Shown: in pieces, positions 1 to 64,000 of the stretch | How the letters are laid out: every line of letters begins with the position of its first letter | How positions within the stretch are numbered: the stretch's first letter is position 1 | NCBI GenBank assembly: GCA_015228975.1 | Contig: JADGCN010000001.1 | Span: 10,315 to 74,314, forward strand | DNA length: 64,000 bases | Source of the DNA: Magnetococcales bacterium | GTDB lineage: Bacteria; Pseudomonadota; Magnetococcia; Magnetococcales; UBA8363 | Reading direction: 5' to 3' | Program-made: the position numbers and the translations under genes | The notes under the pieces: model-generated | Databases searched by the model: none | What the model was told of the DNA's origin: nothing | What the model saw: only the letters and a program-made list of their open reading frames with translations

Positions 1-2
1 CG

Positions 3-929
3 GTGGACAAGTTCGACGCCTTGCCCGAAACGGGTCACCGGGGTCCGGTGGCCTCGGTCACCATTCAGGAGGGGTGCAACCGTTTTTGTTCCTATTGCGT
101 CGTTCCCTACACCCGGGGTCGGGAATGGAGCCGTCCGGTGGCGGATGTCCTGGAGGAAGTCAGGGTCTGTCTCGATCATGGTGCCGTGGAGATTCAACTC
201 CTCGGGCAAAATGTCAATGCCTATCGGGCCATGGATGATGACAAAACCATGTTTGACCTGGCGCGCCTGATCCGCGAGGTGGCGCGGATGGCGTCTGTCA
301 AAAGGATCCGCTTCGTCACGTCGCACCCGGCGGATATGAACGATGATTTGTTGCAGGCGTTCGCTGAGGTTGCGGCGTTGTGTCCCTACCTGCACCTCCC
401 CATTCAATCCGGTTCCGATTCCGTGCTACAGGCCATGTTGCGGGGGCATTCCGTGGACCACTATCGGCAATGGGCGCAAAAATTGCGGCGCGTCCACCCC
501 GACATGACCCTGGCTTCCGACTTCATTGTCGGGTTTCCCGGCGAAACCGATGCGGATTTCAACGATACCCTGGCCTTGGTCGAGGAGATCCGCTTCGATC
601 ATGCCTATTCGTTTTTGTTTTCACCTCGACCGAACACCGCAGCGGCTTCCATGACGTTCCAGGTACCCCTGGAAACGGGACGGCGGCGCTTGGCGATTCT
701 TCAGGAACATTTGAACCGGATACAACTGGAAAACAATCGCCGGCAGGTTGGCAGACGGGAGGAAATCCTGGTTGAAACAACGTCACGACTGGGCAGTGGC
801 ATGGTCATGGGTCGAACCCGGGGGAACCGCCGGGTGAATTTCGCCGCCGATCCGGCATGCATCGGTCAGATGGTGGCGGTGGAGATCATCGAAGGTTTGC
901 CCAACTCCTTGAGGGGGCGCCTGGTATGA
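3..929 (+). CDS. miaB: tRNA-2-methylthio-N6-dimethylallyladenosine synthase MiaB (5'-truncated by the window edge)
   Basis: Radical SAM motif CNRFCSYC; LLGQNVNAY, HLPIQSGSD and DFIVGFPGET motifs; C-terminal TRAM domain; lies upstream of phoH-ybeY-lnt as is usual. Confidence 0.96.
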   Translation: MDKFDALPETGHRGPVASVTIQEGCNRFCSYCVVPYTRGREWSRPVADVLEEVRVCLDHGAVEIQLLGQNVNAYRAMDDDKTMFDLARLIREVARMASVKRIRFVTSHPADMNDDLLQAFAEVAALCPYLHLPIQSGSDSVLQAMLRGHSVDHYRQWAQKLRRVHPDMTLASDFIVGFPGETDADFNDTLALVEEIRFDHAYSFLFSPRPNTAAASMTFQVPLETGRRRLAILQEHLNRIQLENNRRQVGRREEILVETTSRLGSGMVMGRTRGNRRVNFAADPACIGQMVAVEIIEGLPNSLRGRLV

Positions 930-1096
930 GGGATGACACATGGGTTGATGACGATGGTATGGGAACCTTGCTGTTGGATCGGTGACGAAAGAGGCGGGGC
1001 GATGCACATTTTTCATTGAAGTTGCATCGACTGATAACCGTAACGGTATGCATGGTGATCTGCTCAATGGACAGGGATGATTGTTTTTCCGCCGGT

Positions 1097-2071
1097 ATGC
1101 GTCCCCATGTCGTGGAATTTCCCGACAATTGTTTGGCCGCATCGCTGTTCGGGGAGTTGGATGTCCATCTGAAAGTGATGGAAGAGCTGTTGAATATCCA
1201 ACTCCATCCGTTGGGTAACAGTGTGATCATCACCGCTTCCGAGGATCAGGCGGGAAAGGTCAGGACACTTTTGGAAACCCTCTACGATTCGTTGAAAAGG
1301 GGCCAACACGTGGACCAGCAAAGCATCGAGGCGGGTATTCGGGCATTGCGTGAAGAATCCGGTCTGGAGGGGCTGTTCGCCCCCGGCAGCGCGATCAGGA
1401 CGCCGAAAAAGGTGATTCAACCCCGGACCCCCAGGCAAGCCGATTACATCCAGAGTTTACATCGTTCCGAATTGACGTTTGGCATCGGTCCCGCCGGAAC
1501 GGGAAAGACCTATCTGGCGGTGGCCAGTGCGGTTGCGGGATACCAGGAGGGTTCCGCCTCCAGGATTATTTTGACCCGACCGGCGGTTGAGGCGGGGGAG
1601 CGATTGGGATTCCTCCCGGGGGATTTGCAGGCCAAAATCGATCCTTACCTGCGACCGTTGTTTGATGCCCTTCAGGATATGTTGGGTGCGGACAGGATTG
1701 AAAAAATGCTGGCCCGCAACGCCCTGGAAGTGGCACCATTGGCTTATATGCGCGGGCGGACACTGGATGATGCCTTCATTATTCTGGATGAGGCGCAAAA
1801 CGTCACCCCCGAGCAGATGAAAATGTTTTTGACCCGTTTGGGCGCTGGTTCGCGCACGGTGGTCTGTGGTGATGCGACCCAGATCGACCTGCCCAGGGGA
1901 ACGCAGTCTGGATTGATTGATGCGATGGATACATTGAAACGTGTCAAGGGGATCGAGTGGGTCCATTTTTCCGATCAGGATGTCGTACGGCATCCGCTGG
2001 TCCGGCGCATTGTCGCGGCTTATGAACAAGCGGGCGGCGGGCGGCAGCGGAAAGAGAGGGGATCGATATAG
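1097..2071 (+). CDS. phoH: PhoH-like ATPase (YbeZ)
   Basis: GPAGTGKT P-loop; RPAVEAGERLGFLPGD, LAYMRGRTL and DEAQN motifs. Start uncertain (1067 or 1097). Confidence 0.95.
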   Translation: MRPHVVEFPDNCLAASLFGELDVHLKVMEELLNIQLHPLGNSVIITASEDQAGKVRTLLETLYDSLKRGQHVDQQSIEAGIRALREESGLEGLFAPGSAIRTPKKVIQPRTPRQADYIQSLHRSELTFGIGPAGTGKTYLAVASAVAGYQEGSASRIILTRPAVEAGERLGFLPGDLQAKIDPYLRPLFDALQDMLGADRIEKMLARNALEVAPLAYMRGRTLDDAFIILDEAQNVTPEQMKMFLTRLGAGSRTVVCGDATQIDLPRGTQSGLIDAMDTLKRVKGIEWVHFSDQDVVRHPLVRRIVAAYEQAGGGRQRKERGSI

Positions 2072-2074
2072 ACC

Positions 2075-4408
2075 ATGGCCGAAACCCGGGAAAAAACGAT
2101 CAGCAAGGTGATGCAAAAGCCGCAGCAGGAGAGCAAAAAACGCATTTCTCCCCAGTTGGTTTTGTATGGTGTAATGTTCGTGCTGTATATCCATGTGCTG
2201 ACCATTATCAATTCCCCTGTGGTCATGAAATTGCAGTATCTGCCGGAGGTGGGGGAAATCGCGCAAAAAAATATCAAGGCTGACCGGGATCTCCTGGTGG
2301 AGGACAAGGAGACCACCTTGAAGCTGCGTCAGGCCGCGGCGCAGGCGGTACCCGCCATTTATGACTGGGATGGCGGGATGATGGATCCGGTCATCCGGCA
2401 GATCAACGATGCCTTGGATTGGTTGGAGGCGGTCCGCAAGGAACAGGGCAATCAGTTGAACATTACCACGGTGACGGAGGATTTCTCCCTGAGATTGGAG
2501 GAGGAGATTTCCCCCCGGGTGGTGCAATTGTTGCTCGGTCTGGATTCCCTGCCAACGCTGGCACGCAAGGTATCCGAATGGTTGGGGGAGTTGCGCAATC
2601 AGACGGTGGTGAGCGGCCCGGAAACTCTCAAAGATTTGCGTGACACGCCTTCGGTTATCTACTCCATTGTCGATGGCAAGGAGCGCAAGGGCAAGGATTG
2701 GGATAAACCCATTGACTTGAATGGTATGCGCTGGTTGTTGGGGGAGACGATTCGTAAACATTTGGATCACTATCCCCGCGAGGTCCAGGAATGGTTGTTG
2801 CGCGAGGCCCGGGCGATGATTCGTCCCAATCTGGTGCTGAACCTGGCCGAAACCCGATTGAAGCGGCAACAGGCTTTCGACAAGATTGACACGGTGTTTT
2901 TTCAAGCCAAAAGGGGGCAGATGGTCGTCCGTGAGGGCGAAGTGGTCAGCGAGGCGGCGCGATTGAAGGTCGAAGCCTTGAACCGCAGCCAGTGGACCGG
3001 CGCCAAAGTGATGAAGTTCATCGGTTTGGCGGTTATCCTGGGCATCCTGCTCCTGTTGAGCCGATGGTTTCTCATGATCACTTCGGTGGCTTTTCCCAAA
3101 GACAAGCAGACCGTGTACATGTTGACGGCCATCCTTCTGGGGACCTCCTTCATCAGTACCATTACCCTGACCATGGGCCAGGGGATCATGGAAATATTGG
3201 GTCTGCCAACGCATATGGTGGTCTATTTGCCCCATGTGGCCCTGGCGTCGGCGCTGGCCTCCCTGACGGTGGGGGCGCGGGCGGGAACTCCGGGCGGGGC
3301 CATCATCATCGGCATCATATTGTCGTTTCTCGAAGCCTTGTCAGCTGGCGGCGGCCTGCCATTGTTCTGTTATTACATGGTTGGTTCCCTGGTGGGCGGT
3401 GCCAAATTGCGTACCAGCCGGCGTCGCTTTGACACCCTGTTCGCCGGGGTATGGGTGGGTTTGGCGCAAATGGTCACCATGCCTGTTGTCGAACTCCTGA
3501 GTGGCAACAAACCCGGTTTCGATTGGATCATCGGCATGTTCATGGCCATGACCAGCGGCTTGCTGATGGGATTGTGGGGATTGGCGCTGATACCGCTGTT
3601 GGAGTCGGTGTTCAACGTGACCACCGATTCCAAACTGTTGGAGCTGGCGAGCGGGGATCACCCGTTGCTCAAGGAGTTGTCGTTGCGCAGTCCCGGTACC
3701 TACCATCATTCGGTGATGATGGGTAATCTGGCGGAAGCGGCTGCGGAGAACATCAATGCCAACCCGTTGATGGCACGCGTCATGGCGTTGTATCACGACA
3801 TCGGCAAGATGACCAAACCCAATTATTTCGTGGAAAATCAATCGGGGGAGAATCGACACGACCACTTGTTGCCCTCGATGTCGGCCAAGGTGATCATGGC
3901 CCACGTCAAGGATGGGCAGGAATTGGCCAAAACCCACAAACTCGGCGGGCCGATCATAGAAGCCATTCTGACGCACCACGGTACGTCGTTGTTGCAATAT
4001 TTTTTCAACAAGGCGATCAATCAGGCGGCCAAAAAGGGGGAGTATATTACCGCGGAGGAGTTTCGTTACCCGGGTCCCAAGCCGCAGTCCAAAGAAGCCG
4101 GCATCATCATGTTGGCCGATTCCGTGGAGGCGGCGGCGCGGACGTTGCGTAATCCCTCCTCGTCCCAGATCCAGGCGCTGGTTCGGCGGTTGGTGGCCGA
4201 TAAGATCGCCGATGACCAACTGGACATGTGCGGTTTGAACCTGAGAGAAATCGCCTTGATCGAAGAGGCGTTCATCCGCGTATTGACCCTGGGTTTTTAT
4301 CATCATCGCATTGAATATCCCAATCAAATCAGACCGCGCAGGGAGGGATTGCGTCGTGAAGGCAACGCTTCGAGTCGATCGGGTGCAATCGCAGTGGCCA
4401 AAAGTTAA
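2075..4408 (+). CDS. 7TM-HD (HDIG) membrane phosphohydrolase, PgpH/YqfF-like
   Basis: N-terminal TM helix, large extracytoplasmic domain, about 7 TM helices, then an HD domain (PGTYHHS, YHDIGK, HHGT, LADSVEAA). Confidence 0.9.
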   Translation: MAETREKTISKVMQKPQQESKKRISPQLVLYGVMFVLYIHVLTIINSPVVMKLQYLPEVGEIAQKNIKADRDLLVEDKETTLKLRQAAAQAVPAIYDWDGGMMDPVIRQINDALDWLEAVRKEQGNQLNITTVTEDFSLRLEEEISPRVVQLLLGLDSLPTLARKVSEWLGELRNQTVVSGPETLKDLRDTPSVIYSIVDGKERKGKDWDKPIDLNGMRWLLGETIRKHLDHYPREVQEWLLREARAMIRPNLVLNLAETRLKRQQAFDKIDTVFFQAKRGQMVVREGEVVSEAARLKVEALNRSQWTGAKVMKFIGLAVILGILLLLSRWFLMITSVAFPKDKQTVYMLTAILLGTSFISTITLTMGQGIMEILGLPTHMVVYLPHVALASALASLTVGARAGTPGGAIIIGIILSFLEALSAGGGLPLFCYYMVGSLVGGAKLRTSRRRFDTLFAGVWVGLAQMVTMPVVELLSGNKPGFDWIIGMFMAMTSGLLMGLWGLALIPLLESVFNVTTDSKLLELASGDHPLLKELSLRSPGTYHHSVMMGNLAEAAAENINANPLMARVMALYHDIGKMTKPNYFVENQSGENRHDHLLPSMSAKVIMAHVKDGQELAKTHKLGGPIIEAILTHHGTSLLQYFFNKAINQAAKKGEYITAEEFRYPGPKPQSKEAGIIMLADSVEAAARTLRNPSSSQIQALVRRLVADKIADDQLDMCGLNLREIALIEEAFIRVLTLGFYHHRIEYPNQIRPRREGLRREGNASSRSGAIAVAKS

Positions 4409-4826
4409 AAAAACGGTGCGGCATGCGGCCCTGATCGCCCTGGATCACCTGGGGGGGTTCGAGGATGTGGAAGTGGGCATAAGGCTCACCGACGATGCCG
4501 AGGTTCGGGAATTGAATGATCAATACCGGGGCAGGGACCGACCAACCAACATTCTTTCCTTTGCCATGTACGATGATGCCCCTGATTCGCGGCCTCCGGG
4601 CCACCCCCTGTTGTTGGGCGATTTGGTCGTGGCTTACGAAACGGTTGTCCGGGAGGCTCAGGAGCAGGGGAAAACGTTCACCGACCATCTCAATCATCTC
4701 GTGGTCCATGGTATCCTGCACCTGGCCGGCTACGATCATGAACGATCCGCCGAAGATGCCTTGAGTCAGGAAAACCTGGAAATCGCCATTCTCTCCCGTC
4801 TCGGGATCGCCAATCCCTATGAATAA
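4356..4826 (+). CDS. ybeY: rRNA maturation endoribonuclease YbeY
   Basis: LNDQYRGRDRPTNILSF and HGILHLAGYDH motifs; GTG at 4356 follows GGAGG and overlaps the end of the HD gene. Confidence 0.95.
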   Translation: MKATLRVDRVQSQWPKVKKTVRHAALIALDHLGGFEDVEVGIRLTDDAEVRELNDQYRGRDRPTNILSFAMYDDAPDSRPPGHPLLLGDLVVAYETVVREAQEQGKTFTDHLNHLVVHGILHLAGYDHERSAEDALSQENLEIAILSRLGIANPYE

Positions 4827-6402
4827 ATGGATTTCCACATTGCGAGACGGTTTGTTATCCCGCCCCTGGAGCCGTTGGCGGTTGGAGTTCGGTTCTTTTT
4901 GCGCGGGAGCGGTTGCTGTTCTGGGATTGCCTCCGTATCACCAACAATTCCTCATGATACTTGGATTGGCCGTGCTGATCGTTCTCGTTTCCCGGGTATC
5001 CTGGAAACGCGGTGCTTGGCTGGGCTTTTTCTTTGGTTTGGGACACTTCAGTTTCGGTTTCTCCTGGCTTTTGACCAGCCTTCATCGCTACGGCGATTTG
5101 TGGATGGGTCTTTCCCTGTTGATATTGGTGTTGTTGGCGGCGACCATGGCGGTGTATATCGCCTTGTTTGGTGGACTGTTGCGTCTTTTTGCCCCGCAGC
5201 CGGGGCTGTTGCCTTTGGCGGCACCCGCCCTGTGGGTGATCGGCGAATGGTTGCGCAGCCATCTGTTCACCGGCTTCCCCTGGAACCTGGCCGGCTACGC
5301 CTGGAGCGATCAGGAAAGGATCGTGCAGGTGGCCGATCTGGGGGGTGTGTGGTTGTTATCCTGGCTGATGGTGTTTCCCGCATCCCTTCTGGCGTGGGTC
5401 TGGCTCCAACGTTTCGTGCGGTACCCCGTGATCGCGGGGGGGGTGTTGCTGCTGGGTTCCTTGGCGCTGGCGGCGGGCTACGGGACATGGCGTAGCGTCG
5501 AATTGGCGGCGATGCAACACCAGGATGCCCGGTCAAGACCCTTGAAGGTGGCTTTGGTGCAGGGCAATGTGGAACAGTCGAAAAAATGGGATCCCAAATT
5601 CCGGGAAGAGGGATTCATCAAATATTTGGGGCTGAGCGGCGGGATCAACGAACCCGTGGATCTCATTGTCTGGCCCGAAACGGCCATCGCTTTCTTCATT
5701 CAGGCATCACCGGAAAATTTGAAACAGATTCAAACCTTGAGCCAACGCCTCGGTGCCCCCGTCCTGACGGGTGCCCCCATGGCGGACAGGGATGGGGAAA
5801 GGGAGGGCCAATGGTTGTTCTACAACAGCATGGTGCTTCTGGATGCCACGGGGGATCTCAACCGACGTTATGATAAATACCATCTCGTTCCTTTCGGAGA
5901 ATTCGTGCCATTTCGCCGGTATATGCCTTCTTTTATCAAAAAGATCACCTATGGCAGCGAAGATTTTTCCCGTGGTCCCGGTCCGGTTCCCATGCCGTGG
6001 GAACACGGTGCCATAGGGGGATTGGTCTGTTACGAAACCATTTTTCCCCATGAAGTGCGGGAATTGGCTCTGGCGCATGCGCGCTGGTTGGTGAACGTCA
6101 CCAATGATGCTTGGTTTGGCGAGGCGGCCAAACCGCAACATTTGGCCATGGCCCAATTGCGTGCCGTGGAAAATCGCATCCCCATGATCCGTGTCGCCAA
6201 TACCGGGATTTCTGCGGCTTTTGACCAACTGGGTCGCGAGTTGGGCCGTATTCATCCCAATGAAGCGGGTACCTTGATCGTCACGGTTCCGCAAGGCTCG
6301 GGCATGAGCTTTTTTCAAAGGTCCGAACCATGGTGGATTGGTGTGTGGCTTGTCATGTGTTCGATTGCTTGGTTCATGGGACGAAAGCCCCGGGGTGCAT
6401 GA
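4819..6402 (+). CDS. lnt: Apolipoprotein N-acyltransferase
   Basis: Multiple TM helices plus a CN-hydrolase domain: GFPWNLAGY, VWPET, YDKYHLVPFGE, VCYE, NVTNDAWFG, RVANTGIS. Confidence 0.96.
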   Translation: MNKWISTLRDGLLSRPWSRWRLEFGSFCAGAVAVLGLPPYHQQFLMILGLAVLIVLVSRVSWKRGAWLGFFFGLGHFSFGFSWLLTSLHRYGDLWMGLSLLILVLLAATMAVYIALFGGLLRLFAPQPGLLPLAAPALWVIGEWLRSHLFTGFPWNLAGYAWSDQERIVQVADLGGVWLLSWLMVFPASLLAWVWLQRFVRYPVIAGGVLLLGSLALAAGYGTWRSVELAAMQHQDARSRPLKVALVQGNVEQSKKWDPKFREEGFIKYLGLSGGINEPVDLIVWPETAIAFFIQASPENLKQIQTLSQRLGAPVLTGAPMADRDGEREGQWLFYNSMVLLDATGDLNRRYDKYHLVPFGEFVPFRRYMPSFIKKITYGSEDFSRGPGPVPMPWEHGAIGGLVCYETIFPHEVRELALAHARWLVNVTNDAWFGEAAKPQHLAMAQLRAVENRIPMIRVANTGISAAFDQLGRELGRIHPNEAGTLIVTVPQGSGMSFFQRSEPWWIGVWLVMCSIAWFMGRKPRGA

Positions 6403-6495
6403 TTGAGCTTTCGCAATGATGGAACTCGGGTTATTGTGTCCATCGAGGGTTGGCAATCTTTGCTCACAACCATCAACCGCGAAAGGTGACTTGGC

Positions 6496-9171
<2,676 letters not shown>

Positions 9172-9230
9172 TTGGCGCTGACCGGCTGGGATCACCATCG
9201 ACAAGCCAGGATTATCAGGAGATGTCCCGC

Positions 9231-10568
9231 ATGAATACCGAATTCAAATTGCCCAATCTGGGGGAAAACATCGCCGGGGGGGATGTTGTCCATGTATTGG
9301 TGACCCCGGGGATGACGGTTGCCCCCGGTGCCCCGTTGTTGGAGGTGGAAACCAACAAGGCGGTGGTCGAGGTGCCGGCGGAAAGCGCCATGACCATTCA
9401 GGAGGTTCTGGTCAAACCCGGTGAGCATGTCAGTGTGGGTCAGGTGTTGTTTCGGGTGGTGGCGGGGGGTGGTGGTGATAGTGGCGAAGCCGCGCCGGTG
9501 CCACCGGTTGTCGCTCCGGTTGTTTTGCAGCCGGATGCCCCGGTCGTTGCGGAAGCGTCTCCGGCCCCGGTAGCCCCGGTGGTGGTGGTGCTGCCGTCGC
9601 CGCCGGTTGCATCCCTCCCCGGAGGCGATGCCTTGCCGCCGTCACGCCCTGGAGTCCCTGTCCCGGCGGCACCCTCGGTTCGTCGCGAAGCCCGGGAGTT
9701 GGGGGTGGATATTCGTGAGATCACCGGGACCGGACCCGGGGGACGCATCAGCATCGCGGATGTGCGGGCCCACGTGAAACTACGGAATCAAAGTCGTGCG
9801 GTCACGGGTGGTTATAACGATAGCCGGGTTCCCATGCACACCCATCTCCCCGATTTCGGGCGCTGGGGGACGGTCAGCCGGGAAAAAATGAAGAATGTGC
9901 GCAAGGCGACGGCGCAGCATATGGCGGCCACCTGGAATACCGTGCCCCAGGTGACATGTCACGATAAGGCGGATATCACCCACTTGGAAGCCGTGCGGCA
10001 ACGCTTCGCTCCCCGGGTGCAAAAAAGGGGTGGCAAACTGTCCGTGACCGCCATCATGCTCAAGGTGGTGGCAACGGCACTGAAAGTATTTCCGCAGTTC
10101 AACGCCTCGGTGGACATGGCATCGGAGGAGATCATCCTGAAGCGGTTCGTCCATATCGGGGTGGCGGTGGATACCCCGCGTGGTCTCATCGTACCGGTCA
10201 TTCGCGATGTGGATCGGCAAAACATCAGCCAATTGGCGGTGGCCTTGACCACACTGTCGGCAACGGCGCGGGAGGGGAAAACACCTTTGGAGGAGATGCA
10301 GGGGGGGTGCTTCACCGTCTCCAACCTGGGGGGCATCGGTGCCACCGGGTTCACCCCCATCATCAACTATCCCGAAGTGGCGATTTTGGGCATGGCCAAG
10401 GGTGTGGTGGAAGCGGTCTTCATCGACGGCAGTTTTCAACCGCGACTGATGTTACCGCTGTCGCTCTCCTTCGACCATCGGGTGATTGACGGGGCGGACG
10501 GTGCCCGCTTTTTGCGCTTTCTTTGCGAAGCCTTGGAAGAACCGTTGCTCCTGTCCCTGGAGGGATGA
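9231..10568 (+). CDS. aceF: Dihydrolipoamide acetyltransferase E2 with a single lipoyl domain
   Basis: Lipoyl domain (EVETNKAVVEVP), Pro/Ala/Val linker, E3-binding domain (AAPSVRREARELGVD), catalytic DHRVIDG; AGGAG spacing favours the ATG at 9231. Confidence 0.95.
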   Translation: MNTEFKLPNLGENIAGGDVVHVLVTPGMTVAPGAPLLEVETNKAVVEVPAESAMTIQEVLVKPGEHVSVGQVLFRVVAGGGGDSGEAAPVPPVVAPVVLQPDAPVVAEASPAPVAPVVVVLPSPPVASLPGGDALPPSRPGVPVPAAPSVRREARELGVDIREITGTGPGGRISIADVRAHVKLRNQSRAVTGGYNDSRVPMHTHLPDFGRWGTVSREKMKNVRKATAQHMAATWNTVPQVTCHDKADITHLEAVRQRFAPRVQKRGGKLSVTAIMLKVVATALKVFPQFNASVDMASEEIILKRFVHIGVAVDTPRGLIVPVIRDVDRQNISQLAVALTTLSATAREGKTPLEEMQGGCFTVSNLGGIGATGFTPIINYPEVAILGMAKGVVEAVFIDGSFQPRLMLPLSLSFDHRVIDGADGARFLRFLCEALEEPLLLSLEG

Positions 10569-10599
10569 GGGGCCTTTGGCAACCGATGGGAGGTGTGTG

Positions 10600-12021
10600 A
10601 TGTGTGCAGCCAAACATGTGGTGGTTATCGGTGCGGGTCCGGGTGGGTATGCCGCGGCTTTCCTGGCGGCGGACCACGGGTTTCAGACCACGCTCGTGGA
10701 CAAACAGGCGCAGCCGGGGGGGGTGTGCCTGCATTGGGGGTGCATTCCCAGCAAAGCCTTGCTGCATGCCGCCAAAATCATCAACGAGGCCAAAGAGGCG
10801 GAAAATATCGGCATTCGCTTTCAAAAACCCGAGATCGATCTCGCGGCGTTGCGGGCGTGGAAAAACAAGGTGGTGGAGCGCTTGACATCGGGCCTGGGAC
10901 AACAATGTCTCAAGCGCAAGGTGACCTTCATTCAGGGAACGGCAACCTTTCTGGCTTCGGACAGGATCGCGGTGCGGCAATCCAATGGCGAAACGCGGGA
11001 ATTGACTTACGACTCTTGCATCCTGGCCACCGGTTCCGTTTCGCGGTCGTTGCCGGAGTTTCCCTGGGACGCTCCGTGGGTGATGGATTCCACCCGCGCC
11101 CTGGAACTGGAGTCCATCCCCGAACGGATGCTGGTGATTGGTGGCGGGGTCATCGGCTTGGAATTGGGATCGGTTTATGCCACCCTGGGCAGTCGCGTCA
11201 GCATCATGGAGATGACACCGGGTCTTTTGCCGGGGGCGGATCGCGATTTGGTGCGTCTGTTGGCCAAACGTGTCGCGGGCTGGGCGGACAAGGTGATGCT
11301 GGAAACCCGGGTCGAGGCGGTGGAATCCCTGGGTACGGCGGTCCGGGTCACGTTTTGCGACAAGGCGGGGAACAAACATGCGCAAGAATTTGATCGGGTG
11401 CTGGTGAGTGTGGGGCGTCTGCCCAATGCCACCGGCTTGGGGTTGGAGTATACCCGGGTGAAATTGGATCGGGGGTTCGTCAAGGTTGACAAGGGGATGC
11501 GCACGGATGATCCCCATATTTCCTGTATTGGCGATGTGGTGGGTGGTCCGATGTTGGCGCATAAGGCCTCCCACGAAGCCCGGGTGGCGGTTGAGGTTTT
11601 GGCTGGCAAAAAAAGCGCGTTCGATCCCCGGGGGATTCCGGCAGTGGCGTTTACCGATCCCGAAATGGCGTGGGTGGGAGTGACCGAAACCGAGGCGCAA
11701 AAACAGGGCATGGAGGTGAAAACGGTCCGATTCCCATGGGCGGCTTCCGGCAGGGCGCAAACCTTGAGCTTGGGGGATGGCGTGGATGGGGTGACCAAGT
11801 TGATCATCGATCCCGGGACCCAACGTGTCTTGGGTATTGGCATTGTGGGTCAGGGTGCGGGCGATTTGATCGCCGAAGGGACGTTGGCCTTGGAGATGGG
11901 GGCGACGGCCTATGATCTGGCAGCTACCATTCATCCCCATCCAACGGTTTCGGAAACCATCATGGAGGCGGCTGATGTATTTCTCGGCCATTGCACCCAC
12001 TATTTTGTTCCCAAGCGCTGA
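10600..12021 (+). CDS. lpdA: Dihydrolipoamide dehydrogenase E3
   Basis: GAGPGGY, GGVCLHWGCIPSK redox disulfide, GGGVIGLE, HPHPTVSE; ATG at 10600 follows GGAGG. Confidence 0.97.
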   Translation: MCAAKHVVVIGAGPGGYAAAFLAADHGFQTTLVDKQAQPGGVCLHWGCIPSKALLHAAKIINEAKEAENIGIRFQKPEIDLAALRAWKNKVVERLTSGLGQQCLKRKVTFIQGTATFLASDRIAVRQSNGETRELTYDSCILATGSVSRSLPEFPWDAPWVMDSTRALELESIPERMLVIGGGVIGLELGSVYATLGSRVSIMEMTPGLLPGADRDLVRLLAKRVAGWADKVMLETRVEAVESLGTAVRVTFCDKAGNKHAQEFDRVLVSVGRLPNATGLGLEYTRVKLDRGFVKVDKGMRTDDPHISCIGDVVGGPMLAHKASHEARVAVEVLAGKKSAFDPRGIPAVAFTDPEMAWVGVTETEAQKQGMEVKTVRFPWAASGRAQTLSLGDGVDGVTKLIIDPGTQRVLGIGIVGQGAGDLIAEGTLALEMGATAYDLAATIHPHPTVSETIMEAADVFLGHCTHYFVPKR

Positions 12022-12297
12022 CCATTCCTGATGTTGTCTTAAAGAAGTTTTGGCGTTTTTGTTTTCTTTCCCTGATCGGGATTTAAGAATCGTTAAGGCT
12101 AAAAAAGCATGGCCAACGTTGGTAAACGGGTGGTATAGTCCGCAACAACGTTTGTAGCCGGCTTTTGACGTGGGGGAAGTTAACGATTGCAGGGATCCTG
12201 CTTGAAATGTTGGCTGGAGGGTTGGCTCAGGATCGAAAACCTGAACTAAAAAAATTGATCTTAAAGAGAGTGGGCGCAGCCCAAGAAAAGGGGCACC

Positions 12298-14652
12298 ATG
12301 ACACATCACAACCAAGATTCGGGTATCGTCGTTCATCCACACTATTTCATCGATCAGGTTGTCAACGGCTATTGCCGGGATCCGTTTGCATTCTTGGGTA
12401 TGCATACCCTTGAGGATGGAACCCTGGTGGTGCGTACCTTTCTCCCGGGTGCCCTGTACGTGGAGTTGGTCGATCGGGATACGGGCAAGAACATGGGCAG
12501 GATGGAGCCGATTCACGATTGGGGGTTGTATGGCATCCATCTGCGGCATCAAACCGAGCGGTTCAACCATCGTTTCACCGTTGATTTCGGAGCCGGTCCC
12601 GTACTTCTCGAAGATCCCTATCGGTTGCCACCCCAGTTGGGGGAAATGGATGTCTATTTGTTCTCCGAAGGGCGCCATTGGCGTCTTTATGAGCACATGG
12701 GCGCCCACCTGAAGAACGTCGATGGGGTGGAGGGAACCTTCTTCGCGGTATGGGCCCCGAATGCCCAGCGTGTCAGTGTCATCGGTAACTTCAACAATTG
12801 GGACGGACGCCGCCATCCCATGCGCTTGCGGCAGGAGTGCGGTGTGTGGGAATTGTTCATCCCTCACATTCGTTCCGGCGACCTGTACAAGTTTGAGGTC
12901 AAGGGGCCGCACGGTGACTTGCAGCCCGACAAGGCCGATCCCTTCGCCTTTGCCGGGGAATTGCCACCGGGCAACGCCTCCATCGTTCAGGCGCCCAGCA
13001 TCTACGAATGGGGCGACGGCGCCTGGATGGAAGCGCGAAAGAACCATAACTATTACAACAATCCCATGAGTATCTACGAACTCCATCTGGGGTCGTGGCG
13101 CCGCAAGCCGGAAGAGGGTAACCGCAGCCTTTCCTATCGTGAAATCGCGGATGAGCTGGTCCCCTATATCCAGGATCTCGGTTTCACCCATGTGGAATTT
13201 TTACCATTGTCGGAGTTCCCGTTCGAGGGTTCCTGGGGCTATCAACCAACGGGTCTGTACGCCCCCACCTGCCGCTACGGTCAGCCCGATGATTTGCGCT
13301 ACCTGGTGGATCGCCTGCATCAGGCGGGCATTGGCGTCATCATGGATTGGGTTGTTGGCCATTTCCCCACCGATGGCCATGGTTTGGGACGATTTGATGG
13401 TACGGCCCTCTACGAACACGAAGATCCCCGTCGCGGATTCCATCCCGATTGGAATACCCTGGTGTACAACTTTGGCCGCAAAGAGGTCAGTAACTTCTTG
13501 ATAGCCAATGCCCTGTACTGGATCGAACAGTTCCATCTCGATGCCCTGCGGGTCGATGCCGTGGCCTCCATGCTTTACCACGACTATGCGCGGCAAAATG
13601 GCGAATGGATTCCCAACCAATATGGCGGCAAGGAAAATTTGGAGGCGATTGATTTCATTCGCACCCTCAATACCAAGGTTTACGAAGAGGGTCAGGGGGC
13701 GATCACCATCGCCGAAGAGTCCACGGCCTGGCCCCAGGTGTCGCGACCGATCGATTCGGGGGGGTTGGGGTTCGGATTCAAATGGAACATGGGGTGGATG
13801 AACGATACCCTGGAATACATGCACAAGGAGCCGATTCACCGTTCGCACCACCACAACCATTTAACGTTCGGCATGCTGTATTGCTTCCACGAAAATTTCA
13901 TATTGCCCCTGTCCCATGATGAAGTGGTCCATGGCAAAGGGTCGCTGTTGGATCAAATGACCGGGGATGCATGGCAAAAATTTGCCAATTTGCGCTGTTA
14001 CTACACCTTCATGTTCGCCTATCCGGGCAAGAAACTGTTGTTCATGGGGGATGAATTCGCCCAGGGACAGCAATGGAACCATTTGGTGAGTCTGGATTGG
14101 CATCTCCTGGAAAGGGTACCGTTCCATCAGGGCGTGTTCCGTGTGATCCAGGATCTCAATCGCCTGTACCGCGGGTTGTTGTCCATGCATGACCTGGATC
14201 ATGAACCGGCTGGTTTCGAGTGGATCGAATGCAATGATCACCATCAAAGCATTCTGGCCTGGATCCGACGCGGACGCACGTCAGGGGATATTGTGATCGT
14301 CTGCAATTTCACCCCGGTGGTCCGGGGGAATTTCCACATCGGTGTCGCCAAGCCAGGGGTCTACACCGAAATCTTTAACAGCGATGCGGAAAAATATTCG
14401 GGATCCAATGTGGGTAACGGCGGTCAGGTGCAGACCGTGGAAGTCCCGGCCCATGGGCGGCAGCACTCGTTGGCGTTGACGCTGCCACCGCTGGCGGGAT
14501 TGATCTTGATCCATCAGCGCACGGGTGAGGATGATCGGGATTATGCGGACGGTTCTTCCGGGCAAGGTGTCCAGGACAGTGTTTCCCAATCCCATGCCCG
14601 GTTTCAGCACGGTGCCGGGAAATCTGAACAAGGGTACCCACCGGGACGGTGA
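12298..14652 (+). CDS. glgB: 1,4-alpha-glucan branching enzyme (GH13)
   Basis: FAVWAPNA, IYELHLGSW, SWGYQ, RVDAVASM, AEEST and LSHDEVVHGK motifs. Confidence 0.97.
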   Translation: MTHHNQDSGIVVHPHYFIDQVVNGYCRDPFAFLGMHTLEDGTLVVRTFLPGALYVELVDRDTGKNMGRMEPIHDWGLYGIHLRHQTERFNHRFTVDFGAGPVLLEDPYRLPPQLGEMDVYLFSEGRHWRLYEHMGAHLKNVDGVEGTFFAVWAPNAQRVSVIGNFNNWDGRRHPMRLRQECGVWELFIPHIRSGDLYKFEVKGPHGDLQPDKADPFAFAGELPPGNASIVQAPSIYEWGDGAWMEARKNHNYYNNPMSIYELHLGSWRRKPEEGNRSLSYREIADELVPYIQDLGFTHVEFLPLSEFPFEGSWGYQPTGLYAPTCRYGQPDDLRYLVDRLHQAGIGVIMDWVVGHFPTDGHGLGRFDGTALYEHEDPRRGFHPDWNTLVYNFGRKEVSNFLIANALYWIEQFHLDALRVDAVASMLYHDYARQNGEWIPNQYGGKENLEAIDFIRTLNTKVYEEGQGAITIAEESTAWPQVSRPIDSGGLGFGFKWNMGWMNDTLEYMHKEPIHRSHHHNHLTFGMLYCFHENFILPLSHDEVVHGKGSLLDQMTGDAWQKFANLRCYYTFMFAYPGKKLLFMGDEFAQGQQWNHLVSLDWHLLERVPFHQGVFRVIQDLNRLYRGLLSMHDLDHEPAGFEWIECNDHHQSILAWIRRGRTSGDIVIVCNFTPVVRGNFHIGVAKPGVYTEIFNSDAEKYSGSNVGNGGQVQTVEVPAHGRQHSLALTLPPLAGLILIHQRTGEDDRDYADGSSGQGVQDSVSQSHARFQHGAGKSEQGYPPGR

Positions 14653-14749
14653 GGCCGCTATTGTCGTTGGTCAGTGATTTCATATCGCCGGGATCGTGTA
14701 CTCTCGATTCGAGAGTTGGACCGGCCATAAGTCTTGGAGGATTCGGTCC

Positions 14750-16228
14750 ATGTATGTTGTAACGATTTCTTCTGAACTGGCTCCCGCTGCCAAAGTGGGT
14801 GGCCTTGCCGATATGGTGTACGGGTTGTGCCGTGAAATCAGTATTCGCGGCCATACGGTCGAGGTCATCCTGCCCAAATATGATTGCATGCGTTATGACC
14901 ATGTTTGGGGATTGGCGGTCTGTTATGATGACCTGTGGGTTCCCTGGTGGGGCGGGGCGATCCACTGTACGGTCTGGTCGGGCCATGTCCATGGTCAGTT
15001 GTGTTTCTTCATCGATCCCCACTCCAATGATCATTTCTTCGATCGGGGATCCTTCTACGGCTTCTACGACGAGGCGACACGGTACGCTTTCTTTACCCGT
15101 GCCGCCCTGGAGTTCATGTACAAGTCAGGCAAACGCCCGGATATCATTCATTCCCATGATTGGCAGACGGGACTGGCCGCCGCCGTTCTCTATGAAATCT
15201 ATGGCCCGCTGGGAATGAATACCACACGGGTGATCCACACCATTCACAATTTCAAACATCAAGGCCATGCCGGGGTCGAAGTGTTGCACGCCATCGGCCT
15301 CCATCGCCCGGAATACTACTTCTCCACCGAACGGATGGGGGATGATCACAATCCGTTTGCCATCAATTTCACCAAAGCGGCCATCGTCTATGCCAACTTC
15401 GTGACCACGGTTTCCCGCAAGCATGCCTGGGAGGCCATGTATACCGACCAGGGGTATGGCATGGGCCATACGTTGCACCGCTTCAGTTCCAAGTTTGGCG
15501 GCGTGCTGAATGGCTTGGATTACGAAATGTGGAATCCCGAATGGGATCCCCATATCCCGCATCACTATTCGGTGCGCGACCTGGATGACCTGGAAGGCAA
15601 AGCGGCCAACAAGTCGGCTTTGCGCCATCGCCTGCTGCTGGAACAGTGTGATCGGCCCATCGTCGCCTATGTCGGGCGTTTGGACACGCAAAAAGGTGTC
15701 CATCTGATCCGTCACGCCCTGTTCACCGCCATTCACAATCATGCCCAGTTCGTATTGCTGGGAACCAGCCCGGAATATGGTATCAACGATTATTTCTGGC
15801 ACCTGAAACATTATCTGAACGACAATCCCCATTGCCATCTCGAAATCGGCTTCAATGAAGAATTGTCGCGTTTGATTTATGCCGGCTCGGACATGTTCGT
15901 GGTCCCCAGTTTGTTTGAACCGTGTGGATTGACGCAATTGATCGCCATGCGCTACGGCACGGTTCCCATTGTTCGGGCGGTTGGTGGCTTGGTGGATACC
16001 GTCTTTGATTGGGATTATTCCCCGGTGCCGATGGAGGAACGGAACGGTTTCTCCTTCGAATCAGCCGATTATGGCGGCTTCGAAACGGCCATGTTCCGCG
16101 CCTTGGGGTTGTACCGCAACTGGGAGTATTGGAAAAAAATTCGCGGCAATTGTATGCGTAAGGATTATTCATGGAATCATCCGGGATTGGACTACCTCAA
16201 CATTTACGAATTCATCCGGCATAAATAA
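14750..16228 (+). CDS. glgA: Glycogen synthase (GT5)
   Basis: KVGGLADM ADP-glucose motif, HSHDWQTG, RLDTQKG, PSLFEPCGLTQL; ATG at 14750 follows GGAGG. Confidence 0.95.
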   Translation: MYVVTISSELAPAAKVGGLADMVYGLCREISIRGHTVEVILPKYDCMRYDHVWGLAVCYDDLWVPWWGGAIHCTVWSGHVHGQLCFFIDPHSNDHFFDRGSFYGFYDEATRYAFFTRAALEFMYKSGKRPDIIHSHDWQTGLAAAVLYEIYGPLGMNTTRVIHTIHNFKHQGHAGVEVLHAIGLHRPEYYFSTERMGDDHNPFAINFTKAAIVYANFVTTVSRKHAWEAMYTDQGYGMGHTLHRFSSKFGGVLNGLDYEMWNPEWDPHIPHHYSVRDLDDLEGKAANKSALRHRLLLEQCDRPIVAYVGRLDTQKGVHLIRHALFTAIHNHAQFVLLGTSPEYGINDYFWHLKHYLNDNPHCHLEIGFNEELSRLIYAGSDMFVVPSLFEPCGLTQLIAMRYGTVPIVRAVGGLVDTVFDWDYSPVPMEERNGFSFESADYGGFETAMFRALGLYRNWEYWKKIRGNCMRKDYSWNHPGLDYLNIYEFIRHK

Positions 16229-16289
16229 ACAAGGGCAACGTGCCATTCGGTATGCCGGCAATGTTTGAAAGGCGAAAAGGAGCCTGAAC

Positions 16290-17753
16290 ATGATTGAACT
16301 GCCCGAGTATACCGGTGGTTTGCCCAATATTTCCGGGTCTGGCAAACTCTTGCAAGATTATCTCGCCGGTTCCAAAGACCAGCCGGTCTTCCTGGCCGAC
16401 AGCGATGTGCGCTTCGCCGAGGTGCAAAGCGCTTTCGCCGTTGCCTTGCATATGCACCAGCCATTGATCCCCGCAGGCGGGGCCTCCCTGGAAACCGCGG
16501 AAATCATCAGTAATCTGAAACATATGATGGATCATCCCGGCATTGGCGACAATCATAACGCCACGGTGTTCCTGGATTGTTACCGGCGCATGGGACGTAT
16601 ATTGAAACAATTGATTCACGAAGGTCTGTCACCGCGTGTGATGCTGGACTATTCGGGGACGTTGTTTCATGGTTTGCGGCACATGGGGGCGGATGATGCC
16701 ATGGCCGACCTGAAGGAAATCACCCAACATCCCGATTATCGGCGCAGCGTCGAATGGCTGGGTATCGGCTGGGGACATCCGGTGGCCCCATCGACCCCCG
16801 TGCAGGATTTTCGTTTGCATGTCGAGGCGTGGCGCCATCATTTCGCCGCCATCTTCGGTTTGGACGCCTTGAGTCGGGTCCGTGGTTTCTCCCCATCGGA
16901 AATGGCGCTCCCCAATCACCCCGATGTCGCCTGGAATTTTGTCAAAACCTTGAAGGATAACGGCTATCAGTGGGTGTTGGTGCAGGAACACACCGTGGAA
17001 CAACCGGACAATGGGCATCATTCCAGGGATCCCCATATCCCGCATCGATTGGTGTGTACCCATTCCAACGGCCAGACCGAGAGCATCATCGCCATCATCA
17101 AAACACAAGGCTCGGATACCAAATTGGTGGGGCAGATGCAGCCCTACTACGAGGCGAAAAGTTTGAATCGCCGCTCCTTGGCCGGACGGATGATCCCCCC
17201 ATTGGTCACACAAATCGCCGATGGGGAAAATGGTGGGGTGATGATGAATGAATTCCCCCCGAAATACAGGGATGTGGTGCGGGAGTGTTCCGGCAGTCGG
17301 CATCCGGCCATGAATGTGACCGAATATCTGGAACATCTGTTCGCCTCCGGGGTGAAAGAATCCGATCTGCCCGTGGTGCAACCGGTGTTGCAGCGGCGTA
17401 TTTGGGAGCGCATGCAGCCGGGGGATGGGCCGGAAACCTTGGCCCGGGTGATCGCCAACCTGAAAAAAGAGGACCAGCGTTTCCACATGGATGGGGGATC
17501 CTGGACCCAATCCATTTCCTGGGTCAACGGCTATGAAAATGTCCTGGGGCCTATGGAAGAGTCAAGCGTGTTGTTTCATCGCAAAATACCGAACCCGGAA
17601 GCGGTGGCGGGTGACTATCGCTATAAAAACGCCTTGTTCCATTTGCTGGCTTCGCAGACCAGTTGCTATCGCTATTGGGGGGAGGGGGAGTGGACCAATT
17701 TTGGTCGGGAAATCTGCCGTCGGACCAAGGCGATCTTACAGTACGATTTTTGA
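16290..17753 (+). CDS. Glycoside hydrolase family 57 protein
   Basis: HMHQP (GH57 conserved region I), GFSPSEM (nucleophile Glu), DGENGG (acid/base Asp) and QTSCYRYWG; follows glgA. Confidence 0.88.
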   Translation: MIELPEYTGGLPNISGSGKLLQDYLAGSKDQPVFLADSDVRFAEVQSAFAVALHMHQPLIPAGGASLETAEIISNLKHMMDHPGIGDNHNATVFLDCYRRMGRILKQLIHEGLSPRVMLDYSGTLFHGLRHMGADDAMADLKEITQHPDYRRSVEWLGIGWGHPVAPSTPVQDFRLHVEAWRHHFAAIFGLDALSRVRGFSPSEMALPNHPDVAWNFVKTLKDNGYQWVLVQEHTVEQPDNGHHSRDPHIPHRLVCTHSNGQTESIIAIIKTQGSDTKLVGQMQPYYEAKSLNRRSLAGRMIPPLVTQIADGENGGVMMNEFPPKYRDVVRECSGSRHPAMNVTEYLEHLFASGVKESDLPVVQPVLQRRIWERMQPGDGPETLARVIANLKKEDQRFHMDGGSWTQSISWVNGYENVLGPMEESSVLFHRKIPNPEAVAGDYRYKNALFHLLASQTSCYRYWGEGEWTNFGREICRRTKAILQYDF

Positions 17754-18183
17754 TTCGGGGTGATTGTTTCAGGCGGTTTGACGGGTTCCGGTGTCCTCGT
17801 GACACTGTAACCCGCCATCGTCAGCATGCATTTTGCATTCCATCCATAGCACTCGTCTGACAATCGTTAAACGTCATATTCCCGACGCCTGGAGCCCGAC
17901 CATGATCGCCTTGCAAATCATTATCAAAAAAGACAGCTACGCCATCGCCCGTGCCCATGATGAGCAGGAATTGGTCTCCGATATTCAGCGCATGGAGGAT
18001 GCCCTGAACATTTTTCGCGAGCTGACCATGCCTGAACATCACGCAGCTCCCGTGGATGGGGATGGATTCCCGTGGCAGGTCATGCCGGGTAAATTGAGTT
18101 GTCATTGACACGATTTGGAATCGGTCTTTTGTATGGTCATGATTTTTTGGTTAGGAAGACGCATTTCCATAATAGGATAGCCT

Positions 18184-19305
18184 TTGAAAACCCATGCGAG
18201 AAAAGCAATAAGCCTCTTCTCGGGTGCCGGTGGAATGGACGTTGGCATTCGAGAAGCAAGTTTTAGCATTCTGGCCGAAATCGAATTTGATGAACACTGT
18301 TGCGCAACTCTCAAGGCAAATGCAGCACGGCAACATACTGGAACCCGTGTATTTCATGAAGATATCCGAAATGTCGTGCCTTCGGAACTACTTAAAGATC
18401 TTGAACTTGAAAAGGGTGAACTTGACCTCCTTTTCGGTGGGCCGCCATGCCAATCATTTTCCCTTGCGGGAAAACAGCTTGGCTTGATGGACGAGCGCGG
18501 ACCCTTGCTTTTTGAGATCATCCGATTTGCCAAGATGATAAGGCCAAAAGTGATTTTGCTTGAGCAGGTAAAGGGCTTACTTTCATCAAAGGGAAGTGAG
18601 GCACGACGGGGTGAGGTGTTCGAGAAATTTCTGAGAGAACTTGAGGAAATCAGCTATACTCCAAAGTGGCGTGTTATACTAGCGGCAGACTATGGTGTCC
18701 CACAACTCAGAGAACGACTTTTTGTCATTGCGACTCGTGAACGGAATGGTTTTCTGTTTCCAGATAGAACTCACGCGCCAGTTGAGGAATGTAAAGGACT
18801 TTTCCCCTATGAACCTTATGTTGGGATAGGCGAGGTTATCTCGGGATTAGGAAATCCTGACCCAAAAATCCGTGGGAAAACAGTCTATGAAAGAACTGAT
18901 AGCCATGTGGATGTAACTCCAGAAAGAGACCGGGAACGGATCGCAAAAGTACCAGAAGGATCATATCTTGCAGCACAAACGCATCTTGGTGAAAAACTTA
19001 TCCGTGGTTTATCCTCAAAGGACACTACAAAATACTTGCGACTTCATCGAGAACGACCATCAAATACACTTCGGTGTGGTGAAATTTTCTATCACCCTAC
19101 AGAAGATAGATATTTGACGCCACGTGAATATATGAGAATTCATGGATACCCAGACGATTACATTCTCAAAGGCCCCATAAGGTCAAGAACTGGTTCAGTT
19201 CGTAATCTTGATCAGCACCGCCAAGTCGCAAATTCTGTCCCACCGCTTCTGGCAAAAATTATTGGGCTGCAGATAAAAAGGTTTTTGGATGAGCAAAATA
19301 TTTGA
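18184..19305 (+). CDS. DNA (cytosine-5) methyltransferase of a type II R-M system
   Basis: Motif I FSGAGG, motif IV GGPPCQSFS, motif VI as EQV (normally ENV), motif VIII YGVPQLRER, motifs IX/X (RYLTPREYMRIHGYPD, QVANSVPP); TTG start; AT-richer than flanking DNA. Confidence 0.95.
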   Translation: MKTHARKAISLFSGAGGMDVGIREASFSILAEIEFDEHCCATLKANAARQHTGTRVFHEDIRNVVPSELLKDLELEKGELDLLFGGPPCQSFSLAGKQLGLMDERGPLLFEIIRFAKMIRPKVILLEQVKGLLSSKGSEARRGEVFEKFLRELEEISYTPKWRVILAADYGVPQLRERLFVIATRERNGFLFPDRTHAPVEECKGLFPYEPYVGIGEVISGLGNPDPKIRGKTVYERTDSHVDVTPERDRERIAKVPEGSYLAAQTHLGEKLIRGLSSKDTTKYLRLHRERPSNTLRCGEIFYHPTEDRYLTPREYMRIHGYPDDYILKGPIRSRTGSVRNLDQHRQVANSVPPLLAKIIGLQIKRFLDEQNI

Positions 19306-20398
19306 ACTCTATGGATTCCGGCTGGATTGTTGGAATGATGAGGCTGCCAAAAATAGAGCGAAAGCGTGGTGCCCTTTTATGGATTCGGAATGTGATGGTG
19401 GTGGCAACCGCTATCTATCTGCAATTGATTTGAAGAGCAGCAACCACCTTCGCCGATATTTTCCGGGCAAAGACATCGTTCAATCCGGTGTTTGCTCTCT
19501 TCGTCTTCGAGAGGGAGAGCAGCCTTGGATTGTATGTCCTCGTCGCCTCCTGTCACTGAAAACGCAAATGCCATCGGATTACCAATCCCATGTAAAAGCC
19601 GAGTTGGCTCAGCGCTCTGAACTTGAACCGAGGAAAGCATACCGCGCTTGGTCCGAAGTCAAAATGAAAATCGAGACTACGAATAATGACGATGAAACAA
19701 AGTCTTTTGATTATACTTTCGATTACATCATAGCGGGGACAGTGCGAAAAAAAGTCTCGGAAATTGTGTCGTTAGTCGGAAATAGCGAGCGAGTTACACT
19801 AAGAATTGCAGAAGAAAATGGCTACACAATAGCTATGAGGGATGGAGAACGTTGGATTGACGATTTTCCTGCGGAGCCGATCATAATTGTCGAGATCATG
19901 ACCTCCAGCACGTCTGGAGGGGATAAGAAAAAGAGAACACAAATTGCAATGGCGTGCGAAGATGCAATCATTGACCCGGCAAATCATAATGGTCCAAGTA
20001 TTAACTATCGGCAAGTGTGGGCCAGAATGGTAAGTCAGCTTATCGTAAAATCGCAAGTAGGACTGGCATGGGGCGGCAGGACATTCTGGCTTCTTCAAGA
20101 TGTGCTTGCGAATTACATCTCAAGCACAACTGCACTCGACCTATCCCGATATATTGCTAAATATCCGAATGAAGTTAATATACTTGCCTTTGGTTATGAC
20201 GATGTGGATGGAGCGGATGCGAAACCGATTATGGAACTCGAAGATTCAACATTTTATTCCGGGCCAATCACCGAAAACGCTGGAGATTCTCAAGCGAAGG
20301 GCTTCGTTGAGATAGTCAAGATCGGCGCTCCTCCCAACAAGGAACACCTCTGGCGTTCCTTATTCAAGAAGGCCCCATCTGGAATTCTACGGTTGTAA
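19289..20398 (+). CDS. Putative NotI-family restriction endonuclease
   Basis: Overlaps the methyltransferase by 17 bp. N-terminal four-Cys pattern (CPFMDSEC...GVCS...IVCPRR) resembles the NotI metal-binding domain; FDYII...IVEIM is a candidate PD-(D/E)xK-like core. Confidence 0.75.
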   Translation: MSKIFELYGFRLDCWNDEAAKNRAKAWCPFMDSECDGGGNRYLSAIDLKSSNHLRRYFPGKDIVQSGVCSLRLREGEQPWIVCPRRLLSLKTQMPSDYQSHVKAELAQRSELEPRKAYRAWSEVKMKIETTNNDDETKSFDYTFDYIIAGTVRKKVSEIVSLVGNSERVTLRIAEENGYTIAMRDGERWIDDFPAEPIIIVEIMTSSTSGGDKKKRTQIAMACEDAIIDPANHNGPSINYRQVWARMVSQLIVKSQVGLAWGGRTFWLLQDVLANYISSTTALDLSRYIAKYPNEVNILAFGYDDVDGADAKPIMELEDSTFYSGPITENAGDSQAKGFVEIVKIGAPPNKEHLWRSLFKKAPSGILRL

Positions 20399-20571
20399 AT
20401 ATGGGAAATTAGGCTGTGTTGAGAACAGGGCGGTCGGAGTCGTTTAGGGAAACTCAATGTTTCCAATGTTTAGCCTGAGACATCCAGTTACCAATGTACT
20501 AACATTCGCAACGATGTTTCAATATCCTTCCAAGTCGTGACATTAATCCCATCCCCTTCCCTTGTCCCCCA

Positions 20572-22977
20572 TCACCCACCCCGGTCCGGCGGTTGAAACC
20601 ACACTGCGTTGCCATCGGTTTCCCAGACCACCGTACCCTGTTGGTCGGTACGCCACACGGTTGCCCCCGATTGTTGCCAGCGGGTCAACACGTCAGGATG
20701 GGGCAAATGGTTCCTGCCATGGGCATTGCTGCTGAAGACAATATTTTGCGCACGCGTCTTGGCGATGAAATCCCTGGTACTGGATGACTTGCTGCCATGA
20801 TGGGGGGCGATGACCACCGAATACTCGCCAAAGGGATCATGCGCGATGAACCAGCGCTCCCCCTTGGCCTCCAGGTCACCGGGAAATAAAAAATGCTGGC
20901 GCCCCATGGCAACCATCACCACCAAGGATTGGTCATTGTCTTTGATCCTCCCGGTGGGGATGGGGAATTTCGCCCAAAAAGTCACGCCGTCCTCTCGCTG
21001 CATCTCCTGGTCAATCCTGTGAACGGTCACCCCCTTTCCCTCGGCCAGGTGGATCACATCGCGATATGTTTGGTTTGTCCGCTCCAGTTCGGGAAAGCTG
21101 CCCAGCCACAATTCCCGGACCGGGAAATTGCGCATCAACGCCGCCACCCCGGACATGTGGTCACTCTGGGGATGACTGATCACGATCCTTTCCAATTTTC
21201 GCACGTCATAGTGCCACAAATAGCTTGAAACCAAACTTTCACCCACATTGAACCTGGGGGAGGTGACGCCACCGGCATCGATGATCATCCAACGATTTTG
21301 CGGATCCCGCATGACCACCGCCTGGGCCTGCCCGACATCGAGACAAGCGACATGAAGTCTCCCGGGGGTCGGCCCCATTCGTGGCCAGAACAACGCCACA
21401 ATGCCCAGGCCCACCAACCATCGACGACTCCGCTTCCAAGGAATCACATAACTGGCGGCGAACAGGGCCACACTGCAGGAAATCCCCCAAAGCGCCGGCC
21501 CCGGAATCCGTTGCCAAGCGAAGGGCCAACTGGAAACGGTGGTCACCCAGGATGCATACACCTCCAAACTCCAGGACATGGCATCCAACAACCGGTCACC
21601 CCATCCCCCGGGCAACCAATGGAATATCATGGCGCCCACTCCCAAGGGGATACTCAAAAAACTGACCCATGGCACCGCGAATAAATTGCCAAAAAATCCA
21701 TAAGGGGTAACGCGATGAAAATGATAGGCAACGATTGGAGCGGTAGCCAGATTGATAAACAGTGTCAAAGCCATCGTTAACCATAACCGACGCCACAAGC
21801 TCCCAACCATGGGATACATTGAGAAAAAACCTATCAGTGCGGCAACCGCGGTGAACGTCAGATGAAAACCGGCGCCAAACAATTCCCGGGGCCAGAAAAA
21901 CAGCAACACGATGGCCGAGAGGATCAACGAATTAACACCGATGGTCTTGCGCCACAAAAACACCCCCAGCATGACCAGGCCGGTACTCAAGGCCGCCCGT
22001 TGGGTTGCTTCCGACCAACCGGCCAGTTCGCTGTAAACGAGCATGGGGACGAGGGATACCATCGCGGCCAACCGTTTGACGTCCCAACGCCTGGAAAGGG
22101 GCGTCCACAACACCAGGAACCCGCGGATCAGCATAAAACTCCACCCCGCCACCATCGCCAGTTGTTGGCCGGAAATAGCCAAGAGGTGGTACGTTCCGGA
22201 GACTTGCAAAGCGTCATTCAATTCGGGGCTGATCAATCCCCGTTTTCCCACCAGCAATCCTTCCGCCAATCCCTGCGTGGTTGGGGGAAGACGTCCCATG
22301 ACCCACTGGGAAATTTGGTAACGAATGCGATTCCACCATTCCCGAGAAGTCTGTTCGAGGATGTGAATTTCCCCGCCAACAGCACTTCCTGTTGCTGAGA
22401 ATCCATTATTTCTCAACCAGGTACCATAATCAAACGATCCGGGAACCCTGCTGCCGACAGGTCGTCGCAATGTGGCCGTCACTTCGATCCGATCCCCGGG
22501 TTGTACAGGGGGAATCCCTTCACTGCGGGCCTTGTTACCGTTCCAGCCATTGTGGATGGACAAACGTATTTTTCCGGGAATCACGCATCCCGCCATCAGG
22601 CATTCCACGTCATCCAGCTCAAGCAAGACGGAATCGGCCCGATCCGTCCGATCGGAAACCACCCCGCGCACGACACTTTTTTTGCCAACGATCTCTTCTG
22701 GCAACTCCTGTGGCTGCCCGGCGTTCAAGCCAAGGGCACAAAGGGCCGCCATCCCTCCCGCCACGCCGGGCCATACCGATTTTCCACATGAGAAACGCAC
22801 CCCTGTCACAAAGGCGAACAATGCCCACGCGGCAGCAACCGGGGGTACGGAAACCTCCCCGCGCACATGGAACATGGCCAGCAGTACCGCTACCATCCCC
22901 GCCAAAAAGGTGGCCGATCCCTGAGTCGCATTGCGTACCGCCTCGATTCTCCCTGCCCGTTGTACCGCAATCGACAT
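20572..22977 (-). CDS. comEC: DNA uptake protein ComEC/Rec2
   Basis: OB-like region (PGSFDY), competence domain (GTYHLLAISG), C-terminal metallo-beta-lactamase domain (LDVGQA, SHPQSDH, PHHGSKSS, WRTDQQG). Confidence 0.94.
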   Translation of the reverse strand: MSIAVQRAGRIEAVRNATQGSATFLAGMVAVLLAMFHVRGEVSVPPVAAAWALFAFVTGVRFSCGKSVWPGVAGGMAALCALGLNAGQPQELPEEIVGKKSVVRGVVSDRTDRADSVLLELDDVECLMAGCVIPGKIRLSIHNGWNGNKARSEGIPPVQPGDRIEVTATLRRPVGSRVPGSFDYGTWLRNNGFSATGSAVGGEIHILEQTSREWWNRIRYQISQWVMGRLPPTTQGLAEGLLVGKRGLISPELNDALQVSGTYHLLAISGQQLAMVAGWSFMLIRGFLVLWTPLSRRWDVKRLAAMVSLVPMLVYSELAGWSEATQRAALSTGLVMLGVFLWRKTIGVNSLILSAIVLLFFWPRELFGAGFHLTFTAVAALIGFFSMYPMVGSLWRRLWLTMALTLFINLATAPIVAYHFHRVTPYGFFGNLFAVPWVSFLSIPLGVGAMIFHWLPGGWGDRLLDAMSWSLEVYASWVTTVSSWPFAWQRIPGPALWGISCSVALFAASYVIPWKRSRRWLVGLGIVALFWPRMGPTPGRLHVACLDVGQAQAVVMRDPQNRWMIIDAGGVTSPRFNVGESLVSSYLWHYDVRKLERIVISHPQSDHMSGVAALMRNFPVRELWLGSFPELERTNQTYRDVIHLAEGKGVTVHRIDQEMQREDGVTFWAKFPIPTGRIKDNDQSLVVMVAMGRQHFLFPGDLEAKGERWFIAHDPFGEYSVVIAPHHGSKSSSTRDFIAKTRAQNIVFSSNAHGRNHLPHPDVLTRWQQSGATVWRTDQQGTVVWETDGNAVWFQPPDRGG

Positions 22978-23397
22978 CGATTAATGCCCCAACAAAAAAA
23001 ATTGATTATAAATCTTCCGAATATATCATTTTTTTCCCTTGCATCTTGAAAGATCCCTGTTCATTATATTTAAAAGAGGATGCAGAGGCAGTCTCTCCGG
23101 ATTTAGGGGTAATCGGGGATATAAGGGGTGTTCGGTGTTGGTCACCGGCGATGTTTGTTTTTCTCTTGTCAGTCAATAGTTACGAATAATTTTGAAGCAG
23201 CAAGGTCACGGTTTGGATGTCCACTAAGAAGGTGCCCCTGGACGTCTGGAACGGATTCTCTCAAACTCTGTGACTAAAGTTTGAATTTTTTCAAGGATCC
23301 ACGCACATACGCATTGATGTCCACCAAACATGGGAGCCATGAGGTGGATCGCGTTATGTCGGGGTACGCTTGACACTTTTTTGAGGGAATCTGAACT

Positions 23398-23670
23398 GTG
23401 AGCCATCAAGCAAAACCATTAATGAAAAATCCAACGCTCATTTTGGTTGGGGGACTACTGATCGTGGGAGTCACCCTCCTGGGTCTGTCCAGCAACCATG
23501 CCGACCTGATCCGCGAAGATGTTCGTATCGGACCCGTAGTCGCCGCTGCTCGAATCCTTCTGCCCCTGTTTTCGGTGATCGGCGTGGTCTACTATCTGGC
23601 CAACGTTAAAAAATGTGCCCACTGTGGCAAAATCCTGTTCTGGAAGCGACAGAAAACCCCACACGCCTAG
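23398..23670 (+). CDS. Small two-TM membrane protein, MamL-like (LapA/DUF1049-type fold), with C-terminal CxxC
   Basis: Two hydrophobic helices around LSSN...RIGP, then IGVVYYLANV and a basic tail; resembles Magnetospirillum MamL as recalled. GTG at 23398 follows GAGGG; alternative ATG at 23422. Confidence 0.6.
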   Translation: MSHQAKPLMKNPTLILVGGLLIVGVTLLGLSSNHADLIREDVRIGPVVAAARILLPLFSVIGVVYYLANVKKCAHCGKILFWKRQKTPHA

Positions 23671-23764
23671 CTTTTGCGTTACCCCTCCGCCAACAGCGTC
23701 CATACCTGAAGGCGAAAGGAATGTTTCCAGGGTTCCGGTCACTTTACAAGCGTTCCCGGGCAAC

Positions 23765-24487
23765 TCAAGATGCTGCTTGGGTGCTACCCAGAAAACGGTA
23801 TCCCTGCCCGCGAATGGTTTCAATACGATGATGGTGCCCGCACGGCTCCAGCGCCTTGCGCAGGTGACGCACGTAGACATCCACCGTCCGTCCCCCAACC
23901 TTGTCATCCCCCCCCCAAACCTGTCTCAAGACCGCCTCCCGTCCCAGGATAACATCTGGATTGGACATGAAAAAAGCCAGGATTCTAAAGGCGATACGCC
24001 CCAATTCCACCCGTGCGGATGGGACACCGGCCATGACGGTCTGCTCCTTGAAGTCCAGTACGAGATCGGCGATTTTTATCATCCCGTCAGCCGATATCGC
24101 ACCCTGACTCAACAATGCCTCGATCCGGGCAATCAATACCGGTGGCTTGACCGGTTTGACCAGATAATCATCAGCGCCCAATTCCAGCACCCGCAAACGA
24201 TCCTCCTCGCGGTCACGCGACGTCACCATGACGATCGGTATCTGCGCAAAGGTAACCTTGGACTTGAGATAGCGCAACAATTCAACCCCGGAGACCCCGG
24301 GCATGACCCAATCCAACAAAACGATATCCGGACGTTCCTCTTCGATAATCAGGCGGGCCTGCTCCGCATTATCTGCCATGACACATTGAAATCCGGCGTG
24401 TTCCAGAACAGCCGTCAACAACTCGCGGAAATCAACCGTATCGTCGACAACGAGGATTTTCTTCGGCATCCCATTCCGGCTTTCCAT
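23765..24487 (-). CDS. OmpR/PhoB-family response regulator (PhoB-like, orphan)
   Basis: Receiver domain (ILVVDD, LLDWVMPG, GADDYLVKP) and winged helix (RTVDVYVRHLRKAL, IETIRGQGYRF); no adjacent kinase. Confidence 0.92.
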   Translation of the reverse strand: MESRNGMPKKILVVDDTVDFRELLTAVLEHAGFQCVMADNAEQARLIIEEERPDIVLLDWVMPGVSGVELLRYLKSKVTFAQIPIVMVTSRDREEDRLRVLELGADDYLVKPVKPPVLIARIEALLSQGAISADGMIKIADLVLDFKEQTVMAGVPSARVELGRIAFRILAFFMSNPDVILGREAVLRQVWGGDDKVGGRTVDVYVRHLRKALEPCGHHHRIETIRGQGYRFLGSTQAAS

Positions 24488-24590
24488 AGTCCCATTACCC
24501 TCGCCAACCTCGGCAGCCAACGTCATGAAGCGTCAATAAAGACAACCAGCCCACCCAATGCACCCAGCGGCGTAAAACAACCACCCAGGG

Positions 24591-25127
24591 TTAAAATTCC
24601 ACCCCTTTGCACGCTTTGATCCCGGCATTGAAGGCATGCTTGATTTCCACCATTTCGGTCACCGTATCGGCGGCATCCATGAGCGCCTGCGGGGCATTCC
24701 GTCCCGTCATGACCACGTGCAACGATTGCGGGCGTTCCTGTTTGATGAAATGGACCACCTCTTCACTGGTCAACCAATCAAATCCCAAGGCCATGTTGAT
24801 TTCATCGAAAACGACCAGGTCGAATGCTCCCGACATGGCTTTTTGCCGACAAAAATCCCATATTTCTCTGCTTTTGCGCCTGTCACCTTCGGGATTTTCC
24901 GTTTTCCAGGTGAAACCATCACCCAGGGCATGCCATTCCAAGTTATCGAACATTTTGGCCGCTTTTTCCTCCCCGGTCGGCCAAGCGCCCTTGATGAACT
25001 GAATGACACACACCTTCATCCCCCATCCAGCCGCACGGAAGGCCATCCCAATGGCACTGCTCGACTTGCCCTTGCCATTACCCGTCAAGACCAATACGCG
25101 GCCCAATCTGTTTTTCTTGTGTTCCAA
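24591..25127 (-). CDS. cobO: Cob(I)alamin adenosyltransferase (CobO/BtuR)
   Basis: TGNGKGKS, QFIKG, FDEIN, VMTGRNAP, ADTVTEM and KHAF motifs. Confidence 0.94.
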   Translation of the reverse strand: MEHKKNRLGRVLVLTGNGKGKSSSAIGMAFRAAGWGMKVCVIQFIKGAWPTGEEKAAKMFDNLEWHALGDGFTWKTENPEGDRRKSREIWDFCRQKAMSGAFDLVVFDEINMALGFDWLTSEEVVHFIKQERPQSLHVVMTGRNAPQALMDAADTVTEMVEIKHAFNAGIKACKGVEF

Positions 25128-25169
25128 GGAAGCACCTCACTCACACGACGATTGCCGACAAAAAAATTG

Positions 25170-25829
25170 CTATTTGAATTGACCGGTTGCCAAAAATTGT
25201 TGCGTCAATTCCGCCGTTCGCCGGGAAAGAACCAAACCGAGATGGATATGGTCCACCGTTGTATGCACGGCACCATCCAACCAGGTTTCGGCGACCTGGA
25301 CGGTACCATCGCTGGGTCCCTGCATCCCCACGACCAATTGACTCAAGCCCAATGGAAGCCTGCCGGCGATAACGCCTATTTCCCGTCCCTGCGGGACACT
25401 CCGCGGACCACCCGAGTACAACCCCTGATCCATACTCGCACCCAGGAGGACGCCACCGAAAGGCAAGCGACTCAGCCGCCGCGCCGCCAGGCAGCCGCGA
25501 AACGGAGTGGCCATGGCCACCATGCGATGGATGACCGCCTCGGGATGGTGATGCAGCATATGTAACGCCACCAAGCCCCCCAAACTGTGGCAAACCAGGT
25601 GAACCGGACCAACTGTTTTTGCCTGCTGCATTTTTTTGCCGAAATGAATTTCGAGGAAACGCCACAGATTTTCGGCATTTTCCAACAAACCGGCACGTAC
25701 AGTGGGATATTTGAAAAACAGGATGTCATACCCGTTTTTTGCCAATTTTTTGGCAAGTGGCTTCAGTTCGGTACCGTCCAGCCAAAGACCGTGAACCATC
25801 ACGACTGTTCCTGTCTTCGCAACCTTCAT
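25170..25829 (-). CDS. Alpha/beta hydrolase (esterase/lipase-like)
   Basis: VHGLW oxyanion motif, HSLGG nucleophile elbow, SDGTV, C-terminal His. Confidence 0.88.
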   Translation of the reverse strand: MKVAKTGTVVMVHGLWLDGTELKPLAKKLAKNGYDILFFKYPTVRAGLLENAENLWRFLEIHFGKKMQQAKTVGPVHLVCHSLGGLVALHMLHHHPEAVIHRMVAMATPFRGCLAARRLSRLPFGGVLLGASMDQGLYSGGPRSVPQGREIGVIAGRLPLGLSQLVVGMQGPSDGTVQVAETWLDGAVHTTVDHIHLGLVLSRRTAELTQQFLATGQFK

Positions 25830-26050
25830 GCTGACCCGCAATGCTTGAGAAATGGGCTGCCGCGAAAGGGGGGGGGGGAGAGATCCCTTCGGCGTTTCCC
25901 GGCAGAAGCAATAATTGTTTATATCACCCTATCCATCTTTTTTAAATGCCCTTTGCAATGGTTTGCCAACGAATACATCCTAAAGAACCTTGAGAACCTT
26001 GTCGCCATGGGTGCCTACGCATGTGCGGGTTTGCAGCAACGGGTCATCCG

Positions 26051-26560
26051 TCAGCCGCAGCGACGGCGTATCAGGATAACCTGGGCCAATCTGCACAACG
26101 CCTGACGCAAGTCCGGATCGCTCACGTTCCCGACCATGGCTATCGCCCGCGTCACCTCTTCGGGACTGGGGGGTGGTAATCTGTCGACAGGGACCTCCGC
26201 ACCCGCATGATTCCCCCGATGGCGCAACGATCCGTGTACGAAACGCAGGTCGCGGATCTTGCTCTCGGGACTGGCTTTCAGCAAGGATGCCAGCAATTGT
26301 GGTTTCATGTGCAACAATTGTGTCACCCAAACCGACGAATCCACCCGTACTGTCATCTGTCCCTTCGTAAAACGTTCCGGTTGGGAATGCCTGGCCACCT
26401 GCTCCCCGACCACCTCCGTCCAAAGGATATCCAACGACTTGGCCCTGGCCCGGGGATGGTCGGCAAACAGGGTCGACATGTTGGCAACCACATCCCCGAC
26501 CGGAACGAACCCGCCGCCGCGCACGCCCAGTTTTTTATTTTCGTCGCTTCCCTGTGCCAT
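26051..26560 (-). CDS. DUF721 / DciA replicative helicase loader-like protein
   Basis: WTEVVGEQVARHSQP...VRVDSSVWVTQL...IRDLRF pattern typical of DUF721; start uncertain. Confidence 0.8.
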   Translation of the reverse strand: MAQGSDENKKLGVRGGGFVPVGDVVANMSTLFADHPRARAKSLDILWTEVVGEQVARHSQPERFTKGQMTVRVDSSVWVTQLLHMKPQLLASLLKASPESKIRDLRFVHGSLRHRGNHAGAEVPVDRLPPPSPEEVTRAIAMVGNVSDPDLRQALCRLAQVILIRRRCG

Positions 26561-26736
26561 ATCACGATTCCACGCCTGCATCCGCCAAGGATCCTGGACA
26601 TACCCTGGCATGGCCTGGGGACATTCCAAGCCTGGTGTTGATTAATGGCTTTCCAAACCGCCCATCATTTGCGACAATCCCCGGAAAAATGACTATGCCG
26701 ATCCCAAATGGTTCCTCAGCACACTCCCGAACCCCC

Positions 26737-28176
26737 ATGAATCTTCAACATGTCCTGGCCTTGAAGACAGCATTGGATCACCTCCAAGCCAACCGCCCAC
26801 TCCAGGCACTGGAAATCGCCCGTAACATTCTGGAACATAACCCGGACCATGCCGATGCTTGGTTTTTATCCGGAGTTGCCAGCGATGCGGCGAATCAGCC
26901 GGATCTGGCCCTGGAACACCTGAATCGGGCGTGTCAGATGGTACCGGATTCCTGGGAATATCTGAACCATCGGGCGTTGGTATTATATCATCTGGGACGT
27001 TTTGACGCCAGTCGGGCCGATTATGAACAAAGTTTGCACCACAAACCCGACAATCCCGAAGCCCTGGCCAATCTGGCACGCATACACATGCTGAATCACA
27101 GGCCAGACCTGGCATTGCCCTGTTTTCACCGGGCACTCGCCCAGGAGCCTGACAACGCCACCCTCTTGGGTGATTTGGGAGTTTGCCTGGTCGCCCTGAA
27201 ACATCCCCGGGAAGGGATTGCCTGCTATCGGGCAGGTCTCGCCCTGGCCCCCGGGGATGCCGAAATCCACTACAACCTGAGCCGGGCACTGTTGATGGTG
27301 GGCGACTACCGGGAAGGTTGGCTGGAAAACGAATGGCGTTGGCAAACCCGACATTATCAATCGGTATCCAAAATCTTCCCCCATCCCCTCTGGCAAGGGG
27401 AATCCTTACAGGGCCGGCGCATTCTGCTGCTTCAGGAACAGGGGTTTGGTGACGGCATCCAAATGATTCGTTACGCCGCCCTGCTGGCCGGGATGGGGGG
27501 GACAGTCCTGGTCGTTTGCGATCAACCGTTGTTACGTCTGTTCGCCACCATGCCGGCAGTTCAAGGGGTGGCGCTTTTCGACGACCCACCGCCAACAGCC
27601 GACTATTGCTGTCCCATGATGTCGTTGCCCAAACTTTGCGATACCCGGTTGGAAACCATTCCCAGCGTCGTTCCCTATCTGTTCCCGCTGCCGAACCACC
27701 ACCTCCCCAAGGTGTGGGAAGCGCACAAACGTCCGGTTGTCGGACTGATCTGGCGCGGAAAAACACGCCATCAACTTACCCTGAATCTGCTGAAGCCTCT
27801 CCTGTCGGTGCAAACCGTCTCTTTTTTATCTTTGCAGAAGGATGCCCGAACGGAAGAATTGACGGGCCTGCCCATTCTGGATACCCAAAGCTTATTAACC
27901 GATTTCGCCGTAACGGCAACCCTCATGGTCGAACTGGATCTGATCATCAGTATCGACTCGGCCACGGCCCATCTCGCCGGAGCCTTGGGCAAGCCGGTAT
28001 GGATCCTGGTTTCCCATGCCTCCGAATGGCGTTGGCTCGCGGAAGGGATCCAGGCTCCCTGGTATCCCACCGCGATGCTCTACCGCCAAACAAAACCGGA
28101 CTCGTGGTGCGAAACCATCGACAAACTGGCCACCGACTTGACCGCATGGGCCGAACAGAAATTTCCTCCAAAATAA
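26737..28176 (+). CDS. TPR-repeat protein with C-terminal GT9-like glycosyltransferase domain
   Basis: About 6 TPRs, then EWRW, EQGFGDGIQMIRY, DLIISIDSATAHLAGALGKP and WRW...PWYP motifs; start may be 26689. Confidence 0.88.
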   Translation: MNLQHVLALKTALDHLQANRPLQALEIARNILEHNPDHADAWFLSGVASDAANQPDLALEHLNRACQMVPDSWEYLNHRALVLYHLGRFDASRADYEQSLHHKPDNPEALANLARIHMLNHRPDLALPCFHRALAQEPDNATLLGDLGVCLVALKHPREGIACYRAGLALAPGDAEIHYNLSRALLMVGDYREGWLENEWRWQTRHYQSVSKIFPHPLWQGESLQGRRILLLQEQGFGDGIQMIRYAALLAGMGGTVLVVCDQPLLRLFATMPAVQGVALFDDPPPTADYCCPMMSLPKLCDTRLETIPSVVPYLFPLPNHHLPKVWEAHKRPVVGLIWRGKTRHQLTLNLLKPLLSVQTVSFLSLQKDARTEELTGLPILDTQSLLTDFAVTATLMVELDLIISIDSATAHLAGALGKPVWILVSHASEWRWLAEGIQAPWYPTAMLYRQTKPDSWCETIDKLATDLTAWAEQKFPPK

Positions 28177-28314
28177 AAACTACTACGAATACAGGACCGG
28201 TTCCGGTAACCCCACGGTGAGTTTTTCGTGACAAAACCAGCCTGAATCGCTATACTGTCGCGTTCAAGTCTGGCCCGGGATACTGGACCCCCCCTTGACC
28301 CGAGAAGATGTGGT

Positions 28315-29166
28315 ATGGAAGACATTGAGACCCATCTCCCCACCATGATCCAGGCAGCTCGCGCTGCCGGTGCTTTGATCAAGGGACAATTTCGCCTCGG
28401 TCAAGACAGATCGAAATGCGGAAAAATACTGGAAAAAGGCCCTGATCATCCCGTTACCCAAGCCGATCTGGAAGCCAATGAGGCCATTCGCAACCTGCTC
28501 ATGGCATCCACGCCAGACTATGGCTGGCTCTCTGAAGAGACCGCTGACAGCCAGGATCGTCTCCACAAGCAACGCGTTTGGATCGTTGACCCGCTGGACG
28601 GAACCAAAGAGTTTATCCAGGGATTTCCAGAGTTTGCCGTCTCCATTGCGTTGGTCGAAGAGGGCCGACCGGTGTGCGCCTGCCTGTATAATCCGGCAAA
28701 AGAGGAACTGTTTACCGCCATAGCCGGCAAAGGCAGCCGCAAAAATGATCGACCGATACAAACATCCCGTACCACGCAGTTGAAACACGCCGTCTGTCTG
28801 ACCAGTCGCTCTGAAACCAGTCGTGGTGAATGGGAGCCTTTTAAAGATGAGTTTACCTTGAAAACTACAGGTTCCATCGCCTACAAACTGGCCCTTCTGG
28901 CCAGTGGTGCCGCCGATTTCACCTTCACCTTGACCCCAAAAAATGAATGGGACGTTGCCGCTGGAATCCTGTTGGTTCTTGAAGCACACGGGCAGGTCAC
29001 CGATAAAATGGGAATGCGCATTTCTTTCAACCAACCGTCCCCCAATTTGTCCGCAATTCTCTCTTCCAACGGTCAACTTCACCCGGCACTGCTCAGACGC
29101 TTGGCTTCGGTCCCTTTGAATCTGGATCGTCGCGCAACGCAACCATCTACCATTGCAACAACCTGA
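28315..29166 (+). CDS. cysQ: Inositol monophosphatase family / 3'(2'),5'-bisphosphate nucleotidase CysQ
   Basis: PVTQAD, LSEE, WIVDPLDGTKEF and EWDVAAG motifs. Confidence 0.85.
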   Translation: MEDIETHLPTMIQAARAAGALIKGQFRLGQDRSKCGKILEKGPDHPVTQADLEANEAIRNLLMASTPDYGWLSEETADSQDRLHKQRVWIVDPLDGTKEFIQGFPEFAVSIALVEEGRPVCACLYNPAKEELFTAIAGKGSRKNDRPIQTSRTTQLKHAVCLTSRSETSRGEWEPFKDEFTLKTTGSIAYKLALLASGAADFTFTLTPKNEWDVAAGILLVLEAHGQVTDKMGMRISFNQPSPNLSAILSSNGQLHPALLRRLASVPLNLDRRATQPSTIATT

Positions 29167-29181
29167 CACAATGGAAATCCC

Positions 29182-30183
29182 ATGAAACCCTACAATGTTT
29201 ATGGAATCGGGCATGCCCTGGTCGATGTCGAATACCATGTAGATGAAGCTTTCCTGCTTCAAGCCGGCTTGCCCAAGGGATCCATGACCCTGGTCGATGC
29301 CCAACGCCAGAATCACCTCGTCACCACGTTGACAAGCCCGGTCGTCCACCGTTCATCAGGTGGTTCCGCCTCCAATACCATGGTCGGACTGGCGCAATTG
29401 GGGGGGCAGTGTTTTCACTCCTGCAAGATCGCCGATGATGAGCTGGGCCATTTCTTTACCGCCGACATGCGCGCCAACGGCGTGGATAATGCGGCTCACC
29501 CTTGCCATACCCGGGAGGGGGAAACGGGACGCTGCCTGGTCATGATCACCCCTGATGCCGAACGGACCATGGTGACCCACCTGGGCGTTTCAGAAACTTT
29601 TTCCCGGGAAAATCTTTCTGAACATCATCTGTCATGGGCGGAATACCTGTACATCGAGGGTTATCTCGTCTCGTCCCCCGTGACACTCGAAGCCGCGACA
29701 ACGGCAAAAAAAATGGCGCAATCCCACGGTGTCAAAACAGCCTTGACCTTTTCCGATGTGTCCATGATTCAATATTTCCGTGAAGGCATCGACAAACTGG
29801 TTTCCGGGGGGCTGGACCTCCTGTTCTGCAACGAAAACGAGGCCCTCCGTTTCACCAATACCGACCAATTGGACGTTGCCATTTCCCGACTCAAGGAAAT
29901 CGCCAAGTCTTTCTGTCTCACCCTGGGTCCCCGTGGAGCCGTACTGTTTGCCAATGGAACCCGCGTGGATCTCCCCGGAATGACGGTTAATGCCGTTGAT
30001 ACCAATGGTGCCGGCGATCTTTTTGCAAGCGGTTTCCTCTACGGCATTACCCATGGGTATTCCCTGGCTCAAGCTGGTGGACTTGCCATCCAGCTTTCGG
30101 CCCAGTTGGTCACCCAGTACGGGGCCAGGCTGCAACTTGGCCAGGCAAACCAGATCAAAATGAACTTTGGAGGGCATCCATGA
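29182..30183 (+). CDS. PfkB-family carbohydrate kinase (adenosine kinase-like)
   Basis: KGSMTLVD, GGSASNT, ERTM and DTNGAGDLF motifs. Confidence 0.9.
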   Translation: MKPYNVYGIGHALVDVEYHVDEAFLLQAGLPKGSMTLVDAQRQNHLVTTLTSPVVHRSSGGSASNTMVGLAQLGGQCFHSCKIADDELGHFFTADMRANGVDNAAHPCHTREGETGRCLVMITPDAERTMVTHLGVSETFSRENLSEHHLSWAEYLYIEGYLVSSPVTLEAATTAKKMAQSHGVKTALTFSDVSMIQYFREGIDKLVSGGLDLLFCNENEALRFTNTDQLDVAISRLKEIAKSFCLTLGPRGAVLFANGTRVDLPGMTVNAVDTNGAGDLFASGFLYGITHGYSLAQAGGLAIQLSAQLVTQYGARLQLGQANQIKMNFGGHP

Positions 30184-30560
30184 GTACCAACAATCCGGAT
30201 AACCAGCAGAGTGGGAGCGAAAGACGCCATTTTTCCCGGGTCAATTTCCACCACGAAATCACCCTGACCAATGAAACCAATCACTCTTTCCGAGGGGCAT
30301 TCAGTGATATCAGTCTCCGCGGCATGCTATTCCATGGCGACCCCCTCCCTGCCATGAACAATGTCGTCCGCGGTATTCTAAGCCTCGGCGATGTGCAACT
30401 CACCATTCAGGGCAAAGTCGTCCACTCGTCAGCGGGCCGGGGTGCGGCCATTCGCTTTGAAGACATGGACCTGGAAAGCTTTTCCCACCTGCGCCGGTTG
30501 GTTTCGCTGAACATGGGCGATTCTGAAACCATTGACCAGGAATTTTTCAGCGCGTTATGA
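30180..30560 (+). CDS. Stand-alone PilZ domain protein
   Basis: RxxxR (RRHFSR) and D-x-S-x-x-G (DISLRG) c-di-GMP-binding motifs; C-terminal SFSHLRRLVSLN; ATGA overlaps on both sides. Confidence 0.9.
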   Translation: MSTNNPDNQQSGSERRHFSRVNFHHEITLTNETNHSFRGAFSDISLRGMLFHGDPLPAMNNVVRGILSLGDVQLTIQGKVVHSSAGRGAAIRFEDMDLESFSHLRRLVSLNMGDSETIDQEFFSAL

Positions 30561-31270
30561 CCCGCGATCTGAGCTTTTTGGCCGGCATTTATCCCATACT
30601 GGATGCGGCGTGGTTGCAACAACACCTGCGGGAAGAGGACTGGCCCGTCGCCGAGCGCATTCGTCTGGTACGCGACATGGAGAATGCCGGTATCCGGTTG
30701 CTCCAGTTGCGGTGCAAAAACTCCCTGGACCAAGCCACAGCCTTTTTTGAACGGTGGTTGAAAGTATTGCGCTCTGAAATGGAACAGGTCCGAGTCATTC
30801 TCAACGATCACGTCTCCCTGGCGCTCAAGCTGCAAGCGGATGGCGTCCACGTTGGCCAGGACGACACGCCAATTACCGAATGCCGCGCCCTTTTGGGACC
30901 CGATCTCCTGATCGGATTGTCGACCCATAACCGGGCTGAGGTTGAAGATTCCCTGGCGACTTCCGCCGATTATATCGGGTTCGGCCCCCTGTTCCAAACC
31001 GGTTCCAAACCCGATGCCCAAGCCCCATCGGGTCTGGATGGATTGAAAATCGCCTGCCGATTCGGCCAAAAACCGATTGTCGCCATCGGGGGCATCCAGC
31101 CGGAACACCTGAGCCATATCGCCTTTTGTGGTGCCCACGCCGCCGCCATGATCAGCGGCCTGTGGGGCACCAACGGTCGCTTTCTCATCGGCCAGTGCGT
31201 TCGCGAATTCGCCCGGGGTTTGGAAAACCGTCACGGCAACTTTAATTACTCTGCGGAACACTCCGAATAG
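30557..31270 (+). CDS. thiE: Thiamine-phosphate synthase
   Basis: QLRCK, ILND, GVHVGQDD, IGLSTH, YIGFGPLFQTGSK and VAIGGI motifs. Confidence 0.92.
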   Translation: MTRDLSFLAGIYPILDAAWLQQHLREEDWPVAERIRLVRDMENAGIRLLQLRCKNSLDQATAFFERWLKVLRSEMEQVRVILNDHVSLALKLQADGVHVGQDDTPITECRALLGPDLLIGLSTHNRAEVEDSLATSADYIGFGPLFQTGSKPDAQAPSGLDGLKIACRFGQKPIVAIGGIQPEHLSHIAFCGAHAAAMISGLWGTNGRFLIGQCVREFARGLENRHGNFNYSAEHSE

Positions 31271-32112
31271 TGAACGAACATCCCAAAAACCGCCTTGATC
31301 TCATGGAGGACTTGGCCCGGAAAGCATCGGATTCCACCCGACCAAACGATGCACGACTGTTGCTGCGGCAACTCTTCCGGGACGAATTTGAAACCAAAAA
31401 GAGTCGCATACCACCCATCAAGGGAAAAGAGACCATCGCCATCCTTTCAATCCTGGCCCTTTTTCTGTTCGGCCTGATGGTCAGCAAAAAATTTAACCGG
31501 ATGGTGACCATGGAAGAATCGGTGCTGTCGACCAACGGACTGGTTATCAATGCCCTGCAACGTCGGACCACACTGTTCTCCACCCTGGTCAACCTGACCT
31601 TGAATCAAGCGGCATTGGAGCAGGAGGTGTTTCGCCACGTTGCGGACGTGCGCAAGGCCCTGATGGGAGGAAGTCCGTCCGATTCCGCCAAGCCAGAGCT
31701 TCCTGCCGATGGCAGCCAAGCAGCCGATTCGGCAACAACCCGGCAGCCACCCCGGGAATTCTCGCCAACCACGGCCAGGATCGACCCCGCCATGGCCAAG
31801 CTGCTCGCTGTGGTGGAACAGTATCCCAATATCAAATCATCTACGACCTACCAGCAGCTCATGGACAAGTTGGTGGAGATTGAAGATCGCATCATCGCCA
31901 GGCGTGCCGAATATAATAATGCTGTACGCGATTATAACACGTACATCACAACCTTTCCCCAATACATCTTGGCAGATATCGTTGGGTTCAGGATTTACAA
32001 ATATTCCAGTATTAATAAAACCATCGAGCGCGATGTGTTCCATCTGGATAATTTAAACCTGCCTCAATTCCAACGCCTGCTGCCCCTGGATCCGGAAAAA
32101 GAGCATCCCTGA
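31270..32112 (+). CDS. LemA-family membrane protein, MamQ-like
   Basis: Single TM, then LQRR..LFSTLVNLTLNQAALEQEVF, VEQYPNIKS, EIEDRI..RAEYNNAVRDYN..FP and C-terminal FQRLLPL. GTG start shares a base with the thiE TAG stop. Confidence 0.85.
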   Translation: MNEHPKNRLDLMEDLARKASDSTRPNDARLLLRQLFRDEFETKKSRIPPIKGKETIAILSILALFLFGLMVSKKFNRMVTMEESVLSTNGLVINALQRRTTLFSTLVNLTLNQAALEQEVFRHVADVRKALMGGSPSDSAKPELPADGSQAADSATTRQPPREFSPTTARIDPAMAKLLAVVEQYPNIKSSTTYQQLMDKLVEIEDRIIARRAEYNNAVRDYNTYITTFPQYILADIVGFRIYKYSSINKTIERDVFHLDNLNLPQFQRLLPLDPEKEHP

Positions 32113-32279
32113 CCGCACCATTTGGATGTTTAGGGCACATTCATGAAACTTTTGCTTTGTATGGGGATGGACCACGGGATGGTTTTCAGGGTAGTGTATG
32201 CGCTGGGCTTTCCGCATCGCCCTGGCAATCAACCCGGGACGAATGCCGGCCCGTCATTTCAACAATCCATAGTACCTCG

Positions 32280-33518
32280 ATGAGCGCAACAGACATTTTC
32301 TTCACACAAGCCCTGTTGGTGATCGGCCTACCCTATTTCATCTGGCGCATACGATGGATACGGAGCCTCATCCCCTTGGTGGTTCTGCAAATTTTGCTGG
32401 GTTTGGGGTTAGGTCCTTCGCTCTTTGGCAAGCTGGCCCCTGATCTCTGGTCCCTCCTTTTTTCTGACGTTGCCATGCAACCCTCGTTGGGGTTGTCGTG
32501 GATGGCCATTGTTCTGTTCACCTTTTTGACCGGCTTGCATTGGCAAACCTCCGAGCTGAAACCCCTCGGCAAGCAATTGGCCTGGATGAGTTTCCTCAGT
32601 TTTCTCGCCCCGGCCTTTCTGGGAACTTTGGCCGGACTTTTCATGGCCAGGCAATTCCCCGAAACCATGGGTCATCATGCCAACCCGTGGCAATTCGCCA
32701 TCGCCATCGGTTTGAGCATCAGCGTCACCGCCTTGCCAGTTCTGGGAGCCATTCTCCGGGAAGTCGGGCTGATGGAACACCGTCTGGGACGCATGTCCAT
32801 TGGCATGGCAGCCGTAAACGATGCTATTTTATGGTGTTTCCTCTCGATTTTTCTTGCCAGTCAGGTCAACGGCGGGGGAACGTTTCACGCCACCTTGATG
32901 ATACCGGTGCGTATTGTTGTCTATGTTTTCATCATGCTGTTCGTCATCAAACCCATTCTCAAATGGATCCTGAAACATTGCGGTATCGCAGGTGATGGTG
33001 GTTTGGTCACGGTGTTTGTCGCCATCTTTGGTTCCGCTTTGGTTTCCGAGGAGATTGGGCTGCACGCCGCCCTGGGTGGATTCCTGGCCGGCATCATCAT
33101 CCCGCATCAGTTCAAACACGGTCTGATAGAACGCATGGAACCTTTGACTGTGGTATTGCTGCTGCCGTTCTTCTTTGCCATGACCGGCATGAAAACTTCT
33201 TTTGATGCCACGTCGGACATGTTTCTGATCATTACGCTGATCGCGGTAATCGTCAGCGTTGCCGGAAAATTCATCGGCATCCTGGTCCCCGCCCGCATCA
33301 CCGGGGAAAGCTGGTCCGATTCCCTGACCCTTGGCATTCTCATGCAAACCAAGGGAATGATGGAGGTCCTCATCCTGACCATCTTCCGGGATGCCAATAT
33401 TATCTCAACGACCTGTTTTTCGGCGATGATGTTCATGGCCATCATCACCACCTCCTTGACCATGCCCTTGCTGCGCGTGGTCACGTTTTGGAAAGAGCGC
33501 ACGGGGGCCAGGGCTTGA
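32280..33518 (+). CDS. Cation:proton antiporter (CPA2 / Na+/H+ exchanger family)
   Basis: About 12 TM helices; LGPSLFG, SVTALPVLGAILRE, AAVND, FFAMTG and GKFIG motifs. Confidence 0.92.
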   Translation: MSATDIFFTQALLVIGLPYFIWRIRWIRSLIPLVVLQILLGLGLGPSLFGKLAPDLWSLLFSDVAMQPSLGLSWMAIVLFTFLTGLHWQTSELKPLGKQLAWMSFLSFLAPAFLGTLAGLFMARQFPETMGHHANPWQFAIAIGLSISVTALPVLGAILREVGLMEHRLGRMSIGMAAVNDAILWCFLSIFLASQVNGGGTFHATLMIPVRIVVYVFIMLFVIKPILKWILKHCGIAGDGGLVTVFVAIFGSALVSEEIGLHAALGGFLAGIIIPHQFKHGLIERMEPLTVVLLLPFFFAMTGMKTSFDATSDMFLIITLIAVIVSVAGKFIGILVPARITGESWSDSLTLGILMQTKGMMEVLILTIFRDANIISTTCFSAMMFMAIITTSLTMPLLRVVTFWKERTGARA

Positions 33519-33699
33519 ACCCGGAAAGATGTCGCCACCTTTTCGGGTTTGACCACAAAACCGCCTGAAATCACGACTTGGAAGTTTATCGAAATAGTGT
33601 TGCGATTCCAGACCTATCCCATGGTCTGAATTTTCATCACAAGTTCGATATCCTTCCAAGTCGGGTGTGCAGACTTGCTCGTGTCATGGGGTTGGATGG

Positions 33700-35703
33700 T
33701 CATGGAGTCCTGAATTTCAGCAATCGCCGACCATTGAAAATCACAAGAAGGCTGGTGCCCATGTCCGCCAGCACGGCCATCCACAGGGTGGCCCCACCCA
33801 AGGCAGCCAATACGAGGAAAAAGCCCTTGATGCCGAGGGCCAAGGCGATGTTCTCCCAGAGGATGCGCCGGGTGGCTCGACCGAGGTGCACGAATTCGCC
33901 AACCTTGCGCAAATCATCGTTCATGATGGCCACATCGGCGGTCTCCAGGGCGGTATCGGTGCCCGTACTTCCCATAGCGATACCAATGGGGGCCCTGGCA
34001 AGAGCCGGGGCATCGTTGATGCCATCCCCCACCATGCCGACGATACCAAAACGGTTGGTCAGCTCCTCAATGGCACGCAATTTTTCATCAGGCAGCAACT
34101 CGGCCCGTACATCCGTGATCCCGGCATGGCGGGCAATGGCCCGGGCGGTAGCCGCATTGTCGCCGGTCAACATGGTTACGGCAATACCCAGATCATGCAG
34201 ACAACGGATCGCCTCGGGGGTGATTTCCCGCATGCGGTCCGCAACGGCGATCACCGCCAAAGGTTCATTGGATGAGGCCAGTACCACCACCGTTTTTTCA
34301 TCCCGTTCCAAAGGGAGGAGGATTTTCTCCACTTCTGGATTGCAGAGGCCGAGTTCTTCCAACAGGCGGTGATTGCCGATGTGATACACTTCCCCCGCAA
34401 TCATTCCCCTGGCACCGCGGCCGCTGAGTGCCTCGAAATGGCGGACGTGCAGGAGTGGACGCGCCTTTTCCCAGGATGCGGTGATGGCGGCGGCCACCGG
34501 ATGTTCGGAATGGGTCTCCAGGCTGGCCGCCAGACGTAATACCTGATCCCGGTTCCGCTCCCCCAGGACGACGAAATCGGTCATTTCCAGGCGACCGTGG
34601 GTCAGGGTACCCGTCTTGTCCAGGGCGATAGCCCTCAGGGCATGGGCCTGTTCCAGATACAGTCCACCTTTGATCAGGATGCCGCGCCGCATCCCGGCGG
34701 CCAGACCACTGACCACCGTGACCGGGGTGGAAATCACCAGGGCGCAGGGACAGGCCACGACCAGCATGACCAATGCCTTGTAGAACCAGACCGAAAATGC
34801 CGCATCGAACAGAAGGGGGGGCACCGTAGCGATCATAGCCGCGATGGTCACCACTGTGGGGGTGTAGTAGCGGGCGAACCGTTCGACAAAGCGTTGCATC
34901 GGCGCACGCTTGGCCTGGGCTTCCTGCAACGTGTCAATGATGCGCGCCAGGGTGGAATGGTTGAAATCGGCGGTAACGCGGTATTCCAACATTCCGGAAC
35001 CATTGATCGATCCCGCGTACAGGGGGTGTCCCGCCTCTTTTGTGACGGGGATGCTTTCGCCGGTGATGGGTGCCTGATTGACACTGGAACGCCCCGACAC
35101 TACCGTTCCATCCAGAGCGATCCGTTCCCCGGGTTTGACACGGGCCAGACGACCCACGGCCACGTGAGCGGCGGCCACGGTTTCCCATGTTCCGTCATCG
35201 GTTTGGATGGTGACGGTTTCCGGGGCCAGGGACATCAGTTCCCGAACGGCATGACGCGCCCGATCCATGGACAGGGCCTCGATCCGTTCGGCCAGTCCGA
35301 ACAGGAAGATCACCATGGCCGCCTCCGGCCATTGGCCGATGAGCATGGCTCCCAATACCGCGAGGCTCATCAAAAAGTTGATATTGAGGGACAGGTGACG
35401 CAAGGCGATCCATCCCCGTTGCAAAGTACCGCGACCGCCGATCAGGATCGAAACCAGCGCCAATCCGGCAATCCAGGGGGAGGACTCGTCCACCCCGCTC
35501 CAGACGAGGATTTCCGCGCCGCAAGCGGCACCACCGGCGACGCTGGTTGCCAGCCACTCCCTTCGGGAAACGGTGGGCGGAACCGGCAGGACACGGGTTT
35601 GATCCCTCCCCGGAGATTCCGCATTATTGGTGGCGCAGCAGGCGCTGGAGCAGCAGGCGAGGGTGTCATCAACGGACATGATCATCTCCGGTGGCAAGTT
35701 CAA
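33700..35703 (-). CDS. Heavy-metal P1B-type ATPase (ZntA/CadA-like)
   Basis: TGES, CPCAL, DKTGTLT, SEHP and GDGINDAP motifs, TM Lys/Asp residues typical of Zn/Cd/Pb pumps; short Cys-rich N-terminus (CCSSACC) in place of an HMA domain. Confidence 0.93.
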   Translation of the reverse strand: MNLPPEMIMSVDDTLACCSSACCATNNAESPGRDQTRVLPVPPTVSRREWLATSVAGGAACGAEILVWSGVDESSPWIAGLALVSILIGGRGTLQRGWIALRHLSLNINFLMSLAVLGAMLIGQWPEAAMVIFLFGLAERIEALSMDRARHAVRELMSLAPETVTIQTDDGTWETVAAAHVAVGRLARVKPGERIALDGTVVSGRSSVNQAPITGESIPVTKEAGHPLYAGSINGSGMLEYRVTADFNHSTLARIIDTLQEAQAKRAPMQRFVERFARYYTPTVVTIAAMIATVPPLLFDAAFSVWFYKALVMLVVACPCALVISTPVTVVSGLAAGMRRGILIKGGLYLEQAHALRAIALDKTGTLTHGRLEMTDFVVLGERNRDQVLRLAASLETHSEHPVAAAITASWEKARPLLHVRHFEALSGRGARGMIAGEVYHIGNHRLLEELGLCNPEVEKILLPLERDEKTVVVLASSNEPLAVIAVADRMREITPEAIRCLHDLGIAVTMLTGDNAATARAIARHAGITDVRAELLPDEKLRAIEELTNRFGIVGMVGDGINDAPALARAPIGIAMGSTGTDTALETADVAIMNDDLRKVGEFVHLGRATRRILWENIALALGIKGFFLVLAALGGATLWMAVLADMGTSLLVIFNGRRLLKFRTP

Positions 35704-35773
35704 TCAATCCATGCCACCATAACACACCCTGGGACGACGATGGGGTCAAGCCTATTTTTTTCAGGAGCATGTC

Positions 35774-38059
35774 ATGCATTCCGGAGAACGGGCCAAATGG
35801 GCGGGCTGCGGTGTGGTGGCGCTGCAACTTTTCGTCATCGGTATGCTGTTGTGTTGCGCGCAGGAGCTTCAGGCGCATGGCCCGGGCCGACCCTTGCGGG
35901 TGGAAATGGGATATTGCGACCCGGATTCCCGGGAGTTGCGCAATGGTCTCAACGTGCAAGCCCATTTTCCGGCGGAGCCGATCCCTTTTTGTTTCCGCAT
36001 GCGCAACCTGGAATCCTTTCCCGTGGCACTCCGTCTGCGTTTTTTGCCCGGTTACATCACGGAAGAGGGCAAGAACGTGTGTCTGCTGAATGATGTGCGT
36101 CAGGCCGCGAGGCATGACAATTTTTTTTGGCAGGGGGAGAGTAAATGCCAGAATCCTTCGCTCCTTCTGGAGCCTGCGGCGAGCAGGGATATCCCGGGTC
36201 AGTGGGTCTATCGACCAGGGGACGGATCGCGTCATAAAAGCAATGCGACGGCCATGGTAGGTTGTGTGCTGGGTGAGGCTTTTCCTTTGGTTCGCGATGA
36301 ACCGGCGCATGTCGCCGGTGTTCATCTCAAGGGGAAACGATCCATGAACATGGCGTTCATCCAGGGTGCGCATGGGATGCAAACCGCACCGCTCCAGGAT
36401 GCGACAGCCTTCCAGGATCATGACCCGGCCTGCGACCCCATCACCCCCTTGCTGGCCGGCTTGGCCGAGAAAAAGGCGACGCCGACCGTGGCGGCGGAAC
36501 ATTCCCAGCACGTTGCCGCCCCACCCATGATGATGACCCATCCCGGTTTGACCGCCGCATGGCTTTGGGCTGCGGGAGTGATGCTGGTGCTGCTGTTCGT
36601 CCATGGCATGATGTCCCCCGCCGTCCTGGATCGCACCCCCCTTGCTTCCGGCATACCCATGACCCGATTGCCCCTGCTGGGGCCATGGACGCGACTGCTG
36701 ACCCGATCACCGTTCCCCCTGGCCGTCGCGAAAGGGATTTCCATCCTCGTTTTTCTGCTGGTCATTCATGCGGGGTTGACCGGCAGCTCGCAGGCGGACG
36801 CCAATTTTGCAACCATCTTCGTGTGGAATTTTTGGTGGCCGTTGGTGATCATCTCGGTGCTGTTCGTGGGTACCGGGTGGTGTGCGATCTGCCCCTGGGA
36901 CGCCTTGGCCACGGCACTGGTGACGTTGCGACTGGTCCGGCGCAGTTCCTTTGAGCCGGGCTTGCAGCGTACCGTCCCGGTTTTTTTGCGCAATGTTTAT
37001 CCCGCCTTGTTGCTTTTCGTCGGGCTCGCCTGGCTGGAATTGGGGTGGGATGCGACAACGCGACCGGCATTGACGGCATACATGGCATTGGTCCTGGTCC
37101 TATTGTCGATCATCTCCTTGTTGGTGTGGCAGAGGAAGGCCTTTTGCCGATATTTTTGCCCTGTGGGGCGGACGATTGGCTTTTATTCCCGGCTTTCCCC
37201 TGTCGCGGTGCGACCGGTAACGCAATCCACATGCGATAGCTGTTCGTCTCTGGCCTGTTATCACGGTACCAGGGAATTCCCCCCCTGTCCGACGCATCTG
37301 ACCGTGGGACGGTTTTCCCAGAATACCTACTGCCTTTCATGCGCGTCATGCCTGCTGACCTGCCCGCAGCGGAATGTGACCTGGCAGGTCCGTTCCATGA
37401 CCACCGAGGCCGCCGGGGTGAGTCGTCCAACTCGGGACGGGGCATGGTTCATGCTGATTTTGCTCGGTACGACGTTGTTTCACGGTTTTTCCATGACCAG
37501 TCATTGGGAGGAATGGCTGGCGGCCATGGTCACACTGACTGGGGAACAGGGTGATCCGGCTTTCAGTTTCGCTTTGGGGATGTTTTTGTTAATCGTGCTA
37601 CCCGTGCCGCTCTATGCCCTTGCCGTTGCCGGGATGACGGCGCGATGGACGGGTGGGGGAATGGACACCTTCAAGAGGGCGTTTGCGGAATTGGCTTTTG
37701 CCACGCTTCCTTTGGCCTTTGTTTATCATCTGGCGCACAATCTGACCCATTTGGTGCGGGAACAGAAAGATTGGCTGCCATTTTTCTTCTCGTCGACGGA
37801 AACGGCGTCATCGCATACCGTCCACCATGACATGGCCCGGCATGCCGCTGCCATGAGCCCGTCATGGGGTACCATGGCACTCTCCCTGACCCAGATCTTG
37901 CTCGTGGCATTGGGGTTTTATCTCTGCATTCAGATTGCGCGTCATCGCGCCATGGCGGATGGTTCCAGGTGGCGCCGTTTGCCCATCATGCTCTTCGGAA
38001 TCCTTGTTTCCACAACATCCCTTTGGCTTTTGTCCCGTGACATGGTGATGCGTTTTTGA
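35774..38059 (+). CDS. Polytopic 4Fe-4S-binding membrane protein (NapH/FixG-like core) with an N-terminal extracytoplasmic domain
   Basis: Signal-like N-terminus; WCAICPW and FCRYFCPVG CxxxCP-type motifs; CDSCSSLAC and CLSCASCLLTCP ferredoxin motif; many TM helices; His-rich loops. Confidence 0.82.
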   Translation: MHSGERAKWAGCGVVALQLFVIGMLLCCAQELQAHGPGRPLRVEMGYCDPDSRELRNGLNVQAHFPAEPIPFCFRMRNLESFPVALRLRFLPGYITEEGKNVCLLNDVRQAARHDNFFWQGESKCQNPSLLLEPAASRDIPGQWVYRPGDGSRHKSNATAMVGCVLGEAFPLVRDEPAHVAGVHLKGKRSMNMAFIQGAHGMQTAPLQDATAFQDHDPACDPITPLLAGLAEKKATPTVAAEHSQHVAAPPMMMTHPGLTAAWLWAAGVMLVLLFVHGMMSPAVLDRTPLASGIPMTRLPLLGPWTRLLTRSPFPLAVAKGISILVFLLVIHAGLTGSSQADANFATIFVWNFWWPLVIISVLFVGTGWCAICPWDALATALVTLRLVRRSSFEPGLQRTVPVFLRNVYPALLLFVGLAWLELGWDATTRPALTAYMALVLVLLSIISLLVWQRKAFCRYFCPVGRTIGFYSRLSPVAVRPVTQSTCDSCSSLACYHGTREFPPCPTHLTVGRFSQNTYCLSCASCLLTCPQRNVTWQVRSMTTEAAGVSRPTRDGAWFMLILLGTTLFHGFSMTSHWEEWLAAMVTLTGEQGDPAFSFALGMFLLIVLPVPLYALAVAGMTARWTGGGMDTFKRAFAELAFATLPLAFVYHLAHNLTHLVREQKDWLPFFFSSTETASSHTVHHDMARHAAAMSPSWGTMALSLTQILLVALGFYLCIQIARHRAMADGSRWRRLPIMLFGILVSTTSLWLLSRDMVMRF

Positions 38060-38479
38060 GAAAGGATCGGATCACAAACGAATCCATTGCGGATCCTCCG
38101 CCACTTTTTCCGCTTATGAAACGTCCCTCCCGCCAATAATATGTCAACCTTGAATGCGTTGTGTCCGATAATAGGGGTACATCCCTTGGACAAGGATGCT
38201 CTCTGATGACCCGGTGGTGACTGCCGCCGGGTCTTTATTTTTTCTAACTTTCGCTATGTGATCGTTGCCCATCCGCCGTGAAGTCGCATTTCTGTTGACC
38301 TTGTTTGTCCTGGAAAAATGGCGTATTTTTCCTCTTTCGCAAGCGCAATATTTTCCCAATGAGAGACTTTCTTGCCGATGCAAGCGCAGAGGCGAAAGTT
38401 ACCCTTTTTGCTGTGCGCAAGGAAGAAACGATTGTTATTTCAGGAGCATGAAATTATTAGCGGGGGGGATTGCAGATCA

Positions 38480-38495
38480 TGGCACATTATTTGAA
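38480..38495 (+). promoter_or_regulatory. Possible sigma54 (-24/-12) promoter
   Basis: TGGCAC-ATTAT-TTGAA about 70 bp upstream of the 38568 ORF; perfect -24 box, -12 has GA instead of GC. Confidence 0.4.
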
Positions 38496-38567
38496 TGCTC
38501 ATAGGACATAATAATAACGAGCCTGCGGGATGGTCCTGCGGGTTGCAAACAATCCAGGAGAGCAGGA

Positions 38568-38813
38568 ATGGCCAGCATTGCAAAACTCGTAGCGATGGAA
38601 TCCATTCTGGAACAGATGACCGGGGAGTTGGTCCTTGACGTGCAGAGTGGGAGGATGATGGTGAGCGAGGAGCTTATGCAAAGCCTGGAATCTTTGGTGG
38701 ATGCCACACGGAAGATCCAGATCGTGCGTGAAAACATGGAAGCGGATGCCAATCTGAATGCCACCGGGGATGAACAGGCGGAGCCGCTATACCGTTTCCG
38801 TTTGGCCTCCTGA
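38568..38813 (+). CDS. Small acidic helical hypothetical protein
   Basis: AGGAG ribosome-binding site before ATG, coherent 81-aa helical sequence, long dedicated upstream region. Confidence 0.75.
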   Translation: MASIAKLVAMESILEQMTGELVLDVQSGRMMVSEELMQSLESLVDATRKIQIVRENMEADANLNATGDEQAEPLYRFRLAS

Positions 38814-38856
38814 ACTTGTGTGCCTGCGCGCCGGTGGGGGGTGGTGGATGCTGGCG

Positions 38857-38887
38857 AAAAAAAGAGGGAGGCGCAATGGCCTCCCTG
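38857..38887 (-). terminator. Rho-independent terminator of the phosphofructokinase gene
   Basis: On the minus strand, stem AGGGAGGC/GCCTCCCT followed by C and a run of seven T, about 25 bp after the stop codon. Confidence 0.8.
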
Positions 38888-38911
38888 ATGCAGTCACTTG
38901 GATTCAGGCGG

Positions 38912-40126
38912 TTATTTTTTGAGAATTTTGGGAACGGCAGGGGATTGTACCCGCGACCAGACTGGGAGACCACCGCCGAGGAGGGGGCGGAGGTAGTCCA
39001 TGAAGGCCGGGGTGATATCGGCGCTGTTGCTGGCGATGAAATTGTCGGACATCACCTTGGTCTTGGCGGCAACGTCTTCCAGGGCGCTCAAGCGGTATTC
39101 GACAGCGTATTCGGCCACCCGATGGATGGTGACAGTCCCGGATTTGCCGCCGTACATGGCGAATTGCACCCCTTTCTGGCCGACTTCACGGGCTTCTCTC
39201 TGGTCGACATCGGAGACGATGCCCAGGAAGGAGCGTTGCAGGTAGCCGAAGGTATCGCCACGCACGCGTTTGATACCCAATTTGCCTTTGATGGAATCGG
39301 TCAGGAGATCAGCCAGGGCGCCGGTGCCGGAGAGTTGCACGTTGCCATGGGCATCCCGTTCCACTTCCTTGGCCAGTTTGGTGGCGATGGCTTGGCCGCT
39401 TTCGTCATGGATCCCTTCCGAGGCGGCGATGATGCAGCGACCGTATTTGCCGTAGGCGGTCTTGACATCGGCCAGGAATTTGTCCATGGAGAAGTTGCGT
39501 TCGGGCAAATAGATCAGATGCGGGCCGTCGGAATCGTAGCGACGCAGCCCGGCAGCGGCGGCAGTCAAGAAACCGGCATGCCGACCCATGACCACGCCCA
39601 CGTAGACACCGGGAAGGGCACGATTGTCGAGATTGGCCCCGGCGAAGGCTGAGGCCACGAAGCGGGCGGCCGAGGGGAATCCCGGGGTGTGGTCGTTGAT
39701 CATCAGGTCGTTGTCGATGGTTTTGGGGATGTGGATACCCACCATCTCATAATTTTCTTTTTTGGCGAAATCGTTGACCAAGCGAATGGTGTCGGAGGAA
39801 TCGTTGCCACCGATGTAGAAGAAGTAGCGGATATCGTGGGCAATCAACACCTTGAGGATTTCGGCGCAATAGGCGGCGTCTGGTTTGTCACGGGTTGAGC
39901 CCATGGCAGAGGCCGGTGTTTCGGCGATCAATTCCAGATTTTGGTCAGTTTCCTGAGTGAGATCAAGGAGGTCTTCCTTGATGATACCGGAGACGCCATG
40001 GTGGGCACCGTAGATACGATCCACATTGGCGTACCGACGGGCTTCCTGGACAATGCCAACGAGGGACTGGTTGATAACCGCCGTTGGGCCACCACCCTGG
40101 GCGACCAATACTTTTCCTTTTTTCAT
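38912..40126 (-). CDS. pfp: 6-phosphofructokinase, predicted PPi-dependent
   Basis: QGGGPTAVIN, GGNDS (Asp at the donor-specificity site), PKTIDND and MGRHAG motifs. Confidence 0.9.
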   Translation of the reverse strand: MKKGKVLVAQGGGPTAVINQSLVGIVQEARRYANVDRIYGAHHGVSGIIKEDLLDLTQETDQNLELIAETPASAMGSTRDKPDAAYCAEILKVLIAHDIRYFFYIGGNDSSDTIRLVNDFAKKENYEMVGIHIPKTIDNDLMINDHTPGFPSAARFVASAFAGANLDNRALPGVYVGVVMGRHAGFLTAAAAGLRRYDSDGPHLIYLPERNFSMDKFLADVKTAYGKYGRCIIAASEGIHDESGQAIATKLAKEVERDAHGNVQLSGTGALADLLTDSIKGKLGIKRVRGDTFGYLQRSFLGIVSDVDQREAREVGQKGVQFAMYGGKSGTVTIHRVAEYAVEYRLSALEDVAAKTKVMSDNFIASNSADITPAFMDYLRPLLGGGLPVWSRVQSPAVPKILKK

Positions 40127-40198
40127 AATTGACTTGCTCCTTTATTTAAGTGGGACAGTTGATTTTTGCAGCCGAAACAGGTTTTCACTGTGGGCGGG

Positions 40199-40504
40199 TT
40201 AGTAAATGAAGAAAGGGGCTTGCCACCAATGGGCATGATTGTGATGATGGTGGTGATGATGACCGTGGTGACACTGGCAACTTTTGGATTCCGGTTTATT
40301 GGCATCAACCGGGGGGGCGGCAACGGATGTGACGGGCGGATCGAACATGCGGACATAGTGGTCGCCATAGATGTGCCACACACCATTGGCATAATAATGG
40401 GTCGGCTGTCCCGGCAAGTCTTGATCGGTTGCGGCGGACAGAGCCAGTGGGGCCATGCTGATGGCCAACCCGCAGGCTGCTGCAATCAAAAGAGATTGTT
40501 TCAT
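40199..40504 (-). CDS. Exported His-rich small protein
   Basis: GGGAGAG ribosome-binding site; Sec-type signal (MKQSLLIAAACGLAISMAPLALSA); C-terminal CQCHHGHHHHHHHNHAHWW. Confidence 0.75.
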   Translation of the reverse strand: MKQSLLIAAACGLAISMAPLALSAATDQDLPGQPTHYYANGVWHIYGDHYVRMFDPPVTSVAAPPVDANKPESKSCQCHHGHHHHHHHNHAHWWQAPFFIY

Positions 40505-40543
40505 TGATCTCTCCCATGGATGAACTGGATGAAGAAAGCCGCC

Positions 40544-40573
40544 ATTATAGAGTTGCCAAAGGTTCGTTGGCAA
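40544..40573 (-). promoter_or_regulatory. Sigma70 promoter with overlapping inverted-repeat operator
   Basis: Minus strand TTGCCA (40573-40568), 18-bp spacer, TATAAT (40549-40544); perfect TTGCCAA-N7-TTGGCAA dyad at 40553-40573. Confidence 0.6.
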
Positions 40574-40762
40574 GGTCTGATTTGCAATAATGATTGAGGG
40601 AAGAGTTTCAGATTTTACTGCCGTTATTGAAGGTGGTATTGTCTGTATGCTTTATTTTTGCGGGTCGTATCGTTTTCGTGGGACTCAAACCGGCAGAAGG
40701 TGCCGGGGTATTGAAGCAACTGACGATCCTTGGTGATTTTGGCATCGTCGTGGAGGTTTGTC

Positions 40763-41428
40763 ATGGATCTCTTCCAGGCAATCGAAGGCAGAAGGTCGGT
40801 ACGTGGTTTTTCAGAGCGTTCGGTTTCGCGACAGATCCTGACGGCGATATTGCAGTGTGCCCGATGGTCACCCTCGGGGGTCAACCTGCAACCGTGGCGC
40901 ATCGAGGTGGTCCAGGGGGAGACTCTAAGAACGTTGGCGGAACGGTTGACAGAGGCGGCAGAGTCCGGGGTGCCCAAGAATCCAGACTATCAATACCATC
41001 CCAACACCTGGAAAGAGCCATACCGGGGGCGGCGTCGGGATTGCGGTTATGGCTTGTTGCACGCCATGGGGATCGACCAGGGGGACGGGGATGGGAGGAA
41101 GCGGGCCTGGCTCGCCAATTATTCCTTCTTCAACGCCCCCGCTGTCATGCTGTTGTTCATGGACCGATCTTTGGGGCAGGGTGCCTGGATGGACATGGGC
41201 ATGTTCGTGCAGACAATCCTGCTCACGGCCCACGCCTATGGCCTGGGGGTGTGCCCGCAGGCCTCCACTGCCGAATATCCCGATATTGTACGCCAGGTTG
41301 TGCATGTGGATCGGCAGTATCTCTTCCTGTGTTCCCTGGCCATGGGATATGCGGACCACGCGGCTCCGGCCAATACCTTGCGTACAACCCGCCTGGAGGT
41401 GGAAGCGTTTGCCCGGTTTCATGGATGA
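40763..41428 (+). CDS. Nitroreductase family protein
   Basis: RRSVRGF, SPSGVNLQPW, FFNAP, DMGMF and GLGVCPQ motifs; GGAGG ribosome-binding site. Confidence 0.93.
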   Translation: MDLFQAIEGRRSVRGFSERSVSRQILTAILQCARWSPSGVNLQPWRIEVVQGETLRTLAERLTEAAESGVPKNPDYQYHPNTWKEPYRGRRRDCGYGLLHAMGIDQGDGDGRKRAWLANYSFFNAPAVMLLFMDRSLGQGAWMDMGMFVQTILLTAHAYGLGVCPQASTAEYPDIVRQVVHVDRQYLFLCSLAMGYADHAAPANTLRTTRLEVEAFARFHG

Positions 41429-41474
41429 CGCGTTGCAAGGGATGTGAGGTGAAGGGGCGCGTAACTTGAACGTG

Positions 41475-41490
41475 CGGCATATATTTTGCT
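41475..41490 (+). promoter_or_regulatory. Candidate sigma54 promoter of the type I secretion operon
   Basis: CGGCAT-ATATT-TTGCT (GG-N10-GC) about 85 bp upstream of the TolC start. Confidence 0.5.
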
Positions 41491-41572
41491 TGCTTGCATA
41501 AAACCTCAAGGACTGGCCATCGTGCATCCGAAAAGGGGTTATTGTCAGCGAAGTCAGCGAGGAGTTGGGAAT

Positions 41573-42991
41573 ATGGCGTTGCGGCTTAAAGCGTTATCCT
41601 GGTGGCGTATCGGCATTCTCGTGTTACCTGGTGTTGCCTTTCCTTTGGAAGTCGGTGCCGAAACCTTGCGGGAGGCCGTGGAGGCGCTATTGCAGAGGCA
41701 TGACCGCATCCTGGCGGCCAAGTCGGATCTCGAAGCGGTCGGCGAGAGGAAAGACCAAGTGTTTCGTTCGACGTTCCTGCCCAACCTGACCGTATCCACC
41801 CACGTGGGCGAGGATCGGAACAGCAACAGAACCACACAGCCCGATACCAACATGATTTCCCGGGAAATGGATGTGGCCGTCAAGCAATTGCTCTTTGACT
41901 TTGGCAAGGGAATGGCCGATGTGGAGGTTCAGGACAATCAACAGCGGCAGATGCGCGCCGCGTTGGACAATGTCAGTCAAACCTTGATCCTGGATGCGGT
42001 GAGTTCTTACCTGAACCTGGATCGCGCAGCCAAAGTTCTGGAATTCGCCAAAAAGTCGGTTTCCAACATTCGCCATCAGGGGGAGGTGGAGAGTGCCCGC
42101 GTGACCCTGGGTAAGGGATATTCCACCGATGTGTTGCAGGCGAAGGCCCAATTGGCTGGGGCGGAGGCGCGGCAAGTGCAATCCCGCGGCATGTTGCTCA
42201 GGGCGGAGACGCATTCCCGAACCGTGTTTTTGCGGGAACCTGTCGAGGTGACCCGTCTGGTACCCCCGGACCCCACCCTGGTGGTGTTACCGAAGAGCAT
42301 GGACGATGCATTGGCTGCCGCAGTGGCCAATAATCCCCAGTTGCGCCAGTTGGCGGCTGCGGTTGATGGCTTGGAGGCGGCGCGCCGCAGTGCCAAGATC
42401 AGTGGCTTTCTCCCAGCGGTTAATGGCGTTTGGGAATACAAGGTGAAAAATAATGTGGCGGCGATAGAAGGATTTGAACGCGAAAATTTTGTCAAAGCGG
42501 AGATGAGCTTTCCGTTTAACCTGGGGCTGGCCAGTGTTAGCGCGGTGCGGGCGGCGGACCGGGATTTGGATGCCGCCAAGAATCGTTATAACGATATGTT
42601 ACTCAATGTCCATGAAGCGGTACGTACTTCATGGCACAATTTGGAAACTTCACGGGAAAATGCCGAACTGTTGACAACCCAGGCGACCTTGGCGGAAAAA
42701 TTTGTTGAATTGGCCAAGGAAGAACGGGCACTGGATAAACGGACGCTCCTGGACGTGTTGAATGGTGAGACGGCCTTGATCAATGCCCAGAGCGATGCCC
42801 TGTCGGCGGCGACCGAGGTGCAGATCGCCTCCTACTCCATGTTGCAGGCGATGGGGAGTTTAAACGCCGAGATATTGTCTCCGGGCACCCCTGGCAAGGC
42901 GAAATCATTCCAGGCCCTGAATGATTCCCCCAAAAAGGAGGATATGCCGGTGCCCGCGAAAGAGCAGAAAAACGTACGTAAGAAAAAGTAG
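41573..42991 (+). CDS. TolC-family outer-membrane channel of a type I secretion system
   Basis: Signal peptide; ETLREAV, QLLFDFG, DVLQAKAQL and RTLLDVLNGE repeats typical of outer-membrane efflux proteins; GAGGAG ribosome-binding site. Confidence 0.92.
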   Translation: MALRLKALSWWRIGILVLPGVAFPLEVGAETLREAVEALLQRHDRILAAKSDLEAVGERKDQVFRSTFLPNLTVSTHVGEDRNSNRTTQPDTNMISREMDVAVKQLLFDFGKGMADVEVQDNQQRQMRAALDNVSQTLILDAVSSYLNLDRAAKVLEFAKKSVSNIRHQGEVESARVTLGKGYSTDVLQAKAQLAGAEARQVQSRGMLLRAETHSRTVFLREPVEVTRLVPPDPTLVVLPKSMDDALAAAVANNPQLRQLAAAVDGLEAARRSAKISGFLPAVNGVWEYKVKNNVAAIEGFERENFVKAEMSFPFNLGLASVSAVRAADRDLDAAKNRYNDMLLNVHEAVRTSWHNLETSRENAELLTTQATLAEKFVELAKEERALDKRTLLDVLNGETALINAQSDALSAATEVQIASYSMLQAMGSLNAEILSPGTPGKAKSFQALNDSPKKEDMPVPAKEQKNVRKKK

Positions 42992-43071
42992 GATATCTGT
43001 GGTAGTATCAAGAGTTCCAGGAATGGATCGGGACCGGGGTGTTCAGACATATTTCGGGTGAGGAGTACATC

Positions 43072-46000
43072 ATGAAAAGGTCATTGCACGAATTTATGCC
43101 CGGTCAACTCCGCCCCTGGGCCCCCGAAGTGATGCATCCCACCTCGGATAAACCGCTGGTCATGGGTCACGACGATTTTTTGCTGACGGCGCAATTCACC
43201 CGCCAGGGGAGTGATCTGCTCCTGGAGGGTGGGGTCGATTATCCGGGGCATTCGGTTTTGATCCCGGGTTATTTTTCATTGGCTACCCCCCCCGATCTGG
43301 TGACCGGCTACGATGCCCGGGTGACATCCGACTTGGCATTGCGATTGGCGGGTCCCGCGACGCCAGCGGTCTATGCGGAAAATGCCCCGGCGACACCGAC
43401 GGCAACCGTTGCTTCGGGGGGGGATGGCGTTGGTCGCATCGAATCGACGGTTGCAGGGGCCACCGTGACCCGCGCCGGTGTCAAAATGGCTGCGGAAAAG
43501 GGAATGGTCATCCAGGTAGGGGATGTCATCGAAACCCCCAAGGGGGGTGGGGTCGGCTTGGTGTATGCCGATAATACGACGATCTCCCTGGCCAATTCCG
43601 GACGCTTGGTCGTCGAAGAGATGAAATTCGACCCCGCCAAGAATGAGGGCAAGTCGACCACCAATGTCGTCCAGGGTGAATTTTCCTTTGTCAGCGGCCA
43701 TGTCGCCAAGACCGGAACGGACAAAATGGTGTTCAAAACCCCGGTTGCAGTCATTGGCGTGCGGGGTACGACGGTTGCGGGCAAGGCATCGGCGGAAGGG
43801 TCGGAAAACAGTTTCACCCTGTTGCCGGACGCCGATGGCGGCGTGGGCAAGATAGCGGTTACCAACCAGTCGGGAACCATTGTTCTGTCGCAACCCAACC
43901 AGACAACCACGGTGACCAGTTTTTCCGCCAAACCCACCCCCCCGGTGATTTTATCGCACCAGGAGATTCAGACCCGTTATGGTAGTGCAACGCGCATTTT
44001 GCCCCCACCCCCGGCGACACCTCCCCAGGGTACCAAGAGTGGTTCGACCCCTGGCAAGGAAGGTGACGCAAAGGGTGACGCAAAGGGTGACGCCAAAGGT
44101 GAAGCCAAAGGTGAAGCGAAGGGTGATGGGAAAGATGCGAAGGGTGACGGGAAAGAGGCGAAGGGTGACGGGAAAGATGCGAAGGGTGACGGGAAAGATG
44201 TGAAAGGTGATGGAAAAGATGGGAAGGGTGACGGAAAAGAGGCGCAGGGTGACGGGAAGGATGTGAAAGGTGATGGGAAAGATGGGAAGGGTGACGGGAA
44301 AGCGGGTGGCGACAAGGCTCTCCAAGGGGATGCGGCCCCATTGAAGGAGGGGAAAGCGGCTGAAGAGGGCAAACCTGTGGCAACAGGGGATGCCGACAAG
44401 GGTGCGGCGGCTCAGGGGCCTGGAGGTGTGCAGACCGCGGATGCGGCAAAGAATGCGGGACCGTCTACGGGGCCGGACGCGGGACCAAACGCTCAGGGGG
44501 TGGTTGCCAGCGGACCGCAGGGACAAAGTGGATCCGGTGTGCAACAACCTGTTGCGCAGACGGGTGTCGTGCAGGGCAACACCCAACCCGTGGTGGCCAA
44601 CACTCCAGTTCCCCAGTCTTTCCAGTCGGTTGTTCCCACAGTGACCAATCTTTTCGCACCATCCACCCTCCTTGGTACGACTGCCAACGCGACTGTCAAC
44701 AACCAGATCGGGAACAATCTGGTTGGGAACAATCTGGTTGGGAACAATACGGTTGTGAACAATGCGGTCGGGAACAATCCCGTTCAGCAAAATCAGGCGA
44801 TGGCTGCTGGTAATGTGACCTCACAAACCAATGCTGGGATGGGTGTTGCTTCCGTCAGCAATCCGCTCCCTGTAACAACGGTTAAAACAGTGAGCCCGGT
44901 TGTGACAACGACACAAACTCCGGTGCAACAGGTTCAAACCCAGCCGCAACAGCAGCAAACGAACAATCAACAGGTCAGCCAACCGACAACGTCAAATCCT
45001 GGTGTGACCCAAAATCCGGGGACAAGCGGGTCAAATCAGACGCAACAACCCGGTACGGGTACAACGACTCAGACACAGGATACGGGCACGACAAATCCGC
45101 CGGGCACGACGACTCAGACACCGGGTACGACAACCCCGCCGGGTACGACGACTCAGACACCGGGTACGACGACTCAAACACCGGGTACGACGACCCCGAC
45201 ACCGGACACGGGTACGACGCAGCCCCAGCCTCAGCAGCTTGCGGCTCCGAGCCTGACGTTACGTGATACGGTGGGTACGACGAGTAAGCCTTTCTACATT
45301 GACATCGCATCATCTCTTCAGAGTAGTACTGGAAATTTGTCTGTAGCAGTGGCGGGCTTGCCGACGAACAGCACGATTTCTGCGGGATCCATGGATGGTT
45401 CCGGTAATTGGGTCATCCCTTCGAACCAGCTTTCCGGTTTGTCCATGACGCTTTCCCAGGGGGCACCCGATACGATGCAGCTTGGTGTCACGGCCACCGC
45501 CAGTGATGGTACCAGCAGTGCTTCGAAGTCGGGGACGCTCAATATCTGGTTGGGGGGTAATGACTCCTTGTTCTATTCCAGCAATACCCAGATTGTGAAC
45601 CAAAATGCTCCGCCCACGAATGTGACGCGGATTGCTGGAGGAAATGTCAAAATTGATATGGCCTCGAATTCATTGACCTATCTGGAGAGTTGGGCATCGG
45701 ATACCGTTGCGACGATTCCGTTCAGTTCTATCACGAAGTATCCCAATGGTGGTCTTGAGATTGCTTTTTCCAATAATTTTTCCGCCCATGGCATCATGTC
45801 GTCGAATGCCTCTGTGGGGCTGTTTTCCATGAGTAATTCCGCCCAAGGGTCGACGCTTCCGAATGCCATGTTCTCAGTCGTGGTTCCCGATGCTCCCGGT
45901 CACAGTAACTCGGGTGTCGCGGGCAATTACCATTTCGCTTATTTAAAGACGGGGTCCGGCACGACTCCGGCAACGGGCTATGGTACCTTTACCCTGAATG

Positions 46001-47523
46001 GTTCAGGCCAGGGGAGCGTTGTCACCCAGGCCAGTTCCGATGGTCTTGGTGGTGCTTTGAAAAGTTCGACCTTCACCTATTCCGTGCAAAGCGATGGCAC
46101 CCTGGTGATTACCGAACCGGATGGTACGGTGGGGCATGGCAAGGTGTCTCCAGATGGTCAGACGATTGTGTTTGAGGAAACGGGTGCCGCGTCCTCGACT
46201 TTTGGCATTGGTTTGAAGGATGGAACCACCGTGCCCAACACAGCCCAGCTCAAGGGGACTTATGTAGCCAGCTCGTACGATGCATCCCATGTTACCATAC
46301 CCAACTCGACACAATCTTTCGATACTATTTCGTCCGAGCTTACCAAGGTGAAATATGACGGCGTTGGGGGTGCCAGCAGTTATGAAGTTTTCATGGGTCA
46401 CTATCTGGCCGTACCAGAAACCTTCAGCTATGCTTCCAATGCCAATGGGTGGATTGACATGGCCAATACGACAAACACTGCCAAATCGGCAGTGGGGTTT
46501 CTGTCCAGCGATGGCAACATTTTAATGACGGTGGATACGGCCACAACGCAAGGTACCAATAGTGATAATCACGTTGGTTTGACCGTTGCCATTAAGCAGA
46601 ACGTTGTGGATGGGATAAACGAAGGTTCCGCCAGCTCGACGCCCATTCTGGTTTCTGATCTGCTGGCGTTGGAGGTGAAAAGCCATGCCCCGGGGGCGAT
46701 GGGGATTGCCGTGAGCGGTTTCAGTGCCATTCAATCGGGTACTGTCAGCGCCATAACCGATCCGACGGTCATAACGGCCAGTGTCGGCAAATGGCAGTAC
46801 AGCCAGGATTTGGGTTCGACCTGGAGCGATATTGGTTCGCCTACGGCCAACTCATCTTTAATTCTGTCAGCGGATAATTCGACGGAGATCCGTTTTGTTC
46901 CGGATAATTCCTTTATCGGGCAAGCTGTCTTGAAATATCAGGCCTGGGATGGTACGGGTGGATTCACCAATGGTCAGACCGGGGTCAATTTGAGCAACAG
47001 TCCCGCCAGTTTTTCCAATGTTGTCGGGAATGCGGTTTTCGGAGTTCATCCCGTACCCAAAGATTTTGTCCAGACAGCCGTTTCCGGTTCGACAACGGTA
47101 CTTAATGGTACTCCGGGCAATGATCTCATGCTTGGGACAACGGGTGCCGACTCTTTTAAGGGGTTGGACGGTAGCGATACGTTTGTTGGGGGTGGCGGTG
47201 CCAACACCTTCTACTTCACCGGGGTGAGCGATTCTACTCCGGCTGCTTCCGACCGCATCATCGACTTCAATGTCAGCACCGACAAAATTGATATCTCTCT
47301 GGGGACCTCCTATACGGCATACAGTTACATCAGCGCGACCTCCTTTCATGCAACGGGTCAGACGGAAATCAGGTTTGACCAACCATCGGGATTGTTGCAG
47401 GTGGACTCGAACGGTGATGGTGTTTCCGATATGGCGATCAAGTTGGATCATGTGACTTCGACGAACCTGGATTCCACCTTGGATGCCGGTCAACATCCGA
47501 CCTGTCTCAGTGTCCATGTGTAA
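43072..47523 (+). CDS. Large type I secretion cargo: FecR-like domain, low-complexity linker, Ig/cadherin-like domains, RTX/serralysin-type C-terminus
   Basis: FecR motif (TPVAVIGVRGTT); GDAK/GDGKD and PGTTT repeats; WQYSQD.GSTW...IRFVP...YQAWDGT module; GND..LGTTGAD..GGGGANTF...DRIIDF C-terminus; no Sec signal; lies between tolC and the ABC/HlyD genes. Confidence 0.88.
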   Translation: MKRSLHEFMPGQLRPWAPEVMHPTSDKPLVMGHDDFLLTAQFTRQGSDLLLEGGVDYPGHSVLIPGYFSLATPPDLVTGYDARVTSDLALRLAGPATPAVYAENAPATPTATVASGGDGVGRIESTVAGATVTRAGVKMAAEKGMVIQVGDVIETPKGGGVGLVYADNTTISLANSGRLVVEEMKFDPAKNEGKSTTNVVQGEFSFVSGHVAKTGTDKMVFKTPVAVIGVRGTTVAGKASAEGSENSFTLLPDADGGVGKIAVTNQSGTIVLSQPNQTTTVTSFSAKPTPPVILSHQEIQTRYGSATRILPPPPATPPQGTKSGSTPGKEGDAKGDAKGDAKGEAKGEAKGDGKDAKGDGKEAKGDGKDAKGDGKDVKGDGKDGKGDGKEAQGDGKDVKGDGKDGKGDGKAGGDKALQGDAAPLKEGKAAEEGKPVATGDADKGAAAQGPGGVQTADAAKNAGPSTGPDAGPNAQGVVASGPQGQSGSGVQQPVAQTGVVQGNTQPVVANTPVPQSFQSVVPTVTNLFAPSTLLGTTANATVNNQIGNNLVGNNLVGNNTVVNNAVGNNPVQQNQAMAAGNVTSQTNAGMGVASVSNPLPVTTVKTVSPVVTTTQTPVQQVQTQPQQQQTNNQQVSQPTTSNPGVTQNPGTSGSNQTQQPGTGTTTQTQDTGTTNPPGTTTQTPGTTTPPGTTTQTPGTTTQTPGTTTPTPDTGTTQPQPQQLAAPSLTLRDTVGTTSKPFYIDIASSLQSSTGNLSVAVAGLPTNSTISAGSMDGSGNWVIPSNQLSGLSMTLSQGAPDTMQLGVTATASDGTSSASKSGTLNIWLGGNDSLFYSSNTQIVNQNAPPTNVTRIAGGNVKIDMASNSLTYLESWASDTVATIPFSSITKYPNGGLEIAFSNNFSAHGIMSSNASVGLFSMSNSAQGSTLPNAMFSVVVPDAPGHSNSGVAGNYHFAYLKTGSGTTPATGYGTFTLNGSGQGSVVTQASSDGLGGALKSSTFTYSVQSDGTLVITEPDGTVGHGKVSPDGQTIVFEETGAASSTFGIGLKDGTTVPNTAQLKGTYVASSYDASHVTIPNSTQSFDTISSELTKVKYDGVGGASSYEVFMGHYLAVPETFSYASNANGWIDMANTTNTAKSAVGFLSSDGNILMTVDTATTQGTNSDNHVGLTVAIKQNVVDGINEGSASSTPILVSDLLALEVKSHAPGAMGIAVSGFSAIQSGTVSAITDPTVITASVGKWQYSQDLGSTWSDIGSPTANSSLILSADNSTEIRFVPDNSFIGQAVLKYQAWDGTGGFTNGQTGVNLSNSPASFSNVVGNAVFGVHPVPKDFVQTAVSGSTTVLNGTPGNDLMLGTTGADSFKGLDGSDTFVGGGGANTFYFTGVSDSTPAASDRIIDFNVSTDKIDISLGTSYTAYSYISATSFHATGQTEIRFDQPSGLLQVDSNGDGVSDMAIKLDHVTSTNLDSTLDAGQHPTCLSVHV
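44062..44301 (+). repeat. Coding tandem repeats (12-bp and 21-bp units) encoding GDAK/GEAK and GDGK(D/E)xK
   Basis: GGTGACGCAAAG-type units followed by GGTGACGGGAAAGATGxGAAG-type units. Confidence 0.9.
45100..45198 (+). repeat. Coding tandem repeat PGTTT(QT/P)
   Basis: Five CCGGGYACGAC-initiated units of 18-21 bp. Confidence 0.85.
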
Positions 47524-47617
47524 TGTTGCGGGCCACTTGATCGTGGGGGGCGCCACTGTCATCGTGATTGGTGGCTATCACCTCAAGGTAGGTCGCAGCG
47601 CGTAAGGAGAGCCGAAA

Positions 47618-49288
47618 GTGGTGCGATTGATGCGTCGGTTCATGGCCCGACCGGGCCTGCTGATCATGGCGTTGGTCGCCTCCTTGATCATCCACCTGCT
47701 CTCCCTGGCGTCCTCCATCTATGTCATCCAAGTGTTGAACCGTTATGTCAGTAACGGTGTTGATTCCACGCTCATCACCCTGACGGTGGGGGTCTTGCTG
47801 GCCATTGTGATGGAATGGATCCTGCGTCGACTCCGGTTTCGCATGATGGATGGGTTTACGGCGCGTCCCGATGCGGAAATAGCCGGCAGGGGATTTTTTC
47901 AACTCACCGGTGCCCGAGGGTCGGCCTTGATTCACCTGAGCGAGGGGCAACGTCGTGAAGCCATGATGGCGGTTGCGACGCTCCAGGGTGTTTTGGGACG
48001 GGAAAATCTGATTGCCCTGATGGATTTTCCTTTTGCCCTGTTGTTCGTCTTGGCGCTATTCATTTTGAACGCTCGCATAGGGGTGGTGGCCAGCATCATG
48101 CTGGGATTGGTGTTGGTGGCCTCTTTGCTGCTTCAATGGGCGGTCAAGCAACCCATGCGACAGCAGAATCGCCTGATTGTGGAACACAATCAATTGTTGC
48201 AATCGGTTTTAAAAGCGGTCGAAGATATTCGTATTTTCAATGCCCATGGCATGTTGCGCCAGGTCTGGGGGGAGCGTCAAACCCGCCTCAACCATGCCCG
48301 ACATCGGGTCGCCCTGCGCCAGGAGACTCTGCGCCAGATTTTGGCGACCGGCTCCGCTTTGATGAGCGTGGCGGTAATCGCCCAGGGTGCCCTCCTGGTG
48401 GTGAATGGCGACATGACTTCCGGCGCCATGATCGGTGCCAATATCTTGGCTGGTCGCGCCCTGGCTATCATCTCCCGTTTTTCGCAACTCGGAGCCGCCA
48501 TGGAACAGGGGGAGTCGGCGGCGGCAAGCCTGGAAAAATTGATGAAATTGCCCCTGGAGATGCCCGAAGGTACGGCTCTGCAAACGTTTACCGGCAATCT
48601 GGAACTCAACGATGTGGCTTTTGTTTATCCCGGGTCGGCGGTACCGTTGTTTGAATCGCTATCGGTACGGTTCATTCCTGGCAGTTTGGTGGTGGTGGCG
48701 GGTGACAATGGTGCCGGCAAAACGACATTGGCACGTCTGTTGACCGGCTTTCTGGATCCGGTTCGCGGTAAAATTTTGGCCGATGGCCTGGAATACCGAC
48801 AGATGGCGGCGGGTTGGTTGCGTCGGCAACTTGTTTATTTTCCACAGGAACCCGTGTTCTTTGATGGTACCTTGTTGGACAACATAATTGTGAATCGACC
48901 CGATATCCCCCTGGAGCGACTGAATATGATGGTGGATTCGGCAGGCTTGCGCCGTTTCGTCAACGAAAGTCCAGATGGTTTGCAAACCCGTCTGGAAGGG
49001 GGTGGGGGGCAATTGGCGTTGGGGGTGCGGCGTCGCATCGCTTTGGCCCGGGGGTTGGTCAGTGACGGGATGATAGCCATTTTTGACGATCCCCTCGAAG
49101 GTTTGGACGGCCAGGGGGTGAGCGCCGTGATGAACATTTTGGCCGCCTTGAAGAATAATGGGCGGACGGTGATCGTCCTGTCGCATGATGTGACGCCGTT
49201 CCAGGAGTTGGCCGATGCCTGTCTCGACCTCAATATGAAACCGAAACCGTTGTTGCGGCGTACCTTGCCAGGGACCAAAGGGGCTTAA
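47618..49288 (+). CDS. Type I secretion ABC transporter permease/ATPase (LapB/HlyB-like, no C39 domain)
   Basis: ABC membrane domain (YVIQVLNRY, MDFPF, GAMIGANIL); Walker A GDNGAGKT; degenerate signature LALGV and Walker B IFDDP. Confidence 0.92.
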   Translation: MVRLMRRFMARPGLLIMALVASLIIHLLSLASSIYVIQVLNRYVSNGVDSTLITLTVGVLLAIVMEWILRRLRFRMMDGFTARPDAEIAGRGFFQLTGARGSALIHLSEGQRREAMMAVATLQGVLGRENLIALMDFPFALLFVLALFILNARIGVVASIMLGLVLVASLLLQWAVKQPMRQQNRLIVEHNQLLQSVLKAVEDIRIFNAHGMLRQVWGERQTRLNHARHRVALRQETLRQILATGSALMSVAVIAQGALLVVNGDMTSGAMIGANILAGRALAIISRFSQLGAAMEQGESAAASLEKLMKLPLEMPEGTALQTFTGNLELNDVAFVYPGSAVPLFESLSVRFIPGSLVVVAGDNGAGKTTLARLLTGFLDPVRGKILADGLEYRQMAAGWLRRQLVYFPQEPVFFDGTLLDNIIVNRPDIPLERLNMMVDSAGLRRFVNESPDGLQTRLEGGGGQLALGVRRRIALARGLVSDGMIAIFDDPLEGLDGQGVSAVMNILAALKNNGRTVIVLSHDVTPFQELADACLDLNMKPKPLLRRTLPGTKGA

Positions 49289-49291
49289 AGG

Positions 49292-50590
49292 ATGGCCGAA
49301 ACCATTTACCACATCGAAGTGGCCAGCGGTTTCACGGCGCATCATCGGCGCTTTTTCGTGGTGCTTGTGCTGACGTTTGTGTTGATCGGGTTGTGGGCGC
49401 ATTGGGGGGTGTTGGACATTGTCTCCCTGGCGGAAGGGGAAGTGGCACCATCGGGCAAGGTGAAGATGGTGCAGCATCTGGAAGGGGGGATTGTCAAAAG
49501 CATTCACGTTCATGAGGGGGATGAGGTCAAACAAGGGCAGGAAATGGTGACATTGGAACCGACCGCACGGGATTCCGATGTCCAGGAGTTGCGGGCGCGT
49601 CAGGTTTCGTTGCAGGCGGCGGAACAAAGGCTGGTTGCCGAAACCACGGGGGCGGATACGGTCAACTTCAGCGCAGAATTTCGCCGCAATCATCCGGCTT
49701 TGGTTGGCCAGGAGATCGGTTTGTTCCAAAATCGGCGCCGGCATCAGGAAAATCTTCTCTCCGAACAACGGGAACTCGTCAGCCAGCGGACGCACGACAT
49801 CGCCGAAATTGATTCGCGTATCGACCATGCAAAAAAACGATTGAGCCTGCTCAAAGAGCAGGTCGAAATCAGCACAGCGTTGCTCAAACGGGATATTACC
49901 AACCGTTATGGCCATTTGGACTTGTTGAAGGAGGCCAACGGACTGGAGGGGAAGCTGGAGGAGGATAAATCGGCGCACAGCCGGGCGCAGGCGGCACTCA
50001 AGGAGGCTCAGGCCCGCCTGGTGGGGCGCAAGAGCGCCTTTGTAGCCGAAGCGGAAACCCAGCTTGAGGAAATTCGCCGTGAGTTGCAGGAAATCGCCGC
50101 CAGATCGGGTAAATTTCGCGATAATTTGGATCGGACGGTCATACGGGCCCCGGTGGAGGGGGTGGTGAAAACCCTCCATATCGTGACCATTGGTGGTGTG
50201 ATCAAAGCGGGTGATGTGGTGGTGGAACTGGTTCCCAAAGGGGATCGTCTGGTGATTGAATCCAAACTCTCCACCAAAGACATCGGCTACGTGCAACTGG
50301 GACAATTGGCGGAGATACGATTGATTGGCTCCGATGCGGCGCGATATGGTAAAATCGAAGGAGTGGTCGCGGGCATCAGTCCCGATACGTTGACAACGGA
50401 AAAAGGGACGCCTTTTTATAAGGTCAGGGTCGAAACTGAAAAAACCTTCTTTAAAAATGGTGAGTATCGGTATTTGTTGTATCCGGGCATGATTGTGCAA
50501 ATATTGATCCACACCGGTCAAAGGTCGGTTTTGGACTATGTGTTGTCCCCGTTTCTTTCGAGTGCCCAGTTGGCGCTCAAGGAGCGATAG
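49292..50590 (+). CDS. HlyD-family membrane fusion protein
   Basis: N-terminal TM, VQHLEGGIV, long coiled coil, IRAPVEGVV and TGQRSVLDYVLSP motifs. Confidence 0.95.
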   Translation: MAETIYHIEVASGFTAHHRRFFVVLVLTFVLIGLWAHWGVLDIVSLAEGEVAPSGKVKMVQHLEGGIVKSIHVHEGDEVKQGQEMVTLEPTARDSDVQELRARQVSLQAAEQRLVAETTGADTVNFSAEFRRNHPALVGQEIGLFQNRRRHQENLLSEQRELVSQRTHDIAEIDSRIDHAKKRLSLLKEQVEISTALLKRDITNRYGHLDLLKEANGLEGKLEEDKSAHSRAQAALKEAQARLVGRKSAFVAEAETQLEEIRRELQEIAARSGKFRDNLDRTVIRAPVEGVVKTLHIVTIGGVIKAGDVVVELVPKGDRLVIESKLSTKDIGYVQLGQLAEIRLIGSDAARYGKIEGVVAGISPDTLTTEKGTPFYKVRVETEKTFFKNGEYRYLLYPGMIVQILIHTGQRSVLDYVLSPFLSSAQLALKER

Positions 50591-50659
50591 GTGGGGCCAT
50601 CAGGGCAGGTCAACCAGAAAAGGAATGGGGCCGTGGGATGCTGTGCGAATGCGGGTGCC

Positions 50660-50845
50660 ATGGATCGACAAGTGGCTGAGGCTTTGGGGGTGCCGGTTGA
50701 AGAATATGTCGAGGCTTTGCTCAAGGGTCGGGTGCGCGTCGAGCGCCTGGAACGGGGGGCGGTGATTGACGGGGTGACATTGATGTTTCCCCGGGCGATT
50801 TTTTATTACCAGGGGCGCTGGACGCATCTGGATCTGGAAAAATGA
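50660..50845 (+). CDS. Small hypothetical protein, DUF6522-like
   Basis: VAEALGV...GRVRVERLERG...IFYYQGR resembles the recalled DUF6522 pattern; start uncertain. Confidence 0.5.
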   Translation: MDRQVAEALGVPVEEYVEALLKGRVRVERLERGAVIDGVTLMFPRAIFYYQGRWTHLDLEK

Positions 50846-50941
50846 TGCGGTATGAACCATGACAGATTCTTTCCGGGTGAGTCTCCTTGGAGATGGATGG
50901 TGTCGTTTGCGTAAGGTCGCGTTGTTTGAGGAGGGATCACT

Positions 50942-51568
50942 ATGGGAAACACGATTGCGTTCGATACCCACGCTTACGTCAAAAAACTTCGGGAAGCTGG
51001 AGTGAATGAACGGCAGGCGGAAGTTCAAGCCGAAGCCCTGGTTGATTTGGTGGAAGACCGTTTGGCCACCAAGAGAGATTTTGCTGATCTGAAAATGGAC
51101 ATTGAAAAGATCCGGGCGGATCTTCAGCGGGATATCAAGGAACTGGATGCCAAGACTGAGATCAGACTCAAGGAATTGGACACCAAAGCGGAAACCCGGT
51201 TCAAGGAATTGGACACCAAAGTGGAAACCCGGTTCAAGGAATTGGACATCAAAGCGGAAACCCGGATCAAGGAATTGGACACCAAAGCGGAAACCCGGTT
51301 CAAGGAATTGGACACCAAAGCGGAAACCCGGTTCAAGGAATTGGACACCAAAGCGGAATCCCGGTTCAAGGAAACGGATGCCAAACTCAAGGAAATGGAA
51401 CTCCGCATGGTGATCAAGATGGGAGGTATGATCCTGGCGGGGATTGGTATCTTGTTCGGTCTCATGCGGGCATGGCCTTTGCCGGTTCAGTTCGTTCCCG
51501 TTTCCGGTCAAGAGATGCGCCAAATGGTTCCGATGACCTCGCCGGGGGGAGCAGGCGCAAGCAAATGA
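50942..51568 (+). CDS. DUF1640 (CCDC90-like) coiled-coil membrane-anchored protein
   Basis: FDTHAYVKKLREAG..ERQAE head, LATKRD neck, 11-residue repeats, C-terminal TM (MVIKMGGMILAGIGILFGL). Confidence 0.9.
   Translation: MGNTIAFDTHAYVKKLREAGVNERQAEVQAEALVDLVEDRLATKRDFADLKMDIEKIRADLQRDIKELDAKTEIRLKELDTKAETRFKELDTKVETRFKELDIKAETRIKELDTKAETRFKELDTKAETRFKELDTKAESRFKETDAKLKEMELRMVIKMGGMILAGIGILFGLMRAWPLPVQFVPVSGQEMRQMVPMTSPGGAGASK
51135..51373 (+). repeat. 33-bp coding tandem repeat (six near-perfect units plus degenerate flanks)
   Basis: TCAAGGAATTGGACACCAAAGCGGAAACCCGGT-type units at 51168, 51201, 51234, 51267, 51300 and 51333; encode FKELDTKAETR. Confidence 0.97.
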
Positions 51569-51673
51569 AAAAATATTCTGATATCAGCATGGTGTGCAGA
51601 GCGTCGAAGATGACCCCGGTAAAAGTAATCGATTGTTTAAGATAGCGACTCATCGCATCACTGTGGTGGATCC

Positions 51674-51994
51674 ATGAACCGTCGCACCACGAGGCACACC
51701 AGCTTGACCGAAAAGGCGGCTCTTTTATGTAAAGCCTTGCGCAAGGTGGGCTATCATCCCCACCCCGGGCCGATCAATGCGAAAGGTCGCAGTAGTGGCG
51801 ATTGTCGCGTTAAAATATCCTCGGAAGCGGGACGTACCCGTTTGCGGGTGACCGGCCATGGGGTGCAGGAGGTGTTTCTTTACGGCCCGGTGGATATTGC
51901 GAAAATCGTTTCTGTCATCGAAGCCACGGGCGTGCGTATCGAAGCGGTGGTGCAACAATCACCGAAGCGTGCATCTGGCTCCGTGGACTTATAA
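51674..51994 (+). CDS. DUF2103-like protein
   Basis: HTS...PGPI...GVQEVFL pattern matches recalled DUF2103 features. Confidence 0.6.
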   Translation: MNRRTTRHTSLTEKAALLCKALRKVGYHPHPGPINAKGRSSGDCRVKISSEAGRTRLRVTGHGVQEVFLYGPVDIAKIVSVIEATGVRIEAVVQQSPKRASGSVDL

Positions 51995-53191
51995 TACTAA
52001 TGTGATTTCATGTTTCAAAATCTTGGTTCCCTCCGTCGGCCCAAACACCCACGGGAGGCTCCACAGAGGTTCGTTGATGCTGCTACCCTGCTGGATCACC
52101 ATTTCGCGACCCTGTTGAAGAGAGTCGTCGATAGAGTTGCCTTGAGCCAAGGCGTCAAGAAACAACTTGTGAAAAAGATTGTCTTGGATTGAATCAGGCC
52201 AAGATAGCGTCACCGGGATGCCCGCTTGGTTGATGCTGTCAGCGAGTAAAGCCGCTGCTGACCAGGGGGGGGGATGATTGGGTTCACGACCGCTGACGAT
52301 CACACAGTGAATATCCGAATCTTTAAGAACTGTTTCAAATATTTCCCCTCCCGTCTTCGGATCGGCTTCCCCTTCTTCGTCTACAAATAAAAAGAAACCT
52401 CGTTTCATACGTATCATCATGGTGCCGTGCAGGATGAGCAGATGTGGCTTGAAAGTTTTTATCCCATGGATGAGATCCGACAAGCGGCCTGTTGGATTGA
52501 TATGGAAAGAGAGCGTATGACTGTTGGCGAATGGTGGCATCGCAACGGATGCCATCGTTGCGTGGATCAATACTTTCAAAGGATGATGAAAGAGAGGAAA
52601 ACTGGCGGAATAAAGATGTTTGCTTGTGCGATGGATGGAGCGGTTGGGATTCAATACCCAAGGGAGTGCATTGGGTGTTAACAAGACTTCCCAGGGTAGG
52701 TGGAGTATTTCCGGGATCGTGCTGTGAATGACTAGGAAAAAAGGCTCGTCGGGATTGTGTCGAGATATTTGATCATCAATTTGGCTAAAGCTCATAGAAG
52801 ATGCTTTAGGTTCGTCTGGATTCCCGCTTGCGCGGGAATGACAATTGATTGCGATTACGGATGATTTTTCCGTCATTCCCGCGCAAGCGGGAATCCAGAA
52901 TGGGTTGGCACGAATGAAACGCTGATTATGGCCGTGTCGCGAAAGGATGGCAGACCAGTAGGGGGCGAGGAAAACATCGAATAATTCAATGCCGGTACCG
53001 GTGATGGTCGCCTGTTTTATTTCTGGAGGGGTAACTCGTACAAAAAGAAATCGAAATTGGTCAACGATCAAAGAGAGTTCCCGCCAACGGACGGATGGGA
53101 GGGAATGCTCGCCGAGACTTTGTCCATTCAGGCGGATGTGAATCTTGAAATCAGTCGGCACCGACGCTGTTACGTCCAGTTGAATGATCAT
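51989..53191 (-). CDS. Degenerate CHAT (caspase-like) domain protein with an in-frame palindrome insertion
   Basis: GIELFD, PEILHLPWEVL, PHLLILHG, FLFVDEEG, LADSINQAGIP and WSLP follow CHAT order; catalytic Cys position reads VSGR; ATGA overlap with the upstream deaminase. Confidence 0.7.
   Translation of the reverse strand: MIIQLDVTASVPTDFKIHIRLNGQSLGEHSLPSVRWRELSLIVDQFRFLFVRVTPPEIKQATITGTGIELFDVFLAPYWSAILSRHGHNQRFIRANPFWIPACAGMTEKSSVIAINCHSRASGNPDEPKASSMSFSQIDDQISRHNPDEPFFLVIHSTIPEILHLPWEVLLTPNALPWVLNPNRSIHRTSKHLYSASFPLFHHPLKVLIHATMASVAMPPFANSHTLSFHINPTGRLSDLIHGIKTFKPHLLILHGTMMIRMKRGFFLFVDEEGEADPKTGGEIFETVLKDSDIHCVIVSGREPNHPPPWSAAALLADSINQAGIPVTLSWPDSIQDNLFHKLFLDALAQGNSIDDSLQQGREMVIQQGSSINEPLWSLPWVFGPTEGTKILKHEITLVL
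52815..52899. repeat. Palindromic REP/RPE/dRS3-like element
   Basis: Perfect 28-bp inverted repeat TCTGGATTCCCGCTTGCGCGGGAATGAC (52815-52842 and 52872-52899) with a 29-bp spacer; each arm contains ATTCCC-N8-GGGAAT. Confidence 0.93.
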
Positions 53192-54462
53192 GGGGCAGGG
53201 GAGCGGGTCAGCGCGAGGGCACGTTTGGTTACTTCATCACGGATGTGATCCTCGTCGGCAACGATACGGTTTTGCATCACAATCCGACCATGGATGATAG
53301 TGGTGTCCACCACATGCCCTGTCGCCGCATAAACCAGATTGGAGTGCAGGTTGAGTGGTGGCGTCATTTCGGGCGTGTGGGTGTTGATCAGAATCAGGTC
53401 CGCGGGTTCTCCCGGGGCGATGATTCCCGAATGGCCCAGGATGCGGGCATGGCACCCCATGGCAATCTGTAAGGCCACTTGGGCCGGCAGGGCAGTGGGG
53501 TCGCCCAAGGTATGTTTTTGCATCAGGGAGAACAGTTTCATTTCCTGAAACATATCCAGACTGTTGTTGGAGGCGGCACCATCGGTACCCATGCCCATGG
53601 CTATGGAGCGTTTGGCCATGCGTTTGTAGGGAAAAACACCACCACAAGCCAGTTTTAGGTTGGACGTGGGATTGGTGACCAGGGTAACTTTGCGTTCTGC
53701 GATCAGATCCAGTTCGGCATCGTCGAGAAAGACCGCGTGGGCCAATAGGGTGCGCTGGTGCAAAAGGCCGAGGCGATCCAGATAAAAAACAGGGCGCATC
53801 CCGTGTTGCTTCAGGCAATGCTCCACTTCACCCCGGGTTTCAGACAAATGGATATGAAGCGTCAGATCATGGATTTCGGCAAATCGTTGGCACCAACGTA
53901 ACGTTTCCGTGCTGACCGAATAGATGGCATGGGGATAAATTACCGGTCGGATCCAACGGGGATCATACCGATCCATCTCTTGCATGACGGACTGTGCCGT
54001 GTTTTTGCAGGCTTCCCCTTGATCGGCTCCCAGGGCATCGACGATGGGGAGACCAATGGCCGCTTTCATGCCGCTGTCCCGGACCGCCCGTGCCACGGCA
54101 TGGAAATGCCAATAGCCATCGTGAAATGCGGTGGTACCGGAGCGAATCATCTCCAGGCAGGCCAAGCGTGTGCCCCAATAGACATCATCTTCCGTCAATC
54201 GTGCCTCGGCGGGCCAGATCTTCTCCTGGAGCCAGGTCATGAGTGGCATGTCGTCGCCCGCACCGCGCAACAGGGTCATGGCGGCATGGGTGTGGGCATT
54301 GACGAGTCCGGGGAGGAGCGTCATGCCCCGGGCATCCAGGCATTGGGCCTGATCGACACGGGCACCCCGCGGATCGATCCTTTCGATCAACCCATCCGTC
54401 ACCAGGAGGGACACCGGGGATGCATACCCCTCCAGCATGGCGTTATGGATGCACAGGGTCAT
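53188..54462 (-). CDS. mtaD: Amidohydrolase, MTA/SAH/5'-deoxyadenosine deaminase type
   Basis: PGLVNAHTH, HIHLSET, LAHAV, NPTSNLKL and GTDGAASNN motifs; adjacent to a nucleoside phosphorylase. Confidence 0.85.
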   Translation of the reverse strand: MTLCIHNAMLEGYASPVSLLVTDGLIERIDPRGARVDQAQCLDARGMTLLPGLVNAHTHAAMTLLRGAGDDMPLMTWLQEKIWPAEARLTEDDVYWGTRLACLEMIRSGTTAFHDGYWHFHAVARAVRDSGMKAAIGLPIVDALGADQGEACKNTAQSVMQEMDRYDPRWIRPVIYPHAIYSVSTETLRWCQRFAEIHDLTLHIHLSETRGEVEHCLKQHGMRPVFYLDRLGLLHQRTLLAHAVFLDDAELDLIAERKVTLVTNPTSNLKLACGGVFPYKRMAKRSIAMGMGTDGAASNNSLDMFQEMKLFSLMQKHTLGDPTALPAQVALQIAMGCHARILGHSGIIAPGEPADLILINTHTPEMTPPLNLHSNLVYAATGHVVDTTIIHGRIVMQNRIVADEDHIRDEVTKRALALTRSPAP

Positions 54463-55172
54463 GGCCCCTCCAGGAGTGCTTCCAAAATGTTGCGGGCCAA
54501 GCCGCTGTTGTCCGCGACCTGTTGGTGAAAGCGGGCCAGTGTTAACGGTTGTGGCCCGATGCCGTTGGCATAGTTATCGACAATCCCCACCGCCGCATAG
54601 GGCAGATCGAGTTCCCCCGCCAGAATGCACTCGGAGGCCAAGGTCATGCCGACCAGGTCAACGTGTTGGGCATGAAAACGAATTTCCGCCGGGGTTTCAA
54701 AGCGTGGGCCGGGGGTTTGCCAATAGGTCCCGCCATCAATCGGGGTGGGCAATACCGGGGGGCGGTGCAAGCATTGGAGCAGGGTGGAGCGCAGGGCTGG
54801 ATCAAACCGGGGCAATCGATGGCCACGCGCATCCGGAAAAAACGTCGGATGGATGGTTGGGGCAAAAAAATCGTCAGGTACCACCACCGTACCGGGGGGA
54901 TTCCGAAGGTGGAGGCTGCCCACGGATCCCAAAGCGATGATATGACCGATGCCGATTGCATGCAGGGCGGAGAGGTGTGCATGATGGTTGATACGATGGG
55001 GTGGGCAATAGGCGTCCAATCCGTGGCGCTGCAACAGGATATGGCCCCGCCATTCCAGCAGTTCGACGTTGCCATGGGGTGTGGAGACGACAAAACGCCG
55101 GGATGTCCGCAAAAATTCTGCTTGGCGCAGGGAGGTGCCAACCATCACCGCCCGTTTTCCGGGACCGAACAT
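54459..55172 (-). CDS. MTAP-family purine nucleoside phosphorylase (methylthioinosine phosphorylase-like)
   Basis: RHG..PPHRIN, SVGSL, GPRFETPAEI, VGMT and VDNYANG motifs. Confidence 0.88.
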   Translation of the reverse strand: MFGPGKRAVMVGTSLRQAEFLRTSRRFVVSTPHGNVELLEWRGHILLQRHGLDAYCPPHRINHHAHLSALHAIGIGHIIALGSVGSLHLRNPPGTVVVPDDFFAPTIHPTFFPDARGHRLPRFDPALRSTLLQCLHRPPVLPTPIDGGTYWQTPGPRFETPAEIRFHAQHVDLVGMTLASECILAGELDLPYAAVGIVDNYANGIGPQPLTLARFHQQVADNSGLARNILEALLEGP

Positions 55173-55175
55173 GGA

Positions 55176-56156
55176 TTATTTGGACCAGAATTGCCACCAG
55201 GGGGCATTGGAATCGGCCTGGGCCGGTTTTTCCGGGGGTGCTGGGCTGGGGGCCTGGATCGGTTTCGGTGGTGCCGCATCCTCGGGTTGCAGGACCGGTC
55301 TGGGAGCGGACTCTTCTACAGAGCCGGGTTCCTCCTTGCGGTAGTCCGGTTTGCCCGCATCCGGTCCGATCCTATTTTGTTCCAGGGGATCGACGGCGAG
55401 CATGCCCGGGCTATTGACTGCGCCATCGGGCGACATGATTGTCGTTTTGATCCTGGTATCCAGGAGCCCCGGAAACGAGGCGGGGGGGTCTTCGACGGTT
55501 GTTTTGCCGTCCAGGAGTTCCTTCTTGCCCAGATCGCTTCCCGCAATCCCCGTAGTGGATTCTGTCGCTTGCTTGTCGGCGTTTTCCTTGAGAGACTCCG
55601 GGTTGGAGTCGGCGGGCTTGGCTGGATGATCATCCTTGGAACTTCCGTTGGCGTTGTCTTTCCCTGTCCAGGATGACCAAATGGAATCCGACCCCTGTGT
55701 TGACTTGGTGACCTCTTCGGGTTTCGGATCGGTGGCCGGCTTGCTGAATTCACCGCCAAATAGCCATTTCGTATAGCTTCTTTCATCGCTTGGCTTGGCA
55801 ACCTCACGGGGATCATACAGGGTATCGTTGAAGTTGCGCTTGATATCCTTGACCAGGCCCCCTTCGTCGAAGGTGATCTCCAATCGATTAGCTACCCTTG
55901 AGAAAGTGCGCTGAATGTTTCTAAACTGGCGGTCCTGGATGTAGACCCACCTTTCTTGACGAAAGGTGTTCACCAGAGTGGGTGGTCCAAGGAGCTTGAG
56001 GACTTCATCGCGACTGGTGAGGCCAACATGGATCTGTTCGACTTTGGCGGGTTCGATGATGTTGCCCGACTCGCTGACGACTGCTTGACAGGAAGCCAGG
56101 AACAGGGAAAAAACAACGAGGGCGACGATTGGGCGATGGTATCGGATGACAGGCAT
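55176..56156 (-). CDS. bamE: Outer-membrane assembly lipoprotein BamE with a long disordered C-terminal extension
   Basis: Lipobox LASC; GN..IHVG.TSRDEVLKLLGPPT...WVYI...LEITFD SmpA/OmlA domain; divergent from a cbp3-like gene as in alphaproteobacteria. Confidence 0.85.
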   Translation of the reverse strand: MPVIRYHRPIVALVVFSLFLASCQAVVSESGNIIEPAKVEQIHVGLTSRDEVLKLLGPPTLVNTFRQERWVYIQDRQFRNIQRTFSRVANRLEITFDEGGLVKDIKRNFNDTLYDPREVAKPSDERSYTKWLFGGEFSKPATDPKPEEVTKSTQGSDSIWSSWTGKDNANGSSKDDHPAKPADSNPESLKENADKQATESTTGIAGSDLGKKELLDGKTTVEDPPASFPGLLDTRIKTTIMSPDGAVNSPGMLAVDPLEQNRIGPDAGKPDYRKEEPGSVEESAPRPVLQPEDAAPPKPIQAPSPAPPEKPAQADSNAPWWQFWSK

Positions 56157-56248
56157 GGTTTTACAGGGCGCCTTGGTCTTAGGTTGAAACATCCAGGCAA
56201 CAACTCATGCGGCATCATACTACCGGATAGCGCGGGAGCAAAGTTTCC

Positions 56249-56749
56249 ATGAATCGGGTGCCGCAACTCTTGGCTGCCGCAAGGGGCAAAAAGGCCACAC
56301 GCGAGCAGGTCTTGGCCTTGCACGGTCGCATCGTTGACGAGGTTTTACTCTGGACCGCCGGGGACCGTCTGGGGGTGAAGGATGAATTTTCGTTGCGTTT
56401 TGAGGTGATGATCCTGGCGGTGTCGATGGTTCTGGTTGCACTGAAGGATGATCGCGGGATGGTGCAAGGTTTGTGGGACATGACCTTTGAAGGATTCGAG
56501 GAAAGTTTGCGGCAGCGAGGGGTCAACGATATACGCATCGGGACGCGGATGCGGGTGATCATACACAATGCCATGGGGAGGTGTCGGGCTTATATGGATG
56601 CCATGAAAACGGCGGATGACGTTTTGTTGCGACAGTCGATCATCCGCAATGTGTTTCATGGTGTGGGGGATCAACAGGAAACCGTTGAGATGTTGCTGGC
56701 ATCGGTGTTAAAACTGCCGCAGCGGGTATTGGATGGCCAAAATTCTTAA
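56249..56749 (+). CDS. Ubiquinol-cytochrome c chaperone (Cbp3/UQCC1-like)
   Basis: GVKDEFSLRFE, SLRQRGVNDIRIG..M, GR..AY and LRQSIIRNVF motifs. Confidence 0.85.
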   Translation: MNRVPQLLAAARGKKATREQVLALHGRIVDEVLLWTAGDRLGVKDEFSLRFEVMILAVSMVLVALKDDRGMVQGLWDMTFEGFEESLRQRGVNDIRIGTRMRVIIHNAMGRCRAYMDAMKTADDVLLRQSIIRNVFHGVGDQQETVEMLLASVLKLPQRVLDGQNS

Positions 56750-56770
56750 AGCCTTGGAAAGGAAAATGGA

Positions 56771-57961
56771 ATGAACAAATTAACCATTGATGATGTGGAG
56801 TTGAAGGGCAAACGGGTTTTCATTCGTGTCGATTTTAACGTCCCCATGACCGAGAGCGGTACCATTCGTGAGGATACCCGTATTCGCGGCGCCCTGCCGA
56901 CGATTCGCAAGGCGATCAAGGATGGGGGACGGGTGATCCTGGCTTCCCACATGGGTCGCCCCAAAGGCAAGATCATCCCCTCGCTCTCCATGAAACCCGT
57001 GGCGGAGCGTCTCGCCATGTTGCTGGGTCAAGAGGTCAAACTGGCTCCCGATTGCGTCGGTCCGGAAGTGGAGGCGATGGTCAACGCGCTGAAACCGGGT
57101 GAAGTGCTGTTGCTGGAGAACGTCCGTTTTCACGCCGGTGAGACCAAAAACGACCCGGCCTTGGCCGATGGTTTCGCCAAGTTGGCCGATGTCGCCGTCA
57201 ATGACGCCTTTGGTACGGCCCACCGTGCCCACTCTTCCAATGTTGGCGTTGGTGAGCGGGTTCCCCCGTCGGTGGCGGGTTACCTGATGGCGGCTGAGAT
57301 CGATTATTTCAACAAGGTGGTGCGCACCCCGCAACGGCCCGTGGTGTCAATCCTGGGCGGTGCCAAGGTATCGAGCAAGATTGGCGTCATCGAGGCGTTG
57401 ATGGACAAGGTGGACAAAATCATCATCGGCGGTGCCATGGCGTTCACCTTTTTCAAGGCACGCGGCTACAACACCGGGACCTCCCTGGTTGAGGACGATC
57501 AACTGAAAGTGGCCTCGGATGCCGAAGCCAAGGCCAAGGCCAAAGGGGTACAGTTGGTGTTGCCGGTGGATGCCATTTGCGCGCAGACCATGGATGACGG
57601 GGCGCTGACCCGGGTGTTCCCGGTGAATGCCATTCCCGACGGCTGGATGGGTTTGGATATCGGACCGGAGTCGGTCAAATTGTTCAATGAAGCCTTGGGT
57701 GGAGTGCGTACCATCGTTTGGAACGGTCCGCTGGGTATGTTTGAAAAATCGGCCTACGCTTCGGGCACCATGGCCATCGCCAATACGGTTGCCAAGAGTG
57801 GGGCCATCTCCGTGGTGGGTGGTGGGGATACCGATGCCGCCGTGAAACAGGCGGGCGTTGCCAGCTCCATTTCCCATATTTCGACGGGTGGTGGTGCCTT
57901 CCTTGAACTGATGGAGGGCAAAGAGTTGCCCGGTGTTACCATCATCGGTGAAAAAAAGTAA
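56771..57961 (+). CDS. pgk: Phosphoglycerate kinase
   Basis: RVDFNVP, SHMGRP, LLENVRF, NDAFGTAHR, GGAKVSSKI and HISTGGGAFLE motifs. Confidence 0.98.
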   Translation: MNKLTIDDVELKGKRVFIRVDFNVPMTESGTIREDTRIRGALPTIRKAIKDGGRVILASHMGRPKGKIIPSLSMKPVAERLAMLLGQEVKLAPDCVGPEVEAMVNALKPGEVLLLENVRFHAGETKNDPALADGFAKLADVAVNDAFGTAHRAHSSNVGVGERVPPSVAGYLMAAEIDYFNKVVRTPQRPVVSILGGAKVSSKIGVIEALMDKVDKIIIGGAMAFTFFKARGYNTGTSLVEDDQLKVASDAEAKAKAKGVQLVLPVDAICAQTMDDGALTRVFPVNAIPDGWMGLDIGPESVKLFNEALGGVRTIVWNGPLGMFEKSAYASGTMAIANTVAKSGAISVVGGGDTDAAVKQAGVASSISHISTGGGAFLELMEGKELPGVTIIGEKK

Positions 57962-57968
57962 CACGCTC

Positions 57969-58811
57969 ATGATGCCTTCCAGGGAGGAGGGACTTTCCGT
58001 TGTCATGATGGGGCGCGATGAGGCCCACCATCTGCAACAAAGCCTCCCTCCCCTCCTGGAGGTGGCCGATGAGGTTGTTTTTGTCGATACCGGTTCCAGG
58101 GATCAAACCCTGGAGCTGGTGCGGCGGGCCGGCGTTCGCCTGATCGAAACCCCCTGGTGCGACAATTTTTCCGCCCCGAAAAACCTGGGTATCGAAAATG
58201 CCCGGTTTTCCTGGATCCTGAGTGTTGATTGCGATGAAATCCTCCAGGGAACCCCCGATGTCGGGTTGGTGATTCGTACCCTGTGTCGGGAGGCCTCCGT
58301 CCCCGGGTTCATTGTTGCCATTGACAATGAAATGGCGGACGGTCAGGTAACGACCAGTCAGGCGATACGGCTGTTTAAAAATCATCCTGATATCCGTTTT
58401 GCCAATCCTGTCCACGAAAGTGTTGCCCAATCGTTGTACGTCAACTGGCCCGACCACCCCCCTGTCGAGGCCGAGGGGGTGCGTTTGCGCCACCTGGGGT
58501 ATCGGGAAGGTGTTAATCGCGAAAAAATTCGACGTAACATTACCATACTCAGGAGTTGGCTGGAGCGGGAACCCGACGATCTGTTCGGTTGCTATAAGCT
58601 GGGAATCAACCTGCGCCATGTGGGTGCCAGCCGTGAGGGGATGTATTATCTGCAAAGGGGATTTGAATTGTTGGATCGGGAAACGGACCGGGGTTCGTGG
58701 CCCTTCGCGGAAAAGTTGGTAGAGGAATATTTCCAGGCATTGTTGGACAATGGATTGCTCGATAAGGCCAGGGAGGTCAGGCAAAAAATTGTCGGTTGGG
58801 GTGGAATCTGA
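57969..58811 (+). CDS. Glycosyltransferase family 2 with TPR-like C-terminus
   Basis: VDTGSRDQT, W.DNFSAPKN, WILSVDCDE, RLF..VHE and HLGY motifs. Confidence 0.9.
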   Translation: MMPSREEGLSVVMMGRDEAHHLQQSLPPLLEVADEVVFVDTGSRDQTLELVRRAGVRLIETPWCDNFSAPKNLGIENARFSWILSVDCDEILQGTPDVGLVIRTLCREASVPGFIVAIDNEMADGQVTTSQAIRLFKNHPDIRFANPVHESVAQSLYVNWPDHPPVEAEGVRLRHLGYREGVNREKIRRNITILRSWLEREPDDLFGCYKLGINLRHVGASREGMYYLQRGFELLDRETDRGSWPFAEKLVEEYFQALLDNGLLDKAREVRQKIVGWGGI

Positions 58812-58847
58812 CCACAACGGATCGGTGTGGTGCCGCGTTCCGTATTA

Positions 58848-59846
58848 TTATCCTGCCGGGGTGGCGTGCATGGCCTTTTCTATGGCTTTTTTAAATCCGG
58901 CGGCGAAGCGGGGCAGGGAAAAGAGTTCAACAACACGTGATCGTGCCTGTTGTCCCAGGCGTTCGGCCAGCGCCTGATCCTGCAACAACATGCGGGCGTA
59001 CTGGTTGAGTGCTTGCGGGTCATCGCTTAAAAAACCGCTTTTTCCATGTTCTATTGGGGAGGTGGGGTGGCAATTGCCCAAAATGGGTAATCCGGCTGCC
59101 ATGGCTTCGACGGTAGCCATGTTGTATCCGTCCTCCAGTTCGGGATGGGCGGTATGGATGTAAAATCGGTGGGCGGCCAATGTCTCCTTGAGATCGGCCC
59201 AATCCTTGGACGGGCGTGCGTTCGGTATGGTGGGGTTGACACCGACGATGGTCAACGGGATGTCGGCAAATGCGGCTTGGTGAAACTCCCACAGGAGGAT
59301 TGCCTTTTTTTGTTCAATTTGATTGGCTATGCGCAGGCCTGCCGCGATGGTGCCGCGCCAGGGTGGGTAATGATCGACGTTGGTCCCGAACTCGACGACA
59401 TCGCACTCTGAAAACCCCCATGAGCCTCCTTTCGCGGTGGAAACGGCGACCACCGAACCTCCGACCAGGGCCAGATAGTTTTTGAGTATCGATTGCACTT
59501 CCGGAATGGATTGCGAGACGGTGGCGCTCTGTACGCGACTCTCCATGCGATTGTGGATAACAAGAATGCGTGCGCCGGGGATTTCTTTGACATCCATCAT
59601 GTCCTGGATGCTGTGGGCGATAATGCAATCGTAACCACCGGGTGTTGCATGGGCCTGGGATAAGGTGATGAGTCGCCCGTTTTTCGGGAGTGGTCGAATA
59701 CGGTAATCCCAGGAGGTGACCAGGCGATTGGGCAGGCCATCGATGATATCCAGCGGGCACGCCAACGATTCCAGCTGATGAATCCAGGCCTCATGGCAAT
59801 TCAAGGTTAAGAGTCGCCAATGGGGGTGAAGAGGGTGTTTGGCCAT
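58848..59846 (-). CDS. Glycosyltransferase family 4-like protein
   Basis: EDGYNMATVEAMAAGLP, IEHGKSGFL and ARSRVVELFS GT-B C-terminal motifs. Confidence 0.85.
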   Translation of the reverse strand: MAKHPLHPHWRLLTLNCHEAWIHQLESLACPLDIIDGLPNRLVTSWDYRIRPLPKNGRLITLSQAHATPGGYDCIIAHSIQDMMDVKEIPGARILVIHNRMESRVQSATVSQSIPEVQSILKNYLALVGGSVVAVSTAKGGSWGFSECDVVEFGTNVDHYPPWRGTIAAGLRIANQIEQKKAILLWEFHQAAFADIPLTIVGVNPTIPNARPSKDWADLKETLAAHRFYIHTAHPELEDGYNMATVEAMAAGLPILGNCHPTSPIEHGKSGFLSDDPQALNQYARMLLQDQALAERLGQQARSRVVELFSLPRFAAGFKKAIEKAMHATPAG

Positions 59847-59870
59847 GGGATGTCTGTTTCGCAAGGTTTC

Positions 59871-60995
59871 CTATTGGAGAGAAGCCATGATTTGCTCGCC
59901 GTATTTCCACCACAATCCCCCCAGAATACCGACGATACTCAGGACGGTGGCTGTAATTTTGATCCAACTGTAAGGACGTTCCCCCTGCACTTCGCCACTG
60001 CGCGCATTGATCAAAAAGCGATATTCTTTATTGCCGAAACGGTAGGTACTGAGCCAGATGGGCAACAGGATGTGCTTGAAGGTAACGGCGCTGTACTGCG
60101 TTGAGACATGGTTGACCTGCTGTTCGTCGCCACCGATGTCTTGCCGCACCAGGGTATCGATGGTACCCGCCATTTTGCCTTTGGCCTGTCCGAATCCGTC
60201 TGCCAAACCCACATGATAACTTTGGGCGCGAAAACCACTGACGAAACTGGAATCATAGGCGACCAAATTCTCCAAGTCCCAGGGCTCCAGGGCATCGGCC
60301 ATGGGAGCGGGCAGCAAATCGCTGGCCATGACCAATACATTGCCAAACCAGTGGGAAACCTGACCCGCTACGGGATACCAACGGGTACGGGTGACAGAGC
60401 GGGTTTTTTGTACGGTTTGACCATTTTCTGTGGTGGTGTAGGTTTCCCGTTCCTGATAATGAATGCCGCGTTGCCCTTGGTATTGGCTATCGGTCTGGGC
60501 GTTGTAGGCCCAGTAGGGGACATACAAACCGTTCAAGGGCGTATCGCCCCGTGCCGCCACTTTCAGTTTGCTGGGGGCGAACCAGCGGCTCGCTACCCAT
60601 TGCTTGAAGTGTTCCCGAGCCTGTTTTTTATCCACTTTGAAGGGCAGTAAACTGGACGGCTTGATTTGTCGGTGGGAAACCTCATGCAAATCCATGGCGT
60701 TGCCGCAGAAGGGGCAGGGCATGGCAACCGTTTCTTTTTCCGGCTCCAGGGATGCCCCACAAACCGTGCAGCGGACGACCATGATATCTTCCAGATGCTC
60801 GTCAGCCTCCCCTTTTTCCAACCAGGCGTTGTAATCCAATTCTCCAACGTCTGTCCTGGTTTCGTGGGTCTTTTGGGAATAACCACAATGTTCGCACACC
60901 AGGGAAGTCATTCCCGGGGAAAAGGTCAGACTGGCGCCACATTGCGCGCAAGGAAACCTTTTGGGGGCATGCGTTACGTTTCGGTCGTTAGTCAT
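59871..60995 (-). CDS. Multi-Zn-ribbon membrane-anchored protein (YdjG-like)
   Basis: Four CxxC pairs; LLPFKV, GLYVPYW, HILLPIW and INARSGEVQGERP motifs; C-terminal TM. Confidence 0.85.
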   Translation of the reverse strand: MTNDRNVTHAPKRFPCAQCGASLTFSPGMTSLVCEHCGYSQKTHETRTDVGELDYNAWLEKGEADEHLEDIMVVRCTVCGASLEPEKETVAMPCPFCGNAMDLHEVSHRQIKPSSLLPFKVDKKQAREHFKQWVASRWFAPSKLKVAARGDTPLNGLYVPYWAYNAQTDSQYQGQRGIHYQERETYTTTENGQTVQKTRSVTRTRWYPVAGQVSHWFGNVLVMASDLLPAPMADALEPWDLENLVAYDSSFVSGFRAQSYHVGLADGFGQAKGKMAGTIDTLVRQDIGGDEQQVNHVSTQYSAVTFKHILLPIWLSTYRFGNKEYRFLINARSGEVQGERPYSWIKITATVLSIVGILGGLWWKYGEQIMASLQ

Positions 60996-61027
60996 ATCCG
61001 TTCTCATTTTTTCAAGGGCGGATTATT

Positions 61028-62188
61028 TTACGGATTGGGTAACGGTGGTGGTCCCCCAACGGGTGGTGGTGGGGGAGGAGGTGGCGGTGTGGTGCCGGCC
61101 AGTGTGGTCCACTCGGGAAATTGTTGCAGTGCCATCCATTGGGCCATTCCCGGTTTCCAGGCCAACGTTTGTCCAGAAACTTGACCCGAGGCGATCCATT
61201 GGCGTACCCCGGCAGTGTCATAGGGACCCTGTTGCTGGCCTTGAATGACCAAGTGATATTGGGCTTGTGCCGCGACCGGAGGTGGCGGAGGGGGTGGTGG
61301 GGGTGGCGCGGCAACGGCGGGTGGTTGTTGTGCCGCTTGCGCCCAGGGCGAGGTGAATTGCTGACCCATGGCCATTCCAATGCCCATGCCCATCATTCCT
61401 CCCGCCTGACCCGGATTCTCCGCAGCTTTTTCAATGGATACTGCGGCCTGAAACCGGTTGAAGGCCCCCAAATCACCGATCATTCCCATGCTGGTCCGTT
61501 TGTCCAGCACCTTTTCCACCTCTTCGGGGAGAGAAATGTTTTCCACCAAAGGCTTCAATAGATCCAGGCCGTATTCCTGAAATTCCGGACCTATCTTGTT
61601 TTGCAATATCACCCCCAGATCGTCATACTTGGTGGAAAGATCCAGCAAGGGGATATGGCTTTCTGCCAGGGTATCGGCAAACCGGGTCAAAAATAAAGAT
61701 TTTAGCTGTTCGGTGATTTCCTCCAAGGTGAAACGACCTTCGGTTCCCACGACGGCCATCACCAATTTTTTCGGATCGATGACTCTCAGGGAAAAACTGC
61801 CGAAGCCGCGCAACCGGACCGGGCCAAACTCCGGATCGCGCAACATGATGGGATTGCGGGTGCCCCATTTGATGTTGGTGAAGGTGCGCATGCTGACAAA
61901 GTACACCTCCGCTTTGAAGGGGCTTGAAAAACCGTATTTCCATCCCCTGAGAGTTGATAAAATGGGAATGTTTTTTGTTTCAAGAGTATACATCCCAGGA
62001 CCGAAATCGTCAGCCAGTTTGCCTTCGTTGACAAACAGGGCGTGCTGTGTTTCCCGTACCACCAATTGCGCCCCGTATTTGATTTCGTTGTCATAGCGTT
62101 CAAACCGGTAGACAAGGGTGTCGGATGAATCGTCCGTCCATTCGACGATGTCGATGAATTCACCGGCGAGCTTGGAAAAAAAACTCAT
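61028..62188 (-). CDS. SPFH/Band-7 domain protein (YdjI-like) with C-terminal GYF_2 domain
   Basis: EFIDIVEW, SPFKAEVYFV, KWGT, ENISLPEEV; poly-Pro linkers around QQQGPYD...TLAWKPGMAQW. Confidence 0.9.
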   Translation of the reverse strand: MSFFSKLAGEFIDIVEWTDDSSDTLVYRFERYDNEIKYGAQLVVRETQHALFVNEGKLADDFGPGMYTLETKNIPILSTLRGWKYGFSSPFKAEVYFVSMRTFTNIKWGTRNPIMLRDPEFGPVRLRGFGSFSLRVIDPKKLVMAVVGTEGRFTLEEITEQLKSLFLTRFADTLAESHIPLLDLSTKYDDLGVILQNKIGPEFQEYGLDLLKPLVENISLPEEVEKVLDKRTSMGMIGDLGAFNRFQAAVSIEKAAENPGQAGGMMGMGIGMAMGQQFTSPWAQAAQQPPAVAAPPPPPPPPPPVAAQAQYHLVIQGQQQGPYDTAGVRQWIASGQVSGQTLAWKPGMAQWMALQQFPEWTTLAGTTPPPPPPPPPVGGPPPLPNP

Positions 62189-62274
62189 ATTAGTGACTCC
62201 GCGCTATTTAGTTACCTCATTCCCAGGCCATCGGAGGATGCCGGAATAAGAGTTTGTATGCCATGGCCAATGAA

Positions 62275-62529
62275 TTATCCGAGTTTAATTTTCATGAACA
62301 AAACAATAAGAAGAAGAATGCAAGCCAAGGCGTTAGCTATTACGATTGGCCATGAATTCAACAATATTCCATAAACAACCCATAGAAAGGTACCCAGGCT
62401 GAGCATGGCGTACATCCAAAGGGAGATACCTCGGGTATCGCGGGTTTTTATGGTCCGCACCACTTGGGGTACCAAGCCCAGGGTGGTAAGGGTCGCGGCT
62501 GAATAACCGAGAAGCGAAACGAGTGTCAT
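62275..62529 (-). CDS. SemiSWEET (PQ-loop) transporter
   Basis: LVPQV..TIKTRDTRGIS and WVVYG...WPIVIAN motifs; three TM helices, 84 aa. Confidence 0.9.
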   Translation of the reverse strand: MTLVSLLGYSAATLTTLGLVPQVVRTIKTRDTRGISLWMYAMLSLGTFLWVVYGILLNSWPIVIANALACILLLIVLFMKIKLG

Positions 62530-62670
62530 GGATAGCGTCCCTTACGTCGTTGAAAAATTATCGGTCGGGACTTCCATCCATCACTTAGGCTTTTTTTACG
62601 TGTCAGGCTTAATAACCCGCTGCCACACAGCCTTGGATTCTTATTGGTCCACGGTCTACAAGCCCACCAT

Positions 62671-63357
62671 TCACCATGTGCGGGGCACGAAGGTCTCGTC
62701 GTTGGCAATACGCACGGAGTCTCCAGACTGTACCATAACAAACAACCCTCTTTTAATGGCAAAATGAATGACACTTTCATCGACCACCATGCCTGCAACA
62801 GCGCCAATCGCTTTCTTGTTAGCATATTCCGGGAAAAATTCCTTGAACTCCTCCATTTGCTTCATGTGATCCTGCACATCTTCTACCGTCAGTTTGCTTT
62901 TGACTTCTACCAGCGACACTGTATCGGTGTTTACCACAAGCAGGTCGATTTCCATGTGCCGTCCTCCGTCCAGTTTTGCCTTCACATGAGGACTGACTAT
63001 GTGGATTGGGGTACCCCTCTCAGCAAACAGGGTCTCACAAGCAGGAGCGACCAACCCCTCAACAAATTCACCCAAACGACCTCCCAATCGACCGATTTGC
63101 GTGGAAACCTCTTTGATCTTACGATCAGTCTCCTGCATTTGACGATCAGTCTCCTGCATTTGACGATCAGTCTCCCGCATTTGGACTGAAACCTCTTTAA
63201 TCTGCTGCCCTGTTTCCTGGATTTTCCTGTCGGTCTCCTGGAATTTACGGTCGAGTTCCGCTCTCCGCTCACGGTCTTCCCAGACCATTTCCTGAAACTT
63301 ACGGTCGGTTTCCTGGAACATTTTCCAGACATCGTCAAAGGTTACAGCCTGCGTCAT
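62671..63357 (-). CDS. DUF3782-type coiled-coil protein with a PD-(D/E)xK nuclease-like domain
   Basis: QETDR heptad repeats, GRLGEFVE, EIDLLVVN...VEVKS and FKEFFPEY motifs; AGGAG ribosome-binding site. Confidence 0.88.
   Translation of the reverse strand: MTQAVTFDDVWKMFQETDRKFQEMVWEDRERRAELDRKFQETDRKIQETGQQIKEVSVQMRETDRQMQETDRQMQETDRKIKEVSTQIGRLGGRLGEFVEGLVAPACETLFAERGTPIHIVSPHVKAKLDGGRHMEIDLLVVNTDTVSLVEVKSKLTVEDVQDHMKQMEEFKEFFPEYANKKAIGAVAGMVVDESVIHFAIKRGLFVMVQSGDSVRIANDETFVPRTW
63121..63183 (-). repeat. 21-bp coding tandem repeat, three units
   Basis: ACGATCAGTCTCCTGCATTTG units at 63121, 63142 and 63163 (last with one mismatch); encode QM(Q/R)ETDR. Confidence 0.92.
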
Positions 63358-63728
63358 GGCGATTTCTCCTGTTCACAGCGTTATCGACTGAAGGATACCC
63401 GGTTTGTCTGGCATAGGGAACTCATTTTTCAGCGATTGGAATGCAAGTCATACTCTGATGCGATAACGACAAAATTGATGCTAATGGTATATTATATTAC
63501 CTTGATATACTGTAGAATAGCTTTTTTAAAACATGGTGCAAATATATGTTGACAAGTAAAACTGTGCCTGCCATTTTTCTCTGTAGGAGGGTGTTGACGT
63601 CCTGTCGTTATAGAAAACATGACGAACGGGTCAGCAACGCATGCCGTTCTATCGAGAGATCGAGTGGGGGCGAAGGTCCGTTTTGCTTTTTTGAAACGTG
63701 GTAACGTGCCTTTGGGGGAAGATCGTCC

Positions 63729-64000
63729 ATGCAGTCGAAAAAACTGTTCGGTGTTGTTTCCGCTTTATTTCTTGCTGCATTGGCTTCGGCTTGCGGTGGT
63801 GGAGGGGGCGGTGGGAGTGGCGATGGCTCAACGAGCAACAGCAGTGCCGGGGCGACGAGTGCTGGAACCACGAGCGGCACGACCGCGAACAACACCAACA
63901 CCGTAACAACGACACCGGGTCTTTCTGGCACAGCCGCCAACGGTTTAGCCTTGCCCAACGCCAAAGTAACTTTGCAAACAGCCAGGGGTGACACGAAAGA
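63729..64000 (+). CDS. Lipoprotein, 3'-truncated (absent from the ORF track)
   Basis: Manual translation MQSKKLFGVVSALFLAALASA-CGGGGGGGSGDG...LSGTAANGLALPNAKVTL: lipobox, Gly/Ser/Thr tether, start of a beta-sandwich; open to the window end. Confidence 0.85.
   Translation, partial: MQSKKLFGVVSALFLAALASACGGGGGGGSGDGSTSNSSAGATSAGTTSGTTANNTNTVTTTPGLSGTAANGLALPNAKVTLQTARGDTK

Follow-up and report, generated by a model that had tools for sequence, protein, structure and literature searches.

Formation of the magnetosome membrane depends on a small number of proteins, MamQ among them, and a duplicate outside the magnetosome cluster is an uncommon outcome for a gene with a part in building a bacterial organelle. 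The window analysed here, a whole stretch of 64,000 nucleotides from a Magnetococcales genome, raises the question of such a duplicate, with a MamQ-like open reading frame (ORF) directly behind thiE in a run of housekeeping genes. Is it an ordinary LemA-family gene, an ancient relative of the magnetosome proteins, or a mamQ copy that left its cluster, and what may it have been kept for? We consider it probable that it is a genus-level mamQ duplicate, relocated to a housekeeping operon, kept by selection and functionally diverged, and call its product MamQ2.

The gene behind thiE and its identity

The ORF at 31270..32112 (+ strand) is intact, encodes 280 amino acids, and begins with a GTG whose first base is shared with the TAG stop codon of thiE (...gaataGTGaac...); in the alignment, this start position matches the starts of its orthologues and of the cluster-encoded MamQ proteins. 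It is the last gene of a run, all on the + strand, that opens with an inositol-monophosphatase/CysQ-family phosphatase (28315..29166; Pfam Inositol_P, 187.7 bits; NCBIfam CysQ, 140.3, and HisN, 157.8 bits, both under their cut-offs) and continues with an adenosine-kinase-like PfkB-family kinase (29182..30183; Pfam PfkB, 172 bits), a single-domain PilZ protein of 126 amino acids (30180..30560; Pfam PilZ, 49.1 bits), and the thiamine-phosphate synthase gene thiE (30557..31270; TIGR00693, 152.2 bits versus a cut-off of 145.1). Spacing along the run is tight, with a gap of 15 nt followed by overlaps of 4 nt (PilZ start and kinase stop), 4 nt, and 1 nt. The translated PilZ protein includes RRHFSR and DISLRG, which we take to fit the RxxxR and D/NxSxxG motifs for c-di-GMP binding. 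Downstream of MamQ2 lies the gene for a CPA2 cation/proton antiporter (32157/32280-33518, + strand; Pfam Na_H_Exchanger, 160.5 bits), with a true start that is probably the ATG at 32280, as the alignments to orthologues begin at amino acids 38-42. Families f7, f8, and f16 of the order share this conserved run from cysQ through the kinase gene (adoK) and PilZ to thiE.

Most of what the sequence-only reading had described at this locus stood. The GTG start sharing a base with the thiE stop is present, and the profiles support the cysQ-like, PfkB, PilZ, and thiE assignments; the adenosine specificity given to the kinase is plausible, with no NCBIfam equivalog reaching its cut-off for this protein. 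The remark that no mamAB genes are nearby was likewise borne out, since a Pfam scan of 40 further ORFs of the window found no Mam family and a tblastn search of the entire contig (C111) with 11 Mam proteins from the genome's own magnetosome cluster returned the MamQ2 ORF as its sole match. The three motifs named for a MamQ affiliation, QRRTTLFSTLVNLTLNQAALEQEVF, LLAVVEQYP, and FQRLLPL, all occur in the translation. As features absent from ordinary LemA proteins, the N-terminal extension, the NLTLNQAALEQEVF block, and the F.RLLP end held up, but VVE.YP did not, because the generic LemA of the same genome carries LFAVVENYP.

The base composition of mamQ2 resembles that of the neighbouring genes, and scans for promoters and terminators remained at the level of shuffled sequence (4 vs 3.3 and 7 vs 7.3, respectively). 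Judging from the spacing, MamQ2 may be co-transcribed with the housekeeping genes and, in the window genome, would be translationally coupled to thiE; its production would then not depend on the mamAB promoter. The thiE-MamQ2 coupling is tight in four of the six genomes that carry the gene; the spacing widens to at least approximately 78 nt in G052 and to approximately 480 nt in G051, where a tblastn search for mamA or mamB remnants in the 483 nt spacer found none (best E 0.04).

Profile scores place the protein with MamQ. Against NF040966, the MamQ model of NCBIfam, MamQ2 scores 195.9 bits (model positions 1-218 of 221), within the range of 194-211 bits for the six thiE-linked copies, versus 79-86 bits for four generic LemA proteins of the order and 190-296 bits for 41 MamQ proteins in a mamAB or islet context. 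It stays about 45 bits under the cluster copies of its genus, and both MamQ2 and the MamQ of its own cluster (246.9 bits) fall below the curated equivalog cut-off of 250 bits. This cut-off does not discriminate within the Magnetococcales: only nine of the 41 mamAB- or islet-associated proteins reach it, and the other 32 bona fide MamQ proteins fall short and are named 'LemA family protein', which is a warning for annotation. The orthologues of MamQ2 carry just this label in their source annotation. On the Pfam LemA profile (PF04011), MamQ2 scores 105.8 bits (cut-off 26.2; residues 93-250 on profile positions 6-139 of 149), and the generic LemA of the genome is a third, separate gene next to an M48 peptidase gene (169.8 bits on the same profile, 29% identical to MamQ2). 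All close homologues with a named source are from Magnetococcales.

The genome belongs to a magnetotactic bacterium. The assembly is fragmented and 75.9% complete, and the magnetosome cluster lies on a separate contig (C66), where MamH, E, K, M, O, P, and A, a large TPR protein, MamQ, MamB, and MamS are encoded. The sought-after mamAB operon has its own mamQ (C66:44805-45764), whose product is 48% identical to MamQ2; the identity to own-genus cluster MamQ (47-49%) hardly exceeds that to other families (up to 51%), a weak point of the genus-level reading. The presence of this cluster copy and the grouping of MamQ2 with MamQ agree with the earlier proposal of a relocated or paralogous mamQ.

Distribution within the order and origin of the copy

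We found 64 MamQ-type loci in 52 of the 56 genomes of the order. Most (n = 55) adjoin MamA, B, S, or P, three are located in mamE-K-(M)-Q islets, and six are linked to thiE. The three islet loci (L021, L022, and L043, family f7) had been candidates for independent solitary paralogs and were set aside as islet copies on account of their neighbours MamE, MamK, and, in one case, MamM. All six thiE-linked loci belong to the genus of the window (g1), where they occur in six of eight genomes; the five orthologues share the synteny of the window, so that the proposed thiE-lemA linkage was seen across the Magnetococcales in this genus only. Two protein searches gave a similar picture, with the thiE-linked form accounting for six, plus one intermediate (P0006, which has E73, F78, W231, I242, and S246), of 135 database proteins. 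Each of the six carriers also has the genus-type magnetosome cluster.

Phylogenetic analyses grouped MamQ2 with MamQ and apart from generic LemA, which is set off from all MamQ-type sequences by the longest branch in every tree. In the quick trees, the thiE clade and the cluster MamQ of g1 are sister groups (joint support 95 and 98). The careful tree of MamQ sequences only, which is unrooted, separates seven thiE-type and five g1 cluster sequences from the 33 others (94/91) and recovers the thiE-type clade with full support (100/100). The stem branch of this clade is long (0.6-0.9 across quick and careful trees). Neither of the findings that would have spoken against a MamQ affiliation, a grouping with generic LemA or a genome free of magnetosome genes with its closest homologues in non-magnetotactic taxa, was made.

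Genome G053 adds information on the direction of the move. It contains the run cysQ-adoK-PilZ-thiE-CPA2 without MamQ2, the CPA2 gene starting 9 nt after the thiE stop, and is nested in the genus as sister to the MamQ2-bearing G051 (100/100). The sequence-only reading had raised the possibility that the locus reveals the way in which magnetosome genes came to be recruited. The confinement to one genus, the position beside the own-genus cluster MamQ in the unrooted tree, and the thiE-CPA2 junction of this nested member all argue against recruitment and instead suggest a move out of the cluster into the housekeeping operon. In the proposed scenario, a mamQ duplicate would have left the magnetosome gene cluster, landed between thiE and the CPA2 antiporter gene, and since been maintained by purifying selection. 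The only magnetosome cluster of G053 is of a foreign type (family f15) and lies on a contig of 27.6 kb that has no housekeeping gene as an anchor, so that horizontal replacement and mis-binning are indistinguishable; a co-loss of MamQ2 and the genus-type cluster was not retained as a conclusion.

Architecture, signature residues and competing readings

By sequence alignment and a structure model, MamQ2 has the full-length MamQ architecture, with an N-terminal extension, one membrane helix, and a LemA domain containing an insert of the type found in magnetotactic bacteria (MTB). The putatively cytoplasmic extension (amino acids 1-55; 31270..31434, + strand) is MamQ-specific and absent from generic LemA (alignments A1 and A3); its ...R24...RLLLRQLFRDEFETKKSRIPPIKGK stretch aligns with ...RMKRLLRQLYKDEF...LPPIK of the cluster MamQ. 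It is followed by a single hydrophobic stretch in the translation, the presumed membrane helix (approximately amino acids 56-71, IAILSILALFLFGLMV; 31435..31482, + strand), directly after which come K73 and M78, two juxtamembrane residues that depart from other MamQ. The LemA domain is interrupted by a variable low-complexity insert (amino acids 135-171; 31672..31782, + strand; pLDDT <50), which differs in length and sequence among MamQ proteins and is far shorter, being mostly gapped, in generic LemA; a figure legend of PMC4902198 refers to an 'MTB-specific stretch' of MamQ. The model, of moderate mean pLDDT (67.3; 82-93 for residues 51-90) and used for the layout of secondary structure only, predicts helices at residues 7-18 and 24-41, a continuous helix at 52-133 that takes in the membrane helix, and disorder at 135-171. 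The Thermotoga maritima LemA structure 2ETD matches MamQ2 by sequence (E 3.2e-23) and was the only Foldseek match of the model with E <= 0.001, in a loose superposition (TM 0.28/0.51, rmsd 18.7).

For MamQ of Magnetospirillum MSR-1, an N-in topology and the ability to invaginate the Escherichia coli inner membrane on its own have been reported (bioRxiv 10.64898/2026.10.21.759321), and MamQ has been proposed as a hub in the cytoplasmic membrane (PMC4902198). By analogy, MamQ2 would be anchored N-in in the cytoplasmic membrane, its LemA domain facing the periplasm or lumen, and may organise or bend the membrane.

Conserved MamQ positions are largely kept in MamQ2. Of the 60 columns with a conservation of 85% or more across 59 other MamQ sequences, 45 are retained in all six thiE-linked copies and four are changed in all six, namely Y73K/N, F78M, W231Q, and R242I/T; in the other MamQ, these residues occur in 58 (Y73), 59 (F78), 59 (W231), and 53 (R242) of the 59 sequences. 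In addition, the other MamQ have an aromatic residue at position 246 (F in 46, Y in 13), where the thiE-linked copies have A (4) or S (2). This aromatic residue is common to generic LemA, the T. maritima LemA, and the cluster MamQ, which makes the MamQ2 state derived, whereas positions 73 and 78 of MamQ2 resemble generic LemA (K/R/T/V and L/I) rather than the cluster MamQ. N76, R99, E117, E183, P186, and F240, among others, are invariant between MamQ2 and generic LemA. Point mutations that inactivate MSR-1 MamQ (E111A, E179A, Y181A, and Y241A/F242A) have been described (PMC4902198); mapped by spacing and by alignment to Magnetospirillum sp. WYHS-4 (P0130) and T. maritima LemA, the residues that would correspond, E117, E183, Y185, and Y245, are kept in MamQ2, and the putative equivalent of F242 is S246.

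What MamQ2 does can be approached from these conservation patterns. The retention of the MamQ-specific cytoplasmic extension suggests that the protein still meets a magnetosome-specific partner, and the loss of the aromatic residues Y73, F78, W231, and F/Y246 together with R242 suggests that a contact at the lumenal or interface face has changed. Within the overall picture of a relocated and diverged duplicate, MamQ2 could be a sub-functionalised, constitutively expressed helper of magnetosome membrane formation, our preferred though tentative reading, which we would put a little short of an even chance and which draws on the conservation patterns and on the one uncertain co-loss in G053.

The same replacements are also compatible with a neofunctionalised duplicate that has abandoned magnetosomes and serves more generally in remodelling or vesiculating the inner membrane, expressed with housekeeping genes and PilZ, which we regard as a serious if rather unlikely alternative. 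Besides the five lost signature residues, the generic-LemA-like juxtamembrane positions, the long stem, and the housekeeping operon with its tight coupling in four of six genomes are in line with it, as is the general capacity reported for LemA proteins to remodel membranes and to bring about vesicle formation (bioRxiv 10.64898/2026.10.21.759321). However, a generic LemA is already present in the genome, next to the M48 peptidase, the MamQ-specific extension is conserved in six of six copies, a genus-type magnetosome cluster accompanies every one of them, and the nested member without MamQ2 is also the one with solely a foreign-type cluster.

A different view of the origin would make the thiE-linked form sister to all magnetosome MamQ, a relic between generic LemA and the cluster proteins. 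If true, it would be a snapshot of the magnetosome cluster recruiting a general membrane-remodelling LemA protein from a housekeeping operon. The careful tree with four generic LemA as outgroup does place the root within the thiE group, and positions 73 and 78 are LemA-like. Yet the outgroup branch is very long (9.6 in this tree and 4.5-9.6 across trees), and its attraction to the long MamQ2 stem is to be expected. Rooting on generic LemA was given up, as quick and careful trees disagree on the joining point and the approximately unbiased (AU) test is indecisive, the tree constrained to a recent duplication being 0.79 lnL better than the LemA-rooted one (p-AU 0.533), so that an ancient lineage is not rejected. 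Because the LemA outgroup cannot fix the root, we rely on the MamQ-only tree and the distribution. Occurrence in a single genus (6 of 56 genomes) would require losses everywhere else, the unrooted tree attaches the form beside the own-genus cluster MamQ (94/91), the loss of the aromatic residue at position 246 is derived, and G053, which lacks the gene, has an intact thiE-CPA2 junction; an ancient lineage is therefore very improbable.

We consider it very improbable that the duplicate is neutral or decaying and has no function of its own. Its nonsynonymous divergence exceeds that of the cluster copy (dN 0.048 vs 0.017 for G000/G049), its score on the MamQ model lies about 45 bits lower, and it was lost in G053, but the reading frames are intact in six species at 54-92% identity. 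The dN/dS ratios of MamQ2 are 0.21 (G000/G049, dS 0.23) and 0.14 (G050/G054), compared with 0.10 and 0.12 for the cluster MamQ, and against decay also stand the 45 of 60 conserved columns kept in all copies and replacements that have settled on identical or similar residues throughout the clade instead of being scattered. Finally, an ordinary LemA-family gene with no magnetosome link, as the 'LemA family protein' annotation of the orthologues and the Pfam LemA hit might imply, is ruled out by the MamQ model scores, the separate generic LemA gene of the genome, and the longest branch that parts generic LemA from MamQ-type sequences in every tree.

Comparison with known MamQ and LemA proteins

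The closest known counterparts of MamQ2 are the cluster MamQ proteins of the Magnetococcales, with named sources including Magnetococcus massalia MO-1, Magnetococcus sp. PR-3, Magnetofaba australis, and strain FCR-1. They share with MamQ2 the N-terminal extension, membrane helix, and LemA domain with insert, the NLTLNQAALEQEVFRHVADVR and TYQQLMDKLVEIEDRI blocks, and the F.RLLP end at 42-51% identity, and both keep E117, E183, Y185, and Y245. In contrast to them, MamQ2 follows thiE instead of standing next to mamA/mamB, has Y73, F78, W231, R242, and the aromatic residue at 246 replaced in all six copies, and has a short C-terminal tail in the window genome. Generic LemA proteins such as T. maritima TM0961 (PDB 2ETD) and Pseudomonas aeruginosa LemA1 and LemA2 (bioRxiv 10.64898/2026.10.21.759321) have the helical LemA domain and, like MamQ2, non-aromatic residues at positions 73 and 78, but they lack the N-terminal extension of approximately 55 residues, the long insert, and the F.RLLP end, all three of which MamQ2 has.

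MamQ-like genes outside the magnetosome island have been described in Magnetospirillum, namely a gene in the magnetotaxis islet of AMB-1 and MGR_0326 of MSR-1, the latter reported as solitary with no other mam-like gene nearby (PMC2818848). They resemble MamQ2 in being of LemA/MamQ type, away from the main cluster, and in a magnetotactic host. However, these alphaproteobacterial genes are given as 37.5% identical to AMB-1 MamQ and encode approximately 190 amino acids by the printed coordinates (PMC2818848), and they may be generic LemA; by these descriptions they differ from MamQ2, which is of full-length MamQ type, groups as sister to its genus's cluster MamQ, and is encoded within a housekeeping operon that is itself conserved. 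Duplicates are also known as mamQ-I/-II in Terasakiella SH-1 and as a duplication of mamQ, mamR, and mamB in AMB-1 (PMC6819731), and as mamQ/mamQ-2 in clusters of the Nitrospirota (PMC9376291). These copies, as well as those of the f7 islets (241-255 bits on NF040966, versus 195.9 bits and clade-specific replacements in MamQ2), remain among mam genes, whereas MamQ2 stands alone in a non-magnetosome operon. As the cluster mamQ of Magnetococcus MC-1 is reported to have failed to complement an MSR-1 ΔmamQ mutant (PMC10470508), the complementation of a Magnetospirillum deletion proposed by the sequence-only reading is unlikely to be informative for MamQ2.

In the full-text literature, we found no description of a thiE-linked or solitary MamQ paralog in the Magnetococcales; supplementary tables of genome papers might list some. 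Some Alphaproteobacteria have mam paralogs scattered outside their clusters (PMC6819731), and MamQ2 adds a case from the Magnetococcales to these. Kept through the whole radiation of its genus with a small, fixed set of swapped aromatic and basic residues, it offers a natural comparison for separating the surfaces of MamQ used for membrane bending from those in contact with other magnetosome proteins.

A MamQ-type gene in a housekeeping run

The MamQ-type LemA gene considered here (MamQ2) occupies positions 31270-32112 of the forward strand (280 codons, GTG start). It follows an inositol-monophosphatase/CysQ-family gene (28315-29166), a PfkB-family kinase (29182-30183), a 126-aa PilZ protein (30180-30560), and thiE (30557-31270; TIGR00693, 152.2 bits, above the cut-off), all on the forward strand, and is followed by a CPA2 cation/proton antiporter gene. 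The successive spacings from cysQ to MamQ2 are a 15 nt gap and overlaps of 4, 4, and 1 nt, the last arising because the final base of the thiE TAG stop is the G of the MamQ2 GTG start. The frame, the stop/start overlap, and the upstream run are thus as described in an earlier sequence-only reading, and the three motifs quoted there are found in the translation. That no mamAB genes lie nearby also holds: no magnetosome families emerged when 40 other ORFs of the window were scanned against Pfam, and tblastn of 11 Mam proteins of the genome's own cluster against the contig bearing the window matched only at the MamQ2 ORF.

MamQ2 scores 105.8 bits against Pfam LemA and 195.9 bits (E 6e-58, model positions 1-218 of 221) against the NCBIfam MamQ equivalog NF040966, short of the latter's curated cut-off of 250 bits. 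When 51 LemA-family proteins from genomes of the same order were scored for calibration, generic LemA proteins (n = 4) reached 79-86 bits, thiE-linked proteins (n = 6) 194-211 bits, and proteins in a mamAB or islet context (n = 41) 190-296 bits, with at least 250 bits in only nine; the MamQ from the magnetosome cluster of the window's own genome reached 246.9 bits. Since most true MamQ proteins of the order fall below 250 bits, the cut-off does not divide true MamQ from other proteins here, and MamQ2 lies within the MamQ score range, far from generic LemA. The low scores also explain why most MamQ proteins of the order carry the database name "LemA family protein".

Sequence comparison with solved structures yielded a single relative, LemA of T. 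maritima (2ETD; E 3.2e-23), which was also the only Foldseek match at E <= 0.001 for the AlphaFold model of MamQ2, whose quality is moderate (mean pLDDT 67.3). According to this model and the alignments, two short N-terminal helices (residues 7-18 and 24-41) precede a hydrophobic helix that starts around residue 56 and runs on as a long helix to residue 133, followed by a disordered insert (135-171) and three more helices; the C-terminus has a short tail beyond F.RLLPL.

The assembly (3.75 Mb, 234 contigs, 75.9% complete) encodes two further LemA-family genes. The first is the cluster MamQ (247 bits on the MamQ model), which is 48% identical to MamQ2 and is located on the 48 kb contig C66 inside a typical mamAB operon (MamH, MamE, MamK, MamM, MamO, MamP, MamA, a 1020-aa TPR protein, MamQ, MamB, MamS). 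This gene content indicates a magnetotactic organism with its own cluster mamQ. Of the Mam proteins tested in this genome, none but MamQ has a close relative outside the cluster. The third gene, on contig C205, encodes a generic LemA (29% identical; Pfam LemA, 169.8 bits); it is directly followed on the same strand by a 647-aa M48-family peptidase gene, with which it possibly forms a functional pair (both within C205:10776-13350, locus L009). The 1020-aa protein between mamA and mamQ (C66:41730-44792; L007:13631-16690) has a MamA-like TPR domain only at its C-terminus (residues 803-1010; MamA model, 65.5 bits), and its relatives occupy the same position in other genomes of the genus.

Elsewhere in the window, positions 41486-47523 encode a TolC-like outer-membrane efflux protein and then a 1494-aa FecR-domain protein with a serralysin-type (RTX-like) C-terminal region, which resembles a substrate of type I secretion. 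A C-5 cytosine DNA methyltransferase gene overlapping a 369-aa ORF without a Pfam match (18184-20398) may represent a restriction-modification pair, and a run of five reverse-strand ORFs (9780-14631; 219, 923, 219, 128, and 116 aa) gave no Pfam match at E <= 1e-5.

Distribution and origin of the thiE-linked copy

Fifty-six genomes of the order Magnetococcales were searched for MamQ, with matches in 52, and the neighbourhoods of all 64 MamQ-type loci were inspected. MamA, MamB, MamS, or MamP adjoins 55 of them, three belong to a second mamE-mamK-(mamM)-mamQ islet in family f7, and six follow thiE. The f7 islets (L072, G011:C59; L073, G010:C43; L074, G012:C318) are present in addition to the main mamAB operon, and their MamQ proteins form a clade of their own (96-100% support) adjoining the f7 cluster MamQ.

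The thiE linkage is confined to the window's genus, where six of eight genomes carry it (the window's genome G000, G049, G050, G051, G052, and G054), with copies 54-92% identical to the query. All six loci share the gene order PfkB kinase-PilZ-thiE-MamQ2; cysQ precedes this block and the CPA2 antiporter follows it in every retrieved stretch long enough to show them. The stop-to-start distance between thiE and MamQ2 ranges from a 1 nt overlap (G000, G049) through 3 nt (G050, G054) and about 78 nt or more (G052) to about 480 nt (G051). The position of the gene, together with its tight junction to thiE in four of the six genomes (overlapping or 3 nt apart), suggests that MamQ2 would be expressed with the housekeeping run and not from the mamAB promoter.

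As for the remaining members of the genus, G055 (74% complete) gave no thiE match with this query and has no bearing on the absence of MamQ2. G053 (99% complete) has the cysQ-PfkB-PilZ-thiE-CPA2 run, but there only 9 nt separate the thiE end from the start of CPA2, leaving nothing between them. As a phylogeny built from the four upstream proteins joined end to end nests G053 within the genus as sister to the MamQ2-bearing G051 (100/100), this absence is most readily explained by a clean loss. The cysQ-PfkB-PilZ-thiE run is also found in families f7, f8, and f16, with neither CPA2 nor MamQ2 behind it, and predates the MamQ2 insertion. The only magnetosome cluster of G053 (contig C39, L080/L081; MamQ at L028) encodes Mam proteins 37-61% identical to those of G000, and its MamQ groups with family f15 (support 99), although the four-gene tree places G053 in the window's genus; the 27.6 kb contig lacks any housekeeping gene, and both horizontal cluster replacement and mis-binning fit.

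In two quick maximum-likelihood trees with four generic LemA proteins as outgroup, the thiE-linked clade (support 100 in the first; 95 alone and 100 together with the database protein P0006 in the second) is sister to the cluster MamQ of its own genus and not to generic LemA, with joint supports of 95 and 98. In a careful tree of a 63-row set including generic LemA, the LemA branch is 9.6 changes per column long and joins within the thiE group, where the surrounding supports are weak (33/0, 58/82, 68/95, 73/100). A tree constrained to unite the thiE-type and genus cluster MamQ was better than the free tree by 0.79 log-likelihood units (AU test, p-AU 0.533); with this outgroup the root may thus fall either way. 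A careful MamQ-only tree of 45 rows (four LemA and 14 near-duplicate or long rows dropped) was more informative and separates seven thiE-type and five genus cluster MamQ proteins from the 33 others at 94/91, with the thiE-type clade at 100/100.

A lineage standing beside the cluster MamQ of its sole carrier genus is as expected of a duplication in the genus stem, and we strongly favour MamQ2 being a recent, genus-stem duplicate of cluster mamQ. The core of the sequence-only reading, a paralogous and relocated mamQ, therefore stands, given the MamQ-range HMM score, the sister position, and the separate mamQ on C66. Its further suggestion that the gene shows how magnetosome genes were recruited is not supported, given this attachment and the one-genus distribution: a thiE-linked form older than the genus would have had to attach there by coincidence and to be lost in every other family, which we consider very improbable, although the LemA rooting would still allow it.

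Residue signature and selection

Sixty columns show at least 85% conservation across 59 other MamQ proteins; every one of the six thiE-linked copies retains the same 45 of these and departs at the same four (Y73 to K/N, F78 to M, W231 to Q, R242 to I/T; window ORF numbering). Position 246, F or Y in all 59 others, is A or S in all six. Positions 73 and 78 lie just past the membrane helix, and the MamQ2 residues there resemble those of generic LemA (K/R/T/V and L/I), whereas the change at position 246 is unique to MamQ2, generic LemA having W or Y. Based on spacing and alignment to a Magnetospirillum MamQ-type protein and T. maritima LemA, E117, E183, Y185, and Y245 would correspond to E111, E179, Y181, and Y241 of MamQ from strain MSR-1, and S246 to F242, residues whose mutation is reported to inactivate MSR-1 MamQ (PMC4902198; bioRxiv 10.64898/2026.10.21.759321).

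In a large protein database, six clusters (P0001-P0005, P0007) share the signature, and all closest matches with a source name are labelled "Magnetococcales bacterium". P0006 is intermediate (E73, F78, W231, I242, S246): it retains F78 and W231 but already carries the changes at 242 and 246, which fits a stepwise change. This 318-aa protein, encoded on a 7.8 kb contig, is 57% identical to the window ORF and basal to the thiE-linked clade.

The stem branch of the MamQ2 clade is long (0.6-0.9). Nei-Gojobori estimates for MamQ2 gave dN/dS values of 0.21 for G000/G049 (dS 0.23, dN 0.048) and 0.14 for G050/G054 (dS 0.89, dN 0.125), vs. 0.10 (dS 0.17, dN 0.017) and 0.12 (dS 0.22, dN 0.026) for cluster MamQ. 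MamQ2 is under purifying selection, with a non-synonymous rate somewhat above that of cluster MamQ. The lower dS of cluster mamQ than of the thiE-linked copy in G050/G054 (L040/L042 vs. L013/L014) may reflect an exchange of the magnetosome cluster between these genomes more recent than the divergence of the housekeeping locus.

Possible function and comparison with known mamQ duplicates

Magnetospirillum MamQ is described as required for normal magnetosome membranes and as residing mostly in the cytoplasmic membrane, where it is proposed to arrange further magnetosome proteins ahead of invagination (PMC4902198). According to a 2026 preprint, MSR-1 MamQ has a cytoplasmic N-terminus and a periplasmic LemA domain and by itself invaginates the E. 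coli inner membrane, membrane remodelling being general to LemA proteins (bioRxiv 10.64898/2026.10.21.759321). All architectural elements of MamQ are retained in MamQ2, suggesting that it would share this topology and a membrane-organising or membrane-bending activity.

The reading we prefer, though at slightly less than even odds, is that MamQ2 assists in forming the magnetosome membrane and has changed its contacts. The N-terminal extension absent from generic LemA is kept in all six copies, which leans towards a continuing magnetosome link, as does the presence of a genus-type magnetosome cluster in all six carriers, while the sole cluster of the nested, MamQ2-less G053 is of the f15 type, on a contig of uncertain provenance. 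That otherwise invariant aromatic residues and one arginine have disappeared from the lumenal or interface side of the protein would instead suit a redeployment to other membrane remodelling, which we consider rather unlikely; the remaining probability falls to minor rivals.

That mam genes become duplicated and dispersed is already established. Duplicates within clusters or islets are reported for mamQ, mamR, and mamB in strain AMB-1 and as mamQ-I/-II in Terasakiella SH-1 (PMC6819731), and as mamQ/mamQ-2 in Nitrospirota (PMC9376291). Outside the island, "MamQ-like" genes of Magnetospirillum include an AMB-1 islet gene and the solitary MGR_0326 of MSR-1 (PMC2818848), and paralogs scattered beyond clusters are mentioned for some Alphaproteobacteria (PMC6819731). 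Full-text literature searches turned up neither a solitary, diverged MamQ paralog in Magnetococcales nor any account of the thiE linkage. Beside these known duplicates, MamQ2 can be classed as a subfamily of MamQ, marked by a signature of its own and by its housekeeping context, and it offers a neat natural test case for a protein that builds an organelle.
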